Assembly: GCA_937862805.1 (NCBI GenBank)
Contig: CALMDO010000062.1
Location: 26,380 to 90,379, forward strand
From: an uncultured Bacteroidota bacterium
GTDB taxonomy: Bacteria > Bacteroidota > Bacteroidia > Bacteroidales > FEN-979
DNA length: 64,000 nucleotides
Reading direction: 5' to 3'
The notes beneath the pieces were generated by a model. It did not search any database. It was given only the letters and a program-made list of their open reading frames with translations, and had not been told where the DNA came from. Of this stretch, positions 1 through 64,000 are shown one piece after another (position 1 is the first letter of the stretch; each line of letters begins with the position of its first letter). A program made the translations under genes and the position numbers.

Positions 1-607
1 CTTTCCTGATCAGGATGTCCAGGGCGGTATAGGGTTCCACGGTGAGTGAATAGGCGGAAATATGCGGCACTTTCAACGCCAATGCCCGTTCAACGTTCTT
101 TTCCCATTGACCCGGGTCCAGGGAAGGGATGCCGTAGATCAGATCGATGCTGATGTTGTGATAACCCTCATCCTGTAATCGATAAACAGCAGATTCAGCT
201 TGCACGGCGGAGTGGCCGCGGTTCAGCCATAAAAGGTCTTTTTCAAAGAAGGATTGAATCCCGATGCTGAAACGGTTAAAACCGGTGTTTTTTAAAGCTT
301 CCACATACTCTTTAGAAACATCTTCCGGGTTTATTTCGAGGGTGATCTCGGCAGGTTGAGCCGGGTGGTTGACAAGGATAGTTTCCAGAACCTCCTGGAG
401 TTTTTCGGCGGGGTAGATGGTCGGGGTCCCGCCACCGAAATAGATGGTATGAATGAGTTGGCCGGCTAAATACGACCGGGACCTCTCCGCCTCTTTTTTC
501 AGGGCTTCTAAAAGCTCCGATTGATTTTTCCGTGAGGCGAGGGAAAAGAAGTTACAGTAATGGCATTTTTGTTTGCAGAAAGGGATATGAATGTAAATAC
601 CAGCCAA
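1..607 (-). CDS. hemW: Radical SAM heme chaperone HemW / HemN-like coproporphyrinogen oxidase family, 3' part runs off window
   Basis: Absent from the ORF track because it is truncated by the window edge. My minus-strand translation reads LAGIYIHIPFCKQKCHYCNFFSLASRKNQ...IYFGGGTPT...GFNRFSIGIQSF, which has the CxxxCxxC radical-SAM motif and a HemN/HemW core. Candidate TTG start at 605-607, just downstream of the kinase stop. Confidence 0.8.
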   Translation of the reverse strand, partial: MAGIYIHIPFCKQKCHYCNFFSLASRKNQSELLEALKKEAERSRSYLAGQLIHTIYFGGGTPTIYPAEKLQEVLETILVNHPAQPAEITLEINPEDVSKEYVEALKNTGFNRFSIGIQSFFEKDLLWLNRGHSAVQAESAVYRLQDEGYHNISIDLIYGIPSLDPGQWEKNVERALALKVPHISAYSLTVEPYTALDILIRK

Positions 608-612
608 AACAG

Positions 613-2133
613 TTATTTCTTTAAGACGATCCGGAAGGTAGTTCCTTTGTTAAGGGTTGAGGATTTGACGAAAATTTTTCCGTTGTGGTAATTGCTGATG
701 ATGCGCTGGGAGAGGGTCAGTCCCAAGCCCCAGCCTCTTTTTTTGCTGGTATATCCCGGATGGAAGATGGTTTTGAATCGTGATTTGGGAATTCCTTTCC
801 CGGTGTCGCTCACATCGATATGGATATGGTCCGTATCTTCGGTGATGTCAATATTGACCTCTCCATTTCCTTCCATGGCGTCCACAGCATTTTTGCACAG
901 GTTCTCGATGACCCATTCAAAGAGATGGAGGTTGATCGGGACAATGATTTCCTGGCCGATAGTGGGGGAAATATTGAAAACCACGCGTGGAGAGGTTCGC
1001 AATCGCATGTAATTCACCGTTTCATGGATTACACGGGTAATGTTGGTTTTTTCGAGGTGGGCGGCAGATCCGATTTTTGAAAAACGATCGGTAATGGTTT
1101 CCAGTCGTTGGACATCTTTTTCGATCTCTTTAACTGTTTCGTCGTCCAAACCTTTCAATTTCAGCAACTCAACCCAGGCAACCATCGAGGAGAGCGGGGT
1201 TCCTAACTGGTGAGCGGTCTCTTTGGCCATCCCGACCCAGACCTGGTTTTGTTCAGATTTTCTTGCATAACTGAAGAGAAGGTAGGCGATTAAAAGAAAA
1301 ATAGCGATGACTCCGAACTGGACGACCGGGTAATATTTCAAACGGGTCAGCAAAAAGGAATCCTGGTAGAAAATGTAATGGATGCCGGTATCGGCCAGGT
1401 CAATTTTTATGGGTGTATTTTGCGAAGCCATGCTTTCAAGGGTCGATGCCACCCACTTTTTGTCGTTCATTTTTTCCTTCGGGATATTCCCGTGAGCGAA
1501 CGGGATGGTTCCTGAGCTGTCGGTAATGATCACCGGGACTGAAGCGGAATTGAGCACAACTTCGGAGAAAAAGGAGCGGATCAGGTCGTCGAGCACTGCT
1601 TTGAGCTGGGCGAACATGTTGGAGTCCTTGTAATAGAGGTAGATTTTCTTGTTGTAAATGTACTGTACTACGATGGGAGGATAGACTGAATATTCCCGGA
1701 GCAGGCTGCCGTCGAGCCTTCTTACCGAGTCATCCAGCCGGGTGTTGCGGGAGGTCATGATGTTGCCCGAGTCATCGGTAACAATAACCGGAATGGTGGT
1801 GTTTTCACCGATGATATTGAGAAAGAAATTCAGGTCTTCGTTGGAGGTAGCGGTCAGAATGCGTCGCTGGGCTTCTGCAACGATGGAAACTCTTTTTCTT
1901 TCTTCAGTTTTAAGTTGTTCGAAAAGGTTGTTGGTATAGTTCACCAGATCAGCTTTCTGGTGGATGGCATCGGCCCAGATCTGGACATTTTTTCTTTCAT
2001 CTTTTCGGATTTCATCCACCAGAATACTGGTGTAGTAGAGCGAAGCGGCGACGATGAATACTGCGCCGGCAAAGAGGATGAATTTCCAGCGTTTTTTCCG
2101 GAGATAGAGATCCACAGGCAGGATTTTTAACAT
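613..2133 (-). CDS. Membrane sensor histidine kinase
   Basis: 506 aa. N-terminal TM segment and a second TM before the H-box (ETAHQLGTPLSS). C-terminal HATPase_c motifs DTGKGIP and GWGLGL. Confidence 0.85.
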   Translation of the reverse strand: MLKILPVDLYLRKKRWKFILFAGAVFIVAASLYYTSILVDEIRKDERKNVQIWADAIHQKADLVNYTNNLFEQLKTEERKRVSIVAEAQRRILTATSNEDLNFFLNIIGENTTIPVIVTDDSGNIMTSRNTRLDDSVRRLDGSLLREYSVYPPIVVQYIYNKKIYLYYKDSNMFAQLKAVLDDLIRSFFSEVVLNSASVPVIITDSSGTIPFAHGNIPKEKMNDKKWVASTLESMASQNTPIKIDLADTGIHYIFYQDSFLLTRLKYYPVVQFGVIAIFLLIAYLLFSYARKSEQNQVWVGMAKETAHQLGTPLSSMVAWVELLKLKGLDDETVKEIEKDVQRLETITDRFSKIGSAAHLEKTNITRVIHETVNYMRLRTSPRVVFNISPTIGQEIIVPINLHLFEWVIENLCKNAVDAMEGNGEVNIDITEDTDHIHIDVSDTGKGIPKSRFKTIFHPGYTSKKRGWGLGLTLSQRIISNYHNGKIFVKSSTLNKGTTFRIVLKK

Positions 2134-2188
2134 AAACGGTTTAGCGCCGGAAATATTTTAATCTGGATATCAAAGATATAGGAGAATG

Positions 2189-3292
2189 TCAAACAAATTT
2201 TTCTCCTTTTTCAAGCATCACGTCGTTGACATATTGCCGGATTTGCTGTTCGTCGGCTTTGCGGCATACCAGCAAGACGTTGTCGGAATCCACTACGATG
2301 TAATCGTTTAAACCTTCGAGCACTACCACTTTGTCGTTGGGCATATTGACAATGCAATTATTAGATTCGTAAATCATTACGTTTTTTCCAATGACGGTAT
2401 TGCCTTGGTTGTCTTTGGCCCGGTTTTCATACAATGAGCCCCAGGTCCCGAGGTCGGACCAGCCAAAGTCGGCAGCCAGGACGTAAACGTTGGAAGCATT
2501 TTCCATGATGCCGTAGTCGATCGAAATGCTTTTGCAAATGGTGTAGGTTTCGGTGATGAAAGCTTTTTCTTCCGGGGTACCGTATTTCCCAATTCCTTGT
2601 TTGAAAAGGGAATCGATCTCTTCGAGGTGTTCCCGGAAAGCATTCATGATGCTTTTGAGCGACCAGATGAAAATCCCGGAGTTCCATAGAAAATCGCCGC
2701 ATTGCAGGAAGGTGACAGCCAGTTCGCGGTTGGGTTTTTCGGTGAAGGTTTTGACCTTTTTGATGTGTTGTTCTTTGGGATAGACAGGGACTTTTTCTTC
2801 GAGGTATTGTATGTATCCATAGCCTGTATCCGGCCGGCTGGGGCGGATGCCGAGGGTCAGCAACCAATCGTTTTCGCCGGCAGCGTCGAGGGCCGATTGG
2901 ATATTTTTCAGGAAGAGGCTTTCATTGAGGATGATATGGTCAGAAGGGGCTACCACGATGCGAGCTTCGGGATCACGAGCAAGGATGCAGTAGTTGGCAT
3001 AAGCGATGCAGGGGGCGGTATTGCGGCGGGAAGGTTCGGCCAGGATCTGGGCCGGTTGTACCTCCGGGATTTGTTGTTTTACCATTTCAACATAAATCTC
3101 ATTGGTAACGATATAAATATTTTCGCGCGGGCATATTTTTGTGAAACGATTGTAGGTTTGCTGGATCAGGGTTTCACCTGTACCCAGAATATCAATGAAT
3201 TGTTTGGGGTGGGAGGTTCGGCTCATGGGCCAGAAGCGGGCGCCGATGCCCCCTGCCATGATCACGCAAAAATTGTGTTTCGACTTTGCCAT
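2189..3292 (-). CDS. Mannose-1-phosphate guanylyltransferase (GDP-mannose pyrophosphorylase)
   Basis: 367 aa. Nucleotidyltransferase loop MAGGIGARFWPMSR and full-length resemblance to ManC-type NTP transferases. Confidence 0.8.
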   Translation of the reverse strand: MAKSKHNFCVIMAGGIGARFWPMSRTSHPKQFIDILGTGETLIQQTYNRFTKICPRENIYIVTNEIYVEMVKQQIPEVQPAQILAEPSRRNTAPCIAYANYCILARDPEARIVVAPSDHIILNESLFLKNIQSALDAAGENDWLLTLGIRPSRPDTGYGYIQYLEEKVPVYPKEQHIKKVKTFTEKPNRELAVTFLQCGDFLWNSGIFIWSLKSIMNAFREHLEEIDSLFKQGIGKYGTPEEKAFITETYTICKSISIDYGIMENASNVYVLAADFGWSDLGTWGSLYENRAKDNQGNTVIGKNVMIYESNNCIVNMPNDKVVVLEGLNDYIVVDSDNVLLVCRKADEQQIRQYVNDVMLEKGEKFV

Positions 3293-3347
3293 GTCAACAG
3301 TTTTTTAGGAGTACAAACATACGAAAGTATGGTATAATGTCGGTATT

Positions 3348-3980
3348 TCAAAGAGGGGTAACCGGGGCCATTCTGCTGACCAGGTACAGGCGATTGGTTT
3401 TCATACAAATACAACGGTACCGGGTCCTGATCTTTTCTTTTTTCCGGAAGATACGTTTTCCATGAAGGGTAAAAAGAGCTTCGGATGGTATATCCTCTAA
3501 CCGGATCAGCTTGCTAACGGGATCGTATTGCTGTAAACATCTTGAAAGTTGATGATCAGAAGCGGTGGAAGCCCTGGGGTTGACGAGGTAGCCGGAGAGG
3601 GCTTCGAGTATTTCAGGTGGGAAGATGTCCGGTTCAAGAAAAGATTTCATGATGAGCCGGAAATTCTTCTTCCATTGCGTTCCGTGAGGTTGAGGCCGGG
3701 GATGGCGTCGAAGGGAGAATAATTTGTTGTTTTGTTGATAGTCGCTCCAGGTTTTAAAATGAGCCATTTCATGGAGGAGTGTGATAAGGAACGCGTAGGG
3801 GTTAAGGCTTTCGTTGATTGTGATACAGGCGGGCCGCTCACCAAGGGCCGGACGGAAATCCCCTGATTTAGAGATCCGGTGACGGGTCATTTTCAGTTTC
3901 AGGTCAACGCCTTTTACCAGGACTAAGAAATTGGGTACGGCCGCCTCCGGGATTTTTTGGCAGAAAGATTCCAGGATCAA
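3348..3980 (-). CDS. SprT-like zinc metalloprotease domain protein (start uncertain)
   Basis: HExxH in LITLLHEMAHFKTW, preceded by RISKSGDFRP and INESLNPYAF, typical of SprT-like proteins. The 389-aa track ORF runs far upstream into mlaE and is not credible. There is no in-frame ATG between 4517 and 3890, so I propose the TTG at 3978-3980. Confidence 0.6.
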   Translation of the reverse strand: MILESFCQKIPEAAVPNFLVLVKGVDLKLKMTRHRISKSGDFRPALGERPACITINESLNPYAFLITLLHEMAHFKTWSDYQQNNKLFSLRRHPRPQPHGTQWKKNFRLIMKSFLEPDIFPPEILEALSGYLVNPRASTASDHQLSRCLQQYDPVSKLIRLEDIPSEALFTLHGKRIFRKKEKIRTRYRCICMKTNRLYLVSRMAPVTPL

Positions 3981-4162
3981 ACGCTTTTCATGGGAATCAG
4001 TGGTCTGTCGGAGTGGTTTGACTGGCTGAAAGAGGGACAGTTGCACTTTTTGGATTTGTGTTGATGGTGTGACGGATAACGCTGTGTACTGCAGGATCCG
4101 CCTGCAACCATGATAAGCACGACAAAGATCGTGATAAAAATGGAGATTCGGGTTGGTTTCAT
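3977..4162 (-). CDS. Small hypothetical protein with signal-peptide-like N-terminus
   Basis: 61 aa. MKPTRISIFITIFVVLIMVAGGSC looks like a signal or lipoprotein leader, followed by a His/Lys/Cys-rich tail. Its stop overlaps the proposed SprT TTG start (TTGA). No recognisable family. Confidence 0.3.
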   Translation of the reverse strand: MKPTRISIFITIFVVLIMVAGGSCSTQRYPSHHQHKSKKCNCPSFSQSNHSDRPLIPMKSV

Positions 4163-4242
4163 GGATGGTTTTTAGATGATCCGGTAAGCAAAAACCCGGT
4201 TCATCGAAACGACTTATTCGGAACGTGAAACGGAAATTTTCA

Positions 4243-4250
4243 TAATTTTG
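4243..4250 (+). promoter_or_regulatory. Candidate Bacteroidota -7 promoter box (TAATTTTG) for mlaE
   Basis: Exact match to TAnnTTTG, ending 21 nt upstream of the ATG at 4272, in a divergent intergenic region. Confidence 0.45.
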
Positions 4251-4271
4251 GTATCTTAGCCAACAGATTTT

Positions 4272-5015
4272 ATGCTTAAGGTTTTCGGGAACATAGGAAA
4301 TTATGTAATGCTCATGAGACGGGTTTTTACCCGTCCTCAGAAAGGGAAGATTTTCTGGGATCAAATGATGGCAGAAATCAATAATCTGGGTTTGGACTCC
4401 ATTGGCATTGTGGCGTTTATCTCTGTCTTTATGGGTGCCGTCGTGGCCATTCAGACAGCCTATAACATCGACAGTCCGTTGATCCCGATGTCGATGGTCG
4501 GGTTCACCACCCGTCAAAGCGTGATTCTTGAGTTTTCTCCCACAGTAATCAGTTTGATTTTGGCCGGTAAAGTCGGTTCGCGGATTGCTTCCGAGATTGG
4601 AACCATGCGGGTCACAGAGCAGATCGACGCCCTTGAGATCATGGGCGTCAACTCGGCCAATTACCTGATTTTTCCCAAGGTAATCGCTTCTCTCCTCATC
4701 AACCCCGTGCTGATCGTTTTCAGCATCTGGTTGGGCGTTTTGGGTGGTTGGATAGCCATGACAGCGACCGGACTGGTCTCTTCTACCGATTACATTTCAG
4801 GGATAAGGATCGATTTTGAGGGATACATAGTTTTTTATGCGTTGATCAAGACGGTATTTTTCGCCTTCATCATTGCTTCAATTTCCGGATTTTACGGTTA
4901 TGAAACCCGCGGAGGGGCGCTTGAAGTGGGCCAGGCCAGCACCAAGGCGGTGGTTATCAGCAGTGTCCTCATCATCCTGTTCAACCTTGTACTGACACAA
5001 CTCCTGCTCACATGA
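4272..5015 (+). CDS. mlaE: MlaE-family ABC transporter permease
   Basis: 247 aa polytopic membrane protein. RVTEQIDALEIMG motif is typical of MlaE/Ttg2B. Overlaps the next ATPase gene by 4 nt. Confidence 0.85.
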   Translation: MLKVFGNIGNYVMLMRRVFTRPQKGKIFWDQMMAEINNLGLDSIGIVAFISVFMGAVVAIQTAYNIDSPLIPMSMVGFTTRQSVILEFSPTVISLILAGKVGSRIASEIGTMRVTEQIDALEIMGVNSANYLIFPKVIASLLINPVLIVFSIWLGVLGGWIAMTATGLVSSTDYISGIRIDFEGYIVFYALIKTVFFAFIIASISGFYGYETRGGALEVGQASTKAVVISSVLIILFNLVLTQLLLT

Positions 5016-5758
5016 TTGAAGCCCGGCACATCGAAAAGTATTTTGGAGAACACCATGTCCTGAAAGACATTTCGTGCCGATTTGAAAAGGGCAAAGCCAA
5101 CCTGATCATCGGACAGAGTGGTTCGGGAAAAACGGTTTTAATGAAATGCCTGGTGGGTTTGTTTGAAGTGGACCAGGGAAAAGTCACTTACAACGATCGT
5201 GATTTTACCCAAATGAACTTCGAGCAGCGGAAAACCCTCCGCCAGGAGATCGGAATGCTGTTCCAGGGAGGCGCCTTGTTCGATTCCCTGAATGTGGAAC
5301 AAAATGTGATGTTCCCGCTGAACATGTTCACCCGTCAGTCACATGCGGAAAAACTTGAAAGGGTCAATTTTGTACTCAACCGCGTCAATCTCCCGGGGGT
5401 GAACCAGCTGATGCCCTCCGAACTGAGCGGAGGAATGCGCAAGCGGGTAGCCATTGCCCGCGCCATTGCGATGAATCCCCAATACCTTTTTTGTGATGAG
5501 CCCAATTCCGGTCTGGATCCCCAGACTTCGGGGGTAATCGATCATCTCATCCTCGAGATCACACGGGAATACAACATTACCACCATTGTCAACACGCACG
5601 ACATGAACTCGGTGCTCAGCATTGGTGACAGCGTGAATTTTATCTATAACGGATCCCTCTGGTGGCAAGGGGATAAGGAGACCATCCTCAATACTGATAA
5701 CCCTGAATTGAACGAATTTGTATTCGGTACCGAGCTGACCTCCCGCCTGAAAAAATAA
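5012..5758 (+). CDS. mlaF: ABC transporter ATP-binding protein (MlaF-like)
   Basis: Walker A GQSGSGKT, signature LSGGMRKR, Walker B LFCDEP. Confidence 0.85.
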   Translation: MIEARHIEKYFGEHHVLKDISCRFEKGKANLIIGQSGSGKTVLMKCLVGLFEVDQGKVTYNDRDFTQMNFEQRKTLRQEIGMLFQGGALFDSLNVEQNVMFPLNMFTRQSHAEKLERVNFVLNRVNLPGVNQLMPSELSGGMRKRVAIARAIAMNPQYLFCDEPNSGLDPQTSGVIDHLILEITREYNITTIVNTHDMNSVLSIGDSVNFIYNGSLWWQGDKETILNTDNPELNEFVFGTELTSRLKK

Positions 5759-5768
5759 CCCCCCGGTC

Positions 5769-6269
5769 ATGAACCTCATCGACCTAATCCTGCTTGCATT
5801 TCTTGCTGTATTCATCATCGGAGGTTATCGCAAAGGGATCATCGTTGGTTTGTCGAATATCGCTGCCCTGCTTCTGGGCATCTATGCAGCGGTCCATTTT
5901 TCAAAATTTCTCAACGAAATGCTGGTCGAAAGGTTTGATCCCTCTCCCAACACCGCGCCTATCCTATCTTTTATCTTTACTTTTCTCCTGGTGGTGATTG
6001 CCGTGATCCTTGTCGCCCGGTTGACCGGACGGTTTGCCGATATCATCGGACTGGGTTTTCTGAACCGCTTATTTGGCGCTCTTCTGGGAATTGTGAAAGG
6101 GGTAATCCTGGCCAGCCTTATTCTGTTTTTTATCGGGTTTATCGACCCCGGGGAAGGATTTATCACTCCCCGCGACAAGCAAGATTCCTTTCTTTACCAG
6201 CCGGTAGCATCTGTTTTTCCGAAACTGATGAAATTATTCGGCGGGGAGATCAAATTCCCGAAGTGGTAA
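5769..6269 (+). CDS. cvpA: CvpA family membrane protein
   Basis: 166 aa with four hydrophobic helices. N-terminus MNLIDLILLAFLAVFIIGGYRKG is typical of CvpA. Confidence 0.7.
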   Translation: MNLIDLILLAFLAVFIIGGYRKGIIVGLSNIAALLLGIYAAVHFSKFLNEMLVERFDPSPNTAPILSFIFTFLLVVIAVILVARLTGRFADIIGLGFLNRLFGALLGIVKGVILASLILFFIGFIDPGEGFITPRDKQDSFLYQPVASVFPKLMKLFGGEIKFPKW

Positions 6270-7335
6270 GTTTTAACGCTACCGATTCGGGGGTGATGCT
6301 TTGGATACAATGACATTTTAAAGTTTTCCGGCAATCATTACACTTTTTGTTGATTACCAGGTAACAGGCTTTTTCACCCAAAGGAGCCCATCGTAAAGGG
6401 AAGACAGGCCGCATGGGGGCATAAAGACCGATGGCCCTGATTCCCAGGGCCGCTGCGAGATGCAGGGGTCCGGTACTGGCTGCCACCATCCCGTCGCAAC
6501 GGGCCATCATGGAGATGAAACCGGCCAGATCCAGTTTTCCGGTCAGGTCGGTGATGCGTCCTTTGTGGAGGTCGAGGAATCTACGCATCTTTTCTCCCTC
6601 CCCGGCCGTTCCGGTCACAAGTACATTGAATTTTTCCTCCGGAAGCATACGGATCAGGGCAGAGAAATTGTCCAACCCCCATTCGCGGGCGCTTCCCTTG
6701 GATTTTGGATGAAGGATCAGATTGTATTTTCCGTTTATAAGCCAGGGAAATGAACCGTCATGATGCCCGGCAGGGCGTGGTTCCACGAGACTGTCACAAG
6801 AAGGAACAACAGATCTTGTTTTATCGAACCGCCGGGGGGTGTCGCGGAATCCATACAAACCAGGAATGGACAATAAGGGGAATACACCCTTTATCCCTAA
6901 GGGTTTCAACATTTTGAGGTTCAGCTGCGCTTCGTGAAGATCGGAATTTCGCCGGGGAATGTGGAGTTTCCGGTTGCAGGAAAACCAAGTGAAAAACCGC
7001 CGGGCAGTAGCGATCCGCAAAGGAATCCCGGCCATTTTTGCCGCCCTGCAGATCTCTTTTACGGGGAAAACATGGATAATAATATCTGCCCGCAGCGATG
7101 ATAAGAAAGCTGCGTGGGCAATTTCCCGTTCACTGTTATCCCGGATATCTTTTCCTGCTTCATCCCAGTTGACAAATTCATCCACGAACCGGCAACAAGC
7201 GATCACCTGGCGGGTATATTCTTTCCCCAGGAAAAGGATGGTGCAATCCGGAAATTTTTCCTTGAGCGCTCCTGCCATGGGGAGGGTCAGAACCACATCC
7301 CCGATGCTGTCGGTCCTGCTGAGGAGGATCCTCAT
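6250..7335 (-). CDS. Glycosyltransferase family 9 (LPS heptosyltransferase-like)
   Basis: 361 aa. [20 protein letters not shown]-terminus and C-terminal [10 protein letters not shown] motif are characteristic of GT9. Confidence 0.8.
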
Positions 7336-8525
7336 TCACTCAGTATGGCCTGGATACCGGGGAGAACCTTGCCTTCAATGTACTCCAGCATGGCGCCTCC
7401 CCCTGTGGAGACATAGCTGACTTTGTCGGCCAGGCCGTATTTATTGATCGCGGCAACGGAATCGCCTCCGCCGACCAGGGTAAAGGTGCCTTTTTCGGTA
7501 GCTTTTGCCAGGGCTTCGGCTATAGCGCGGGTTCCCTCTTCAAAGTTGTTCATTTCGAACACCCCCATGGGGCCATTCCAGAGAATTGTACCCGATTGTT
7601 CGATGGCAGCCTGGAACTTTTCGCGTGAAATCGGTCCAATGTCGAGACCCATCCAGGGTATCTGAATGTCGTAAGCGCTGCTGACCTTTCTGTTTGCTTC
7701 GTTGGAGAAAGCATCAGCCAAAACCGCATCCGGTGGAAGATACAGGTTAACACCCATTGATTTGGCGCCTTCCACAATGTTTTTAGCCAACTCGACGTAA
7801 TCCGTTTCAACGAGTGAAGCGCCGACCTCGCCACCCATCGCTTTGATAAAAGTGAACATCATGCCACCTCCGATGATGAGGTTGTCGACTTTGTCCATCA
7901 GGTGGTTGATGATCTCGATCTTGGTCGACACCTTGGCGCCACCCAGGATCGCGGTAAAGGGACGTTTTCCCTCTTTCAGGCATTTGTCGATGTTGATGAT
8001 CTCGTTGGCCATCACGTAACCGAACATCTTATTAACCGGAAAAAACTTGGCAATAATGGCTGTCGATGCATGGGCCCTGTGTGCGGTGCCAAAAGCATCG
8101 TTCACATAGACATTACCCAAATCTGCCAGTTTTTTTGCAAAATCTTCATTGCCTTTTTCCTCCTCCTTGTAAAAGCGGAGATTTTCGAGTAATAGCACCT
8201 CTCCGGGGAGCAGGGAAGCTGCCTGTTCAACGGCGGATTGCCCGATGCAATCATCGGCGAATTTCACCGGAACCTTCAGTACATCACTGAGATAAGCCAG
8301 CACGTGGCGCAATGAATATTTCTCTTCAGGCCCGCCTTTCGGACGACCCAGGTGCGACATCAGGATCACCGATCCCCCGTCGTCCAGGATCTTTTTTATC
8401 GTTGGGATTGTGGCATCAATACGGGTGGTGTCGGTGATATGGTAATTACCATCCAATGGTACGTTAAAATCGACCCGGATCAGCGCCTTCTTATCTTTAA
8501 AATTATAATTATCAATCGTTCGCAT
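7332..8525 (-). CDS. pgk: Phosphoglycerate kinase
   Basis: [25 protein letters not shown]...SHLGRPKG...STGGGA. Start trimmed to the ATG at 8525; the track ORF carries a 33-aa non-homologous extension. Confidence 0.95.
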
Positions 8526-8549
8526 AAGAGTTTGGTTTGATTTTAACGA

Positions 8550-8557
8550 CAAAATTA
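8550..8557 (-). promoter_or_regulatory. Candidate -7 promoter box (TAATTTTG) for pgk
   Basis: Reverse complement of caaaatta equals TAATTTTG, 24 nt upstream of the pgk ATG. Confidence 0.45.
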
Positions 8558-8612
8558 AAATATTTACGAACGACTGAACGGATATTTCTAATTTTACCTG
8601 CTTATCATTCCA

Positions 8613-9413
8613 ATGACTATGCAAGATCTGAGGGTAACCACCATCCAGTCATCTCTTTACCGGGAGCAATGCGAAAAGAACCTGAACCATTTCGATTTTC
8701 TGATCGATCAGATCAGGGAACCTACTGATCTGATCCTTCTGCCGGAAATGTTCAACACCGGTGTTTCCATCAATCCCGGGTTATGTGCTGAGTCAATGGA
8801 TGGCCCTTCCGTCGGTTTTCTGCGCCGGAAATCATCTTCGTGCGACGCTGTGATCATGGCCACCCTGTTGATCAGGGAAGAAGCTGCCATTTATAACCGG
8901 CTGGTGGTGATGTACCCCGATGGCCATTTTGTTACATACGATAAACGGCATCTTTTTCGTTTGAGTGAAGAGTTCCGGATCATTACGGGAGGGGCCCGAA
9001 AAATCCTCGTTGAAGTGAACGGATGGAAAATATTGCCCATGATATGTTACGATCTCCGGTTTCCGGTTTGGAGTAAAAATGCCTGGAAGGATGGACAATA
9101 TGAATATGATCTGTTGGTTTACCTTGCCAACTGGCCGGCCAGCCGGTCGCAGGTATGGAAAACCCTGCTGCCAGCGCGGGCTATTGAAAACCAGGTTTAT
9201 GCCGCAGGCGTCAACTGCATCGGAGATGATGGTAACGGGACCTGGCACAGCGGGGAATCGATGATCGCCGATGCCAAAGGAAATATTATTTATGTTGCTC
9301 AAGCCGGAAAACAAGAAGTGCATACCGTGATTCTGTCATGGCAGGAGCTGCAATTATACCGCGATTCCTTTACCGTGGGAATGGACTGGGATCATTTTAC
9401 AATCGAAAATTAA
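8613..9413 (+). CDS. Carbon-nitrogen hydrolase family amidohydrolase (YafV/omega-amidase-like)
   Basis: 266 aa. Catalytic-triad context LLPEMF (Glu), YDKRHLF (Lys), ICYDLRFP (Cys). Confidence 0.8.
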
Positions 9414-9417
9414 CAGG

Positions 9418-10206
9418 ATGCCCCGCCTTTCAGTAGTCATCATTGCATTCAACGAGGGAAAAAACATCCTGCGTTGCATCCGCTCGGTTCAACCGGTGGC
9501 TGATGAAATCGTTTTGGTGGATTCGGGTTCGGCTGACAACACCATCGCCATCGCCAGGGAAGCCGGTTGCCGGATTTTTGAACGGCCGTTCGACGGCTAC
9601 GGGAAACAAAAACAATTCGCTGTTGATCAGGCCGTTAATGATTGGGTCTTCTCTCTTGATGCTGACGAGGTGGTATCCCCCGGGTTACTGTCCGAATTGC
9701 AATTATTGTTTCAGAGCAGAGCGAAAGAATTTTCCGATTCCCATTCCGCAGAGGAAGACGAGGTTTCATCCTACACCATTCCGTTCTCCCTGTGTTTTAT
9801 GGGGAAAATTTTAAAACACAGCGGAACCGGACGGGAGCATCATCTGCGGATTTTCAACCGCCAGCAGGGTCATTTTACCGAAACGCCGGTTCATGAAGGC
9901 ATTGTCACCCGCGGTAAGACCAAGGTGCTCAACGGAAAAATCATTCATTACTCGTACCGTGACATCCGGCATCATATTGAAAAAATCAATACCTATACAA
10001 CCCAGGCGGCCGAAGGATATGTCGCCCAAAAACGGAGTTTTTCCAAAGTTTGGGTGGCGCTCAAATTTCCGGTAAGTTTTTTCACTTTTTACTTTATCCG
10101 GCTTGGAATTCTGGACGGTTACCCGGGATTTATGTGGTCTTTTTTAGCCGCATTTTACGGTGCGGTGAAGATCGCCAAAACCATTGAATTAAACGAACAG
10201 ACATGA
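9418..10206 (+). CDS. Glycosyltransferase family 2
   Basis: LSVVIIAFNEGKNI...VLVDSGSADNT...SLDADE (DxD) are typical GT2 motifs. C-terminal membrane-associated helices. Confidence 0.8.
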   Translation: MPRLSVVIIAFNEGKNILRCIRSVQPVADEIVLVDSGSADNTIAIAREAGCRIFERPFDGYGKQKQFAVDQAVNDWVFSLDADEVVSPGLLSELQLLFQSRAKEFSDSHSAEEDEVSSYTIPFSLCFMGKILKHSGTGREHHLRIFNRQQGHFTETPVHEGIVTRGKTKVLNGKIIHYSYRDIRHHIEKINTYTTQAAEGYVAQKRSFSKVWVALKFPVSFFTFYFIRLGILDGYPGFMWSFLAAFYGAVKIAKTIELNEQT

Positions 10207-11018
10207 TGTTTCTTTACCTGATGGCAGCGCTCCTTTTTGGTGTTGTCCTGGCTTACTTCGTGTTGGAATACAGTTTTCTTGTTCCGGCCCCGAAAGGATT
10301 GCCGGTACTGATGTATCACAAGGTGTCGGAATCGGTTCCCGACGGGTTGACGGTCACCAGCGCCCAATTCGATCAGCAAATGCATTACCTCCGGAAAAAG
10401 GGATATCGCCCGCTTCATTTCAGCGACCTGATGCAGTTGGAGAAGTGCAAAGATCCTTTGCCCCGCGGGGCGATCGTAATTACCTTCGATGATGCTTATA
10501 CGAACTTTCGCGATCATGCGCTTCCGATATTGAAAAAGCATGGCTTTCCTGCGACCTTGTTCCTTCCCGTAGCATTTATCGGGAAGACCAATATCTGGGA
10601 CCGTGGCAGTGAACCCATCCTGGGAGCCGCTGACCTGAAAATGATGGCAAACAACGATCTGGTAGAAATGGGTCTTCATTCATTTCTGCACCGGAATTAC
10701 CGCGACATGGCACCTGAAGACATCGCCGAGGATCTGAAAAATTGCCGTGAAACGCTTAATTATTACGGAATTCCTTACTTTGGGGTGTTGGCTTATCCCT
10801 ATGGTGGTCACCCGGGAAAAGACCCCGACATGAGAAATCCCACAGCTATGTTATTTGAACAGGAGGGCATCAACTATGCCCTGCGCATCGGGAACCGGAT
10901 CAACCGATGGCCGTTCCGAAACAGGTATGAACTCTGCCGGATCGATGTCAGGGGGACAGATACCTTTTGCAAATTCAGAATAAAAGTTAAAAAAGGAAGG
11001 ACAAAACGCTTTGCCTGA
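10203..11018 (+). CDS. Polysaccharide deacetylase (NodB-homology) family protein
   Basis: N-terminal TM helix. ITFDDAYTNF and PATLFLP motifs of the NodB domain. 4-nt overlap with the upstream GT2. Confidence 0.75.
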   Translation: MMFLYLMAALLFGVVLAYFVLEYSFLVPAPKGLPVLMYHKVSESVPDGLTVTSAQFDQQMHYLRKKGYRPLHFSDLMQLEKCKDPLPRGAIVITFDDAYTNFRDHALPILKKHGFPATLFLPVAFIGKTNIWDRGSEPILGAADLKMMANNDLVEMGLHSFLHRNYRDMAPEDIAEDLKNCRETLNYYGIPYFGVLAYPYGGHPGKDPDMRNPTAMLFEQEGINYALRIGNRINRWPFRNRYELCRIDVRGTDTFCKFRIKVKKGRTKRFA

Positions 11019-12687
11019 ACAGCTCATTTCCCCTGCCTGGAAGAAGTTCTGGAGATATTATTACATCGCCTCCTTGTGTATTGTGATTGCTTCGCTGCCT
11101 TTTTCCAAATTCGGACTCAGCCTGGGGCAGTTCCTCCTTGCCGGGGGCTGGATTGTTGAACGGTTCGATCTGCAAAAGTTCAAATTTTGGTTGAACGGCC
11201 AATCTGCCCCGGGAAAAATCGTTGGCTTTTTACCACGGGCGATCGGACTGATCTTTCAGGGAATCGGCAAAGGATTTGCTCATTTTTTCCGGAATCCTTC
11301 GGCTGTTCTCTTCAGTTCGGTGTTGCTTTTTCACCTGCTGGGCCTCTTTTTTACCACTGATTTTGATTATGCTTATAAGGATCTTCGGACCAAACTCCCC
11401 CTTTTCCTGCTTCCTTTGTTTATCTCCACCTCCGAAGCTTTTAACAGAAAAGGATTTTACCGCCTGATGTTCCTTTTTCTCCTTGCAATTCTGGTCCGGT
11501 CGGTGTATAACACCGTTCTCATCCAAACAAATCATTATATTGATATCAGGGATGTTTCGCGCAATGTCTCGCACATCATTTTTGGGTTGCTTCTGTCAAC
11601 CGGGATATTCACGTTGCTATATTTTGCGTTAAAAAAGCAGTTTTTTCCCTTGAGTATCCGGATCGCCTTTCTGGCAATAATGGTATGGTTTATTATTTAT
11701 CTCGTTATATCACAATCTTTTACAGGAATAATCATTTCCATTTTGACCTTGATCTTTTTGATTCCTTTCCTGATCGTAAAAACACCAAAAAAGTGGCTCA
11801 AAATCACGTTGGGTACTCTTATTCTGGTGGTTTTGACAGGCACCTTCTTTTTTTTCCGGTCGCTGGTGAGGGATTACTATCATGTCAACCCGATCAATTG
11901 CAATACTTTGGAAAAGAACACTTCCAGGGGGAATCCATACCTTCATGATACCTATTCATCGACAGTTGAGAATGGAAATTACCTTTGGATTTACATTCAA
12001 TGGGATGAGCTCAGGGAATCGTGGAACAAACGCAGCCGGATACCTTTCGACAGCCTGGATAAAAGGAGGCAACCGGTTGCCTTCACAGTGATCCGGTTTC
12101 TGACCTCCAAGGGATGGAGAAAGGACGCCGATGCGATGGAACGTTTGACACGAGAGGAGATCGAGGCCATTGAAAAAGGGATGACCAATGTGGTTTTTCT
12201 CAAGAAATTAAGTATTCGTGGAAAGGTCTACGAGGTTTTACAAGGGTATGATATTTATCGTGAAACCGGGAATCCGACCGGTTCTACCCTGATGCAACGG
12301 TTTGAATTCTGGAAAGCTTCCGTGGGTTTGATCCGGCAGCATTGGCTGACCGGTGTCGGGACCGGTGACATGAACATCGCTTTCGGCCGGCAATACGAGA
12401 TCATGGATTCAAAACTGGCTCCCGATCAGCGATGGCGGTCGCACAACCAGTTTTTCTCCATTTTCGTCGGATTTGGAATTTTCGGCCTGATCTGGTTTCT
12501 GGCAGCCTTTTTCCTTCCTCCCTTCCTGAAAAAGTGGCAAGGTGATTATTTTATCATCATCCTGCTGGTCATAGCCACTTTGTCGATGATGACGGAAGAC
12601 ACCATTGAGTCGCAAACGGGGGTGATGTTTGTGACTTTTTTCTATTCTTTTTTTCTCTTTGGCCGAAAGGAACCCGACTTGTTGTAA
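11011..12687 (+). CDS. O-antigen ligase/polymerase (Wzy_C)-like polytopic membrane protein
   Basis: 558 aa with many TM helices and a large loop. SHNQFFSIFVGFGIFG segment resembles the Wzy_C region. Sits in a GT2/deacetylase operon. Confidence 0.6.
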   Translation: MPEQLISPAWKKFWRYYYIASLCIVIASLPFSKFGLSLGQFLLAGGWIVERFDLQKFKFWLNGQSAPGKIVGFLPRAIGLIFQGIGKGFAHFFRNPSAVLFSSVLLFHLLGLFFTTDFDYAYKDLRTKLPLFLLPLFISTSEAFNRKGFYRLMFLFLLAILVRSVYNTVLIQTNHYIDIRDVSRNVSHIIFGLLLSTGIFTLLYFALKKQFFPLSIRIAFLAIMVWFIIYLVISQSFTGIIISILTLIFLIPFLIVKTPKKWLKITLGTLILVVLTGTFFFFRSLVRDYYHVNPINCNTLEKNTSRGNPYLHDTYSSTVENGNYLWIYIQWDELRESWNKRSRIPFDSLDKRRQPVAFTVIRFLTSKGWRKDADAMERLTREEIEAIEKGMTNVVFLKKLSIRGKVYEVLQGYDIYRETGNPTGSTLMQRFEFWKASVGLIRQHWLTGVGTGDMNIAFGRQYEIMDSKLAPDQRWRSHNQFFSIFVGFGIFGLIWFLAAFFLPPFLKKWQGDYFIIILLVIATLSMMTEDTIESQTGVMFVTFFYSFFLFGRKEPDLL

Positions 12688-12690
12688 ATC

Positions 12691-13320
12691 TCAGGGAAAG
12701 CAGATGCCGATTTTGAAACCGGCGAAATGGAGCGGGACTTTGTAATCCACGGCTGTTTTTTTCTGGTAAGTTCCCGTGTCGGACTCTATATCATTGATTC
12801 TGAAATAAGTGGACTCGACAGCCTGGTACCGGTAGAAAATTTCGTAAAGAAAACGAAGTTTTTTTGAGATCCGCATCTGGTAGCCCACACCGATGCTCAT
12901 GCCAAAGGCACCGCTTCCCTGCTCATAAAAATTTGTCGAATAACGGGTACCGAACCCATAGCCCAGGTATATATTGGCAAAAAAACTATTTGCGGTGGGT
13001 TTCAGGGCATAGCCCAGATAGGCGTACACCGGCCAGAAAAGCCCGTTCTGCCATTTTTCAACTCCGATACTCACTCCTACAGTCACCCGGTCAAGGTATT
13101 TTACCCCGTTGATGGTCTGGAGGGAAACCACGATCTCATCATTGCGTGCTTTTTTTTGAATCCCATTGACGACATTGGTTTTAAATGATCCTATACCAAA
13201 AGCAACACCCCCTTCTGTTTTATTGAAAAAGACAAGGGATTTGTCGGTAGTGCTTGTCTGGGCGGTGCCTTCAGCGAACAAGACCCAAACAAGGAACGAT
13301 ATAAGGATGATGTTTTTCAC
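12691..13320 (-). CDS. Hypothetical outer-membrane beta-barrel-like protein
   Basis: Signal peptide MKNIILISFLVWVLFAEGTAQ. Alternating hydrophobic/aromatic, Gly/Tyr-rich strands. Confidence 0.5.
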   Translation of the reverse strand: MKNIILISFLVWVLFAEGTAQTSTTDKSLVFFNKTEGGVAFGIGSFKTNVVNGIQKKARNDEIVVSLQTINGVKYLDRVTVGVSIGVEKWQNGLFWPVYAYLGYALKPTANSFFANIYLGYGFGTRYSTNFYEQGSGAFGMSIGVGYQMRISKKLRFLYEIFYRYQAVESTYFRINDIESDTGTYQKKTAVDYKVPLHFAGFKIGICFP

Positions 13321-13404
13321 AATGATCTGATATGAATGATAAAGTTACCAAGTTTAAATCAAAAACAAGTAACTTGCATCACAATAATTTTTAAGACCCG
13401 TACC

Positions 13405-14370
13405 ATGACTGAAATCCTGCCGATCTCTCCTCAGAAATGGCTTGTGGTGGTCAATCCCAATGCCGGCAATAAGAAGGGAGAAAAAGAGTGGCCCCGGATT
13501 TGCCGTTATCTCCAACAACAGGGTTTTGACACCCAATGTGTTTTTACTACCGGTCGCAACCACGCCATTTCCCTGACCAGTGAACATATTAAGGAGGGCT
13601 ACCGCAACATTGCCGTGGTCGGTGGCGACGGTACCCTGAATGAAGTTTTGAATGGCATTTTTCTGCAACAAGCAGTACACCCGACTGACATTTTACTTGG
13701 AATGATACCGGTTGGAACGGGGAATGACTGGTGCCGGATGTTCGCTATTCCCTTTGACTATAAGAAAGCGGTGAACGTTTTACGGCAAAAGCGTCCTTTC
13801 ATTCAGGATGTGGGGAAGGTAAGTTATTATAAACATGATCAGCTCCAAATCCGTTACTTCATGAACGTGGCCGGAATGGGTTATGATGCCTTGGTAGCAA
13901 AAAGAACCAACTTGCTCAAAGAACAGGGGAAAGGAAACCCGTTGGCCTACCTCTATTTTGTTTTTGCCAGCCTGTTTCAGTATAAATTCGCTGAAGGCGT
14001 TATAGAAATGGACAACAATATCATTTTCAGAGGCGAAATTTTTTCCATGAATGCCGGCATTTGCAGGTTCAGCGGAGGAGGGATGAAACAGGTGCCGAAT
14101 GCCATTCCTGACGACGGGCTTTTTGATTTCACCCTGATCCGGAAGGCTACCAAATGGATGGTGGTCAGGTATGCCAATCGCTTGTATAGCGGGAAGCTGG
14201 CCGATATTCCGATCGTGAGTATGCACCAGGGAAAGACGATCAGAATTCGTTCGACGGGGAGGATCTATTTAGAAGCCGACGGGGAGTCGTTGGGACATAC
14301 CCCTTTTGTTTACGAGATCATTCCCCGGAGCCTGAAAGTAATCGTAGGGCCGGAATTCACCAACCGGTAA
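13405..14370 (+). CDS. Diacylglycerol/lipid kinase family (YegS/BmrU-like)
   Basis: VVVNPNAGNKKG, VVGGDGTLNEV and PVGTGNDW motifs. Start trimmed to the ATG at 13405. Confidence 0.8.
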   Translation: MTEILPISPQKWLVVVNPNAGNKKGEKEWPRICRYLQQQGFDTQCVFTTGRNHAISLTSEHIKEGYRNIAVVGGDGTLNEVLNGIFLQQAVHPTDILLGMIPVGTGNDWCRMFAIPFDYKKAVNVLRQKRPFIQDVGKVSYYKHDQLQIRYFMNVAGMGYDALVAKRTNLLKEQGKGNPLAYLYFVFASLFQYKFAEGVIEMDNNIIFRGEIFSMNAGICRFSGGGMKQVPNAIPDDGLFDFTLIRKATKWMVVRYANRLYSGKLADIPIVSMHQGKTIRIRSTGRIYLEADGESLGHTPFVYEIIPRSLKVIVGPEFTNR

Positions 14371-14404
14371 GTTGAGCGTATTTAAAACTGAGGATTCCCT
14401 TTTG

Positions 14405-15577
14405 TCAGGGATCGATCCAGTCGCCTTGTTCCCGGATCAGGCGGATCAGTTCTTCCACTGCGATGGCTTCATCAATATCTTTTTTAACCGCCTCCTGTTT
14501 TTTGTAAAGGATCACTTTGCCTTTACCTGCTCCCACGTAACCGTAATCGGCGTCGGCCATTTCTCCGGGACCATTGACGATGCAACCCATCACGGCGATT
14601 TTAAGTCCTTTGAGATGCCGTGTATGTTCCCTGATTTTCACAACAGTTTCCTGGATGTTGAAAAGGGTGCGGGCACAGGAGGGACAGGAGATGTATTCGG
14701 TTTGGCTGATCCGGGCTCCGGCTGCCTGAAGGATGTCGTAGGCTACCGGGATTTCCAATTCAGGATCTTCGGTCAGGGAGACCCGGATGGTGTCGCCAAT
14801 CCCGTCGGCCAGAAGGCTGCCAATCCCCACGGCCGACTTAATCCGCCCTGACTCACCCCATCCCGCTTCTGTTACTCCCAGGTGGAGGGGGTAATTCATG
14901 CCGCTCCGTTCCATTGCTTTCACCAACATCCTGTTGGCCCGGATCATAACCTTAGGATTGCTGGCTTTGAGGGCCACCACCAGGTCGGTAAAACCGATGC
15001 TTTCGAAGATGCGAAGGTATTCCATGACCGATTCCACCATGCCTTCAGGGGTATCCCCATACCGTGCGAGGATGCGTTGTGACAGGGAGCCGTGGTTGCT
15101 GCCGATGCGCAGAACAGTCCCATGGTCACGGCAGATCTTTATGAGGGGTTTTAATTGTCCGGCCACCATTTCACCAAACGCATCATCCTGCAAATCGGAA
15201 GATGCATCGGGTTGCGATGCTAAACGGGTATAATTGCCCGGGTTGATCCTCACTTTTTCCACTATTGAAGCTGCCACTTCTGCCACTTTCGGGTTGAAAT
15301 GTACATCGGCGATCAGGGGGATTTTGTATCCCCGGGTCAACAATATTTTTTTGATGTTCCGGAGGTTTTCAGCTTCCCTGATCCCCGGGGTCGAGATACG
15401 GGCATACTCACATCCCGCATCAGCCATCCGGATTATCTGGTCGACCGTGGCCATGGTGTCAAGGGTATTGGTATTGGTCATCGATTGAACCCTGATGGGA
15501 TAATCACCCCCCATAGGGAGTGTTCCAATGTTGACAACACGGGTTTTATGACGGGCATAGGGAATGGGTCGTTCCAT
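14405..15577 (-). CDS. ispG: 4-hydroxy-3-methylbut-2-en-1-yl diphosphate synthase
   Basis: 390 aa. VQSMTNT, TEAG, and the C-terminal Cys triad (SCPSCART...MGCIVNGPGE) for the 4Fe-4S cluster. Confidence 0.9.
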   Translation of the reverse strand: MERPIPYARHKTRVVNIGTLPMGGDYPIRVQSMTNTNTLDTMATVDQIIRMADAGCEYARISTPGIREAENLRNIKKILLTRGYKIPLIADVHFNPKVAEVAASIVEKVRINPGNYTRLASQPDASSDLQDDAFGEMVAGQLKPLIKICRDHGTVLRIGSNHGSLSQRILARYGDTPEGMVESVMEYLRIFESIGFTDLVVALKASNPKVMIRANRMLVKAMERSGMNYPLHLGVTEAGWGESGRIKSAVGIGSLLADGIGDTIRVSLTEDPELEIPVAYDILQAAGARISQTEYISCPSCARTLFNIQETVVKIREHTRHLKGLKIAVMGCIVNGPGEMADADYGYVGAGKGKVILYKKQEAVKKDIDEAIAVEELIRLIREQGDWIDP

Positions 15578-15589
15578 GGGTTTTTATGA

Positions 15590-16303
15590 TCAATGAAGTC
15601 CTTTGACTCGTGGTTTTCCGGCTACGAAATCCTTCAGGTAAAAGGGTTCAAAATAGGCAATGTTTTCGAACAACCGTTTAGCAAAGCGCTCTTCGGCAAG
15701 GGGTACCAGGTATTCTGCTGCAGCGGTAAAAACATCGGGAAAGACTGCATTCGGGTGGTCACCGAACAGTGCTTTGCATTTGGAAGCGCCACTGCCCGCG
15801 AACCATACCTTGTTGCCGTACAATTCAGCGTTGTAACTGTCGGCTTCGAGGATCCGGGCTTCCGTCTCCCTGAGCAGGTTTAACCGGCTGTCGAAAAGCG
15901 CAGTATAGACCTCCATTCTGCGGGCGTCAATCATCGGGCAGAGGAGTACCGGAAGGGCCGGGGAGGAGCCGGACGGGGGCAGCAGTGATTTCATTCCATG
16001 GGCCAGCGCCTCCAGGGTAGGAACGGCGATCAGCGGTTTATCCAGTGAATAACAAAGACCTTTGGCAACCGAAACACCAATACGGATTCCGGTGTAAGAA
16101 CCGGGGCCTTTGCTTACTGCCACCGCGTCGAGATCTGAAAGGGAAAAACCTGCGCGTTCCATCATCCTGCCGATGAAAACCGTCAACAGCGAAGAATGTA
16201 CGTTGGGTTCGGAAGATTTTTCAGAAGATAAAATGACGCTGTTGTCAGACAGGGCAACAGAACAAACTTCGGTAGCGGTTTCCAGACACAGGATCAGGGC
16301 CAT
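15590..16303 (-). CDS. tsaB: tRNA t6A biosynthesis protein TsaB
   Basis: MALILCLETATEVCSVAL...VSKGPGSYTGIRIG is typical of TsaB/YeaZ. Confidence 0.85.
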   Translation of the reverse strand: MALILCLETATEVCSVALSDNSVILSSEKSSEPNVHSSLLTVFIGRMMERAGFSLSDLDAVAVSKGPGSYTGIRIGVSVAKGLCYSLDKPLIAVPTLEALAHGMKSLLPPSGSSPALPVLLCPMIDARRMEVYTALFDSRLNLLRETEARILEADSYNAELYGNKVWFAGSGASKCKALFGDHPNAVFPDVFTAAAEYLVPLAEERFAKRLFENIAYFEPFYLKDFVAGKPRVKGLH

Positions 16304-16306
16304 GCC

Positions 16307-17686
16307 TTATTTTTCCTTGGTGAAAAGGTCTTTTTTGTCTACTTTCTTTACCTTATCGCCATCTTTCAGGGTTTTTGATACCACCGTATAAGGCGATGCA
16401 ATGATCTCTTCGCCCAATTTCAGTCCGGAAAGGATTTCGATGTAGGTATTGTCCTGGATACCGGTCTTGACATTCACTTTTTTTGCGGTTTCTTTGTTCA
16501 ACAGGAACACGCATTCCTGAATTTTCCCGCTTTTTTTCTGGGAGGAGACAAATTCGACGTCGTTTTCATCTCCCTCAGTTTTATTCTTTTTCTTTTCTGC
16601 CAGTTTTTCGAGGCTGTCGCGATCCACTCTTGTCGTTACTGCCTGAATCGGAACGGTAAGCACATTTTCAGCTACTTCGGTTTGAATATCGACCGTGCAG
16701 GACATTCCCGGTCTGAAAGGAGAGAAATCAGGGCTTTTGCCGGCCAGGAGGTCTTTGTAGGAGTCTTTCAGGATATGAATTTTGACGTTGAAATTGGTAA
16801 CCTGGTCGACACTTACCCCGGTGGTATTGGCGGAAGTAGCGATTTCGGTTACGACTCCTTTGAATTTGCGGTTAAGGTAAGCATCAATTTCGATCAGCGC
16901 CGTATCGCCGAGGGAAACCCTCACAATATCGTTTTCATTGACCAGTACCTGGGCCTCCATGGCATTGAGGTTGGCGATGCGCATAATCTCTGTACCGCTT
17001 GAAAATTGTGATGCCCCTGTAACCCGTTCCCCTTTAAGGACATTAAGTTTGGAGACGGTACCCTCGTTGGGGGAGAAAATGGCCGTACGGGTGAGATCTT
17101 CTTTTGATCGTTTCAAAGCCGCTTCCGAGCTTTTAACCATGAATTCGGCTGCTTTGATGTCTTCTTCTGACGCTGAAACCTGTGCCTGGGCAACCTGGTA
17201 CGATGACTTGGCCTGGTCGAAATCGGCTTTGGAAATCACGTTCTCGCGGAAGAGTTTTTCCTGTCGCTCGAAGGTGAGCCGTGAATTCTCGAACTGTGCT
17301 TTCATCTGCACCAGCCGCGCCCGTGAATTGGCCAGGTTGGCTTTCTGGGTGTTCAGGGCCGCCTCGCTTTGATCAAACTGTGAAACATAAATTTCAGGGT
17401 CGATTTTGGCCAAAAGGTCTCCCTCTTTCACCTGATCTCCTTCTTTAACGTAGAGTTCCACTACTTCGCCGGAGATATAGGGACTGATTTTTATATCTTT
17501 CTCAGGTTGTATCTTCCCGTTGGATGAAACGGTCTGGATGATCGTCCGTTTTGTTACTTTTTCCGTCGATACCTTGATTCCCTCTTCATTTTTCCCTTTA
17601 ATAACGGCGACGATCACGATAAGGATCACTATCACTGCTGCAGCAAGGATGATCCAAAGTTTTTTCCTGGATTTTTTAATGGACAT
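16307..17686 (-). CDS. Efflux periplasmic adaptor (HlyD/MacA-type membrane fusion protein)
   Basis: N-terminal TM anchor, lipoyl-like hairpin (SGEVVELYVKEGDQVKEGDLLAKID), long coiled coil, beta-barrel domain. Confidence 0.85.
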   Translation of the reverse strand: MSIKKSRKKLWIILAAAVIVILIVIVAVIKGKNEEGIKVSTEKVTKRTIIQTVSSNGKIQPEKDIKISPYISGEVVELYVKEGDQVKEGDLLAKIDPEIYVSQFDQSEAALNTQKANLANSRARLVQMKAQFENSRLTFERQEKLFRENVISKADFDQAKSSYQVAQAQVSASEEDIKAAEFMVKSSEAALKRSKEDLTRTAIFSPNEGTVSKLNVLKGERVTGASQFSSGTEIMRIANLNAMEAQVLVNENDIVRVSLGDTALIEIDAYLNRKFKGVVTEIATSANTTGVSVDQVTNFNVKIHILKDSYKDLLAGKSPDFSPFRPGMSCTVDIQTEVAENVLTVPIQAVTTRVDRDSLEKLAEKKKNKTEGDENDVEFVSSQKKSGKIQECVFLLNKETAKKVNVKTGIQDNTYIEILSGLKLGEEIIASPYTVVSKTLKDGDKVKKVDKKDLFTKEK

Positions 17687-17707
17687 GGATGATAGTTTTA
17701 ACGCGTT

Positions 17708-19162
17708 TTATTCCCGGTTTATTCGAATGGGGTTTCCCATATAGAAATCGAGGATGGTTGTTTTGAAGATGAAGTCATACTTTGCCTGAAGGAGGTCGGA
17801 TTGGGCTTTGGTAAGATCTTTCTTACTGTTGTTGTAGTCGAAGGAGGTCATCATTCCCACATCGAATTTTTGCTGGGTATATTTGAAAGATTCTTCCTGG
17901 GCTGTGACTTTTTCTTCGGAGGAGTTGAATTTCTGCAAAGAGGCAACGGCGTCGGCATAAGCTTGTTCAATGATCTTACGCAGGTCTCTTTTCTTGATAT
18001 CGAGGTCCAGTTCAGCTTGCGAGTGGCCGATCTTGGCCTGGCTGATGGCTGTACGGCTTGACCAGCCGTTGAAGATCGGGATGCTGAGATAGAACCCGAT
18101 GGATTGGTTTTCGTTTTGTTTGAGCTGGTCGTTGAAGGAGGTCACCCGTGAACCGTAGCTCCAGGAATAGCCCATGACTGTGTCTCTCGACATCTGGGTG
18201 ATTCCGATTTTCTGCATCTTTACCACAGGGGCTACGTCGGGGTCGATTTCCCTGGCAGCTCCTGAATAACCGGTTCCCCACGATCCACCGAAGGTAAGGT
18301 TGGGATAGAGCGTTCCCCGCGCGATGGCCAGGGTTTTTTGTGCCGATTTAACCCGCATTTCTGCTGCCTGGATCTCCGGTCTGGCTTTCAGGGCGTGTTC
18401 GTAAACCACCTCAGGCGTTATATTGTCTTTAGGAGCTTCGACCTGTTTCAGCGCGGGTTTTTCAATTTGAAAGTCGCGGGTGACTTCGAGGTCGATCAAT
18501 TGTTGCAGCGACAAGTTGGAGATGTTCAGCCGGTTATTAGCTTCCACCAGGGCCAGCTCCTCAGCGGCTTTCTGGGCTTGAATGTTGAGTAAATCACCTT
18601 TGGCGGAGGCTCCGGCTTCAACCATTTTCTGAATCCTGTCAACCTGGGAGGTCGTAATGGCAAGTTGTTCCCTGGCTACCTGTTGCAATTCACGATTAAA
18701 GAGGATATCAAGGTAATAACCGGCTACTGTCAGAGAGATGCTGTTTTTAAGGACATCAAGGTCGTACTTACTCGCAAGGACATTGATCTGATTCTTCTTT
18801 AAAGTGTTTATTTTCTGAAGCCCGTTGAACAGGGTGACGCCCGTCTGGATATAGAAGTTGTTGGAACGAACAGTGCTGGTTGCAAAGGTATTGGTGTATT
18901 GGTCAATGGTTTGCCCGAAATTCCAAACATTCGTGCCATTGGCATTCAGGTTGGGAAGCATGTTGAGGGCGCTTTGCAACAAGTTTTTTTTGTTCGATTC
19001 AACCTGGAGGATTTGTTTTTGGATATCGAGGTTGTTCTCCAGGGCATAATTGATGCAATCCTCCAGTGTCCATATCTTCTGGGCCCGGGCTTCATGCCCT
19101 CCGAACAAGATCGCCAAAAAGATCAGGGCCGGCGGCCATAAAAGCAATCGATTTAAAAACAT
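17708..19162 (-). CDS. TolC-family outer membrane efflux protein
   Basis: 484 aa. Signal peptide and duplicated OEP repeats (LEDCINYALENNLDIQ...). Confidence 0.85.
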   Translation of the reverse strand: MFLNRLLLWPPALIFLAILFGGHEARAQKIWTLEDCINYALENNLDIQKQILQVESNKKNLLQSALNMLPNLNANGTNVWNFGQTIDQYTNTFATSTVRSNNFYIQTGVTLFNGLQKINTLKKNQINVLASKYDLDVLKNSISLTVAGYYLDILFNRELQQVAREQLAITTSQVDRIQKMVEAGASAKGDLLNIQAQKAAEELALVEANNRLNISNLSLQQLIDLEVTRDFQIEKPALKQVEAPKDNITPEVVYEHALKARPEIQAAEMRVKSAQKTLAIARGTLYPNLTFGGSWGTGYSGAAREIDPDVAPVVKMQKIGITQMSRDTVMGYSWSYGSRVTSFNDQLKQNENQSIGFYLSIPIFNGWSSRTAISQAKIGHSQAELDLDIKKRDLRKIIEQAYADAVASLQKFNSSEEKVTAQEESFKYTQQKFDVGMMTSFDYNNSKKDLTKAQSDLLQAKYDFIFKTTILDFYMGNPIRINRE

Positions 19163-19279
19163 AGCAAGGATTTTTTCAAGGGTTGGTAACTTTATTTACC
19201 GCTTCAAATGTAACGATTTTAACCATCGGAGATCATTAAGACGTGCAAAACGTGATTTGGTTACAAAGGCACAATGAAC

Positions 19280-19287
19280 TATATTTG
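19280..19287 (+). promoter_or_regulatory. Candidate -7 promoter box (TATATTTG)
   Basis: Matches TAnnTTTG, 27 nt upstream of the ATG at 19315. Confidence 0.4.
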
Positions 19288-19314
19288 CTATAAATAATTC
19301 AAAATTGTTGACCC

Positions 19315-19683
19315 ATGAAAACAAAACTACTTTTAATCATCCCCTTGTTTCTGTTTGCAGGATTGATCACGCTCCCATCCTGCAACACCCCGGAGCCGGC
19401 CACCGGCAACCTGTTCGTTACTGTTTATAATCCCGGGACAGGTTCTCTGGTGGTCAATGAACAGGTTTACCTGGCAACCAGCTATTACAACCTTACCCAT
19501 GGTATTTATTTACGTACGGCATGGACAAATATTGCGGGACAAGTTTATTTTGGTGAGCTGGACCCGGGTTATTATTACTATGACACCGAACACTGGGAAG
19601 ATTATGGCGGTACCCTCCTTTATGCAGGTTTTGATTTTTACGTTCACCTGTATGTAAATACTCCGGGGGTCTCCCAAAAGTGA
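19315..19683 (+). CDS. Hypothetical small lipoprotein
   Basis: Leader MKTKLLLIIPLFLFAGLITLPSC with lipobox Cys. Tyr/Gly-rich beta-type sequence. No family recognised. Confidence 0.5.
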   Translation: MKTKLLLIIPLFLFAGLITLPSCNTPEPATGNLFVTVYNPGTGSLVVNEQVYLATSYYNLTHGIYLRTAWTNIAGQVYFGELDPGYYYYDTEHWEDYGGTLLYAGFDFYVHLYVNTPGVSQK

Positions 19684-19751
19684 CATTTTCACGTTTCAGA
19701 ATTTATTGCTAATTTCGCAGGTCGATTTTAAGAAATAAGCTGTCCATTACC

Positions 19752-20894
19752 GTGAACCGATCTCGCCCTTTAAACCTGACCTTACTCACTGTTCTGCTGG
19801 TTGTTGCGGGTATGCTCACCACACTGCCCGTGTGGTCACAAGAGAATCCTCAGCAGAAAGTAAAAGCTGACAGTGCCACAACGGCCACCTCCTCCGGAAA
19901 GGAAGAAGGCTCCTTCAATGCCGGCCAAATGATCTTAGAGCATGTCGTTGATAATCACGAGTGGCACATTGCCGAAATAGGTCACCTGGAGTTGGTTGTT
20001 CCCCTGCCGGTGATCCTGCTGTACGACGGGCAGTTCTATTGTTTCTCCTCTTCCCGTTTTCACAACGAGAGCCATTCCTATCAAGGCTTTACCCTTGCAA
20101 CGGAGGGGCCTCACAAAGGAAAGATTGTCAGATCCGGGGAGAATAAAACCAACCCGGAGGCACCTGAAGTTTATGATTTTTCCATCACCAAAACGGTTCT
20201 TGCGATCATGATCAGCGCTTTTCTGCTAATTTTGATCTTTGTCTCCATGGCTCGTATGGCGGCCCGGTCGAAAGGGAAAGCCCCGACCGGAATGCAAAAC
20301 CTTCTTGAACCATTGGTTCTTTTTGTCCGTGATGATATTGCCAGGAGTTCTATTGGCGAAAAGCATTACGAAAAATTTCTACCCTATCTGCTGACGATTT
20401 TCTTTTTTATCCTGTTCAACAACCTCTTCGGGCTGATTCCCTTTTTCCCCGGCGGGGCGAATGTCACCGGCAACATCACCGTTACTTTGGTAATGGCGGT
20501 GTTTACCTTCATCCTGACCACCATCAATGGGAACAAGCATTATTGGATTGACATCATCAACACACCAGGCGTTCCCTGGTGGCTGAAGATACCCCTTCCG
20601 CTGATGCCCATTGTTGAGATCATCGGGATCATCACCAAACCTTTTGTGTTGATGGTCCGACTTTTTGCCAACATTACGGCGGGGCACATCATCGCACTGG
20701 GTTTTGTAAGCCTCATCTTTATTTTCGGGGCAATCAGTGCGGCTCTTGGGCTTGGCGTTTCAGTGGTCTCCGTGGCTTTCATGGTTTTCATGGACCTGCT
20801 GGAGCTGCTGGTTGCTTTTATCCAGGCTTATGTATTCACTTTGCTGTCGGCCCTCTATTTTGGTCTTGCAGTGACCGAACCCGAACATCATTAA
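19752..20894 (+). CDS. atpB: F0F1 ATP synthase subunit a
   Basis: C-terminal MVRLFANITAGH (essential Arg) motif. Long N-terminal extension. GTG start at 19752 is uncertain; there is an internal ATG 20 codons later. Confidence 0.9.
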   Translation: MNRSRPLNLTLLTVLLVVAGMLTTLPVWSQENPQQKVKADSATTATSSGKEEGSFNAGQMILEHVVDNHEWHIAEIGHLELVVPLPVILLYDGQFYCFSSSRFHNESHSYQGFTLATEGPHKGKIVRSGENKTNPEAPEVYDFSITKTVLAIMISAFLLILIFVSMARMAARSKGKAPTGMQNLLEPLVLFVRDDIARSSIGEKHYEKFLPYLLTIFFFILFNNLFGLIPFFPGGANVTGNITVTLVMAVFTFILTTINGNKHYWIDIINTPGVPWWLKIPLPLMPIVEIIGIITKPFVLMVRLFANITAGHIIALGFVSLIFIFGAISAALGLGVSVVSVAFMVFMDLLELLVAFIQAYVFTLLSALYFGLAVTEPEHH

Positions 20895-20928
20895 CAACTT
20901 TAAATTCTGTTTTAATTTTTAATCCTAA

Positions 20929-21201
<273 letters not shown>

Positions 21202-21284
21202 AAAGATGGTTCTTTATGGCTCCACGGTTGGTGGGGCCGTAAAGAACAAAATTATCACAGGGATTAACCTAAAAACAATCGATT

Positions 21285-21779
21285 ATGGAATTAATAACCC
21301 CCGGATTGGGCTTGCTTTTCTGGATGACCCTGGTCTTTCTTCTCCTGCTTTTCATCCTGGGGAAATTTGCCTGGAAGCCCATCCTTCAGATGCTCAAAGA
21401 GAGGGAAACGTCCATTCATGAAGCGCTCAATACAGCCAACAAGGCCAAGGAAGAGATGAAATCCCTCAAAGCAGGGAACGAAGAGTTGCTGCAACAAGCC
21501 AAAAATGAACGCGATGCCATCCTCAACGAGGCCCGGAAAATCAAAGATAAAATGATCGAAGAGGCACGCCAAAAAGCATCGGAGGAGGCTGCCCGTATTG
21601 TTGAAAGCGCCAAAGAGACCATCCTCAACGAAAAGATGGCCGCCATGACCGAATTGAAAAACCAGATCGCAGAAAACTCATTGACGCTTGCCAGGTTCAT
21701 CCTCAAGCGCGAACTGGCCGATCCGCATAAACAAGAAGAATACGCGAAAGAATTGATAAAAGAACTCAAATTCAACTAA
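21285..21779 (+). CDS. atpF: F0F1 ATP synthase subunit b
   Basis: Single N-terminal TM helix plus a long charged coiled coil. Position in the atp operon. Confidence 0.85.
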   Translation: MELITPGLGLLFWMTLVFLLLLFILGKFAWKPILQMLKERETSIHEALNTANKAKEEMKSLKAGNEELLQQAKNERDAILNEARKIKDKMIEEARQKASEEAARIVESAKETILNEKMAAMTELKNQIAENSLTLARFILKRELADPHKQEEYAKELIKELKFN

Positions 21780-21784
21780 GCGGG

Positions 21785-22345
21785 ATGAATATATCACTGG
21801 TGGCGGAACGTTATGCGGGAGCCCTGCTGGAACTTGCAATTGAAAAAAATGCGCTTGAGGAGGTTTATAACGACAACCTTCTGATCACCGGCACGTGTGA
21901 TGCCAGTAAAGAGCTTGTCCTGCTGCTTAACAGTCCTGTTATCAATACGGAAAAAAAAGAGATCATCCTCCGGAAAATTTTTGAGAGCCATGTAGGACGC
22001 CTGACCATGACCTACCTGCAGATCATGGTACGCAAAAAAAGAGAAGCCCTTATTCCCGCCATTGCTAAAAAACTGAAAGACCTTTACAACGAGTATAAAA
22101 ACATTCTTTCTGTCCAATTCAAAGCGCCCGTCCCGCCCGACGAAGAACTTAAAAAATCGGTTCTTGAACTGATGGCCCGGTACACCGGGAAAACCATTGA
22201 TCTTAACCCGGAAATCGATGAATCGCTGATCGGTGGCTTTGTGCTTTCCTGGGAAGATAAACAATATGATGCAAGCATCCGCCGTGAAATTGAGAACATG
22301 AAGAACACCATCGCGCGGATCAATCTGTACAAAAAACGAATCTGA
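21785..22345 (+). CDS. atpH: F0F1 ATP synthase subunit delta (OSCP)
   Basis: 186 aa. VAERYAGALLELA N-terminus is typical of delta/OSCP. Operon position. Confidence 0.85.
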   Translation: MNISLVAERYAGALLELAIEKNALEEVYNDNLLITGTCDASKELVLLLNSPVINTEKKEIILRKIFESHVGRLTMTYLQIMVRKKREALIPAIAKKLKDLYNEYKNILSVQFKAPVPPDEELKKSVLELMARYTGKTIDLNPEIDESLIGGFVLSWEDKQYDASIRREIENMKNTIARINLYKKRI

Positions 22346-22366
22346 AGAATCCAATAAAACTGAACT

Positions 22367-23956
22367 ATGGCCAACATTAAACCCGCGGAAGTGACCGCGA
22401 TCCTTCGTAAGGAACTGGCTGGTTATCAAAGTGAAAAAGAACTTGAAGAAGTGGGAACCGTCCTCACGGTCGGTGATGGAATCGCCCGTATTTACGGGTT
22501 GAACAATGCCGAATCGGGAGAGTTGATCGAATTTGAAAAGAACGGCCTGAAAGCCATTGTGCTCAACCTGGAAGCCGACAATGTAGGTGCTGTATTATTA
22601 GGCGAATCCTACGAGATCAAGGAGGGAGACACAGTGAGACGTACCCGGAGGATTGCCTCCATCGAAGTGGGAGAAGGGTTATTGGGGCGTGTGATCAACA
22701 CCCTGGGCGAACCCCTGGATGGAAAGGGAAAGATTGAAGGTGAAAGGTTTGAGATGCCCCTGGAACGCAAAGCGCCGGGTGTCATCTTCCGCCAACCCGT
22801 CAACCAGCCCCTGCAGACAGGTATCAAACCCATCGACGCGATGATTCCCATCGGACGCGGGCAACGCGAGTTGATCATCGGCGACCGCCAGACAGGAAAA
22901 ACGGCCATAGCCATCGATACCATCATCAATCAGAAAGAGTTCCATACAAGGGGGGAAACTGTATATTGTATTTATGTAGCTGTCGGACAAAAGGGATCAA
23001 CAGTAGCCAATATTGTCAAGACCCTGCAGGAAAAAGGAGCCATGGACTATACCGTCGTGGTTTCTGCGACTGCTTCCGATCCTGCAGCCATGCAATTTTA
23101 TGCCCCCTTTGCCGGCGCAGCCATCGGGGAGTTCTTCCGCGATACCGGACGCCCGGCCCTGATCATCTATGACGATCTTTCCAAACAGGCTGTCGCTTAC
23201 CGCGAAGTTTCCCTCCTGCTCCGCAGACCTCCCGGACGTGAAGCCTATCCCGGCGACGTGTTCTACCTTCATTCAAGATTGTTGGAAAGAGCCGCCCGGA
23301 TCATCTCCTCCGATGAAATCGCCAGACAGATGAACGATCTGCCCGAAACGATCAGCAGCATGGTTAAAGGAGGCGGCTCACTGACCGCACTGCCCATCAT
23401 CGAAACCCAGGCTGGTGACGTCTCAGCTTATATCCCAACCAACGTCATCTCCATTACCGACGGACAGATATTCCTTGAAACATCCCTCTTTAATGCCGGT
23501 ATCCGGCCTGCTATCAATGTGGGTATCTCCGTCTCCCGTGTGGGAGGAAATGCCCAGATCAAATCGATGAAAAAAGTGGCAGGAACCTTGAAACTCGACC
23601 AGGCAGAATTCCGTGAACTGGAGGCTTTCTCCAAATTTGGTTCTGACCTCGACGCCGCTACCAAAGCGGTTCTCGATAAAGGATCACGAAATGTCGAAAT
23701 CCTGAAACAACCCCAGTATTCCCCGATGCCGGTCGAAAAACAAATTGCCGTGATTTTCTGCGGAACAAGGGGACTGCTTCGGAACATCCCCGTCAGGAGC
23801 ATTCATAATTTTGAAGTGGAATACCTCTCTTTCCTGGAATCCAACCATCAAACACTGCTGAAAAACCTGAAGTCAGGACAGTTGCTCGATGAAGATGTGA
23901 AAACCATGGAAAGGGTATGTAAAGAGATCTCCCGAAAATACGAGGAAAAGAAATAG
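22367..23956 (+). CDS. atpA: F0F1 ATP synthase subunit alpha
   Basis: Walker A GDRQTGKT and full-length alpha-subunit similarity. Confidence 0.95.
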
Positions 23957-23965
23957 TACAGGATT

Positions 23966-24850
23966 ATGCCCGGACTGAAAGAAGTACGCACCCGGATCGC
24001 TTCGGTCAAATCAACGCAGCAGATCACCAATGCTATGAAAATGGTGGCTGCCTCCAAATTCAGGAAAGCCCAGACCGCCATTATCAAACTGCGCCCGTAC
24101 GCAACCAAGCTCCGGGAAATACTGCAAAACCTCAGCACTTCCATTGAAAACTCAGAGGAGAACATCTTCGCGCAGCAACGGAAACCTGAAAAGGTACTGC
24201 TGGTGGTGATCACCTCCAACCGGGGATTGTGCGGTGCGTTCAACACCAACATCATCAAGACAACGGTCGGATTGCTGCAACAGGATTATGCCGACCAATT
24301 TAACAATGGGAATCTTCGACTACTTACCATCGGTTCTCGTGCTACCGAATTTTTCCGCAAACGAAAGTATCCGGTTTTAGAATCGTATGACAGCCTTCTT
24401 GACCACCTGAAATTTGATGCCGTAGCACCTTTGGCCGAAAAACTGATGAAATCCTTTGCTTCCAAAGAGTTCGACAGAATCGCGCTGGTTTACAATCAGT
24501 TCAAGAATGCTGCCGTTCAACGGCTCGTTGTGGAACAGTACCTCCCGGTAGCCCTTCCCACGGCCTCTGTCACCGCTGCAGTGAAGACGGGAACTGACTA
24601 TATTTTTGAACCCGGAAAAGAGACCATTGTCCGGGAATTGATCCCAAAAACCCTGCGGATCCAGCTTTTTAAAGCTTTACTGGATTCCTTCGCTTCCGAA
24701 CAGGGAGCCCGGATGACGGCCATGCAAAAAGCTACCGATAATGCTCAGGACCTTCTCCGTGAACTCAACATCACTTACAACAAAGCCCGCCAAAACTCAA
24801 TTACCAATGCGCTCATCGAGATTGTTTCAGGGGCTGAAGCGCTGAAATAA
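23966..24850 (+). CDS. atpG: F0F1 ATP synthase subunit gamma
   Basis: LKEVRTRIASVKSTQQITNAMKMVAASK N-terminus and ITNALIEIVSGAEAL C-terminus. Confidence 0.9.
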   Translation: MPGLKEVRTRIASVKSTQQITNAMKMVAASKFRKAQTAIIKLRPYATKLREILQNLSTSIENSEENIFAQQRKPEKVLLVVITSNRGLCGAFNTNIIKTTVGLLQQDYADQFNNGNLRLLTIGSRATEFFRKRKYPVLESYDSLLDHLKFDAVAPLAEKLMKSFASKEFDRIALVYNQFKNAAVQRLVVEQYLPVALPTASVTAAVKTGTDYIFEPGKETIVRELIPKTLRIQLFKALLDSFASEQGARMTAMQKATDNAQDLLRELNITYNKARQNSITNALIEIVSGAEALK

Positions 24851-24877
24851 CACAAGTGTTAATTAAAACGACCAACC

Positions 24878-25417
24878 ATGATAACCAAGAATGTTGAAAA
24901 AGCAATCAATGAACAGATTCAACGTGAAGAGCACTCTTCGCGGATTTATCTGTCGATGGCCTCATGGGCCGAACGCAACGGATTCCCGGGTGCTGCCAAT
25001 TGGCTGTACGTCCAAACCGAGGAAGAACGGATCCACATGCTCAAGCTGGTCCATTATCTCAATGATCGTGGCGGATCAGCCGTGATCCCTGCATTGGAAG
25101 CTCCCGTTGCAAAGTTCAAATCACTCTCTGATGTATTTGAACAGGTTCTCAGGCACGAAGAGTACATATCGGCCTCCATCAATGAATTGTATGCCGTTTG
25201 TGTCAAGGAAAAGGATTATACCTCAGCCAACTACCTGCAATGGTACATCACCGAGCAGATCGAAGAGGAAAGCACTGTCAGGAATATTCTTGACCAGATC
25301 AAGCTCGCCGGTGCAGAAAAGAGCGGCTCTTTTTTGATGGATAAGGAGTTTGTCGCAATGGCTGTTGCAAAGAGGGCTTCTCTGGCACAGAGCGGCGGCG
25401 CTAACGCGGTCACATAA
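24878..25417 (+). CDS. ftnA: Non-heme ferritin
   Basis: Four-helix ferroxidase ligands visible (EEHSSRIY, EEERIHM, EQIEEE). Confidence 0.85.
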   Translation: MITKNVEKAINEQIQREEHSSRIYLSMASWAERNGFPGAANWLYVQTEEERIHMLKLVHYLNDRGGSAVIPALEAPVAKFKSLSDVFEQVLRHEEYISASINELYAVCVKEKDYTSANYLQWYITEQIEEESTVRNILDQIKLAGAEKSGSFLMDKEFVAMAVAKRASLAQSGGANAVT

Positions 25418-25438
25418 CCGTCTTGCCGTACCTTCTTT

Positions 25439-25993
25439 TCACCGGATTAGTTTTAACAACCGGTTGTACCAGCTCCGTCCGTATTTTCGGATGAGCGCCT
25501 CTTCCAGGAACAGGTATAAAGGGGTCTTCTCCAGGTAGCCCTTTTCCAGGGCTTTCCGGCAAATGGGCCATTTGTGGTAATTGAGCAGCTCGTTGAGCGA
25601 AGTCCGCTTTATCCTGATCGGGTAGAGATGACAGGAAAGGGGCTTTTGAAACGGAACTTTCTTTTCGAGGAATGCTTTTTCGATGGCACAAAAAGAAATT
25701 CCATTTTCTGTGTAAGCAAACACGCAGGCTTTACCGTCGGCCAGGGGGGTGACAAAATTCCCCTCCGCGTCGTAGTCGAAAACTCCGGCATTTTCAACCT
25801 CACGGATCCCTTCTGACTCCATAAAAGGTTTGATTTCATCAATGGCATCTTCAAGCAGGGAGATTTCTTCCTCCTCCAAAGGTGCGCCGGCATCCCCTTC
25901 CACACAGCAGGCTCCTTTGCACTGTTGAAGATCGCAGGAAAAGAAAGTGGTCCGAATCTCTTCCGAAATCAGCGTGTCATCTAACGCGATCAT
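25439..25993 (-). CDS. DUF3109 family Cys-rich protein
   Basis: [24 protein letters not shown]-terminal Cys cluster is typical of DUF3109. Overlaps the upstream EF-G stop by 17 nt. Confidence 0.6.
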
Positions 25994-28058
25994 GATTCTG
26001 TAAGGACATGATTTTTTTAATCACCTCTTCCTGGATCAACTTAGGCAGAGGTGTATATTGATGAAATTCCATGGAATAATTGGCACGCCCGCTGGAAATA
26101 TTCCGCAATTGGGTAGCATAACCGAACATCTCCATCAGGGGGACCAGGGCATTCACTTTCTGTGCTCCTTTGCGGTAACGCCGCATGGATTCTATCTTAC
26201 CCCGGCGCCGGTTCAGGTTCCCCACTACATCTCCGATGTATTCGTCGGGTGTATTGACCTCTACTTTCATCATGGGTTCAAGCAGGATGGGTTCCGCCTT
26301 GTTGAAACCCTGTCGGAAACAAATAGAAGCGCAGGTCTGAAAAGCCATATCAGAACTGTCGACCGGGTGGAAACTTCCGTCTAACAAGACGACCTTTACG
26401 TCCACCACGGGGAATCCCGCCAGAATGCCCCGTTCAAGGGTTTTCAGGATGCCTTTGTTGACTGAAGGAATGAATTCAGCAGGAATGTTCCCACCTTTGA
26501 TTTTTTCGACGAATTCATATCCTTTTCCTTCATTCGGTTCAAGCCGTATCAGGGTCTGGGCAAATTGTCCTTTACCACCCGTCTGTTTGGAATGGCGGTA
26601 AAGCGATTCCACTTCAGTGGTGATGGTTTCCCGGAAGGCGACGGAGGGTTCTCCAACCTCGGCATCCACCTTGAACTCGTGTTTCAGGCGGTCAATCATG
26701 ATCTCCAGGTGAAGTTCACCCATTCCGGCGATTACTGTCTCTTCCGTTTCGTCATCGTACCTGACATTAAAAGAGGGGTCTTCCATGGCCAGTTTATGGA
26801 GGGCGTCCCCGAGTTTTGACTGATCAGCACGTTTCAATGGGCTGATTTTCAATTCTATAACACTAGGCGGGATGTGAATGTTTTCCAGTACCAGGCGGTG
26901 ATTATCGTCGCATAAGGTATCTCCTGTCTTGGTGATTTTCATCCCGATGAGAGCCACGATATCCCCGGGTCCGGCTTCGGTGATCTCTTCCCTGTCTTTG
27001 GCATGAATTCTGAAAAGCCGGCCGATCCTTTCGTGCTTCCCTTTGGTAGAGTTATAAACCTGCATCCCGCTTTTCAGGGTACCTGAAAAGATCCGGGTAA
27101 AGGTTTGCTGTCCGACAAAAGGATCATGGATCAGTTTGAAAGCCAGCGCCGAGAAGGGTTCTTTGGGTGAAGGATGAATGGTATGTAGTTTTTCCGGATC
27201 GTTGGTATCAGTACCGGTCACCACTCCCACGTCGAGTGGAGAAGGAAGGTAATCCACGATGGCATCTAAAAGCATTTGGATCCCTTTGTTTTTGTATGCC
27301 GCCCCGCAAAAAACAGGGGTGATCAGCAATTTGAGCGTGGCTTCGCGGAGTGCTTTTTTCATCAGTTCAGCCGGAACTTCTCGGTCTTCCATGAAAAGTT
27401 CCATGATCTCATCGCTGAATTCTGCCAGTTTCTCGGCGGCCCAAGCCCGTGTCTCTTCAGTTTTTTGAAGGTAAGCGGACGGTATGTCCGTCTCGATCTG
27501 CTCCATGTCCCTGAAAATATAGGCTTTCCGTTCAATAATGTCGATGATTCCTTCGAAGTTTTCTTCTGCTCCGATCGGGAGTTGGAATGGAACAGCGTTG
27601 GCATCAAGGTATTTGTTCATTTGGGCAATGACTGCCTGAAAATCAGCGCCGGTACGGTCCATTTTATTGATAAACGCGAAGCGGGGCACCCGGTACCGGT
27701 CGGCCTGGTTCCAAACTGTCTCGCTCTGGGGTTCTACCCCTCCAACGGCGCAGAATACAGCTACCATACCGTCAATAACCCGCAGTGATCGTTCTACTTC
27801 TACCGTGAAATCAACGTGGCCGGGCGTATCGATCAGGTTGATCTGGTGGTTTTTCCATGCACAGGTGATGGCGGCAGAAGCAATGGTGATCCCCCGTTCC
27901 TGCTCCTGTTTCATGAAATCCATGGTGGCTTGTCCATCGTGTACCTCTCCCATTTTGCGGTTGGTACCTGTAAAAAAGAGGATTCGTTCGGTAACGGTTG
28001 TTTTTCCTGCATCAATATGTGCCGCGATCCCGATATTTCTGAGCTTGTTTAATGACAT
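25977..28058 (-). CDS. Elongation factor G paralog with canonical GTPase motifs
   Basis: 693 aa. AHIDAGKTT (G1), RGITI (G2), DTPGHVDF (G3), NKMD (G4), then domains II-V. Not flanked by rpsL/rpsG/tuf. Confidence 0.9.
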
Positions 28059-28096
28059 AAGCAGTACCTGTATTTTGGGTCCCTTTTTTGGGCGCG

Positions 28097-28104
28097 CAAA
28101 GGTA
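28097..28104 (-). promoter_or_regulatory. Candidate -7 promoter box (TACCTTTG) for the EF-G paralog
   Basis: Reverse complement of caaaggta, 38 nt upstream of the ATG at 28058. Confidence 0.4.
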
Positions 28105-28187
28105 CAACAAATTCATGAAAATTGTTCATCCTTACGGAGAAGCGCTTTTCCGGGCAATGAAGGGAGGAATGGAGCGGAACGGAGGGA

Positions 28188-28823
28188 CTAAAATCTTTTA
28201 ACGTACCCGTGACAATAAGGGGTGGAGCCTTTATGGTAATAGTAATCCTGGTGGTAGTTTTCGGCTTTCCAGAATTTGGTGGCCGGTTTGACTTCTGTTA
28301 CAACAGGATATCCCTTCTTTTTCAATTCGGCAATGAGTTGCAGGGTAATCTCTTTTTGTGTTTCATCAAGGTAAAAAACGGCCGATCGGTATTGTTCTCC
28401 GACGTCGGGACCCTGGCGGTTCCATTGTGTCGGATCGTGGATCTCAAAAAACAAGCGCGCTACCTCCTCATAACTGGTCCGCGCAGGATCGAAAATCACC
28501 TCTATGGCCTCATAATGACCGGTGGTACCCGAACAAACCTCTTCATAGGTAGGATTTTCGGTGGTTCCTCCGGTATATCCAACCGTGGTAGAGATCACCC
28601 CATTAATCCGTTTCATGTAGTACTCCACTCCCCAGAAACATCCTCCTGCAAACAGAGCAGTAGAATATTTACCGTCGGTATTCTCTTTTTGTTCTTCTGA
28701 TTTAAGTTTGTCTGATTTCATGGTCTCACTTTTTTTACCGGTCATGGTTTCATTCCCCTGTCCGCAACCGGTCATTGATAGAAGCAATGAAACGATGAGC
28801 ATTGGAACAATTGGTTTGATCAT
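28188..28823 (-). CDS. msrA: Peptide-methionine (S)-S-oxide reductase MsrA, lipoprotein form
   Basis: Leader ...LLLSMTGC, then the catalytic GGCFWG motif. Confidence 0.9.
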   Translation of the reverse strand: MIKPIVPMLIVSLLLSMTGCGQGNETMTGKKSETMKSDKLKSEEQKENTDGKYSTALFAGGCFWGVEYYMKRINGVISTTVGYTGGTTENPTYEEVCSGTTGHYEAIEVIFDPARTSYEEVARLFFEIHDPTQWNRQGPDVGEQYRSAVFYLDETQKEITLQLIAELKKKGYPVVTEVKPATKFWKAENYHQDYYYHKGSTPYCHGYVKRF

Positions 28824-28853
28824 GAGAAACGGCCTTGTTTTTTGGCATTGTGA

Positions 28854-29348
28854 TCAAAGAACAAAGATTTTTTCAACTTTGGTGATGACGCCCGAGGTAA
28901 GCCTGATATAGGCATCCCCTCTTTTTACCTGGCCGTTGATATCGAAGGTGCTTTCTTTTAATCCTTCTCCATAAACCACCTGGTTCATCAGGGTTTTGAT
29001 CAGTGTTCCGTCGCAGGCGAGCAGCTCGATCTTGACCTTTTGCCCGTTCTCTGAATCATAAATTACGTTAATGTAGCTGTTCACCGGGTTTGGCATGATC
29101 CTGACCTTGAAATTCTGCCTTTGACGGAATTTCCCTTTACACAGGATTTCTTCGGGAATGGGATATTCCTTGAACGGCTCGTACCTTCTCCGGATGACTG
29201 TTTTTTTTACCTCCGTTACCTTTTTGGTGACGACTGGTTTTTCAATGATACGCGGGCGGCGGCAGGGACAATCGTCGGCTACGGTCTGGGCCGGGCTTTC
29301 CGAAACAAGGAAAAAAACGATCAGGGTGCAAAAAAAGGAAGTTTTCAT
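28854..29348 (-). CDS. Small secreted protein with T9SS C-terminal sorting domain
   Basis: Signal peptide, about 65-aa basic Cys-containing segment, then a CTD starting IMPNPVNSYINVIY and ending KVEKIFVL. Confidence 0.6.
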   Translation of the reverse strand: MKTSFFCTLIVFFLVSESPAQTVADDCPCRRPRIIEKPVVTKKVTEVKKTVIRRRYEPFKEYPIPEEILCKGKFRQRQNFKVRIMPNPVNSYINVIYDSENGQKVKIELLACDGTLIKTLMNQVVYGEGLKESTFDINGQVKRGDAYIRLTSGVITKVEKIFVL

Positions 29349-29491
29349 TGGATCACTGTTGCTTTTTTGTTCTTATACGGGACTGTGAGCAGAGGGTTAC
29401 ATTTTTTTGCCGGAAATAAGTAAATGCGACTTTCTCGGAAGTCTTTGTGGGTGCGCCGGGGACAACTGTCGTTTTCCGGCGGGATAATTGC

Positions 29492-29499
29492 TACCTTTG
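29492..29499 (+). promoter_or_regulatory. Candidate -7 promoter box (TACCTTTG)
   Basis: Matches TAnnTTTG, 21 nt upstream of the ATG at 29521. Confidence 0.4.
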
Positions 29500-29520
29500 C
29501 CTCGCTTAAAACAAAACAAG

Positions 29521-30513
29521 ATGAAGAAGATACTTGGGATGGGCAATGCCTTGGTAGATATCATGATAACGCTGGAAAGCGATACCATTCTGCAGATGCT
29601 GGATCTGCCCAAGGGGAGCATGCAACTGGTCGATGAAGTACGCAGCAATGCGGTGCTTGAGGCTTTAAAAAGTTATGATAAACGGCAGTCAGCCGGTGGA
29701 TCGGCGGCCAACACCCTTCACGGACTGGCGATGTTGGGGATGCCCAGCGGGTATATCGGCGTGGTCGGGGAGGACGCTTTAGGAGGCGTTTTTGTAAGGG
29801 ACATGATCAGGGCCGGGGTGGAACCCCATCTGGTACACAGCACCACTGAAACAGGCCGGGCCATTGCATTGGTGACGCCTGATTCCGAACGGACTTTCGC
29901 AACCTTTTTAGGGGCTGCCATTGAACTTACGGCAGCCCATCTGGAACCCGGTGTCCTGCGGTCCGGTGATTCCGTTTTTGACGGTTATTCCTTGTTCCAT
30001 GTGGAAGGCTATCTTGTCCAGAACCATGAACTGATCCGCAAGGCGGTTGAGATGGCTAAATTCCATGGTTTGAAGGTCTCCCTCGACCTGGCCAGTTATA
30101 ACGTGGTGGAGGATAACCGCGAATTTCTTCAGGAAATCATTACCCGGTATGTCGATATTTTATTTGCCAACGAAGAAGAGGCCAGGGCGATGACCGGGAT
30201 GGGGCCTGCCGATGCAACCCGTGAGTTAGGCAAATTTACCGAGATCGCTGTAGTCAAGACCGGCAGTAACGGCTCATTGGTGAGGACTGTTACGGAATGC
30301 TGCGAAATAGGCATCATCCCTGTCAAACCGGTTGATACAACCGGCGCCGGGGATCTTTATGCTGCCGGATTCCTTTTCGGCCATTCCATGGGATTGCCGA
30401 TGCAACGCTGCGGTGAATTGGGGGCTCTGTTAGCCGGAAACGTCATTGAATTCATTGGTTCCAAGATGAGCAATGATCGCTGGCAACAGATTAAAAATCA
30501 AATAGAAAGATAA
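29521..30513 (+). CDS. PfkB-family carbohydrate/adenosine kinase
   Basis: MKKILGMGNALVDIM..., GGSAANT, C-terminal DTTGAGDLYAAGF anion-hole motif. Start trimmed to the ATG at 29521. Confidence 0.8.
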   Translation: MKKILGMGNALVDIMITLESDTILQMLDLPKGSMQLVDEVRSNAVLEALKSYDKRQSAGGSAANTLHGLAMLGMPSGYIGVVGEDALGGVFVRDMIRAGVEPHLVHSTTETGRAIALVTPDSERTFATFLGAAIELTAAHLEPGVLRSGDSVFDGYSLFHVEGYLVQNHELIRKAVEMAKFHGLKVSLDLASYNVVEDNREFLQEIITRYVDILFANEEEARAMTGMGPADATRELGKFTEIAVVKTGSNGSLVRTVTECCEIGIIPVKPVDTTGAGDLYAAGFLFGHSMGLPMQRCGELGALLAGNVIEFIGSKMSNDRWQQIKNQIER

Positions 30514-30594
30514 CTTTTCCGGGAACATTACTCTTTCCCGGGTCGGCCCGAAAAATCGTAACCACTTGTTGTTGGTTATATTCAGGGCTTTTTG

Positions 30595-30602
30595 TAATTT
30601 TG
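30595..30602 (+). promoter_or_regulatory. Candidate -7 promoter box (TAATTTTG)
   Basis: Matches TAnnTTTG, 56 nt upstream of the ATG at 30659. Confidence 0.4.
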
Positions 30603-30658
30603 CAACCTTTTCACGAATTATATCCTTTTCAAGTACTTACATTAATTTCCAAGTTGTC

Positions 30659-32794
30659 ATGAAGGTATACCAAACCAATGAGATCCGTAACATCGCGCTG
30701 ATCGGCGGCGCAAAATCAGGAAAAACGACACTGGCGGAAGCCATGCTTTTTGAAGGAGGTGTGATAAACCGCCGGGGTACAGTTGAAGACAAGAACACGG
30801 TATCCGATTATCGTCCCATCGAACTTGAACGCCAGAATTCGGTCTCGGCTTCTGTCCTTTATACGCTGTGCGATAACAAAAAAATCAACATCATCGATAC
30901 CCCGGGTTTTGATGATTTCTGCGGAGAGGTGATCTCAGCCTTGCGGGTGGTTGATGCCGCCGTGATGGTAGTGAACGCTCAAAATGGTGTCGAAGTCGGA
31001 ACCGAAATCACCTGGAGATATACCAGCAAGGCTGCGAAACCCGTCATCTTTGCCATCAACCACCTTGACCAGGAACACGCCAATTTTGATGAAACCATTC
31101 GTCAGTTGAAACATCAATTTGGAAAGAACATCACCCTGATGCAATACCCCGTCAACGCCGGATCCGGGTTTAACAGCATCATTGATCTCCTGAAAATGAA
31201 GATGTACAAATTCCCTTCCGGCGGAGGAAAACCTGAAATTAGCGATATCCCGGCCGGCGACAAGGGCAAAGCCGAGGAGATGTACATGGCATTGGTTGAA
31301 GAGCTTGCTTCCAAAGACGAGTCGTTGATGGAGGTCTTTTTCGACAAGGGAACCCTCTCCGAGGAACAGATGCAACAGGCCCTGAAAACCGGTCTTATCC
31401 ACAGGACCATCTTCCCGGTGATTTGTGTCGGCGCAAAACAGGATATGGGCGTTGGCCGTCTGCTGGAGTTTATCGCCGGCAGCGTTCCGGCCCCGAATGA
31501 AATGCCCGCCGTCAAAACAACTGACGGGAAAGAGTTGACCTGCAAAGTGACCGATCCCGCTTCAGCTTTTATTTTCAAAACCTCTGTTGAACAGCATCTC
31601 GGCGAGATCTCCTATTTCAAGGTTTATTCCGGTGAGATCACTGAAGCCCTTGATATGATTAACCCTAACCGGCAATCAAAGGAACGGATTTCTCAGATCT
31701 TCGTCATCAATGGCAAAAACCGCGAAAAAGTGGAAAAAATGGTCGCCGGCGATATCGGAGCCACCATCAAACTGAAAAATTCCTATACCAACAACACCCT
31801 GAATTCCCTGAAAAATCAGGATGATATAATCGAACAGACCGTCTATCCCGACCCGAAATTCAGGACCGCAGTTAAGGCCAAAAACACCGCTGACGACGAA
31901 AAAGTGAGCAGTGTTCTGAATGAATTGGCCAAAATGGATCCGACGCTTTTAATGGGTTATTCCCGAGAACTGAAACAAATGATCCTTCAAGGTCAGGGTG
32001 AACTTCACCTGAACCTGGCCAAATGGCATGTCGAAACCCTCGAAAAGATTCCCATTGAATATTATGCTCCCCGCATTCCCTACCGCGAAACCATCACCAA
32101 GTCGGCTAAGGCAATGTACCGACACAAAAAACAATCGGGTGGTTCCGGCCAGTTTGGTGAAGTTCACATGATGATCCAACCCTGGCGTGAAGGAATGGCC
32201 GACCAGACCGAATTCCCCATCCGTGGACGCGATGTGATCGATCTGGAATGGGGCGGAAAATTACTGATGAACAACTGTATCGTCGGTGGCGCTATCGATG
32301 CCCGCTTCATGCCGGCAATCCTCAAAGGGGTGATGGAAAAAATGGAAGAAGGGCCCCTCACCGGTTCGTATGCAAGGGATATCGTTTTCAATGTTTATGA
32401 CGGGAAAATGCACCCGGTCGATTCCAACGAAATCTCTTTCAAACTGGCCGGCCGGAATGCCTTCAAAGAGGCATTCAAGAATGCAGGCCCCAAAATTCTT
32501 GAACCTATCTATGATGTGGAAGTGATCGTACCGGAAGATAAAATGGGTGAAGTCATGACCGACCTCCAGGGACGCAGGGCTGTCATCATGGGGATGGACA
32601 GTGAGGGCAACTACCAGAAAATTATGGCAAAAGTTCCGCTGGCCGAATTGAACCGTTATTCCACTGCGCTGAGCTCCCTTACCAGCGGCCGTGCTACCTA
32701 TAACATGAAATTTGCTGAATACTCACAGGTGCCGGGCGATATTCAGGATAAGCTGCTCAAAGCCTACGAAGAACAGGAGAAAGAAGAAGAATAG
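30659..32794 (+). CDS. Divergent EF-G paralog (EF-G2-like) with degenerate GTPase motifs
   Basis: 711 aa from the ATG at 30659. EF-G five-domain architecture, but G1 is GGAKSGKTT, switch II is DTPGFDDF (His replaced by Phe), G4 is NHLD, and switch I lacks RGITI. Confidence 0.85.
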   Translation: MKVYQTNEIRNIALIGGAKSGKTTLAEAMLFEGGVINRRGTVEDKNTVSDYRPIELERQNSVSASVLYTLCDNKKINIIDTPGFDDFCGEVISALRVVDAAVMVVNAQNGVEVGTEITWRYTSKAAKPVIFAINHLDQEHANFDETIRQLKHQFGKNITLMQYPVNAGSGFNSIIDLLKMKMYKFPSGGGKPEISDIPAGDKGKAEEMYMALVEELASKDESLMEVFFDKGTLSEEQMQQALKTGLIHRTIFPVICVGAKQDMGVGRLLEFIAGSVPAPNEMPAVKTTDGKELTCKVTDPASAFIFKTSVEQHLGEISYFKVYSGEITEALDMINPNRQSKERISQIFVINGKNREKVEKMVAGDIGATIKLKNSYTNNTLNSLKNQDDIIEQTVYPDPKFRTAVKAKNTADDEKVSSVLNELAKMDPTLLMGYSRELKQMILQGQGELHLNLAKWHVETLEKIPIEYYAPRIPYRETITKSAKAMYRHKKQSGGSGQFGEVHMMIQPWREGMADQTEFPIRGRDVIDLEWGGKLLMNNCIVGGAIDARFMPAILKGVMEKMEEGPLTGSYARDIVFNVYDGKMHPVDSNEISFKLAGRNAFKEAFKNAGPKILEPIYDVEVIVPEDKMGEVMTDLQGRRAVIMGMDSEGNYQKIMAKVPLAELNRYSTALSSLTSGRATYNMKFAEYSQVPGDIQDKLLKAYEEQEKEEE

Positions 32795-33030
32795 ATTTTT
32801 GGACAAACATGATGCCTACGCGGTATTGCGGTACCGTGATCATGTCAGTCATCATGGCTCACCATCCTCTGTTTTGCCCTTATTCCCTCTGTTATTTTCG
32901 GAAGTTTGATGACCTTGCTGATCGTGGGTGTAACAGCTCACAAAGCGCCCGCTTTACGAAGACTCAACCTGATGGAAATCATCCGTCCGATCAAGGTTGT
33001 TTCCAGTGGATGAAGAACCGTTTTTTTTAG

Positions 33031-33038
33031 TATTTTTG
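33031..33038 (+). promoter_or_regulatory. Candidate -7 promoter box (TATTTTTG) for the kbl-acpS-acs-acp-AOS operon
   Basis: Matches TAnnTTTG, 28 nt upstream of the ATG at 33067, directly after a T8 run. Confidence 0.4.
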
Positions 33039-33066
33039 AATCCCTTTAACTATACAAACAACTACC

Positions 33067-34266
33067 ATGTACGGCACATTTCAGGAGCATCTGAGAAAAC
33101 AACTCGAAGGCATCCACGATGATGGTCTTTACAAGACCGAGCGCATTATCACAACCCCCCAGGGTGTAGAGATACAGACTGACCGCGGGCAAAAAGTACT
33201 CAATTTCTGCGCCAACAATTACCTGGGATTATCCAATGATCCCCGGGTTATGGCAGGTGCGAACTACACGTTTTTCCGGTACGGATACGGCATGTCATCC
33301 GTACGGTTTATTTGCGGTACCCAGAAAATCCACAAAGATCTCGAAGCCAAGTTGAGTGAATTCCTGGGCACAGAAGACACCATTCTTTACTCTTCGGCTT
33401 TTGATGCTAACGGCGGCGTTTTCGAACCCCTGCTGGGCGAACAGGATGCCATCATCTCTGACGAACTGAACCACGCATCCATCATTGACGGGGTGAGGCT
33501 TTGCAAAGCACAGCGCTTCCGTTACAAGAATAACAACATGGAAGATTTGGAAGAGGTGCTGCAGGACGCTTCAGAAGCCCGTTTCAAACTGATCGTGACC
33601 GATGGTGTTTTTTCCATGGATGGCATCATTGCCCAGGTCGATAAAATATGTGACCTTGCTGAAAAATACGACGCGATGGTGATGGTCGATGATTCACACG
33701 CCACCGGTTTCGTCGGGCAGACCGGCCGGGGCACCATGGAATATTGCAATGCACAGGGCAGGGTCGACATCATCTCCACCACTTTTGGAAAAGCACTGGG
33801 AGGCGCCTCCGGGGGTTGCATCTCCGGAAGAAAAGAGATCGTGGAATTGCTTCGTCAACGGTCTCGCCCTTACCTTTTCTCCAACACACTGACACCTGCC
33901 ATCACAGGAGCCACCCTCGAAGTACTGAACATGCTCTCGGAAACCACCGTCCTGCGTGACAAACTGTTCGAAAATACACGGCAGTTCAGGGAGGGAATGG
34001 CAAAAGCCGGATTCCGCATCGTTCCCGGGATTCACCCCATCGTACCCGTCCTGTTCGGCCATCTTCCTAACGACGCCAAACTGTCACAGGAATTTGCCAA
34101 CGAACTCCTTGAAGAGGGTATCTATGTAATCGGTTTCTATTATCCCGTAGTCCCTAAAGGGAAATCGAGGATCCGTGTACAAGTCTCGGCAGCCCATTCG
34201 CACGAACAAATCGCTTTTGCCATCGATAAATTCACCAAAGTCGGTAAAAAACTGGGAGCCATTTGA
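33067..34266 (+). CDS. kbl: Glycine C-acetyltransferase (2-amino-3-ketobutyrate CoA ligase)-like alpha-oxoamine synthase, paralog 1
   Basis: 399 aa. Collinear with my recollection of E. coli Kbl: [43 protein letters not shown]-Lys motif [19 protein letters not shown]. Confidence 0.8.
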
Positions 34267-34643
34267 TCAAAGGGACCGGTATCGATATCATCGAGGTGGA
34301 GCGTATCCGGAGCGTGATGGAACGCGATACCGGTTTCCGCGACAAGATCTTTACCCCTGAAGAGATCCGCTATTGCGAATCAAAAAAAAACAAGTACCAG
34401 CATTACGCCGCCCGGTTCTCAGCCAAAGAGGCTCTGATGAAAGCCATCGGGACCGGGTGGCGGTTTGGTATCCGCTTTGCGGATATAGAAGTATTTCACA
34501 ACGACCTGGAGCAACCTCAAATCAAAGTCTCAGGAAAAGCCAATGAATTGCTTTCCGATTTGGCTATCTCAAAAATTCATGTATCTTTATCGCACCTTAA
34601 AGAATTGGCGACCGCCATCGTGATCATTGAAAACGAACCCTAA
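34263..34643 (+). CDS. acpS: Holo-[acyl-carrier-protein] synthase (AcpS-type PPTase)
   Basis: 126 aa. [11 protein letters not shown]-terminus, [10 protein letters not shown], trimeric AcpS size. TTG start overlaps the kbl TGA (TTGA). Confidence 0.85.
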
Positions 34644-34653
34644 TTCAGGTGCT

Positions 34654-36357
34654 ATGACCAATATTGTTTCTTACGAGGAGAGAATCAAAAGTTTTAATTG
34701 GGAAATCGCAGAACAAGAGTTGAACTATCAGACCGGACAGGTGATCAACATCGGCTGGTATTGCTCCGACCGGATTTGTCATTTGGGTAAAGCCGATAAA
34801 CCCGGTCTTATCTGGGAAGGCTCATCAGGCATTGAAAAACGGTACACTTACAATGATATCCGATTAAAATCCAACACGATAGCGCAGTTTTTACAGGATC
34901 TTGGCATCAGGCCGGAAGAACGGGTTTGTTTGTTCATGGATAAGATTCCTGAGCTCTATATCGGTTTTTTAGGGATTCTCAAGACCGGCGCCATCGCTCA
35001 ACCGCTTTTTTCGGCTTTCGGCGATGAATCACTTTTCATACGGCTTGACAATGCCCGGACCACGGCCATCATCACACAAAAAAAACATGCTCCCAAGGTT
35101 CGCAAAATACTGGGCAAAATGCCCTACCTCAAACACCTGATCCTGGTTGATGCCGAACCGGGTAAGCCCTTAGGGGAACGAGAGGTCGCACTGAACATGG
35201 ACGAAGCCGAAAATGTAGAGCATTTCCAATGTTTCCCCACGAAAGCCGAATCGCCTTCTGTTTTGCATTATACCTCCGGCACTACCGGTCAACCCAAAGG
35301 GGTGAAACATGTCCATTACTCGCTGATATCACAATACCTGACCTCCAAGTGGGTCCTTGACCTCCGCGAGGAGGATATCTATTGGTGTACCGCCGATCCG
35401 GGATGGGTTACCGGTACCTCTTACGGGATTATTGGCGCTTTCAGCAACGGGGTGACCCAATGTGTCCTCGATGCCGGCTTTTCAGCTGAAAGCTGGTACC
35501 GTTTTATCGAGAAGCACCGGATCTCTATGTGGTATTCTGCTCCTACAGCCATCCGATCATTGATGAAAGCGGGAGAGGAGGTGATCCGGAAATACGACCT
35601 CTCCTCTCTACGCCATCTGGCTTCCGTGGGCGAACCCCTCAACTCCGAAGCCGTCATCTGGAGTGAAAGGGTTTTTGGCAGACCCTTTTTAGATACTTAC
35701 TGGCAAACCGAAACCGGTTCGATCATGATCTCTAATTATCCTGGAATGAAGATCAAACCAGGATCGATGGGAAAACCTTTCCCGGGTATAACGGCGACCG
35801 TGATCCATCCGGAAACATACCAACCCTACGACGAGCCCGGCCGGATAGGATTGATCGCCCTGAAACCCGGCTGGCCTTCGATGATGCGGGCGTACTGGAA
35901 CAATGAAGAAACCTACCGGAAAAAATTCCGAAACGGCTGGTACCTGCCCGGCGACCGCTCCTCCATTGACAGCGAGGGGTATTTCTGGTTCGTGGGCCGC
36001 GACGACGACGTGATCAATACAGGTGGCCACCTGGTCAGCCCTTTCGAAGTGGAATCAGCCTTGCTTGAGCATCCGGCTGTGGCCGAATCAGCAGTCGTTT
36101 CAAAACCCGATTTTGTCAACATGGAAGTGGTCAAAGCTTTTGTAACACTAAAACCCGGCTTCTTCCCCAGTAGCGATCTTGACCTCGATATCATGAATTT
36201 TGTCCGGAAAAAATTATCACCACTGGCCATGCCCCAGGAAATCGAATTCATCGACAACCTTCCCAAAACCCGCAGCGGAAAGATCATGCGCAGGATTCTT
36301 CATGCCAAAGAGTGGGGAGAAGAGATCGGAGATACTTCAACACTGGAGAATGATTAA
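34654..36357 (+). CDS. AMP-forming acyl/acetyl-CoA synthetase family adenylating enzyme (AcsA-like)
   Basis: YTSGTTGQPKG (A3), WCTADPGWVTG, YWQTETG, A10 PKTRSGKIMRR. Closest in feel to short Bacillus-type AcsA. Start taken at the ATG at 34654. Confidence 0.85.
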   Translation: MTNIVSYEERIKSFNWEIAEQELNYQTGQVINIGWYCSDRICHLGKADKPGLIWEGSSGIEKRYTYNDIRLKSNTIAQFLQDLGIRPEERVCLFMDKIPELYIGFLGILKTGAIAQPLFSAFGDESLFIRLDNARTTAIITQKKHAPKVRKILGKMPYLKHLILVDAEPGKPLGEREVALNMDEAENVEHFQCFPTKAESPSVLHYTSGTTGQPKGVKHVHYSLISQYLTSKWVLDLREEDIYWCTADPGWVTGTSYGIIGAFSNGVTQCVLDAGFSAESWYRFIEKHRISMWYSAPTAIRSLMKAGEEVIRKYDLSSLRHLASVGEPLNSEAVIWSERVFGRPFLDTYWQTETGSIMISNYPGMKIKPGSMGKPFPGITATVIHPETYQPYDEPGRIGLIALKPGWPSMMRAYWNNEETYRKKFRNGWYLPGDRSSIDSEGYFWFVGRDDDVINTGGHLVSPFEVESALLEHPAVAESAVVSKPDFVNMEVVKAFVTLKPGFFPSSDLDLDIMNFVRKKLSPLAMPQEIEFIDNLPKTRSGKIMRRILHAKEWGEEIGDTSTLEND

Positions 36358-36400
36358 AAAGAAAAAACTGAACTCAAATTAATATCCACCCCAAACACAT

Positions 36401-36405
36401 AGGAG
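36401..36405 (+). promoter_or_regulatory. Shine-Dalgarno-like AGGAG upstream of the carrier protein gene
   Basis: AGGAG lies 8 nt before the ATG at 36414. Most starts I inspected in this window lack any SD. Confidence 0.4.
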
Positions 36406-36413
36406 AAAAATCA

Positions 36414-36656
36414 ATGGACGAAATGAAAGATGTAATCAAAAATTACGTGATCAAAGAGTATGTTGAAGACGACACGGAGATCACTTACGACACACCTCTG
36501 ATCTCGGGAGGCATTGTTGACAGTTTTTCGATGGTTTCGCTGAAACGCTTCCTTGAAAACAAGTACAAGATCGCCATTCCTGATGATAAAGCTACCCCGG
36601 AAGCCTTCGATTCCGTGGACAAAATCTGTCAGTTAGTCGGGAATTACCTGAAATAA
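36414..36656 (+). CDS. Acyl/peptidyl carrier protein, DltC-like
   Basis: 80 aa. Phosphopantetheine-attachment context GGIVDSFSMVSL. The pattern after the Ser resembles D-alanyl carrier proteins rather than FAS AcpP (DSL...). Confidence 0.75.
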   Translation: MDEMKDVIKNYVIKEYVEDDTEITYDTPLISGGIVDSFSMVSLKRFLENKYKIAIPDDKATPEAFDSVDKICQLVGNYLK

Positions 36657-36657
36657 A

Positions 36658-36664
36658 AAGGAGG
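36658..36664 (+). promoter_or_regulatory. Strong Shine-Dalgarno-like AAGGAGG upstream of AOS paralog 2
   Basis: AAGGAGG lies 4 nt before the ATG at 36669. Confidence 0.45.
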
Positions 36665-36668
36665 AATC

Positions 36669-37916
36669 ATGGCCTATACAGAAAAAACCCGCGGCATCTA
36701 TTCAGAAATTCTTACCGGTCTCAAAGAGGCTGGCCTCTTCAAACAGGAACGCTATATTCATTCCTCCCAATCGGCCGATATTGAAGTGGAATTTCCTACC
36801 GGCGCCAACCTTAAAAAGGTGATCAACATTTGCGCCAACAACTACCTGGGAATGTCAAGCCACCCGGAAGTGGTGAAAGCCGCTCATGCGGGTCTCGATT
36901 CACATGGGTATGGCATGTCGTCGGTCAGGTTTATCTGCGGAACACAGGATATCCACCGTACACTGGAAAACATGGTGACCCGATTTCTGGGAACCGAAGA
37001 CACGATCCTTTTCCCATCCTGTATGGATGCCAATGCCGGCGTTTTTGAAGCCATACTGACCAAAGATGACGTGATGATCTCCGACCGCCTGGTCCACGCC
37101 TCCATCATCGACGGAATCCGCCTTTGCAGCGCCATGCACGACACTTTCAAGCACTCCGATATGGAGCACCTGGAAGAGAAACTTCAGCTTCACAACGACA
37201 AACGGCTGAAAATGGTGATCACCGATGGTGTCTTTTCAATGGATGGCGATACCGCCCGGTTGGACAAGATGGCCGCGCTGTGTGAAAAATATGATGCTTT
37301 GCTTTTCATGGACGATTCCCATGCCAGCGGTTTTATCGGTAAAACCGGGCGTGGAACCCATGAAAAATGCGGGGTGATGGGGCAACTTGATATCATCACA
37401 ACCACCTTTGGCAAAGGGTTGGGAGGTGCTTCCGGCGGATGTGTTTCGGGCCGCCGCGAACTGGTTGAAATGTGCCGCCAGAAAGCAAGACCCTACCTCT
37501 TCTCCAACACCATTGCCCCTCCGGTAGTCGCCGGCGTCATCAAAGTACTGGAAATCCTCTCCGCCTCCACCGATCGCCGCGATAAACTGGAACGCAACAC
37601 CGAATTCTGGCGCAAAGGTTTGACTGACGCCGGGCTCATCATCAAAGAAGGGGATACCCCCATCGTCCCGGTGATGCTCTTCAACGCCAAACTGTCTCAG
37701 AATGTGTCCCATGACCTTTATGAAGAGGGCATCTACGCCATCGGTTTCTTCTTCCCGGTTGTGCCTCAGGGGCAGGCCCGGATCCGTACCCAGATCTCCG
37801 CCGGCCATGAAATCCATCACCTTGAAAAAGCACTTGAAGCTTTCAAAAAAGTGGGAAAAAAATACGATATCCTGGGAAAAACCAAAGCCGAGATCATCGA
37901 AATGTATGGTATGTAA
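36669..37916 (+). CDS. Alpha-oxoamine synthase, diverged Kbl-like paralog 2
   Basis: 415 aa. [28 protein letters not shown]-Lys TFGKGLGGASGG, RPYLFSN. Differs from paralog 1 and Kbl around the His motif (SDRLVHASIIDGIRLCSAMHDTF) and has a C-terminal extension. Confidence 0.8.
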   Translation: MAYTEKTRGIYSEILTGLKEAGLFKQERYIHSSQSADIEVEFPTGANLKKVINICANNYLGMSSHPEVVKAAHAGLDSHGYGMSSVRFICGTQDIHRTLENMVTRFLGTEDTILFPSCMDANAGVFEAILTKDDVMISDRLVHASIIDGIRLCSAMHDTFKHSDMEHLEEKLQLHNDKRLKMVITDGVFSMDGDTARLDKMAALCEKYDALLFMDDSHASGFIGKTGRGTHEKCGVMGQLDIITTTFGKGLGGASGGCVSGRRELVEMCRQKARPYLFSNTIAPPVVAGVIKVLEILSASTDRRDKLERNTEFWRKGLTDAGLIIKEGDTPIVPVMLFNAKLSQNVSHDLYEEGIYAIGFFFPVVPQGQARIRTQISAGHEIHHLEKALEAFKKVGKKYDILGKTKAEIIEMYGM

Positions 37917-37935
37917 AACTTCAACAAACCTTTTT

Positions 37936-38463
37936 ATGAAAGCTGTACTCAAAATAATAACGTTTCTCTTGTTCGTCATCAGCCTGGGAATGGGAACTGT
38001 TGGTTTCGCCCAACCTGTTGCCAAACCTTATGATGAGAACCAGGATGCCCGCGCTGAACTCAAAAAGGCGCTGGCCCGGGCTGAAAAAGAGAACAAAAAT
38101 GTGCTGATCCAATGGGGTGGTAACTGGTGTTCCTGGTGCATGCGATTCCATGCCATGGTGAACGGCGTCCCCGCGATCGATTCCCTGATGAAAGAAAATT
38201 ATATCTATTTTCTGCTGAACGTTCCTCAGGCAAAAGATAAACGGGATAATGCCCTTTTTCAGGAGTATGGTTTTCCTAACCGCTTTGGATATCCTGTCTT
38301 CGTGATTTTGGACAAGAATGGCCAACGGCTGAATACCCAGGATTCAGATGCTTTCGAATACCGGGATCCCAATGTGAAGGGATACGATACGGCCAAAGTG
38401 ATCCGCTTTTTGACCCTTTGGACACCGAAAGCGTTGAATCCCGCCACTTATCAAAAACATTGA
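37936..38463 (+). CDS. Secreted thioredoxin-fold protein (CxxC)
   Basis: Signal peptide MKAVLKIITFLLFVISLGMGTVGFA. WGGNWCSWCMRF CxxC motif. Start trimmed from the track ORF, which overlaps the AOS gene. Confidence 0.7.
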   Translation: MKAVLKIITFLLFVISLGMGTVGFAQPVAKPYDENQDARAELKKALARAEKENKNVLIQWGGNWCSWCMRFHAMVNGVPAIDSLMKENYIYFLLNVPQAKDKRDNALFQEYGFPNRFGYPVFVILDKNGQRLNTQDSDAFEYRDPNVKGYDTAKVIRFLTLWTPKALNPATYQKH

Positions 38464-38558
38464 TCCGGAAGCAAAAGAAAACCACTCTTGTTACCGGGTA
38501 GTGCAATGAACAGCGGAAAAAACCATTGATCCCTGTTCGGTGAGATGATTATAGGCAA

Positions 38559-41243
38559 ATGAACATCCACAAACTCAATCCTGTCTTCAATCCTCAACGG
38601 ATTGCTTTGATCGGGGTATCGACCAATCCCAACAGTGTCAGCGGGAAAGTCCTGATCAATCTGGTCAGCGGGGGATTCCGGGGAGTGGTTTACCCGATCA
38701 ACCCGGAGTATGAAGCAGTGATGGGTATTCCCTGCATCCCCTCGGTCAGCAGTTGTCCTAAAGTTCCTGACCTGGCGATCATTTGCACTCCGGCCGAAAA
38801 AGTCCCGAAGGTGATCGAAGAATGCGGCGTTGCAGGTATCCGGGGAGTGATCATCCTTTCTGCCGGTTTCCGGGAAACCGGCGAAACCGGAAAACAACTC
38901 GAGGAAGAGGTGAAGCAGGTGATCAGGAAGTACGACGGAATGCGGGTGATCGGCCCGAACTGCCTGGGGATCATCGTTCCTGCTTTGAAACTGAATGCCA
39001 GTTTTGCGGCGGCAATGCCGGCACCCGGGCACATTGCTTTCATTTCGCAATCGGGCGCCTTGTGCACTTCGGTATTGGATTGGGCCCTTGAAGGAAAGAT
39101 CGGTTTTTCGCAATTTGTCTCTATCGGTAACAGCCTGGATGTGGAATTTGGCGACCTGATCGATTATTTTGGCGAAGACGAGAACACCCGTTGTATAATC
39201 CTGTACATTGAATCGATCGGGAATCCCCGTAAGTTCATGACGGCAGCCCGTGCCTTTGCCCGCAGGAAACCGATCATTGTTTACAAGGCAGGTCGCTTCC
39301 CGGAATCGGCCCAGGTTGCTGCATCTCACACCGGAGCCATGGCTTCGGAAGATGCGGTGTACGACGCGGCATTCAGAAGAGCCGGACTGGCAAGGGTTTA
39401 TGAAATAGGGGACATTTTCAGCGTTGCGGAGCTGATCGGACGAAACAGGTTTCCCGGTGGGCCAAGACTGGGGATCATCACCAATGCCGGAGGCCCCGGG
39501 GTGATGGCCACGGATGCCCTGATCGCTTCCGACGGTGTCCTGGCTTCCCTTTCACCGGAGACCCTGTCTCTTCTCAACGAAAACCTCCCTGAATACTGGT
39601 CACATGGCAACCCCGTTGATGTCCTGGGCGATGCACGGGCAAAACGGATCGGCAAAGCCACCCGGATCGTTCTCAATGATCCCGGAGTGGATGCCGTACT
39701 CGTCATCCTTACCCCCCAGGCCATGACCAACCCCTGCACTACAGCCAAAGAGATCAGCGCTCTGGTAACGGAGACCCACAAACCGCTTCTGGCGGCCTGG
39801 CTGGGCGGGCAAAGCATGCATGAAGCCGATGATATCCTGGTCGAAAACGGAATCCCTTCCTATAAGACTCCTGAACAAGCTATCCGGGCTTTTATGACGC
39901 TGGTTTCCTACCAACGGAACCTGGAGACCTTATATGAAACACCCAGGGATATCCCGTTGGAGTTTTCCGTGGACCGGAATAAACTGAGAAAAGATTTCCT
40001 CCGGGCAATCAAAGGGAAAGGAGCGGTATTGACCGAAACCTTGTCAAAATCGATCCTTGCTTCCTATGGCATTCCCATAACAACACCGTTTTTTGCTCCC
40101 TCCCGCGAGAAAGCTGTGACCATTGCCCATACCATCGGATACCCGGTGGTGATGAAGATCCAATCGCCCGATATCACTCATAAATCAGATGCCGGGGGCG
40201 TCATCCTCAACCTTACCGGCGACCAACAGGTTACAGACTCTTTTACAAAAATCACTGACGATGCCCGGAAATCATTTCCTCAAGCTGCTATTGAGGGAGT
40301 GACATTGCAAAAGATGTTCCATGCCAAAGAGAGCGTTGAGCTGATCCTTGGAATTAAAAAGGACAAAGTTTTCGGAACGGTTCTCATGGTCGGTACCGGA
40401 GGGACTACGGCAGAACTTTTCAGTGATAAAGCGCTTGGATTCCCCCCCCTGAACGAAAGGCTCGCACGCCACATGATCGAATCCCTGAAGATCTATCCGC
40501 TGTTAAAAGGTTATCGGGGAACCCGGAGTAAAGATGTGGAAGGACTGATCCGCGTGATGATCCGGTTGTCGTACCTTGCCGCCGATTTTCCGGAAATAGC
40601 TGAACTGGATATCAATCCGCTGCTCGTTACCCCTGATGAAGTCATTGCCCTCGACGCCCGCATTGTTCTCGATAATAACCTCCCGACAAAAGGTCTACCC
40701 GGCTACCACCATTTGGCGCTTCATCCCTATCCCGAAAAGTTTGTCCGGCAGACGACCCTGCACGACGGAACCCTGGTGACCCTTCGTCCCATCAAACCGG
40801 AAGATGAACCCCTGTGGCTCGAAATGTTAGGGTCTTGTTCACGAGAATCATTGTACAGCCGCTTCCGATATTTTTTTCATTGGGAGACTCACGAGGTAGC
40901 GGCCCGTTACTGTTACATCGACTATGATCGCGAAATCGCCATCGTGGCTGAAATCGTCGAAGAAAACAGAAAAAAACTAATCGGCGTCGGCCGGCTTATC
41001 GCTGATCCTGACCATGAAAGCGTGGAATACGCCGTACTGGTGGCCGATGCCTGGCAGCAAAAAGAACTGGGTAACATCCTGACCGATTTCTGCCTCGAAA
41101 CAGCCGCTTCATGGAGTCTGAAAAAGATCGTGGCGCAAACCACCACCGATAATACCCGGATGCTCTCCGTATTGCGTAAACGTGGTTTCGAGATTTCTGT
41201 CAATGATCAGGATTCCACCGTTGACGTTTCACGGACGATCTGA
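38559..41243 (+). CDS. Bifunctional ADP-forming acyl-CoA synthetase-like / GNAT acetyltransferase (Pat/Pka-like)
   Basis: 894 aa. CoA-binding N-terminus, SCS/ACD alpha-like region with AASHTGAMAS, ATP-grasp middle (GYPVVMKIQSPDITHKSDAGGV), C-terminal GNAT (AVLVADAWQQKELG). Confidence 0.85.
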   Translation: MNIHKLNPVFNPQRIALIGVSTNPNSVSGKVLINLVSGGFRGVVYPINPEYEAVMGIPCIPSVSSCPKVPDLAIICTPAEKVPKVIEECGVAGIRGVIILSAGFRETGETGKQLEEEVKQVIRKYDGMRVIGPNCLGIIVPALKLNASFAAAMPAPGHIAFISQSGALCTSVLDWALEGKIGFSQFVSIGNSLDVEFGDLIDYFGEDENTRCIILYIESIGNPRKFMTAARAFARRKPIIVYKAGRFPESAQVAASHTGAMASEDAVYDAAFRRAGLARVYEIGDIFSVAELIGRNRFPGGPRLGIITNAGGPGVMATDALIASDGVLASLSPETLSLLNENLPEYWSHGNPVDVLGDARAKRIGKATRIVLNDPGVDAVLVILTPQAMTNPCTTAKEISALVTETHKPLLAAWLGGQSMHEADDILVENGIPSYKTPEQAIRAFMTLVSYQRNLETLYETPRDIPLEFSVDRNKLRKDFLRAIKGKGAVLTETLSKSILASYGIPITTPFFAPSREKAVTIAHTIGYPVVMKIQSPDITHKSDAGGVILNLTGDQQVTDSFTKITDDARKSFPQAAIEGVTLQKMFHAKESVELILGIKKDKVFGTVLMVGTGGTTAELFSDKALGFPPLNERLARHMIESLKIYPLLKGYRGTRSKDVEGLIRVMIRLSYLAADFPEIAELDINPLLVTPDEVIALDARIVLDNNLPTKGLPGYHHLALHPYPEKFVRQTTLHDGTLVTLRPIKPEDEPLWLEMLGSCSRESLYSRFRYFFHWETHEVAARYCYIDYDREIAIVAEIVEENRKKLIGVGRLIADPDHESVEYAVLVADAWQQKELGNILTDFCLETAASWSLKKIVAQTTTDNTRMLSVLRKRGFEISVNDQDSTVDVSRTI

Positions 41244-41260
41244 CAACCTTTAAACCAAAA

Positions 41261-42208
41261 TCAGGAGAGCTTTTTCCCGATTTCGCGAAGCATCACTTCC
41301 GTCATGGCGGGCAAGTCGTAGCAATAATTCAATCCCCAGTCTTTTTTAGCCACTTCATCGTTGATCCGGGCCGGCCATGAGTCGGCAATGGCCTGCCGAA
41401 AGTCGGGTTTATAGGTGATTTCAAAATCAGGAATGTGTTTTTTAATCTCCGCGGCAATTTCTTTGGGTGTGAAGCTGATGCCGGCAATGTTATAGCTGGA
41501 ACGCAGTGAAAGGCGCGAGGAATCGGCTTCCATCACGTCGATGGTTGCTTTGATGGCGTCGGGCATAAACATCATCGGAAGCGCGGAGTCGGGGCCCAGG
41601 AAACATTCATATTTTTTCTGACGGATGGCCTCATAAAAGATCTCTACTGCATAATCGGTTGTACCTCCGCCCGCTTCCGTCTTGTAACTGATCAAACCCG
41701 GGTACCTGACACTGCGGGTATCTACCCCGTATTTGTTGAAATAGTACTCAATCCATCGTTCTCCGGCCAATTTACTGATACCGTAAACCGTATTGGGTTC
41801 CATAATGGTATATTGCGGGGTATCGAAACGGGGAGTGGTGGGCCCGAAAACAGCTATGGAACTGGGCCAGAAGATTTTTTTCAGTTTCAGTTCACGGGCC
41901 AGTTCCAACACATTCATCAGGCTTCGCATGTTGATATCCCAGGAGGGGAGGGGACGCTTTTCAGCATTCCCTGAAAGAATAGCGGCCAGATGGTAGACCT
42001 GCGTTATTTTTTCATGTTCAAGGATCAGTTGGAGTTTGGAAGCATCCAGTACGTCTAAAATCTCAAAAGGGCCGCTACCGCTGATCTCAGCGGGAGCAGG
42101 ACGAATGTCGGTCGCAATAACGTTCGAGTTGCCGTAGCCTTTGCGTAGTTCGAGTGTGAGTTCCGATCCGATTTGACCGGAACAACCAATGACCAATATT
42201 TTTTCCAT
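41261..42208 (-). CDS. tdh: L-threonine 3-dehydrogenase, SDR/epimerase type
   Basis: 315 aa. KILVIGCSGQIGSEL Rossmann loop, YGISK catalytic Tyr-x3-Lys, GGGTTDYAVEIFY. Strongly resembles my recollection of the short-chain LTDH family (Flavobacterium, Cupriavidus, mammalian type). Confidence 0.8.
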   Translation of the reverse strand: MEKILVIGCSGQIGSELTLELRKGYGNSNVIATDIRPAPAEISGSGPFEILDVLDASKLQLILEHEKITQVYHLAAILSGNAEKRPLPSWDINMRSLMNVLELARELKLKKIFWPSSIAVFGPTTPRFDTPQYTIMEPNTVYGISKLAGERWIEYYFNKYGVDTRSVRYPGLISYKTEAGGGTTDYAVEIFYEAIRQKKYECFLGPDSALPMMFMPDAIKATIDVMEADSSRLSLRSSYNIAGISFTPKEIAAEIKKHIPDFEITYKPDFRQAIADSWPARINDEVAKKDWGLNYCYDLPAMTEVMLREIGKKLS

Positions 42209-42334
42209 TCTTTTGTTGTTAAAAATTTCACGTAAAAGTAGTAAGAATCAACGAAGTTGTTTCCCGGAGCAAATGATTATCTTTATACTTTAAATTTCTG
42301 ATTGATTTTCAACAACATTTTAATTCAAAAAAAG

Positions 42335-44212
42335 ATGAAAAGAACAATTACCATCGGTGTTTTCGTCATGATGGCGTTTTTGGCTTCCGGGCAATCGTAC
42401 CTCTATGAGGATTTCAGCGCCGGGCAAATGCCTCCCCAAGGCTGGACGATCCTGAATCTGACCAACAAATGGTCGTGCTCCAACACAAACAATGCCGGAG
42501 GAACCGCTCCGGAAGGGAAATTTTCTTATACCAACGGGACCTACACAACTTATCTGATCTCCCCGGTAGTCAATCTGAGCAGCCTGACCACGGTAACATT
42601 GATGTTCAATTACATGTACGATTATTATACGGATCCTGCACCCAAAATTGGCGTAGCCACCCGCAAGGGAGCAACCGGGATGTGGAATACCGTTTGGGAA
42701 AAGACCCCACACGGGAATATTAATGCGAACACCCAGGTGGTTGTGATTACCAATAGTGACATCAGCGCCAACTTCCAGTTTGCTTTTTTTCTGGAGGGAA
42801 ACATGTATAACCTTGATTATGTGTACTTTGACAACATTAATTTACTGACGCCTCCCCCGTTGGATGCCGCCTTGGTCTCCATTGAAATTCCTGAATATGC
42901 AGGCATCAATCAACCGGTAACCCTTAATGGGACCATAAGTAATATGGGATCCACACCGGTTAATTCGTTCGAGGCCGTATATCAGCTCGACGATGAAGCC
43001 CCGGTCTCCTGTCCGTTTTCAGGATTGAATCTTCCCATTGGGAATACTTATACGTTTGCGCACACCACGCCCTTTGTTTTGGAAAATCCGGGATATCACG
43101 ACCTGACAGTCTATATCCGAAATGTTAATGGCACCGGGGATGAAAATCCAGAAAATGACACACTTACTGATAGAATTGGAGGCTTGCTGTGGGTTCCTGA
43201 TAAAAAAGAGTTTTGTGAGGAGGCAACGGGCACCTGGTGTGGTTGGTGCGTACGGGGCATCTGTTTCATGAATTACATGGCCGAGACCTATCCTGAAACC
43301 TGGATCGGGGTGGCCGTGCACAACGGAGATCCCATGGTAGTAGCCGATTGGGATGATGAAATCCCCAATATCATACCCGATTTTCCCGGTTATCCCAGCG
43401 GTACCATTAATCGGTTAAAGATGTGGGATCCCCAGGATTTTGAGGCAGGATACCTCGAGGAACACGCGAAACGCTCTCCTGCGAGCATCGAGGTGATCAA
43501 TTTTTCATGGGATCCCTCCACGAGGCAAATCTCTTTTGATGTCCAAAGCCAATTCCTGATCGACATTGACCATGAGTTGCGTTTTGGAGCAGTGATCATC
43601 GAAGACAGCCTTTGGGGTACCGCATCGGGATGGGCCCAGGCCAATTATTATGCGGGCGGTTCCAACGGGCCCATGTGCGGTTTCGAGAGCATGCCGTCCA
43701 CCATCCCTGCCGCGCAGATGCACTATGATCATGTCGGAAGGGCCATCCTCGACGGTCCTTACGGTACTGAAGCCAGTATCACTTTGCCGATCATAGCGGG
43801 TACCTCCCAATCCCATTCCTATTCCTATACCATCCCCGAGGGTTGGAATTATGAAAAACTTCATTTCATTGGTTTGTTGATGGATCATAGCCAGGGGGTT
43901 ATTTTAAACGCCAATGACCAGGTGATTTGGGTGGGTACAGGACAGGAGGCACAAACTTTTCCGGTGAGAATTTTCCCCAATCCTGTTACCGACAACGCTT
44001 CCTTAAAATTCACCCTTGACCGGCCGGGGAGTGTTCAACTCCGGGTGTATGATCTTACCGGTCATTGCATTCAAGCTAAAGAATCGGGAACCTTCCCTGT
44101 GGGCGAACAACAGGTTGTTTTGCAAACGGAACAACTTTCGCAGGGGATTTATTTTCTGGAAGTTGCCGTTAATGGCATGAAAAATGTCCAGAAACTGGTC
44201 GTTGTCAGGTAA
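42335..44212 (+). CDS. Secreted protein with choice-of-anchor-J-like N-terminus, thioredoxin-like CxxC region and T9SS sorting domain
   Basis: Signal peptide. MPPQGWTILN motif. CEEATGTWCGWCVRG (Omp28-related/thioredoxin-like). C-terminal IFPNPVTDNASLKF...KLVVVR CTD. Start at the ATG at 42335. Confidence 0.7.
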   Translation: MKRTITIGVFVMMAFLASGQSYLYEDFSAGQMPPQGWTILNLTNKWSCSNTNNAGGTAPEGKFSYTNGTYTTYLISPVVNLSSLTTVTLMFNYMYDYYTDPAPKIGVATRKGATGMWNTVWEKTPHGNINANTQVVVITNSDISANFQFAFFLEGNMYNLDYVYFDNINLLTPPPLDAALVSIEIPEYAGINQPVTLNGTISNMGSTPVNSFEAVYQLDDEAPVSCPFSGLNLPIGNTYTFAHTTPFVLENPGYHDLTVYIRNVNGTGDENPENDTLTDRIGGLLWVPDKKEFCEEATGTWCGWCVRGICFMNYMAETYPETWIGVAVHNGDPMVVADWDDEIPNIIPDFPGYPSGTINRLKMWDPQDFEAGYLEEHAKRSPASIEVINFSWDPSTRQISFDVQSQFLIDIDHELRFGAVIIEDSLWGTASGWAQANYYAGGSNGPMCGFESMPSTIPAAQMHYDHVGRAILDGPYGTEASITLPIIAGTSQSHSYSYTIPEGWNYEKLHFIGLLMDHSQGVILNANDQVIWVGTGQEAQTFPVRIFPNPVTDNASLKFTLDRPGSVQLRVYDLTGHCIQAKESGTFPVGEQQVVLQTEQLSQGIYFLEVAVNGMKNVQKLVVVR

Positions 44213-44243
44213 GCACTGAAAAAGATTCCGTTACTTTGCAACC

Positions 44244-45086
44244 ATGTCTCTATTTGTAGCATCCCTCAATTCAGGGAGTAACGGGAATTGTTATTACATT
44301 GGTAATGAAAAAGATGCGGTGCTTGTGGATGCCGGTATCTCCTGTCGTGAAACGGAAAGACGGATGATCCGGTTGGGTTTGCCGCTTAAGAGGGTGAGGG
44401 CAATATTTATCTCCCACGAACATACTGATCATACCCGCGGAGCGGAAGTTCTTTCGCGGAAATACCGGATTCCGGTTTACATTACCGAATCCACCTACCT
44501 CCATGGCCGGATGAAGTTGGAGCCCCAATTGCGTCGTGCCTTTAAAGCCGGGATTCCTGTGGAAAACGGTTCACTGAAGGTGCTGGCTTTTCCAAAAAGT
44601 CACGATGCTTCTGAGCCGCATAGTTTTATCATCAGCAGCTATGGTTTGACAGCGGGGGTATTTACTGACATCGGCAATGCCTGTGACCAGGTGAAGCTGC
44701 ACCTTGGGCTGTGTCATGCTGCTTTCCTGGAATCGAATTATGATGAAGGAATGTTGAATCGCGGACCCTATCCCCTATACCTGAAAAGGAGGATCCGCGG
44801 AGAAAAGGGGCATTTGTCGAATGATCAGGCTCTTGAATTATTTAACAATTACCGTGCATCCTGGATGCAGTTGCTGATCCTTGCCCATCTCTCGGCTGAG
44901 AACAACGATCCCCGGCTGGTTAGTGATTTGTTTCGGCGCAATGCATGCGGGGTACAGATAGAGGTAGCCTCAAGGCATGAAGAGACGGCGGTTTTCCGGG
45001 TCGATGGTAAAAATGAAATCCATACCGGAGAGGAGGAAAAGGAGCCGATCCTTTTTCATCCGGAGTTTTTCCGCCAGGCATTCTGA
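44244..45086 (+). CDS. MBL-fold metallo-hydrolase
   Basis: HEHTDH metal-binding motif. 280 aa. Confidence 0.8.
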   Translation: MSLFVASLNSGSNGNCYYIGNEKDAVLVDAGISCRETERRMIRLGLPLKRVRAIFISHEHTDHTRGAEVLSRKYRIPVYITESTYLHGRMKLEPQLRRAFKAGIPVENGSLKVLAFPKSHDASEPHSFIISSYGLTAGVFTDIGNACDQVKLHLGLCHAAFLESNYDEGMLNRGPYPLYLKRRIRGEKGHLSNDQALELFNNYRASWMQLLILAHLSAENNDPRLVSDLFRRNACGVQIEVASRHEETAVFRVDGKNEIHTGEEEKEPILFHPEFFRQAF

Positions 45087-45961
45087 AGAACCCGGGCCAG
45101 GTCATTCCGGAGGCGCTTTGGCGCGATCACCTCCAATGTTTCCCCGTACGAGAGAAGTTCCATCATCAGATCATAGGTTATATAAAGCCAAAGTTTGATT
45201 CGCAACTCTATGGCGTTGTCGGTGAGGATGGTCTGGCTTTCGTGAAGAGGAAAGGTCTTGATGTATTTCCCCTGTTCCGGAACAAAGGAGAGAATGATTT
45301 CCTCCGGTTGGGAATCAGTCGGGTTGAAGATGCCGAAGCAATTGCTGAAAAGGATATCGGGGTTAAAATCTTCCGGAAGTGCGAAATGTTTTTCAGTGAT
45401 GATAAAATTGATGATCCGGTCAAGCCCGAAAGTTTTGATTGTCTTTTTATTCACTTCATTTCCGATAAGGTACCACCGGCCTTTGAATTCTTTCAGGAAA
45501 AAGGGTTCAACAATATAGAGCAGGGGTTCATCTCGGTAGAAAGCCTGGTGGGTCAACCGGATGATCTGCTGATTCCGGATGGCATGCAGCAGGCCATAGA
45601 AATGCCGCGTTCCCAGGGAATGCCTTTGTTCAAACCGGATATGACGATTGACCTCGTTGACCACCTTCAGGGAGGTGATCATGTCGAACGACTCCAGGAT
45701 CCTGTCGCGGATGTCATTGCTGTCGGTTGCATCAATATAGTAACCCCCGTTATTGCTGTCGTAGAGAATATCGATGCCATAGATGGAGCGGATTTCATTA
45801 ATGTCGCGCTGGAAAGTACGTTGTGAAACCGAGAGATTAAAAGAGTGGATTTCCGACTGATCCTCCAGGTAGGTTTTCATCTCTGAAAAAGGGACAGGAT
45901 TCCCAAAACGAAGTTTCTGAATGATCTTCAGGTGACGCAGGATGTATTCACGTTTGGCCAT
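45056..45961 (-). CDS. HTH + WYL domain transcriptional regulator
   Basis: N-terminal HTH (YILRHLKIIQKL...SQRTFQRDINEI), central FKGRWYLIG WYL motif, C-terminal WCX-like region. Start at the ATG at 45961. Confidence 0.8.
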   Translation of the reverse strand: MAKREYILRHLKIIQKLRFGNPVPFSEMKTYLEDQSEIHSFNLSVSQRTFQRDINEIRSIYGIDILYDSNNGGYYIDATDSNDIRDRILESFDMITSLKVVNEVNRHIRFEQRHSLGTRHFYGLLHAIRNQQIIRLTHQAFYRDEPLLYIVEPFFLKEFKGRWYLIGNEVNKKTIKTFGLDRIINFIITEKHFALPEDFNPDILFSNCFGIFNPTDSQPEEIILSFVPEQGKYIKTFPLHESQTILTDNAIELRIKLWLYITYDLMMELLSYGETLEVIAPKRLRNDLARVLQNAWRKNSG

Positions 45962-45992
45962 ACCGGTAGAGCATTTTACAAAACTAACGCTT

Positions 45993-46280
45993 TCAGGCGA
46001 CACTTTTCAACAGCGGATTGACAATCCTGCAAAATTCTTCCTCGGGCTCCGACACTTTTCCCTTTTTCCAGATCATTTCAAATTCATCGTAATACCATTC
46101 TTCTTCATCGGTTTGCCAATAGAGTTCATTCCAACTAAGGGTACGGGCTGAACGGGTATCGTAAATATCAAAGTAGCGACCGCTTTTCCGACCGAATTCC
46201 AGGGCATCCCTTAAATCGTAAAAGGTTTTATGGTCATGAAGGGCATCCCCTGAAAGGTTAAAAAATGAAAGTTGATACAT
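45993..46280 (-). CDS. Hypothetical 95-aa acidic/aromatic protein
   Basis: ORF preceded by AGGAG 8 nt upstream. Trp/Tyr/Glu-rich (WNELYWQTDEEEWYYDEFEMIW). No family recognised. Sits between the UVR-motif gene and the WYL gene. Confidence 0.5.
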   Translation of the reverse strand: MYQLSFFNLSGDALHDHKTFYDLRDALEFGRKSGRYFDIYDTRSARTLSWNELYWQTDEEEWYYDEFEMIWKKGKVSEPEEEFCRIVNPLLKSVA

Positions 46281-46288
46281 GGCTTAAA

Positions 46289-46293
46289 CTCCT
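46289..46293 (-). promoter_or_regulatory. Shine-Dalgarno-like AGGAG upstream of the 95-aa ORF
   Basis: Reverse complement of ctcct, 8 nt before the ATG at 46280. Confidence 0.35.
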
Positions 46294-46298
46294 GTTTG

Positions 46299-46787
46299 TT
46301 AAAGATTATCAGATTCTACACGGTTTTTTGCTTCGGGTGAAAGGATGAAAAGATCTCCCAACTTTCCCAAACTTCCGGATATGCCGTCATAAAAAGAAAA
46401 AACCAGCTCCTGCTTGCCGGTGTCGAGCCAGCGAAAATACTCTTGAGGGTATTGGTTCATAAAATCTGTTCTGACAAGCGATTCGAGATGACGCTCCAAA
46501 TCCCGCAAATCAGCAGCTGTTTCAAACTCCCGTGCCCTGATCGCTTCTTTTTTCAGGCGGCGGACAGAGATCATTTTCTGCAGGTTCTCTTTGCCCATAC
46601 GCGAGAGCATCCCGGTTTCAGGGGAACCTGGTTCAAAAGAGGGAAAAACAATGGAGAACCCTTTGTTCTTCAAATGTCCAAATAGCCCGCGGATTCGGCC
46701 GGCGATCTCCCCCGGTGCATTTTCATGCAGGTATTGACCGCATAATGTGTTCATCTCCTTAATCATAATTTTTATTGATGAAGTCAT
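46299..46787 (-). CDS. Hypothetical protein with UVR (UvrB/UvrC)-like motif
   Basis: 162 aa. LKKEAIRAREFETAADLRDLERHLESL resembles the UVR domain helix hairpin. The rest is unrecognised. Confidence 0.55.
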   Translation of the reverse strand: MTSSIKIMIKEMNTLCGQYLHENAPGEIAGRIRGLFGHLKNKGFSIVFPSFEPGSPETGMLSRMGKENLQKMISVRRLKKEAIRAREFETAADLRDLERHLESLVRTDFMNQYPQEYFRWLDTGKQELVFSFYDGISGSLGKLGDLFILSPEAKNRVESDNL

Positions 46788-46857
46788 GGTTCCTTTTTCT
46801 CACGATTCAAAAATAGAACCGACTGGCGACAAACCGTGACGTCGTAGAAAAAATTTG

Positions 46858-46896
46858 AAAAAAAAGACTGTCCGATCCGTCAGACAGTCCCTTTTT
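46858..46896 (-). terminator. Rho-independent terminator after the Ntn-hydrolase gene
   Basis: 7-bp stem gactgtc/gacagtc (46866-46872 / 46883-46889) with a 10-nt loop, followed on the minus strand by a U8 run (A8 at 46858-46865). Lies 20 nt after the stop at 46916. Confidence 0.6.
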
Positions 46897-46915
46897 CCTA
46901 AGAAAATGTATGTTA

Positions 46916-48004
46916 TCAGGGCGTTACATCGAGAATGGTTTGATTGGTGCCTGACATGGGAACCCTTCGGATGGTCGGGGTTGTAAAATCAAGTCTTTTC
47001 AGATCGATCTTACGGAGGGTTGAATTGTTGTATGTTTTAAAATAGAAGACGCGGTTGGTGACATCGCGGAAGGTGACCCATTGGGTCGATTCTTTATCGA
47101 GGATGGTTCCGTCGGGCGCTTTGTCGACAATCACTCCGAAGGGGATAGTGAAGGTATTGATAACGTGGTTACAAAGAATAAGATTGGAGGCGGCATCGGG
47201 TTGGCGATCGACGTACCGTTGAAACATACCCAACCGAATAAAGCGGCTTGGGGGTGAGTAATCCCCGGGAATTCCTATCATCCCCTGGCCGTGACCTGTA
47301 GGCCTGAAAGTCAACCCTTCGCCTGTATAAGGCGCCGGACTGGCCGGATCCATCCCGATGTATTGACGCAAGTTGGTCATTTGCCATGGGAAAGAGGGAG
47401 CATTGGTCATGATCCCAACCGGGTTGTCATACACGTTGCAAATACCCTGGTCGTACTCCACCACAATGCAACCGCCAGCTGCATCGTAAACGATAAAGTG
47501 AAGCATGACGGTCATCTTGATGGCAGGATCAATATAGTCAAAGACCTTAATGGTTTTAACTGCAGTTCTGACCTCGTCCACAGTTGAAAAATTACCCAGG
47601 ACCCAGTCGGAAAAGAGAGTCTGGGCTAAAGCAACGGCGCTGTCGCCCGGGGTTACATCCTGCCATTTCATGGTCGTTTCAAACCAAAGGGAGCTGAGTG
47701 AAAGGCCTTTTTCATTCATTCCTTCGGAGACACCGGATGTTTTACCCATTTCAGCGACACCGAGGTAACCATACCGTGTCAACCAATTGATGCCCTGGCG
47801 GCCCTGCGGGAAAGGACTGGTAAAGGAGCTGTTTCTTGGAACGATGATCAGATCGTAATGCAGATCTACTGCAAATTCCATCGAACGCGCAATCATAATG
47901 CTCCCGTCTTTGGCAGTAAGACGAAAGACCGTACAGGCATAAGCCTCGTTAAAACCTGAAAGGCCTAAGGCCAGTACCAGCGTAAAAAGCAATTTTGTTT
48001 TCAT
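46916..48004 (-). CDS. Choloylglycine hydrolase family Ntn-hydrolase (linear amide C-N hydrolase), secreted
   Basis: Signal peptide MKTKLLFTLVLALGLSGFNEAYA followed immediately by CTVFRL (N-terminal nucleophile Cys). Start trimmed to the ATG at 48004. Confidence 0.8.
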   Translation of the reverse strand: MKTKLLFTLVLALGLSGFNEAYACTVFRLTAKDGSIMIARSMEFAVDLHYDLIIVPRNSSFTSPFPQGRQGINWLTRYGYLGVAEMGKTSGVSEGMNEKGLSLSSLWFETTMKWQDVTPGDSAVALAQTLFSDWVLGNFSTVDEVRTAVKTIKVFDYIDPAIKMTVMLHFIVYDAAGGCIVVEYDQGICNVYDNPVGIMTNAPSFPWQMTNLRQYIGMDPASPAPYTGEGLTFRPTGHGQGMIGIPGDYSPPSRFIRLGMFQRYVDRQPDAASNLILCNHVINTFTIPFGVIVDKAPDGTILDKESTQWVTFRDVTNRVFYFKTYNNSTLRKIDLKRLDFTTPTIRRVPMSGTNQTILDVTP

Positions 48005-48095
48005 GGGAAAAGATCTTTTTGGTGAAAATGTTGTAAAATCTAAGGAATTCAAAAGTACATAATTTGTAACATTGCATAAATAATAGAATCGGTAT

Positions 48096-49460
48096 ATGGA
48101 TTTTTTCTCGCTGTTCTCCCTGATGGTCGTCGTTTTCATCCTGGGCTATACTGCTATTGCCCTTGAACATCCCCTGAAAGTCAACAAGACGGCCACCGCT
48201 TTATTGCTGGCCGTGATCCTCTGGGTACTGCTGGTCATCGGAGGCGAAAGCATCCTGCTCAGTCATACCGCTTTCAATGACTATTTGCTTCAGGAACCTT
48301 CCGGCTCCTTTTATGGCTGGCTGGGGCAACATGCTTTACGGGAACATCTGGGAGAGATTGCCGAGATCGTCTTTTTCCTCTTGGGAGCCATGACGATTGT
48401 AGAACTCATCGATTCACATGAGGGTTTCAGGATCATTACCGACCGGATCACCACGACCAATAAAGTAAAGCTGCTGTGGGTGATCGGCGGAATAACTTTT
48501 TTTCTTTCAGCAGTACTTGATAACATGACCACCGCCATCGTGATGGTTGCCCTGCTCCGCAAGCTGATCGGGGATAAAAAGGAACGATGGTTTTTTGCCG
48601 GAATGGTGATCATTGCCGCGAACAGCGGAGGAGCTTTCAGTCCCATCGGCGATGTGACCACCATCATGCTTTGGATCGGAGGTCAGGTAACCACACTGAA
48701 CATTATTCTGAAAACATTCATTCCCAGTGTTATATCGATGGTTGTTCCCCTGATCTTAATCTCCTTCACGATGAAAGGGAAGGTGCAACGCCCCATACAG
48801 GTAGCGAAGGAACAGGTTGCGGATCCCACCACTCCGTTAGAACGGAACCTGGTTTTTTACCTGGGGATCGGGTTATTGTTGTTTGTCCCGGTGTTCAAGA
48901 CCCTGACCCATCTGCCTCCCTATACCGGCATCTTGCTTGGATTGAGCATTCTTTGGGTAGTTACCGAAATTCTGCATAAAACCAAGAACGACGCTTTCCG
49001 TTCAAAATTGACTGTGGCAGGCGTTCTCCACCGGATCGATACCACCACTGTCCTCTTTTTCCTGGGAATTTTGTTGGCCGTTGCCGCCCTGCAAACCGCA
49101 GGCCATCTCGATCTGTTGGCCCAAATCCTCGATAAAAAAATTGGAAATCTATACCTGATCAATGTGTTCATTGGTTTGCTTTCATCGGTGGTTGACAACG
49201 TCCCTTTGGTTGCAGGAGCAATGGGCATGTATGAAAATGTATTTGTACAGGATCATTATTTCTGGGAGATGTTGGCCTATTGTGCAGGAACGGGCGGCAG
49301 TATTCTGATCATTGGTTCAGCGGCCGGCGTAGCAGTCATGGGAATGGAGAAGATCGATTTCGTCTGGTACCTGAAAAAAATATCGGGATGGGCGCTCTGC
49401 GGTTACCTGGCAGGCGCTTTGTGTTACTGGCTGATGAGCATTTCCCTTTTCCAAGGGTAA
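48096..49460 (+). CDS. nhaD: NhaD/ArsB-superfamily Na+/H+ antiporter
   Basis: 454 aa with about 12 TM helices. LDNMTTAIVM and VDNVPLVAG repeated motifs are typical of NhaD. Confidence 0.75.
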   Translation: MDFFSLFSLMVVVFILGYTAIALEHPLKVNKTATALLLAVILWVLLVIGGESILLSHTAFNDYLLQEPSGSFYGWLGQHALREHLGEIAEIVFFLLGAMTIVELIDSHEGFRIITDRITTTNKVKLLWVIGGITFFLSAVLDNMTTAIVMVALLRKLIGDKKERWFFAGMVIIAANSGGAFSPIGDVTTIMLWIGGQVTTLNIILKTFIPSVISMVVPLILISFTMKGKVQRPIQVAKEQVADPTTPLERNLVFYLGIGLLLFVPVFKTLTHLPPYTGILLGLSILWVVTEILHKTKNDAFRSKLTVAGVLHRIDTTTVLFFLGILLAVAALQTAGHLDLLAQILDKKIGNLYLINVFIGLLSSVVDNVPLVAGAMGMYENVFVQDHYFWEMLAYCAGTGGSILIIGSAAGVAVMGMEKIDFVWYLKKISGWALCGYLAGALCYWLMSISLFQG

Positions 49461-49466
49461 ATTGCT

Positions 49467-49474
49467 TATTTTTG
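49467..49474 (+). promoter_or_regulatory. Candidate -7 promoter box (TATTTTTG) for cysS
   Basis: Matches TAnnTTTG, 19 nt upstream of the ATG at 49494. Confidence 0.35.
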
Positions 49475-49493
49475 TCCGGTGAATCCTCCTGAC

Positions 49494-50996
49494 ATGGAAA
49501 ACCCGCTTGTTTTATACAATACCCTTTCCCGCCGCAAAGAGCGCTTCGAACCGGTCCAACCTCCTTATGTCGGATTGTACGTGTGTGGTCCCACCGTTTA
49601 TGGCGATCCCCACCTTGGTCATGCCCGTCCGGCCATTACTTTCGATGTGGTTTTCCGCTATCTTCAGCACCTGGGTTACAAAGTGCGCTATGTCAGGAAC
49701 ATCACCGATGTCGGCCACCTGGAAGCTGATCAGGACGAAGGCGAAGACAAAATTGCCAAAAAAGCGCGCATCGAGCAGGTGGAGCCGATGGAGATCGTGC
49801 AGTATTACTCCGACCGCTATTTTCTTTTCCTGGAAGCGCTGAATGTGAAAAGGCCCTCCATTGAGCCCAGGGCTTCAGGGCACATTATTGAACAGATTGC
49901 CCTGATCCATAAGATCCTTGAAGCAGGATTCGGCTATGTTGTAAACGGTTCAGTCTATTTTGATGTCGAAAAATACAGTAAGACCTATCACTATGGCATT
50001 CTGTCGGGTCGTGTTCCGGAGGAAATGATGACCCATACACGGGCTTTGGAGGGGCAGGAGGAAAAACGCAATCCCGCCGATTTTGCTTTGTGGAAAAAAG
50101 CCCAGCCGGAACACATCATGCGGTGGCCCTCCCCCTGGAGCGATGGGTTTCCCGGATGGCACCTCGAATGCTCTGCAATGGGAACCAAATACTTAGGGGA
50201 GAAGTTTGACATCCACGGCGGCGGAATGGATTTGCTCTTCCCTCACCACGAAGCCGAAATTGCCCAAAGCCAGGCAGCATTGGGTCATGAAACAGTCAGG
50301 TATTGGATGCATAACAACATGATCACCATCAATGGCCAGAAGATGGGAAAATCATTAGGAAATTTCATTACCTTAGAAGAACTTTTTACCGGGAAACATC
50401 CCGCACTTCAACAGGCCTACTCCCCGATGACCATCCGTTTCTTTATCCTTCAGGCTCATTACAGGGGAACGCTGGACTTTTCGAATGAAGCCCTTCAAGC
50501 CGCTGAAAAGGGATTGAAAAAATTGATGGAAGGATACACCACTCTGACCAGAATGTTACCTGCCGGCGTCAATCCGGACGAAAAACTGACCGGTCGACCG
50601 GAAGCAGTTGCTTTACCGATCTTGCAGATAGCAGAGAGTTGTAAAGCTGCCATGAACGACGATTTCAATACGCCCATGGCCATTGCCGGCCTCTTTGATA
50701 TGGTCAGGATCATCAATTCGGCCAGAGACGGGAAAGAGACCCTTTCACCCGAAGAGATCGCCTTCCTCCACAACACCCTGTCGGTTTTCCTTTTTGAAAT
50801 CCTCGGACTGAAGGATGAGACTGCCAACAACCAGGCAGAACAAATGAATGGCCTGATGGAGCTCCTCCTTTCGATCCGCCAACGATCGAGGGAAAACAAA
50901 GACTGGAACACCTCCGACCAAATCCGCGATGCCCTGCAAAAACTTCATATCGTGGTTAAAGACGGAAAAGAGGGATCCACCTGGAGAATCGAATAA
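49494..50996 (+). CDS. cysS: Cysteine--tRNA ligase
   Basis: HLGHARP (HIGH), KMGKSLGN (KMSKS), WHLECS zinc site. Start at the ATG at 49494. Confidence 0.95.
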
Positions 50997-51045
50997 ACAA
51001 GATGCTGTTAATGAATGGATAAGCCTATTTTTTAATCTCAGGAAT

Positions 51046-52734
51046 ATGAAAAATCTAAAATTTTTATCCGCCGTGGCCTTCCTTTTCGTTGTGATGACCG
51101 CGTGTACATCCCGACAGGAAACCATGAAAAAAGAACTGACAGATTTTATCAGGAAACACGATTCAATCCTGATCCCCTTGTACCAACAGACAGCCGTGGC
51201 CTCCTGGGAAGCCGCCATTTCAGGAAAACCTGAGGATTTTCAAAAAGCTGAAGCCCTGAACCTGAAGATGATGGCTTTATATGCCGACAAGGACAAACTG
51301 AAAAAACTGGAAGAGATCAAAGTTTCAGGACTGATCACCGACAGCCTTTTGATCCGTCAGCTGGATGTTTTATACCGTTCTTTCCTGATGGCCAAAGCCG
51401 ATACTGTAAAACTGAACGCCATGATACGCCTTGGTACGACCATTGAACAGAAATATGGCAACTTCAGGACCGAGGTCAGAGGGAAAAAATTGAGCGACAA
51501 CGATGTGGAAGAGATCCTGCGTACTTCCAAAGATGTAAAATACCAACAAGAGGTGTGGGAGGCTCAGAAAAAAATCGGTACCGTCGTGGCCGACGATATC
51601 CGGAAACTTGTCAAACTGCGCAACGAAGTTGCAACTGCCCTGGGTTTTAAAAATTATCATGAAATGAGCCTGACCCTCGGCGATCAGGATCCCAAAGAGA
51701 TCAGTGACCTTTTCACCGAGCTTGACACCCTGACCAAAAAGGATTTTGAGAAGGTGAAAACCGATATCGATGACTACTTTGTTAAATACTATAACCTGAA
51801 AAGCAGGGACGAACTGATGCCATGGAGTTACCAGAACCGTTTCTTCCAGGAAGCGCCCCGTATCTATGATGTCGATCTCGACCGCTATTACAAGGATAAA
51901 AACCTCGAGCAATTGGCCTCCTCATACTATGGAGGAATCGGCCTTCCAATTGATAAGATAATAAAAAACAGTGATTTATACGAAAAACCAGGAAAAAATC
52001 AGCACGCTTTTTGCATCGATATCGACCATGCCGGCGACGTGAGGGTTTTATGTAACATAAAATCCAATGCAACCTGGATGAATACCATGCTGCATGAATT
52101 CGGCCACGCGGTGTATGATTTGGGCATCGACACGAAGTTGCCTTTCATCCTGCATGATCCGGCCCATACCTTTACTACCGAGGCCATCGCCATGCTGTTT
52201 GGACGGTTTTCGTCAAATCCACAGTGGATCAAGGATATGACCGGGATCAGCGAAGAGGAGAAAATGAAAATCGCCGACAATTGTTTCAAATCTCTCCGGC
52301 TTGAGCAGCTTGTTTTCAGCCGTTGGGCGCAGGTGATGTACCGGTTTGAAAAGGGGATGTACGAGAATCCAGATCAGGACCTTAACAAGTTCTGGTGGGA
52401 TCTCGTAGAAAAATACCAACTGATGAAACGCCCCGAGGGTAGGAATGAACCTGACTGGGCAACGAAAATCCACATCGCAACCTATCCCTGTTATTATCAC
52501 AACTACCTGTTGGGAGAACTGTTAGCGTCTCAACTCTATTATTATATCGTGACCAACATCCTTCATTCGGATGATTTCAGGTTCCAGAGTTTTGCCGGGA
52601 ATCAACAAGTGGGAGCATTTCTGAAAGAGAAACTCTTCATGCCGGGCAGCAAGTGGTACTGGAATGAAATGATCGAAAAGGCTACCGGGGAAAAACTGAC
52701 CGCAAAATACTATGCCCGGCAGTTTGTAGAATAA
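51046..52734 (+). CDS. M2-family (ACE-like) zinc metallopeptidase, lipoprotein
   Basis: Leader MKNLKFLSAVAFLFVVMTAC. HEFGHAVYD zinc motif, then a downstream TEAIAM third-ligand region spaced as in peptidyl-dipeptidase A. Confidence 0.6.
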   Translation: MKNLKFLSAVAFLFVVMTACTSRQETMKKELTDFIRKHDSILIPLYQQTAVASWEAAISGKPEDFQKAEALNLKMMALYADKDKLKKLEEIKVSGLITDSLLIRQLDVLYRSFLMAKADTVKLNAMIRLGTTIEQKYGNFRTEVRGKKLSDNDVEEILRTSKDVKYQQEVWEAQKKIGTVVADDIRKLVKLRNEVATALGFKNYHEMSLTLGDQDPKEISDLFTELDTLTKKDFEKVKTDIDDYFVKYYNLKSRDELMPWSYQNRFFQEAPRIYDVDLDRYYKDKNLEQLASSYYGGIGLPIDKIIKNSDLYEKPGKNQHAFCIDIDHAGDVRVLCNIKSNATWMNTMLHEFGHAVYDLGIDTKLPFILHDPAHTFTTEAIAMLFGRFSSNPQWIKDMTGISEEEKMKIADNCFKSLRLEQLVFSRWAQVMYRFEKGMYENPDQDLNKFWWDLVEKYQLMKRPEGRNEPDWATKIHIATYPCYYHNYLLGELLASQLYYYIVTNILHSDDFRFQSFAGNQQVGAFLKEKLFMPGSKWYWNEMIEKATGEKLTAKYYARQFVE

Positions 52735-52740
52735 AGCGTT

Positions 52741-53538
52741 TCAGGGCCTTTCAACAATAAATTTTCCGTTTTCCGAAGGAATTCCACCCGCGATGATGGA
52801 ATAGTGGTACAACCCGCGTGGAAAGGAAGTCGTGTTCACCAGCACTTCCTTTTGACCACTGACCAGGGCTTTGTTCAGGATCTCTTTCCCGTTCATATCG
52901 GTAACTACCAATGTGCCGGAGATATCTTGTGCAGAAAGGGAGAGGGGAATGGTGATCTGTGTTGTGGATGGGTTGGGATAGGGATTTTTCATCAGATCCT
53001 GTTCACGAACCGGATTTTCAGGGGCATTGACGAGGGTCCCGGGCAGGGAATAGATGTTGGTTCCCTGGAAGTAAGGCCAAGTGGAATAATCAAACTGATA
53101 GGTGATGAATTTGGTGCCATTGGAGCCGGTCGGTATGACATACATATAGGCAGCTCCCGGGATGGTTGCCAGGATCGTCCCGTTTTCTTTTATGATTTTC
53201 ACCCCGTAAGTGTAATACTGGCCGGTGGAATTGTACTGGTAGTACATGTAGGCCAAGCCAATCTGCCCATCGGTCGAAAAAAGATTTTGGGAAACAAACT
53301 GAATATCATACAAAGTGTATCCGGTAGGGATGGACAACTGGATGGTTTTCCACAATGTGTAATCAAGATTATAGATTTTGCACTGGTTGTTGGTCACATC
53401 CATCCCAAAATATTTATAACCTGCAGTGGGCAACTGGGTATACCAGGTGGATTCGGTCATTGTTTTTTCAAGGGTGACCTGGGCCCGGGTTTGTCCGAAG
53501 GAAAACACCAGCAAAAATAAAATAGCGAAGTACCTCAT
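52741..53538 (-). CDS. Hypothetical secreted protein with T9SS sorting domain
   Basis: Signal peptide MRYFAILFLLVFSFGQTRAQ. C-terminal NPYPNPSTTQITIP...KFIVERP CTD. Confidence 0.65.
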   Translation of the reverse strand: MRYFAILFLLVFSFGQTRAQVTLEKTMTESTWYTQLPTAGYKYFGMDVTNNQCKIYNLDYTLWKTIQLSIPTGYTLYDIQFVSQNLFSTDGQIGLAYMYYQYNSTGQYYTYGVKIIKENGTILATIPGAAYMYVIPTGSNGTKFITYQFDYSTWPYFQGTNIYSLPGTLVNAPENPVREQDLMKNPYPNPSTTQITIPLSLSAQDISGTLVVTDMNGKEILNKALVSGQKEVLVNTTSFPRGLYHYSIIAGGIPSENGKFIVERP

Positions 53539-53588
53539 GAATGTATTTTTAAAATATAGTTATTCAATAATTTATGGATTGTGAAAAA

Positions 53589-54869
53589 TCAGATAGCCTT
53601 AATAAGGTAATAATTCTTTTTACCTTTCTGGATCAGGAGATATTTCCCATTGAGGAGGTCTCCGGCAGAGATCAAAAGGGATTCATCGGCTTTTCTTTTA
53701 TTGATTTGAACCCCGCCGTCTTTCATCATCCGGCGTGCTTCGCTTTTTGAGGGGAAGATGTTTGTAGATACAGTGAGCAAGTCAATAAGCAGAAGGGATT
53801 CATTGATGGTAGTCATGGGGATTTCGCATCTGGGGACTCCTTCGAAGATAGCCAGCAGGGTTGATTCCGGGAGTTTCCGGAGGGTTTCGGTAGTTCCTTT
53901 TCCAAACAGGATCCCTGAAGCTTCCACGGCTGATTGGTATTCCTCTTCTGAATGGACCCTGATCGTGATCTCTTTTGCCAGGGCTTTTTGGAGGATTCGC
54001 AGATGCGGTGCTTCCTGGTGCTGAACCATCAGTTCGCCAATTTCTGGTTCAGACAGCAACGTAAATTTTTTAATGTAGTTGGCGGCGTCTTCATCGGAAG
54101 TATTGAGCCAGAACTGGTAAAACTGGTAGGGTGAGGTTTTGGTCGGATCGAGCCAGATGTTGCCTGCTTCAGATTTTCCGAATTTTCCTCCATCGGCCTT
54201 GGTAATCAAAGGGCAGGTCAGAGCGTAGGCCTCGCCTCCCAGTTTACGGCGGATCAGTTCGGTACCGGTGACGATATTTCCCCACTGATCGGAACCACCC
54301 ATCTGCAGTTTGACGTTGTTGTGTTCAAACAACCAGCAGAAATCGAAACCCTGGACCAGTTGGTAGCTGAATTCGGTAAAGGAGATACCGGAACCCGATT
54401 CCATCCTTTTTTTGACCGAATCTTTGGCAATCATATAATTGACCGTGATGTGTTTTCCCACTTCACGGAGAAATTCCAGAAAGCTGAAATTCCGGGTCCA
54501 GTCGTAATTATTGACCATTTCTGCCGCGTTGGCGCCGCAGTTGAAATCGAGGAATTTTTCCAGTTGTTTTCTGATACACTCCTGGTTATGCCTGAGAACC
54601 GGTTCTTCCAGAAGGTTACGCTCCTCCGATTTCCCGGATGGGTCTCCGATCATACCGGTTGCTCCGCCAACGAGTGCATAGGGTTTGTGGCCGGAACGCT
54701 GAAGATGGACCAGCATCATGATCGAAGCAAGGTTCCCGATATGCAAAGAGTCACTGGTGGGATCATAACCGATATACCCGGAAGTCATCTCCCTGTTCAG
54801 TTGTTCTTCTGTTCCGGGTGTCATGTCATGGATCATGCCTCGCCACCGGAGTTCTTCGATGAAGTTCAT
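53589..54869 (-). CDS. tyrS: Tyrosine--tRNA ligase
   Basis: HIGNL (HIGH), KFGKS (KMSKS), C-terminal S4 domain. Confidence 0.95.
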
Positions 54870-54914
54870 TCAGACGATTTTCAGCAAAAGTAGAAAAAAA
54901 TACCTTTGCGGGGA

Positions 54915-57212
54915 TCAACCGGGGAGGATGATTCCATGGGCGCTGAGTTTGGAGAAGAACTCCTCCTTTTTAATGGGCTTAGGGAGATAGTCATCGCATC
55001 CGGCATCCAGGAACCTTTGTTCATCGCCGCTCATGCCGAAAGCGGTCACGGCGATAATGACCACATCCGGCCTTTGCATTTTGATCAGCCGGGTTGCCTC
55101 TTGTCCGTCCATGACAGGCATTTTCATGTCCATCAAAACCAGTGATATTTCAGGATGTGTCAGGCACAAATCGACTGCTTCCTTCCCGTTTTTTGCCTTG
55201 AAAATGACAAGCCTGGTTTTTCTCAGTAGTGTCTGAATGTAAAACAGGTTTGAATCATCATCTTCGGCAATCAGGATGGTTTGGCACATATCGGATTTCA
55301 GGATCTCTTTTTTTTCTTCAGGCGCGGACAAGCGGGAGGATCCAGGCGTCAAAGGTAAATCGAGAAAAAAGGTCGTCCCCTGCCCGACTTGTGATTCAAC
55401 CCGGATATCACCTCCCATGGTGCGGGTCAAACCCCTTGCGATCGATAATCCCAGTCCGCTCCCCTCATATCCTCTGGTATTGGATGTTTCAACCTGAAAA
55501 AAGTTATCAAAAATGCCCTGAAGGGCTTCCTCTGCAATTCCTATTCCGGTATCCTTTACGAAAAATTCACAACAATCTTCACTGCTGTCGAACCCGATTT
55601 CGACGGAACCCAGATGGGTAAATTTCACGGCATTATCAAGAAGATGAGCAAGACTTTTGTACAACAGGTCGCGGTCGGAAAACAAAGGGGCTGCAGGAGT
55701 ATTCTTTGTTTTAACAGTGAGATCCAGATTTTTATGAATACAAGATGGTTCGAATTCATTTTTAAGCTGGCTCAACAGTTCTTTGGGATCAAAGGAGGTA
55801 CAACTGACAGGAATCGTTCCGGAGGTGATCAATGAAATGTCGATATAGTCGGTAATGGTATTGATCAGTCGTTCACTAGCGGAACGGATCATCGAATAAA
55901 AATTTTCCTTTTCTTCCGGTGATAGATCTTCCCGGGTGATCAGTTGACTGAAACCCAGGATTGCGTTGAGCGGGGTTCTGACTTCGTGCGAAATGTTGTT
56001 GATAAAGGCAGTTTTCAGGCGGTCGTTGGTCTCTGCTTTTTCTTTGGCAGCCATCAACTCTTTTTCAGCTTTTTTCCGCTCCGAAATGTCTGATTTAATG
56101 GCTACAAAATGGGTGATCTTTCCTTCCCCATTTTTGATAGGGGTGACGCTTTGTTCTTCGACGTACAACGATCCGTCCTTTTTCCGGTTGATCATTTCTC
56201 CTTTCCAGGAGATCCCGGAAAGAATTGTAGTCCATAGGTGGTTATAGAATTCTGCGGGATGGTGGCCCGATTTGACCAGTTGGCTGGGGTTTTTCCCTTG
56301 TGCTTCCGGCAGGGTATATCCGGTGAGGGTCGTAAACGATGGATTGACCCATTCAATGGTGCCATTGATGTCGGTGATGACGATGGCATTGGCTGTCGCG
56401 TTAAGCGCTGATCCCTGTAAAAGGATGGTTTGTTCTTTTTGTTTTGCCTCCTGAATGTTTTCAAAAACTCCGATAGAGCCCGCAAACACGCCTTGTTCAT
56501 TGAACACCGGGGAGCCGCTGATCCTTACCCAAAGAAGCCTCTTGTTTTTGGTCAGCAATTGGATCTCATAGGTCTCTTTCAATCCGGTGGCTCTGACCTT
56601 GTTTCTTTCATTAAGAAAGACGCTGTTCTCATCATTGAAAAGGAATTCAATGCTTTTCTGACCGATCAGTTCTTTGGGGGTATAACCGGTCATCTCGCAG
56701 AATTTACCATTAACGAAGGTGATGTTGTCGTCGCAGTCGACCATGGTCAACCCTTCGTTCATCCCTTCAACCAGGATGCGGTACTGTTGTTCGCGAGTTT
56801 CCAGCGCTTCCGTGGCCAGGCGGTATTCCCGCGCGAGTTTTGACTCGCGCAAAGCGCGGTTCACGGCCGGGCCCAATCGTTCCATTCTATTTTTAAGAAC
56901 ATAATCTGTTGCCCCTTTGATCATTGTTTCGATGGCGGCTTCCTCTCCCATGGTGCCACTTACAAAAACAAAAGGGATGAGAGGATAATTTTTTTTCACA
57001 TAAGCCATGGCTTCCAATCCGCTGTAATCGGGAAGTTTCAGGTCAGACAGAACGATATCGATCGGGCGGCTTTCAAGTATAGCGATAAAATCCTTTTCAT
57101 TATCGGCAAAATAGTAATCAAAATGTTTAAAACTCCGTTGAAGGAGGATTTTGACCAGCAACGAATCATTTTCGTTGTCTTCAAGGTGTAATATATTGAT
57201 AGCCTGTTCCAT
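54915..57212 (-). CDS. Hybrid sensor histidine kinase / response regulator (REC-PAS-PAS-HisKA-HATPase-REC)
   Basis: N-terminal REC (HLEDNENDSLL...SDLKLPD), two PAS-like blocks, H-box SHEVRTPLNAILGF, HATPase (DTGIGI, GSGLGL), C-terminal REC (ILIAEDDDSN...MDMKMPVMDG). ATG at 57212 preferred over the upstream TTG. Confidence 0.85.
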   Translation of the reverse strand: MEQAINILHLEDNENDSLLVKILLQRSFKHFDYYFADNEKDFIAILESRPIDIVLSDLKLPDYSGLEAMAYVKKNYPLIPFVFVSGTMGEEAAIETMIKGATDYVLKNRMERLGPAVNRALRESKLAREYRLATEALETREQQYRILVEGMNEGLTMVDCDDNITFVNGKFCEMTGYTPKELIGQKSIEFLFNDENSVFLNERNKVRATGLKETYEIQLLTKNKRLLWVRISGSPVFNEQGVFAGSIGVFENIQEAKQKEQTILLQGSALNATANAIVITDINGTIEWVNPSFTTLTGYTLPEAQGKNPSQLVKSGHHPAEFYNHLWTTILSGISWKGEMINRKKDGSLYVEEQSVTPIKNGEGKITHFVAIKSDISERKKAEKELMAAKEKAETNDRLKTAFINNISHEVRTPLNAILGFSQLITREDLSPEEKENFYSMIRSASERLINTITDYIDISLITSGTIPVSCTSFDPKELLSQLKNEFEPSCIHKNLDLTVKTKNTPAAPLFSDRDLLYKSLAHLLDNAVKFTHLGSVEIGFDSSEDCCEFFVKDTGIGIAEEALQGIFDNFFQVETSNTRGYEGSGLGLSIARGLTRTMGGDIRVESQVGQGTTFFLDLPLTPGSSRLSAPEEKKEILKSDMCQTILIAEDDDSNLFYIQTLLRKTRLVIFKAKNGKEAVDLCLTHPEISLVLMDMKMPVMDGQEATRLIKMQRPDVVIIAVTAFGMSGDEQRFLDAGCDDYLPKPIKKEEFFSKLSAHGIILPG

Positions 57213-57378
57213 GGGAAAGAAATAGGTTGATTTTAGGTTTCCTTGTCCTTTCAAAGTGTTCCATAAAATCCCGCACCATGAAAGATCAGATACCCGATTT
57301 TCTATCCGGCCGGCTCCGTATAAGGAAACTTGTTAACGTGCTAAGGTAAGGAAAAAAACGTACGGGAGAAACTTCCGG

Positions 57379-57903
57379 TCAGCTTTTTTTCAAGGAGAGC
57401 ACGGCGTAAACGATCAATGGCAGGAGAAAAATCACAATAGTGACAGGAAGGAACCATTCCCCCATCCCGGAAGAATTAAAGAGTGCGACGCGAAGGATCG
57501 ACCACTGAATGTAAAAGAACATCCATACAAGGGTACCTTTCAGGTAACGTACAAGACGGATGGCCATCGTATATTGTCGCAACGCATTGTTCGGTGTGAT
57601 CCTGACGGGAAAATTGAACCGGTGAGGGATGAGATTCAAAAGGGTCAGCAAAGTATAGATGAAGAACGCGATTGCGGCCAACCCCCAAAGTGATGATTTT
57701 CCATCCCATTCGTCAGGATAACCAGCGGCGTCGAAATGGGAGGGAATTCTGCCGGGCAACCTGGGAAAAAAGTAGACCATGGTTCCTACAAAGGCCAATA
57801 ATCCCAGAAGGGCAACGCACTCCATAATCCAGTCAATCGGTGTCATTTCCGGACGTAGAACCGGCCGGTCGGGTTCACGTTTTGGTTTTCCAAAAAGTAT
57901 CAT
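57379..57903 (-). CDS. DUF1648-like four-TM membrane protein
   Basis: 174 aa. N-terminal TM followed by PSHFDAAGYPDEWGKS-type motif (IPSHFDAAGYPDEWDGKS) and three more TM helices. Confidence 0.55.
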   Translation of the reverse strand: MILFGKPKREPDRPVLRPEMTPIDWIMECVALLGLLAFVGTMVYFFPRLPGRIPSHFDAAGYPDEWDGKSSLWGLAAIAFFIYTLLTLLNLIPHRFNFPVRITPNNALRQYTMAIRLVRYLKGTLVWMFFYIQWSILRVALFNSSGMGEWFLPVTIVIFLLPLIVYAVLSLKKS

Positions 57904-57912
57904 AAGCAGTGA

Positions 57913-58098
57913 TTAAAGCAAATAATGGTCTTCCGGCTTCTGTTTTTTCTTAGAACTCCTTCGGTGTTCTTTCAGCGTTGAGTCGAGGATCCATTCTATC
58001 TGGCCGTTCACGGAACGGAATTCATCAGCCGCCCATTTTTCAAGCGCTTCATAGACACCGGGATCCAGTCTCAGCATAAAGACTTTTTTCGCAGCCAT
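57913..58098 (-). CDS. Arc/MetJ-type ribbon-helix-helix DNA-binding protein
   Basis: 61 aa. FMLRLDPGVYEALEKWAADEFRSVNGQIEWIL fits the beta-strand/helix/helix RHH pattern. Confidence 0.55.
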   Translation of the reverse strand: MAAKKVFMLRLDPGVYEALEKWAADEFRSVNGQIEWILDSTLKEHRRSSKKKQKPEDHYLL

Positions 58099-58105
58099 AT
58101 CTTGA

Positions 58106-58981
58106 TTACTGGTGCAAAGTTCCCGTATTGACCACCGGAGTGGTGTCCTTGTCTGAACAAAGCACCACCATCAGGTTGCTGATCATCGTGGCTTTTTTAT
58201 CTTCATCCAGCTCGATCACCTGTTTTTTACTGAGCTGATCCAACGCCAGTTCTACCATACTTACAGCCCCTTCCACGATTTTTGTCCGGGCTGCCACCAC
58301 GGCTGTAGCCTGTTGCCGGCGCAACATAGCTCCGGCAATCTCGGAAGCATAAGCCAGGTAACTGATCCGGGCTTCCAACACCCTGATCCCCGCCATGGCC
58401 AGCCGTTCTGAAAGTTCACGCTCAAGCGCCTGATGTACCTCTTCGCCTCCTGCCCGTAACGTTATCTCCTTCTGGTCATCGTCAAAGTTATCATAAGCAT
58501 AATGCCCGGCTAATTTCCGGGTGGCTGCCTCACTCTGAACATCCACGAAATGGGTAAAATCATCCACCTCAAAAGCGGCCCGGTAGGTGTTTTCTACCTT
58601 CCATACCAGCACAATCCCGATCATGATCGGATTGCCCAGTCTATCGTTGACTTTTATCGGCTCACGGTTCAGGTTTCTGGCCCGCAGCGAGATCTTCTTG
58701 CGCACCAGGAAGGGATTGACCCAAAAAAAGCCGTTGTCTTTCAACGTTCCCCGGTAATCGCCAAAGAGCACCAACACGGAAGATTCATTGGGATTGATCA
58801 CAAGGAGCCCGATCGCAATAAAAATTGCACATGCTACAAGTACTAACGATACCACAATGGCCCATGCAAACTGATTCAAGAAAACCAACCCGCAGATTCC
58901 CGCAACCAAAAGGAGGAACAACAAAATCACGGCCACATAACCCGATGCAGCCGAAGTAACTTTTTCTTTTTCCATATTCAT
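58106..58981 (-). CDS. SPFH/Band 7 (slipin-like) membrane protein
   Basis: Two N-terminal TM helices, then an SPFH core (VKVNDRLGNPIMIGIVLVWKVENTYRAAFEVDD...) and a coiled C-terminus. Confidence 0.75.
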   Translation of the reverse strand: MNMEKEKVTSAASGYVAVILLFLLLVAGICGLVFLNQFAWAIVVSLVLVACAIFIAIGLLVINPNESSVLVLFGDYRGTLKDNGFFWVNPFLVRKKISLRARNLNREPIKVNDRLGNPIMIGIVLVWKVENTYRAAFEVDDFTHFVDVQSEAATRKLAGHYAYDNFDDDQKEITLRAGGEEVHQALERELSERLAMAGIRVLEARISYLAYASEIAGAMLRRQQATAVVAARTKIVEGAVSMVELALDQLSKKQVIELDEDKKATMISNLMVVLCSDKDTTPVVNTGTLHQ

Positions 58982-59067
58982 GATAGTGATTTTATTATAA
59001 TATCAAAATGATATTGCAATAATACTGATATTTTTCGGAAAAGTCAAGTTTTTTTTAAAAAACCAGA

Positions 59068-61425
59068 TCATGGCTGGTTGACGGGTCTCCAATGGGAGGC
59101 TGGCCCGGACCCCATCACAAAGACCAGTTCTCCTCCGGCGACGAGGTCGGAATGTTTCAGTGATAGTTGGTCCAGCTTGCGCCCGTTAAGGGATACGGAC
59201 TGAACGTAAATATTTTTATCACTCAGGTTCCGGGCGGTAATGATGAGGGAAGTACCCTCATCAAGGGTTATCTTCGCCTGGTTGACACCCGGAGCTCCGA
59301 TAAGATAGCCATCGGTACCGGGACAGACCGGGTAGAACCCCAATACGCTGAAAATATACCACGCGCTCATCTGTCCGCAATCGTCGTTCCCGCACAAACC
59401 GCCGGGTTCGTTCCGATACATGGTACTGACCACCTCCCTCACCCGTTCCTGCGTTTTCCAGGGTTGGGAAGTAAAATTATAGAGATAAGGCACGTGATGG
59501 CTGGGTTCGTTGCCATGAACATAATTACCGATCAGTCCCACCCGCGTAACATCCTCGGTCTCCGCAAAATATTTATCATCAAGGTGCATGGTGAAGAGCG
59601 AATCGAGCCTTCGGATGAAGGGGCGGTCTCCTCCCATAAGGTTTTTTAATCCTTTGACATCGTGGGGAACAAAAAAACTGTAATTCCATGCGTTTCCCTC
59701 AATAAACCCTTGCCCGTGGGTGCTCAGGGGATCAAAAGGATCTTTCCATTGATTATTGCTGTTTTTCGCCCTGATAAAACCGGTGGAGCGATCGAAGAGA
59801 TTTCTGTACCAAAGCGCCCGTTGGTCAAACAAAGGAAGTTTTTCCATGATCTCCATCTTGTCCAGTTCAGGTATCTCCGGAGATTGGTCCAGCGCCCTGG
59901 CAAATTGTGCAATGGTATAATCATCATAAGCATATTCAAGGGTAACCGAAGCGGCATTCGACAGTTTATCATCCGGGACGTAGTGATATTGTAAATAGTC
60001 ACGGATACCGTCGTACCAGCGATTCTCCGCAGTAGACACACAAGCCCGGAAAGCTTTGGTTCCGTCAAAACCTCTGATGCCTTTTACCCAGGCATCGGCA
60101 ATGACCGCTACACTGTGATAGCCGATCATGCACCAGTTTTCGTTGCCGTGATGCGACCAGACCGGAAGCATCTTTTCCGGACTTTGATCGTAATGAGCCA
60201 GCATGGAATTGACCATATCGGAGGTGCGCAGGGGATAGAGCCATATAAGCAAAGGATGAAGGGCGCGGTAAGTGTCCCAGAGGGAGAAGGTTGTATAATT
60301 GGTGAACCCTTCAGCCTGGTGGATCTCCTGGTCAACACCCCGGTAGCGGCCATCCACATCCATATAGACCATAGGAGATAAAAGGCTGTGATACAATGCG
60401 GTATAAAAATTAATCCGGCGGTCCGGAGAGGTTGTGATCTCTATTTTTCCAAGTTCCTTTTCCCAGTTTTCGCGCGCCTCTCCGCATGTCCTCGGGAAAT
60501 CAAAATGGGGAATTTCCTTTTCCAGATTTTTCATGGCGCCCTCCATGCTCACCGCGGAGAGGCCCATTTTAACGCGGATTTGCTCTCCCTGGTTTGTAGT
60601 GAAATCAAAATGGGCTCTGATCTTTTTACCGGCCATTTCGGGGAAATTCTCATTCACTTTGAACTTCCTCCAAAAGCCACGGTACACGGGCTGTTCTTCA
60701 TTCCTGTATCCGTACGAAGTGAAAGGTTTTGAAAACACCATCGCGAAATAAAGGTAACGGGTCCGGGCCCATCCGGAGGTCAACCGGTACCCGGTGACCA
60801 GGGTGTCATTGACCACCTTGACGTAAGCCCAAAGGACTTTCCCGTCATAATTGTAGATCCCGTGGATCATATCCAGGATGATGTGGGCGCTGTCGGTAGC
60901 AGGGAAAGTGTACTGGTGAAAACCGGCACGGGTGGTGGCTGTAAGTTCTGCTTCCACATCCGGTTCATCGAGATGGACACGATAATAACCGGGGGAAGCC
61001 TGTTCGGAGGCTTTCCGATAGGTTGACCGGTAGCCGGTTTCAGGGTGGTCAGCAGTGCCGGGATTCAGTTGCAGTTTCCCAACCGTGGGCATCAGCAGAA
61101 AATCTCCCAGGTCAGAATGCCCGGTGCCGTTGAAATGGGTATGGCTGAAACCGACAATGGTAGGGTCATCGTATTGATAACCTGCGCAATAGCGATAGAC
61201 GTCCGGGTTATAACGACCTTCTTTTTCATAAGGGACGGTATCGGTATCGGGGCTGAGTTGAACAAAACCAAAGGGGACAGAAGCTCCGGGAAAGGTATGC
61301 CCCATCTCTTTCGTACCGATAAACGGGTTCACACAATCAACCGGGCTTTTTTCATTGCCCTGCGCCGGTGCTTTGGAGCCGAAGGAGAGTAAAAGGAGGA
61401 AGAATAAACCGGAAGTTTTCTTCAT
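59068..61425 (-). CDS. GH92 family alpha-mannosidase
   Basis: 785 aa. Signal peptide. GFSHTHFNGTG, GNEPSHHVPYLYN and CGNDDCGQMSAWY motifs are typical of GH92. Confidence 0.9.
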   Translation of the reverse strand: MKKTSGLFFLLLLSFGSKAPAQGNEKSPVDCVNPFIGTKEMGHTFPGASVPFGFVQLSPDTDTVPYEKEGRYNPDVYRYCAGYQYDDPTIVGFSHTHFNGTGHSDLGDFLLMPTVGKLQLNPGTADHPETGYRSTYRKASEQASPGYYRVHLDEPDVEAELTATTRAGFHQYTFPATDSAHIILDMIHGIYNYDGKVLWAYVKVVNDTLVTGYRLTSGWARTRYLYFAMVFSKPFTSYGYRNEEQPVYRGFWRKFKVNENFPEMAGKKIRAHFDFTTNQGEQIRVKMGLSAVSMEGAMKNLEKEIPHFDFPRTCGEARENWEKELGKIEITTSPDRRINFYTALYHSLLSPMVYMDVDGRYRGVDQEIHQAEGFTNYTTFSLWDTYRALHPLLIWLYPLRTSDMVNSMLAHYDQSPEKMLPVWSHHGNENWCMIGYHSVAVIADAWVKGIRGFDGTKAFRACVSTAENRWYDGIRDYLQYHYVPDDKLSNAASVTLEYAYDDYTIAQFARALDQSPEIPELDKMEIMEKLPLFDQRALWYRNLFDRSTGFIRAKNSNNQWKDPFDPLSTHGQGFIEGNAWNYSFFVPHDVKGLKNLMGGDRPFIRRLDSLFTMHLDDKYFAETEDVTRVGLIGNYVHGNEPSHHVPYLYNFTSQPWKTQERVREVVSTMYRNEPGGLCGNDDCGQMSAWYIFSVLGFYPVCPGTDGYLIGAPGVNQAKITLDEGTSLIITARNLSDKNIYVQSVSLNGRKLDQLSLKHSDLVAGGELVFVMGSGPASHWRPVNQP

Positions 61426-61435
61426 ACGACAGGGA

Positions 61436-62002
61436 CTACCAATAGATTAAAAGGAACAATGCCGGGATCAGGATCCCGATGGCGGTCAGCCAGGCGCCCC
61501 GTCCGATGATGCCGTTTTTTCCCCGCAACACGAAGAGGCCCGTGATGGCCAAAATGATCAATCCGGCTGCATAAAGATCAGAGAACCACGTATAAAATCG
61601 CTTCAGGTTGTTATAATGCAAAAGGTTGAACTCCCTGATTACGTACCGGGTTGTTTTCTTTTCCAACTGTGCTGCGCCGGTATTGAGATCCACGTAACAC
61701 GATCCGTTGTCTAAAAAGATCTGTACATACCCTTCACCGGTGATATGGCTCTTGTAATGCCGTCGTTCCCCCACTTTTTCAAGTACTTTGAATACATAGG
61801 TCTGATCGACTGCACCGGAGGGTGGTATCGGTACGGTGTACTCATGGTATGACTTGCTGTAATCAGGATGCATGAAATCGCCTGATTTAAAGTGATTCAG
61901 GACGATCCCTGAGACCGCGTAAATGATGGTCATTCCAAAACAGAGATAACCGATATCACGGTGAAGAATGTTATTCCACCGGCGGAGGGTTTTCGCTTGC
62001 AT
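61436..62002 (-). CDS. PepSY-associated TM helix domain protein
   Basis: RRWNNILHRDIGYLCFGMTIIYAVSGIVLNH N-terminus is typical of PepSY_TM. C-terminal TM helices. Confidence 0.6.
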   Translation of the reverse strand: MQAKTLRRWNNILHRDIGYLCFGMTIIYAVSGIVLNHFKSGDFMHPDYSKSYHEYTVPIPPSGAVDQTYVFKVLEKVGERRHYKSHITGEGYVQIFLDNGSCYVDLNTGAAQLEKKTTRYVIREFNLLHYNNLKRFYTWFSDLYAAGLIILAITGLFVLRGKNGIIGRGAWLTAIGILIPALFLLIYW

Positions 62003-62004
62003 GA

Positions 62005-62556
62005 TTATTGAATGACTTTGTAGGAGATGGCCTCAACAGAAAAAAAGGAGAGGTGGTCTTTTCCGCTGTTTTTCAGATCGGCCCGCAAGGCCGCGATTTG
62101 GTCTAATTTCTCCTGAACACCCTGATCTTCATGTCCTTTAGCCCCTGTATGAAGACCGGCACCGTGGTTTTCTTCCGGTTTTTTAACTTCAGCTTCCCAT
62201 TCGTTAAGGTACTTGGTGTCAATCCTTTCTTCGCGAAGCAGGCCGGTAATGAGGATCCGGCTACCAATCAACGATTCGTCGAATTTGGCAATTTGCTCAC
62301 CGGCAGTAACTTCTACACGAATACTATCGGTTCCATCGACCAGGAAGAGCCTTTTACCACCATGCTTACAGGTATGAAAAACGGTTCCTTCGATCATAAC
62401 GGGTTTGTTCACCAGCGAATCGGCTTGCCGGGTAAAGGTCAGAACCGAGATTCGTGTGGTATCGGCTTTGGCGTTCAAATTTTTATCCGTGGATGAATTA
62501 CAGGCTGAAAAGGCGAGAACGACCGGGAAAAGAAGCAGGTACATTGAATGTTTCAT
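62005..62556 (-). CDS. Hypothetical lipoprotein
   Basis: Leader MKHSMYLLLFPVVLAFSAC. No recognised family. Only 2 nt separate it from the downstream PepSY_TM gene. Confidence 0.5.
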   Translation of the reverse strand: MKHSMYLLLFPVVLAFSACNSSTDKNLNAKADTTRISVLTFTRQADSLVNKPVMIEGTVFHTCKHGGKRLFLVDGTDSIRVEVTAGEQIAKFDESLIGSRILITGLLREERIDTKYLNEWEAEVKKPEENHGAGLHTGAKGHEDQGVQEKLDQIAALRADLKNSGKDHLSFFSVEAISYKVIQ

Positions 62557-62688
62557 AAGGAAATGGATTGATTGGTATGCAAAGATCAATGTTATCCTCC
62601 GATTTTCAAAATCATTGGTCGTCGATTAACACTATTTTAACAGGTTATTGTTGTTTTTTGTTAATATTGTTTTCAAGAAAGTTCAACC

Positions 62689-64000
62689 ATGAAAAAGCGA
62701 CCACTGATTCCATTATTGCTTATCCTTAACCTGGCTTCCGGCTTGATCATCACAGCACTCACCGGTTGTCAGCGGGAGACCCGACTGATCAGGGTGAATC
62801 CAGCGTTCCGCCAGTATATCCAGGCCTTTACCTCCGGGATTATCTCAACCCGGTCGGTCATCAAAGTCCGGATGAACGATGATTATTCCGACACGTTGTC
62901 ATTGAACATGCCTCTGACAGAAGCCTATTTTGAAATCCGGCCGGCTGTCAAAGGAAAAACCTACTGGAGTGACCGCAGAACCCTGGAGTTCAGGCCTGAT
63001 GAACCCCTGTCGCAAGACCAGCGCTTCACCGTCAGTTTCTACCTTTCAAAACTGGTCGCTGTCCCCGACTCGCTGAAAACCATGGTTTTCCAGGTCCAGA
63101 CCATGAAACAAGAGATCAGTATCACAGTGAACAACTACCGGGCTGTTTCATCTTCAGATTTCTCACGGGAGTTTCTGACAGGCACCCTGATGACCTCCGA
63201 TGTGGCCGATGACCAGGCTGTGGAAGCAACCCTCAAAGCCAGCCAGGAAGGAACGGAATTACCTGTTACCTGGTCGCACGACCGTAAAAATAAAACCCAT
63301 ATCTTCCAGGTGGACTCTATCCGGCGTCAATCTAAAGCCGGGGAAGTGAAGCTGACTTACAACGGCGATCCCATCGGCGTTGTAACAAAGGGATCTTTGA
63401 AGGTTGACATCCCCTCGTTGAGTGATTTTATCGTGACCGGGATCAGTAGTTTCCCGGCTGACCAGGGTTGCCTGATGGTGCAATTCTCTGACCTTCTCGA
63501 TCCGGGGCAGAATCTTGACGGACTTTTTCGTGTTGGTCGGTACAACGATCTGCGTTATTCGGTTGAAGACAACATTCTTTGGATTTATCTTCCTGAAAAT
63601 CAAGATTCAAAACTTAAAGTCACGCTGGAACCAACCATCCGGAATTGCCAGGCCAAAAGACTGGGCAAAAAAGTAATTCAGGAGGTGACGATTGAAAACA
63701 CCCACCCGGGTATCCGTTTTACGGGCGACGGGGTGATCCTCCCAAGTTCCAACGGGATGTTGCTTCCATTTGAAGCGGTCAACCTGAATGCGGTGGACAT
63801 TAAGGTAGTCAGGATTTTTGAAAAGAACATACCGCAATTCCTCCAGGTGAATGAGCTGAATACCAATTCGGAACTGGCCAGGGTTGGAAGGATTGTCCTG
63901 CAGCAAACCATGCCACTGCAGGGTGTCACAGACCATGGGAAATGGAACCGTTTTTCAATCGACCTTTCTACACTGATAAAAACAGAACCCGGTGCGCTTT
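62689..64000 (+). CDS. Alpha-2-macroglobulin family lipoprotein, N-terminal part (runs off window)
   Basis: Not in the ORF track because there is no stop in the window. My translation from the ATG at 62689 reads MKKRPLIPLLLILNLASGLIITALTGCQRE..., an open frame to 64000. N-terminal organisation resembles bacterial A2M/MG-domain lipoproteins. Confidence 0.6.
   Translation, partial: MKKRPLIPLLLILNLASGLIITALTGCQRETRLIRVNPAFRQYIQAFTSGIISTRSVIKVRMNDDYSDTLSLNMPLTEAYFEIRPAVKGKTYWSDRRTLEFRPDEPLSQDQRFTVSFYLSKLVAVPDSLKTMVFQVQTMKQEISITVNNYRAVSSSDFSREFLTGTLMTSDVADDQAVEATLKASQEGTELPVTWSHDRKNKTHIFQVDSIRRQSKAGEVKLTYNGDPIGVVTKGSLKVDIPSLSDFIVTGISSFPADQGCLMVQFSDLLDPGQNLDGLFRVGRYNDLRYSVEDNILWIYLPENQDSKLKVTLEPTIRNCQAKRLGKKVIQEVTIENTHPGIRFTGDGVILPSSNGMLLPFEAVNLNAVDIKVVRIFEKNIPQFLQVNELNTNSELARVGRIVLQQTMPLQGVTDHGKWNRFSIDLSTLIKTEPGAL

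Follow-up and report, generated by a model that had tools for sequence, protein, structure and literature searches.

A conserved AcpS-adenylase-carrier-AOS module in anaerobic bacteria and its possible role in carrier-dependent acetate, glycine and threonine metabolism

Introduction

The sequential action of a ligase, a carrier protein and an alpha-oxoamine synthase (AOS) has been demonstrated experimentally for AasR-AcpR-SPT (Padilla-Gomez et al., 2022; PMC9386255), which is accompanied by an SDR "epi" reductase in Caulobacter and other Rhodobacteria and is the closest known system to the module described here. In both cases the genes are clustered and an ANL-family ligase loads a dedicated small carrier, the AOS favours the acyl-carrier, the SDR reduces the 3-keto-2-amino product and sequestration of the acyl pool is proposed, all these activities being predicted for our locus. 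However, AasR-AcpR-SPT employs long-chain fatty acyl groups and a decarboxylating serine palmitoyltransferase to yield a membrane lipid base, whereas our module combines an Acs-related ligase carrying an acetate pocket, a Kbl-derived AOS with a glycine-type loop and a DltC/PCP-like carrier. Moreover, the SDR that accompanies it is a threonine dehydrogenase, and it occurs in anaerobes of many phyla.

Threonine cleavage by Kbl and Tdh (kbl-tdh of E. coli; TDH/KBL of Cupriavidus) resembles the module in the catalytic residues and amino-acid loop of the AOS, in the link to an SDR-type threonine dehydrogenase (TDH) and in the expected intermediate, 2-amino-3-ketobutyrate. Classical Kbl, however, works with free CoA and without any ligase, carrier or phosphopantetheinyl transferase, while the AOS of the module (AOS2), 54-58% identical to Kbl, belongs to a separate clade and is encoded next to a carrier. 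The adenylase is 46-49% identical to the protein of PDB 9G79, a Bacillus-type AcsA (PRK04319). Like AcsA and the Pat-controlled Acs of S. enterica, it has the acetate pocket, the A10 lysine motif and neighboring Pat and acetate transporter genes; it differs from them in the replacement of Arg526 by Leu, in four other invariant positions and in its operon with a carrier protein, and CoA may not be the acceptor. In Acs, Arg526 stabilizes the thioester-forming conformation.

The D-alanyl system DltA-DltC also pairs a stand-alone adenylating enzyme with a DltC-like carrier of ~80 aa modified by AcpS, a modification predicted here, and relatives of our adenylase adjoin DltC-like carriers in unrelated, genuinely Dlt-like operons that also encode an MBOAT and a DltD-like protein. 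In contrast, neither MBOAT nor DltD was found in the window (the whole stretch of 64,000 nucleotides analyzed, from an uncultured member of the Bacteroidales), the ligase resembles Acs and is not DltA, and the partner encoded downstream is a PLP enzyme of the cytoplasm instead of a membrane transferase. Finally, AOS domains of SxtA (saxitoxin) and of the PigH/RedL type act on carrier-bound short acyl groups (acetyl- or propionyl-ACP for SxtA), but they are parts of multidomain secondary-metabolite synthases and use other amino acids (arginine, serine), whereas the module consists of discrete Kbl-like proteins with a distribution like that of core metabolism.

Organization and distribution of the module

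Analysis of the open reading frames of the window confirmed the five + strand genes reported by a first-pass annotation at the same positions, with a 4-nt overlap between the AOS1 stop and the AcpS start and remaining gaps of 10, 56 and 12 nt. The features are:

33031-33038, + strand: possible Bacteroidota-type -7 promoter element, TATTTTTG, fitting TAnnTTTG, 28 nt 5' of the AOS1 start
33067-34266, + strand: AOS1, 399 aa, ordinary glycine C-acetyltransferase (Kbl)
34263-34643, + strand: AcpS-type 4'-phosphopantetheinyl transferase, 126 aa, TTG start (PF01648, TIGR00516)
34654-36357, + strand: AcsA-like adenylate-forming enzyme, 567 aa (PRK04319)
36414-36656, + strand: carrier of the DltC / type II PCP kind, 80 aa, predicted phosphopantetheine site Ser37 in GIVDSFSM
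36669-37916, + strand: AOS2, 415 aa, Kbl-derived alpha-oxoamine synthase subfamily (Kbl HMMs)

The same annotation had described a five-gene operon. The conserved unit, however, comprises four genes, namely AcpS, the AcsA-like adenylase, the 80-aa carrier and AOS2, and it is no peculiarity of Bacteroidota. Synteny was assessed in 80 loci taken from the genomes of other species, with denominators counting the loci that had enough sequence: the adenylase lies directly 5' of the carrier in 67/71 loci, AOS2 directly 3' of it in 71/72, and in 58 of 67 AcpS immediately precedes the adenylase. This order, whose conservation in relatives the first-pass annotation had proposed to check, is far beyond chance expectation. 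As an exception, the gene next after AcpS in locus L033 is the carrier and no adenylase adjoins them, while locus L091 holds a more distant version of the module. The carrier was found in at least 540 species genomes with 72-91% identity, and its hosts (Bacteroidales, Aminicenantes, Zixibacteria, Delongbacteria, KSB1 and Ignavibacteriales) represent at least six phyla. A literature search retrieved no paper on the AcpS-adenylase-carrier-AOS2 module.

The GC content of the module tracks that of the host. Since the adenylase, carrier and AOS2 each keep at least 70-73% identity across loci whose GC3 ranges from 0.38 to 0.97, their conservation points to purifying selection and not to recent transfer. 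The trio was also found to be much more conserved than the AcpS, TDH and Pat proteins of the same loci.

AOS1 is a neighbor of the module outside its core, adjoining it mainly in Bacteroidales and sometimes located ~3 kb away. It passes the NCBIfam Kbl equivalogs with 630/629 bits (cut-offs 460/493), its top PDB matches are the Kbl structures 3TQX (547 bits) and 1FC4 (528 bits), and the 12-residue PLP-lysine motif previously indicated is present. By weak inference, TATTTTTG may be the -7 promoter element of AOS1, TAnnTTTG being the consensus of Bacteroides promoters; a sigma-70 scan gave no match above chance.

Proteins of the conserved unit

AcpS exceeds the TIGR00516 cut-off (99.5 vs 59.8) and presumably turns the apo-carrier into the holo form; carriers of the DltC type are known AcpS targets (PDB 7R49; PMC9338922). 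The carrier itself gave no Pfam match, and all its NCBIfam carrier-protein matches were sub-threshold. Profile searches, however, matched PltL, PigG, aminoacyl carrier proteins and DltC, and its AlphaFold model has a carrier-protein fold (pLDDT 81; TM 0.78-0.82 to PigG and PltL), so that the earlier label "DltC-like" appears reasonable. The net charge of the carrier is -6.

The adenylase, whose 567 aa counted from ATG equal the length of its orthologues, carries all the motifs previously pointed out (YTSGTTGQPKG, YWQTETG, GRDDDVINTGG and PKTRSGKIMR), as the carrier does GIVDSFSM. It scores 745.6 bits against the PRK04319 acetate--CoA ligase model (cut-off 729) and 553 bits against its top PDB match, 9G79. 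The residues forming the acetate pocket of Acs (V310/T311/V386/W414 as numbered in S. enterica) are kept, while an invariant Leu460 replaces Arg526 of true Acs and four further changes are also invariant. The Arg526-to-Leu change also occurs in stand-alone "acetate--CoA ligases" of ~581 aa with no carrier nearby, and thus this residue is no proof of carrier loading. We predict that the adenylase is an acetate:[carrier protein] ligase, which may retain CoA ligase activity. The length of the carboxylate had been left open; the kept pocket residues, together with the neighboring acetate uptake transporters and Pat, indicate that the acyl group is almost certainly acetyl, and they speak against a long chain.

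AOS2 carries the PLP-lysine motif TFGKGLGGASGG, as annotated, and clears the Kbl glycine C-acetyltransferase cut-offs (563 bits vs 460/493). Whether it would nest within bona fide Kbl had been raised as a test: the Kbl models accept it, yet it forms a clade of its own, with at least 73% identity inside, 47-59% to AOS1-type Kbl and 54% to AOS1. Its signatures are an FPxG insertion (aa 42-45), PxCM at 116-119, Val142 in place of Asn135, a deletion of 4 aa and, at the C-terminus, the conserved tail ILGKTKAEIIEMYGM. Approximately 50 invariant positions separate it from Kbl, some of them near active-site motifs in sequence. The catalytic residues of Kbl and the loop SVRFICGTQ, including the equivalent of ThAOS V79, are invariant in AOS2, which therefore looks glycine-specific. 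Its predicted substrates are acetyl-S-carrier and glycine, and acetyl-CoA could still be accepted given the match to the Kbl models. A further, divergent AOS is often encoded just after the module, designated AOS3 in Zixibacteria and Ignavibacteriales and AOS2' in Delongbacteria.

Neighboring genes

Two further genes of the window, both missed by the first-pass annotation, connect the module with the metabolism of threonine and acetate:

38559-41243, + strand: Pat-like protein lysine acetyltransferase, 894 aa (Pfam/NCBIfam domains)
41261-42208, - strand: SDR-type L-threonine 3-dehydrogenase (TDH), 315 aa (PDB 2YY7)

The Pat-like protein combines ADP-forming acyl-CoA synthetase-like domains with a C-terminal GNAT domain, and 18 loci, some of them from Zixibacteria and Aminicenantes, have Pat in the vicinity of the module. 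The adenylase contains the PKTRSGK lysine motif and is likely regulated by the Pat-like protein, a role that we assume from what is known of Pat and Acs. TDH interconverts threonine and 2-amino-3-ketobutyrate; the protein matches the L-threonine dehydrogenase 2YY7 with 437 bits (E 5e-130) and has numerous further matches among TDH entries. Its homologues adjoin the module in only 12 of ~80 loci, among which co-directional TDH-AcpS-ACS-CP-AOS2 arrangements exist in Zixibacteria and Ignavibacteriales. Furthermore, an AceTr_1/SatP acetate uptake transporter is located 3' of AOS2 in 17 loci and an ActP/MctC-like symporter near the module in five.

Proposed pathway and alternative readings

Our preferred reading, which we hold tentatively, is that the module constitutes a carrier-protein-dependent version of the Kbl/Tdh pathway leading from acetate and glycine to threonine. 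Acetate would enter through SatP or ActP-type transporters, AcpS would make the carrier holo, and the AcsA-like enzyme would adenylate acetate and pass the acetyl group to the phosphopantetheine thiol of the carrier, instead of or in preference to CoA, a transfer suggested by synteny and by the pocket residues. AOS2 would then condense acetyl-S-carrier with glycine to 2-amino-3-ketobutyrate, as its kept Kbl active site and selectivity loop suggest, and the nearby TDH would reduce this with NADH to L-threonine; alternatively, it might decarboxylate to aminoacetone. Pat would turn the ligase off through lysine acetylation. A private, ATP-charged thioester pool could thus drive the near-equilibrium Kbl reaction toward condensation independently of the acetyl-CoA/CoA ratio. 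We infer every catalytic step and the flux direction; gene content, order across phyla, residue conservation and family assignments are observed.

The core of this scheme, an adenylase serving a dedicated carrier and AOS2, had already been suggested and is supported by the cross-phylum adjacency, by the adenylase relatives paired with carriers in Dlt-like operons, and by AasR-AcpR-SPT with its SDR reductase as an experimental precedent, while TDH in the window and its co-directional position in other phyla support the threonine link. On the other hand, the adenylase clears a curated acetate--CoA ligase model, TDH adjacency is rare, L033 lacks an adjacent adenylase, and an ordinary Kbl in the same Bacteroidales cluster would create a futile acetyl shuttle if run alongside synthesis.

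The main rival reverses the direction and is in our view unlikely: TDH would oxidize threonine, AOS2 with the holo-carrier would cleave 2-amino-3-ketobutyrate to glycine and acetyl-S-carrier, and the ligase would run backwards, converting acetyl-carrier, AMP and PPi to acetate and ATP, with acetate leaving via SatP. In Bacteroidales, AOS1 (CoA) and AOS2 (carrier) would then direct part of the threonine carbon to biosynthetic acetyl-CoA and part to ATP formation. The Kbl and TDH reactions are reversible, Syntrophus aciditrophicus makes ATP by an AMP-forming Acs, the hosts are mostly anaerobic fermenters of sediments, peat and lakes (judged from record titles), and the presence of TDH and an ordinary Kbl in one Bacteroidales cluster corresponds to how a catabolic tdh-kbl operon is laid out. 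However, the ActP-type cation symporters and AceTr_1 "acetate uptake transporter" indicate import, acetate activation is the classic setting of Pat control, the ligase-carrier-AOS systems known to date work toward activation, and a dedicated carrier has no obvious advantage over CoA in ATP formation. It is improbable, too, that the carrier is incidental, serving another pathway, with the adenylase as the acetyl-CoA synthetase of the cell, AOS2 as a second Kbl on acetyl-CoA and AcpS as a housekeeping enzyme. All four enzymes do pass curated models of ordinary functions, stand-alone adenylase relatives that share its A8 motif lack a nearby carrier, and the adenylase has the actP, pat and DUF294 neighbors typical of acs; yet this leaves unexplained a carrier of 72-91% identity between adenylase and AOS2 in ~95% of loci of six phyla, the insertion, deletion and tail of the AOS2 clade, and the conservation of the trio far above that of AcpS, TDH and Pat.

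A different product appears quite improbable. Another amino acid (alanine, serine or threonine) or a decarboxylated product would give a small aminoketone acting as a signal, pyrazine precursor or other cofactor-like product, in line with the Kbl-like ThAOS, which has the same selectivity-loop Val and takes Gly, Ala, Ser and aminobutyrate, with the invariant AOS2-Kbl differences and with the frequent AOS3 or AOS2'. The selectivity loop and carboxylate-binding residues of AOS2, though, are those of Kbl, TDH linkage indicates 2-amino-3-ketobutyrate, and conservation this strong across many phyla is easier to reconcile with core metabolism than with a signal. We give hardly any credence to a fatty acid loaded by the adenylase and converted by AOS2 to a sphingoid-base-like or capnine-like lipid precursor, despite the parallel with AasR-AcpR-SPT and the fact that Bacteroidota make sphingolipids and sulfonolipids. 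The adenylase, a member of the acetyl-CoA synthetase family, has retained the Trp closing the acetate pocket, and acetate transporters recur nearby while lipid genes do not. The two AOS proteins stay far below the SPT and cysteate acyltransferase models (331 and 305 bits against the CFB SPT model, cut-off 640) and match the cysteate acyltransferase structure less well than Kbl; with the Kbl loop of AOS2, this leaves the sphingoid or ceramide-like product first envisaged unsupported.

The carrier-dependent Kbl/Tdh reading suggests an undescribed acetate-glycine-threonine route in anaerobes, in which a carrier protein stands in for the expected coenzyme A.

Organization of the locus

The locus consists of five closely packed genes on one strand, whose positions and intergenic gaps match exactly those reported in the first-pass annotation. 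The motifs quoted there were also found in the window proteins, and the gene assignments were upheld by Pfam and NCBIfam. Two genes just downstream, for a Pat-like protein lysine acetyltransferase and an SDR-type L-threonine 3-dehydrogenase, had been absent from that annotation.

Genes of the locus and its downstream flank (window coordinates, strand, product)
33067-34266, +, AOS1, Kbl-type alpha-oxoamine synthase, 399 aa
34263-34643, +, AcpS, 126 aa, TTG start, overlapping the AOS1 stop by 4 nt
34654-36357, +, adenylate-forming enzyme (adenylase, AcsA-like), 567 aa counted from the ATG, which is the orthologue length
36414-36656, +, carrier protein, 80 aa
36669-37916, +, AOS2, Kbl-derived alpha-oxoamine synthase, 415 aa
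38559-41243, Pat-like protein acetyltransferase, just downstream of the module
41261-42208, strand opposite to the module, SDR-type L-threonine 3-dehydrogenase (TDH; "epimerase"), 315 aa (PDB 2YY7, 437 bits, E 5e-130)

After the AcpS overlap, the intergenic gaps are 10, 56 and 12 nt. Strong Shine-Dalgarno-like sequences precede the start codons of the carrier (AGGAG at 36401-36405, 8 nt upstream) and of AOS2 (GGAGG at 36660-36664, 4 nt upstream); such sites are little used by Bacteroidota. No riboswitch or leader came out of Rfam scans that covered the entire window and, with a permissive threshold, 32700-38600, so that the inducing metabolite is not revealed by an RNA element. A scan for sigma-70 promoters and terminators gave nothing exceeding shuffled expectation and thus does not define the operon boundaries.

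Two EF-G-like GTPases are encoded less than 5 kb apart (25977-28058, minus strand; 30566-32794, plus strand), and many Bacteroidales loci keep the second of them, together with a PfkB kinase (29488-30513), upstream of the module. The gap between this EF-G paralogue and AOS1, at 32806-33030, contains what is left of the two ends of an MFS_3 transporter gene, the N-terminal KHDAYAVLRYRD and, in a different frame, the C-terminal-like VGVTAHKAPALRRLNL. Since relatives carry an intact 417-aa MFS_3 gene at the same position, the window copy appears to have been internally deleted by about 1 kb.

Distribution and conservation of the module

A scan with one genome per species placed the carrier in at least 540 genomes, and thousands of close relatives occur in metagenomes. 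Taxa named in the record titles include Bacteroidales, Prolixibacteraceae, Rikenellaceae, Aminicenantes/Acidobacteriota, Zixibacteria, Delongbacteria, KSB1 and Ignavibacteriales. The window proteins were mapped onto the best 80 of the at least 540 loci, with 16-20 kb per locus; these loci come from MAGs. The gene order is kept in these relatives across phyla, the adenylase lying immediately 5' of the carrier in 67 of the 71 loci with enough sequence and AOS2 immediately 3' of it in 71 of 72. AcpS is upstream in 58/67 loci. Among the four exceptions to adenylase adjacency, at least L062 carries the adenylase gene in two fragments. In one Bacteroidales MAG (L033:7496-8240) the carrier comes directly after AcpS and the intervening adenylase is missing, owing either to a genuine deletion or to an error of assembly. 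AOS1 adjoins the module chiefly in Bacteroidales, at times with about 3 kb inserted, and lies 3-7 kb away in a few Aminicenantes. Given this restricted adjacency, the conserved unit is AcpS-adenylase-carrier-AOS2; the five-gene operon first proposed is present and packed in the window, but its conserved part has four genes and leaves AOS1 outside. A remoter version, at 67%, 50% and 67% identity and without an adjacent AcpS, was found on a 1.85-Mb contig.

Across phyla, identity amounts to 70-87% for the adenylase, 72-91% for the carrier and 73-92% for AOS2, while AcpS, TDH and Pat in the same loci drop to 31-65%. The GC content of the module tracks the host flanks, with GC3 ranging from 0.38 to 0.97. 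Because composition follows each host, recent horizontal transfer was discarded as the source of the high identity, and the pattern points to strong purifying selection on long-resident genes.

The two alpha-oxoamine synthases

Both synthases pass the glycine C-acetyltransferase models (AOS1 629.8/628.9 bits and AOS2 556.4/562.7 bits, against cut-offs of 460/493), and both fall far under every NCBIfam cut-off for serine palmitoyltransferase (SPT), BioF, ALAS and CqsA. Against the SPT models they score 305-331 (CFB, cut-off 640), 270-287 (beta, 500) and 228-230 (alpha, 670). Kbl enzymes are their best solved relatives (547-485 bits for AOS1, 458-431 for AOS2), and the cysteate-C-fatty acyltransferase structure 28EH gives 174-176 bits, compared with 442-547 for Kbl structures. 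By these scores, both resemble Kbl more than the SPT or cysteate acyltransferase (CapB/SulA) of Bacteroidota.

AOS2 is 54% identical to AOS1. Its orthologues share at least 73% mutual identity, compared with 47-59% to AOS1-type Kbl and 55% to the Kbl of Cupriavidus, and in identity clustering AOS2 falls outside the orthologous Kbl clade. The earlier Kbl-like label consequently stands as far as the Kbl HMMs are concerned, but does not extend to nesting within the Kbl clade. About 50 positions are specific to the AOS2 subfamily, including the following signatures.

Signatures of AOS2
FPxG insertion, aa 42-45
Val for Asn135, beside the PLP-stacking His
PxCM for SxAF at 116-119
4-aa deletion
Conserved C-terminal tail, ILGKTKAEIIEMYGM

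These differences may sit where the thioester partner binds. AOS1 and AOS2 both retain the PLP lysine, the stacking His, the Asp/His pair, the FSNT motif, the carboxylate Arg and the SVRFICGTQ loop, and the Kbl catalytic residues and this selectivity loop are invariant in 72 AOS2 orthologues. The Val of the loop is equivalent to V79 of ThAOS, a demonstrated determinant of amino-acid scope. Such invariance makes glycine the most likely amino-acid substrate of AOS2.

A second synthase of varying type often lies beside the module, and in Bacteroidales it is a Kbl. Zixibacteria and Ignavibacteriales carry after AOS2 a 411-474-aa synthase that is under every NCBIfam cut-off (L064:6054-7379, L080:10029-11264, L082:9570-10994). 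In Delongbacteria (L050:8252-9538, L054:8675-9934) AOS2 is followed by a paralogue resembling it, with about 60% identity to AOS1 and AOS2 alike; the FPxG insertion and the C-terminal tail are present in this protein, which is Kbl-like at Asn135 and SAF.

The adenylase and its carrier

The adenylase narrowly passes the PRK04319 acetate--CoA ligase model (745.6 bits, cut-off 729) and contains both the core ANL motifs and the acetate pocket. Its closest solved relative is 9G79, a 572-aa acetyl-CoA synthetase (553 bits, 46-49% identity) that we take to be of the Bacillus AcsA type. Alignment to S. enterica Acs (2P2F) revealed that V310, T311, V386 and W414, the four residues which form the acetate pocket of Acs, are all kept, as is the A10 lysine motif PKTRSGK. 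Five notable positions differ invariantly between all 65 module orthologues and four solved Acs; among these changes, the A8 hairpin has Leu in place of Arg526 and Ser in place of Gly528. In S. enterica numbering Arg526 corresponds to Leu460 of the window protein, and a role for this Arg in stabilising the conformation that forms the thioester with CoA has been proposed (PMC10455477). When cluster representatives were searched exhaustively, however, the "GHL" A8 motif proved not to be specific to the module but occurred in many other clusters, and relatives of about 581 aa that are annotated as acetate--CoA ligases and stand alone have the same Leu. The substitution was therefore dropped as a marker of carrier use; it is a feature of the clade and no proof of carrier loading.

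No Pfam family matches the carrier, and its NCBIfam carrier-protein matches are sub-threshold (23 bits against the DltC model, cut-off 68). In the AlphaFold model (pLDDT 81) the protein adopts the fold of a carrier protein, nearest to the type II PCPs PigG and PltL (TM 0.78-0.82), DltC and aminoacyl carrier proteins, and profile and fold searches together group it with the same proteins. DltC-type carriers are AcpS substrates (7R49; PMC9338922).

Three independent relatives of the adenylase sit in Dlt-like operons (L086:3061-7680, L088:3090-7641, L093:3088-7629). These ligases, 50-59% identical to the window adenylase, follow a DltD-like/DUF1574 protein, an MBOAT, a peptide of about 40 aa and a 79-84-aa DltC-like carrier; they have the A8 motif AGHLVSPFEVE and the pocket DTWFQTE, and their contigs also hold spore-related genes. 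The operons look like a Dlt machine in which an Acs-type ligase replaces DltA, the ligase and carrier possibly serving as a short-acyl donor for the MBOAT. Since the ligase clade thus adjoins DltC-like carriers in two unrelated contexts, carrier loading by the module adenylase is supported.

Neighbouring genes

All ORFs of the loci were clustered and representatives annotated. An AceTr_1/SatP "acetate uptake transporter" lies immediately 3' of AOS2 in 17 loci, two of them from Aminicenantes, and an ActP/MctC-like sodium:solute symporter occurs in five, once immediately 5' of the adenylase. Pat is present in 18 loci and SDR-type TDH in 12, with a co-directional TDH-AcpS-adenylase-carrier-AOS2 order in Zixibacteria and Ignavibacteriales; by sequence, the identity of the 315-aa window protein as such a TDH is unambiguous. 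No recurrent lipid-synthesis genes were found among the clustered neighbours. Outside Bacteroidales the flanks (peptidases, kinases, TPR proteins, an M23/urea-transporter-like protein) are lineage-specific and offered no functional lead.

An unannotated 452-aa outer-membrane-like protein (L007:13952-15310, minus strand, and 28 other loci) is encoded in Bacteroidales and Aminicenantes on the strand opposite to AOS2, 1.5-6 kb downstream of it. It matches no Pfam family, has a signal peptide and a sequence resembling a beta-barrel, and is possibly a module-associated porin. In two Aminicenantes loci (L055:12381-15626, L068:10850-14185) a PHP-Cache-PAS-CBS-DUF294 signalling protein of about 1100 aa stands beside an ActP-like symporter next to the module; this pairing of a DUF294-type protein and symporter is typical of acs/actP regions.

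Proposed function and alternative explanations

The most economical reading is a scheme of four steps. AcpS would convert the carrier to its holo form, the Acs-like ligase would load it with acetate, AOS2 would condense the acetyl-carrier with glycine to 2-amino-3-ketobutyrate, and TDH would reduce the latter to threonine. We infer a thermodynamic rationale: a ligase converting ATP to AMP would keep a private carrier pool acetylated and so push the near-equilibrium Kbl reaction toward condensation, regardless of the acetyl-CoA/CoA ratio.

The same enzymes could run in reverse, as an ATP-yielding fermentation of threonine. This is a serious rival that would account for the presence of an ordinary Kbl and AOS2 in one Bacteroidales cluster, although Pat and the acetate transporters, which are of the uptake type, speak for the activating direction. 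It is also possible that the locus encodes simply an ordinary Acs and a second Kbl, but the fixed position of the carrier and the distinct AOS2 clade would then be left unexplained. The first-pass annotation had considered a long-chain, sphingoid-base-like product; this is disfavoured by the ligase family and its pocket, by the synthase scores against the SPT models and by the neighbouring genes.

The closest known system is AasR-AcpR-SPT of Caulobacter (PMC9386255), in which an ANL ligase, a dedicated small carrier and an alpha-oxoamine synthase are likewise encoded together, as they are co-conserved here (67/71 and 71/72 loci, across phyla). Its synthase is a serine palmitoyltransferase, whereas AOS2 fails the SPT models, and its ligase takes long-chain fatty acids, whereas the module ligase belongs by sequence to the acetate--CoA ligase family and keeps the acetate pocket. 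By analogy, the four-step scheme would be the C2 parallel of the proven AasR-AcpR-SPT-reductase logic. Dlt systems differ in that they include an MBOAT (DltB) and DltD, neither of which lies beside the module: none was found in the ORFs of window 28000-43000 or in the recurrent neighbour clusters of loci L001-L085, and MBOAT and DltD-like genes occur only beside the remoter adenylase relatives.

Significance

The combination of ligase, dedicated carrier and alpha-oxoamine synthase is an already known kind of system. To our knowledge, dedicated carriers feeding such synthases have so far been known for lipids and secondary metabolites. In the literature searched, whose coverage is incomplete so that absence is no proof, neither the module, its parts nor the pairing of an Acs-like ligase with a carrier is described. 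The novelty would hence reside in the version rather than the kind: what appears to be new is the acetate/Kbl/TDH form, whose catalysis is predicted, together with how widely it occurs and how extremely it is conserved. Every part of the module is labelled as ordinary by current annotation pipelines.

We consider it possible, though at somewhat less than even chances, that many anaerobes possess a central glycine/threonine/acetate branch independent of CoA, in which a private carrier charged at the expense of ATP would bear acetate, and a Kbl-derived enzyme would couple this acetate to glycine or free it from threonine. If so, a reaction in the primary metabolism of amino acids and acetate would employ a carrier protein in place of coenzyme A, providing either an alternative synthesis of threonine from glycine and acetate or a new route of substrate-level phosphorylation. 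In Dlt-like operons, MBOAT machines would also receive short-acyl carriers from the same Acs-like ligase clade, whose apparent loading of DltC-like carriers could bear on the cytoplasmic acyl donor of some MBOAT acyltransferases. The module further offers a concrete and easily testable hypothesis on why cells keep private thioester pools. Given that uncultured anaerobes from sediment, peat and lakes carry it in at least 540 species-level genomes, and that its conservation across phyla is unusually high, it may matter for acetate assimilation or threonine fermentation in these organisms.
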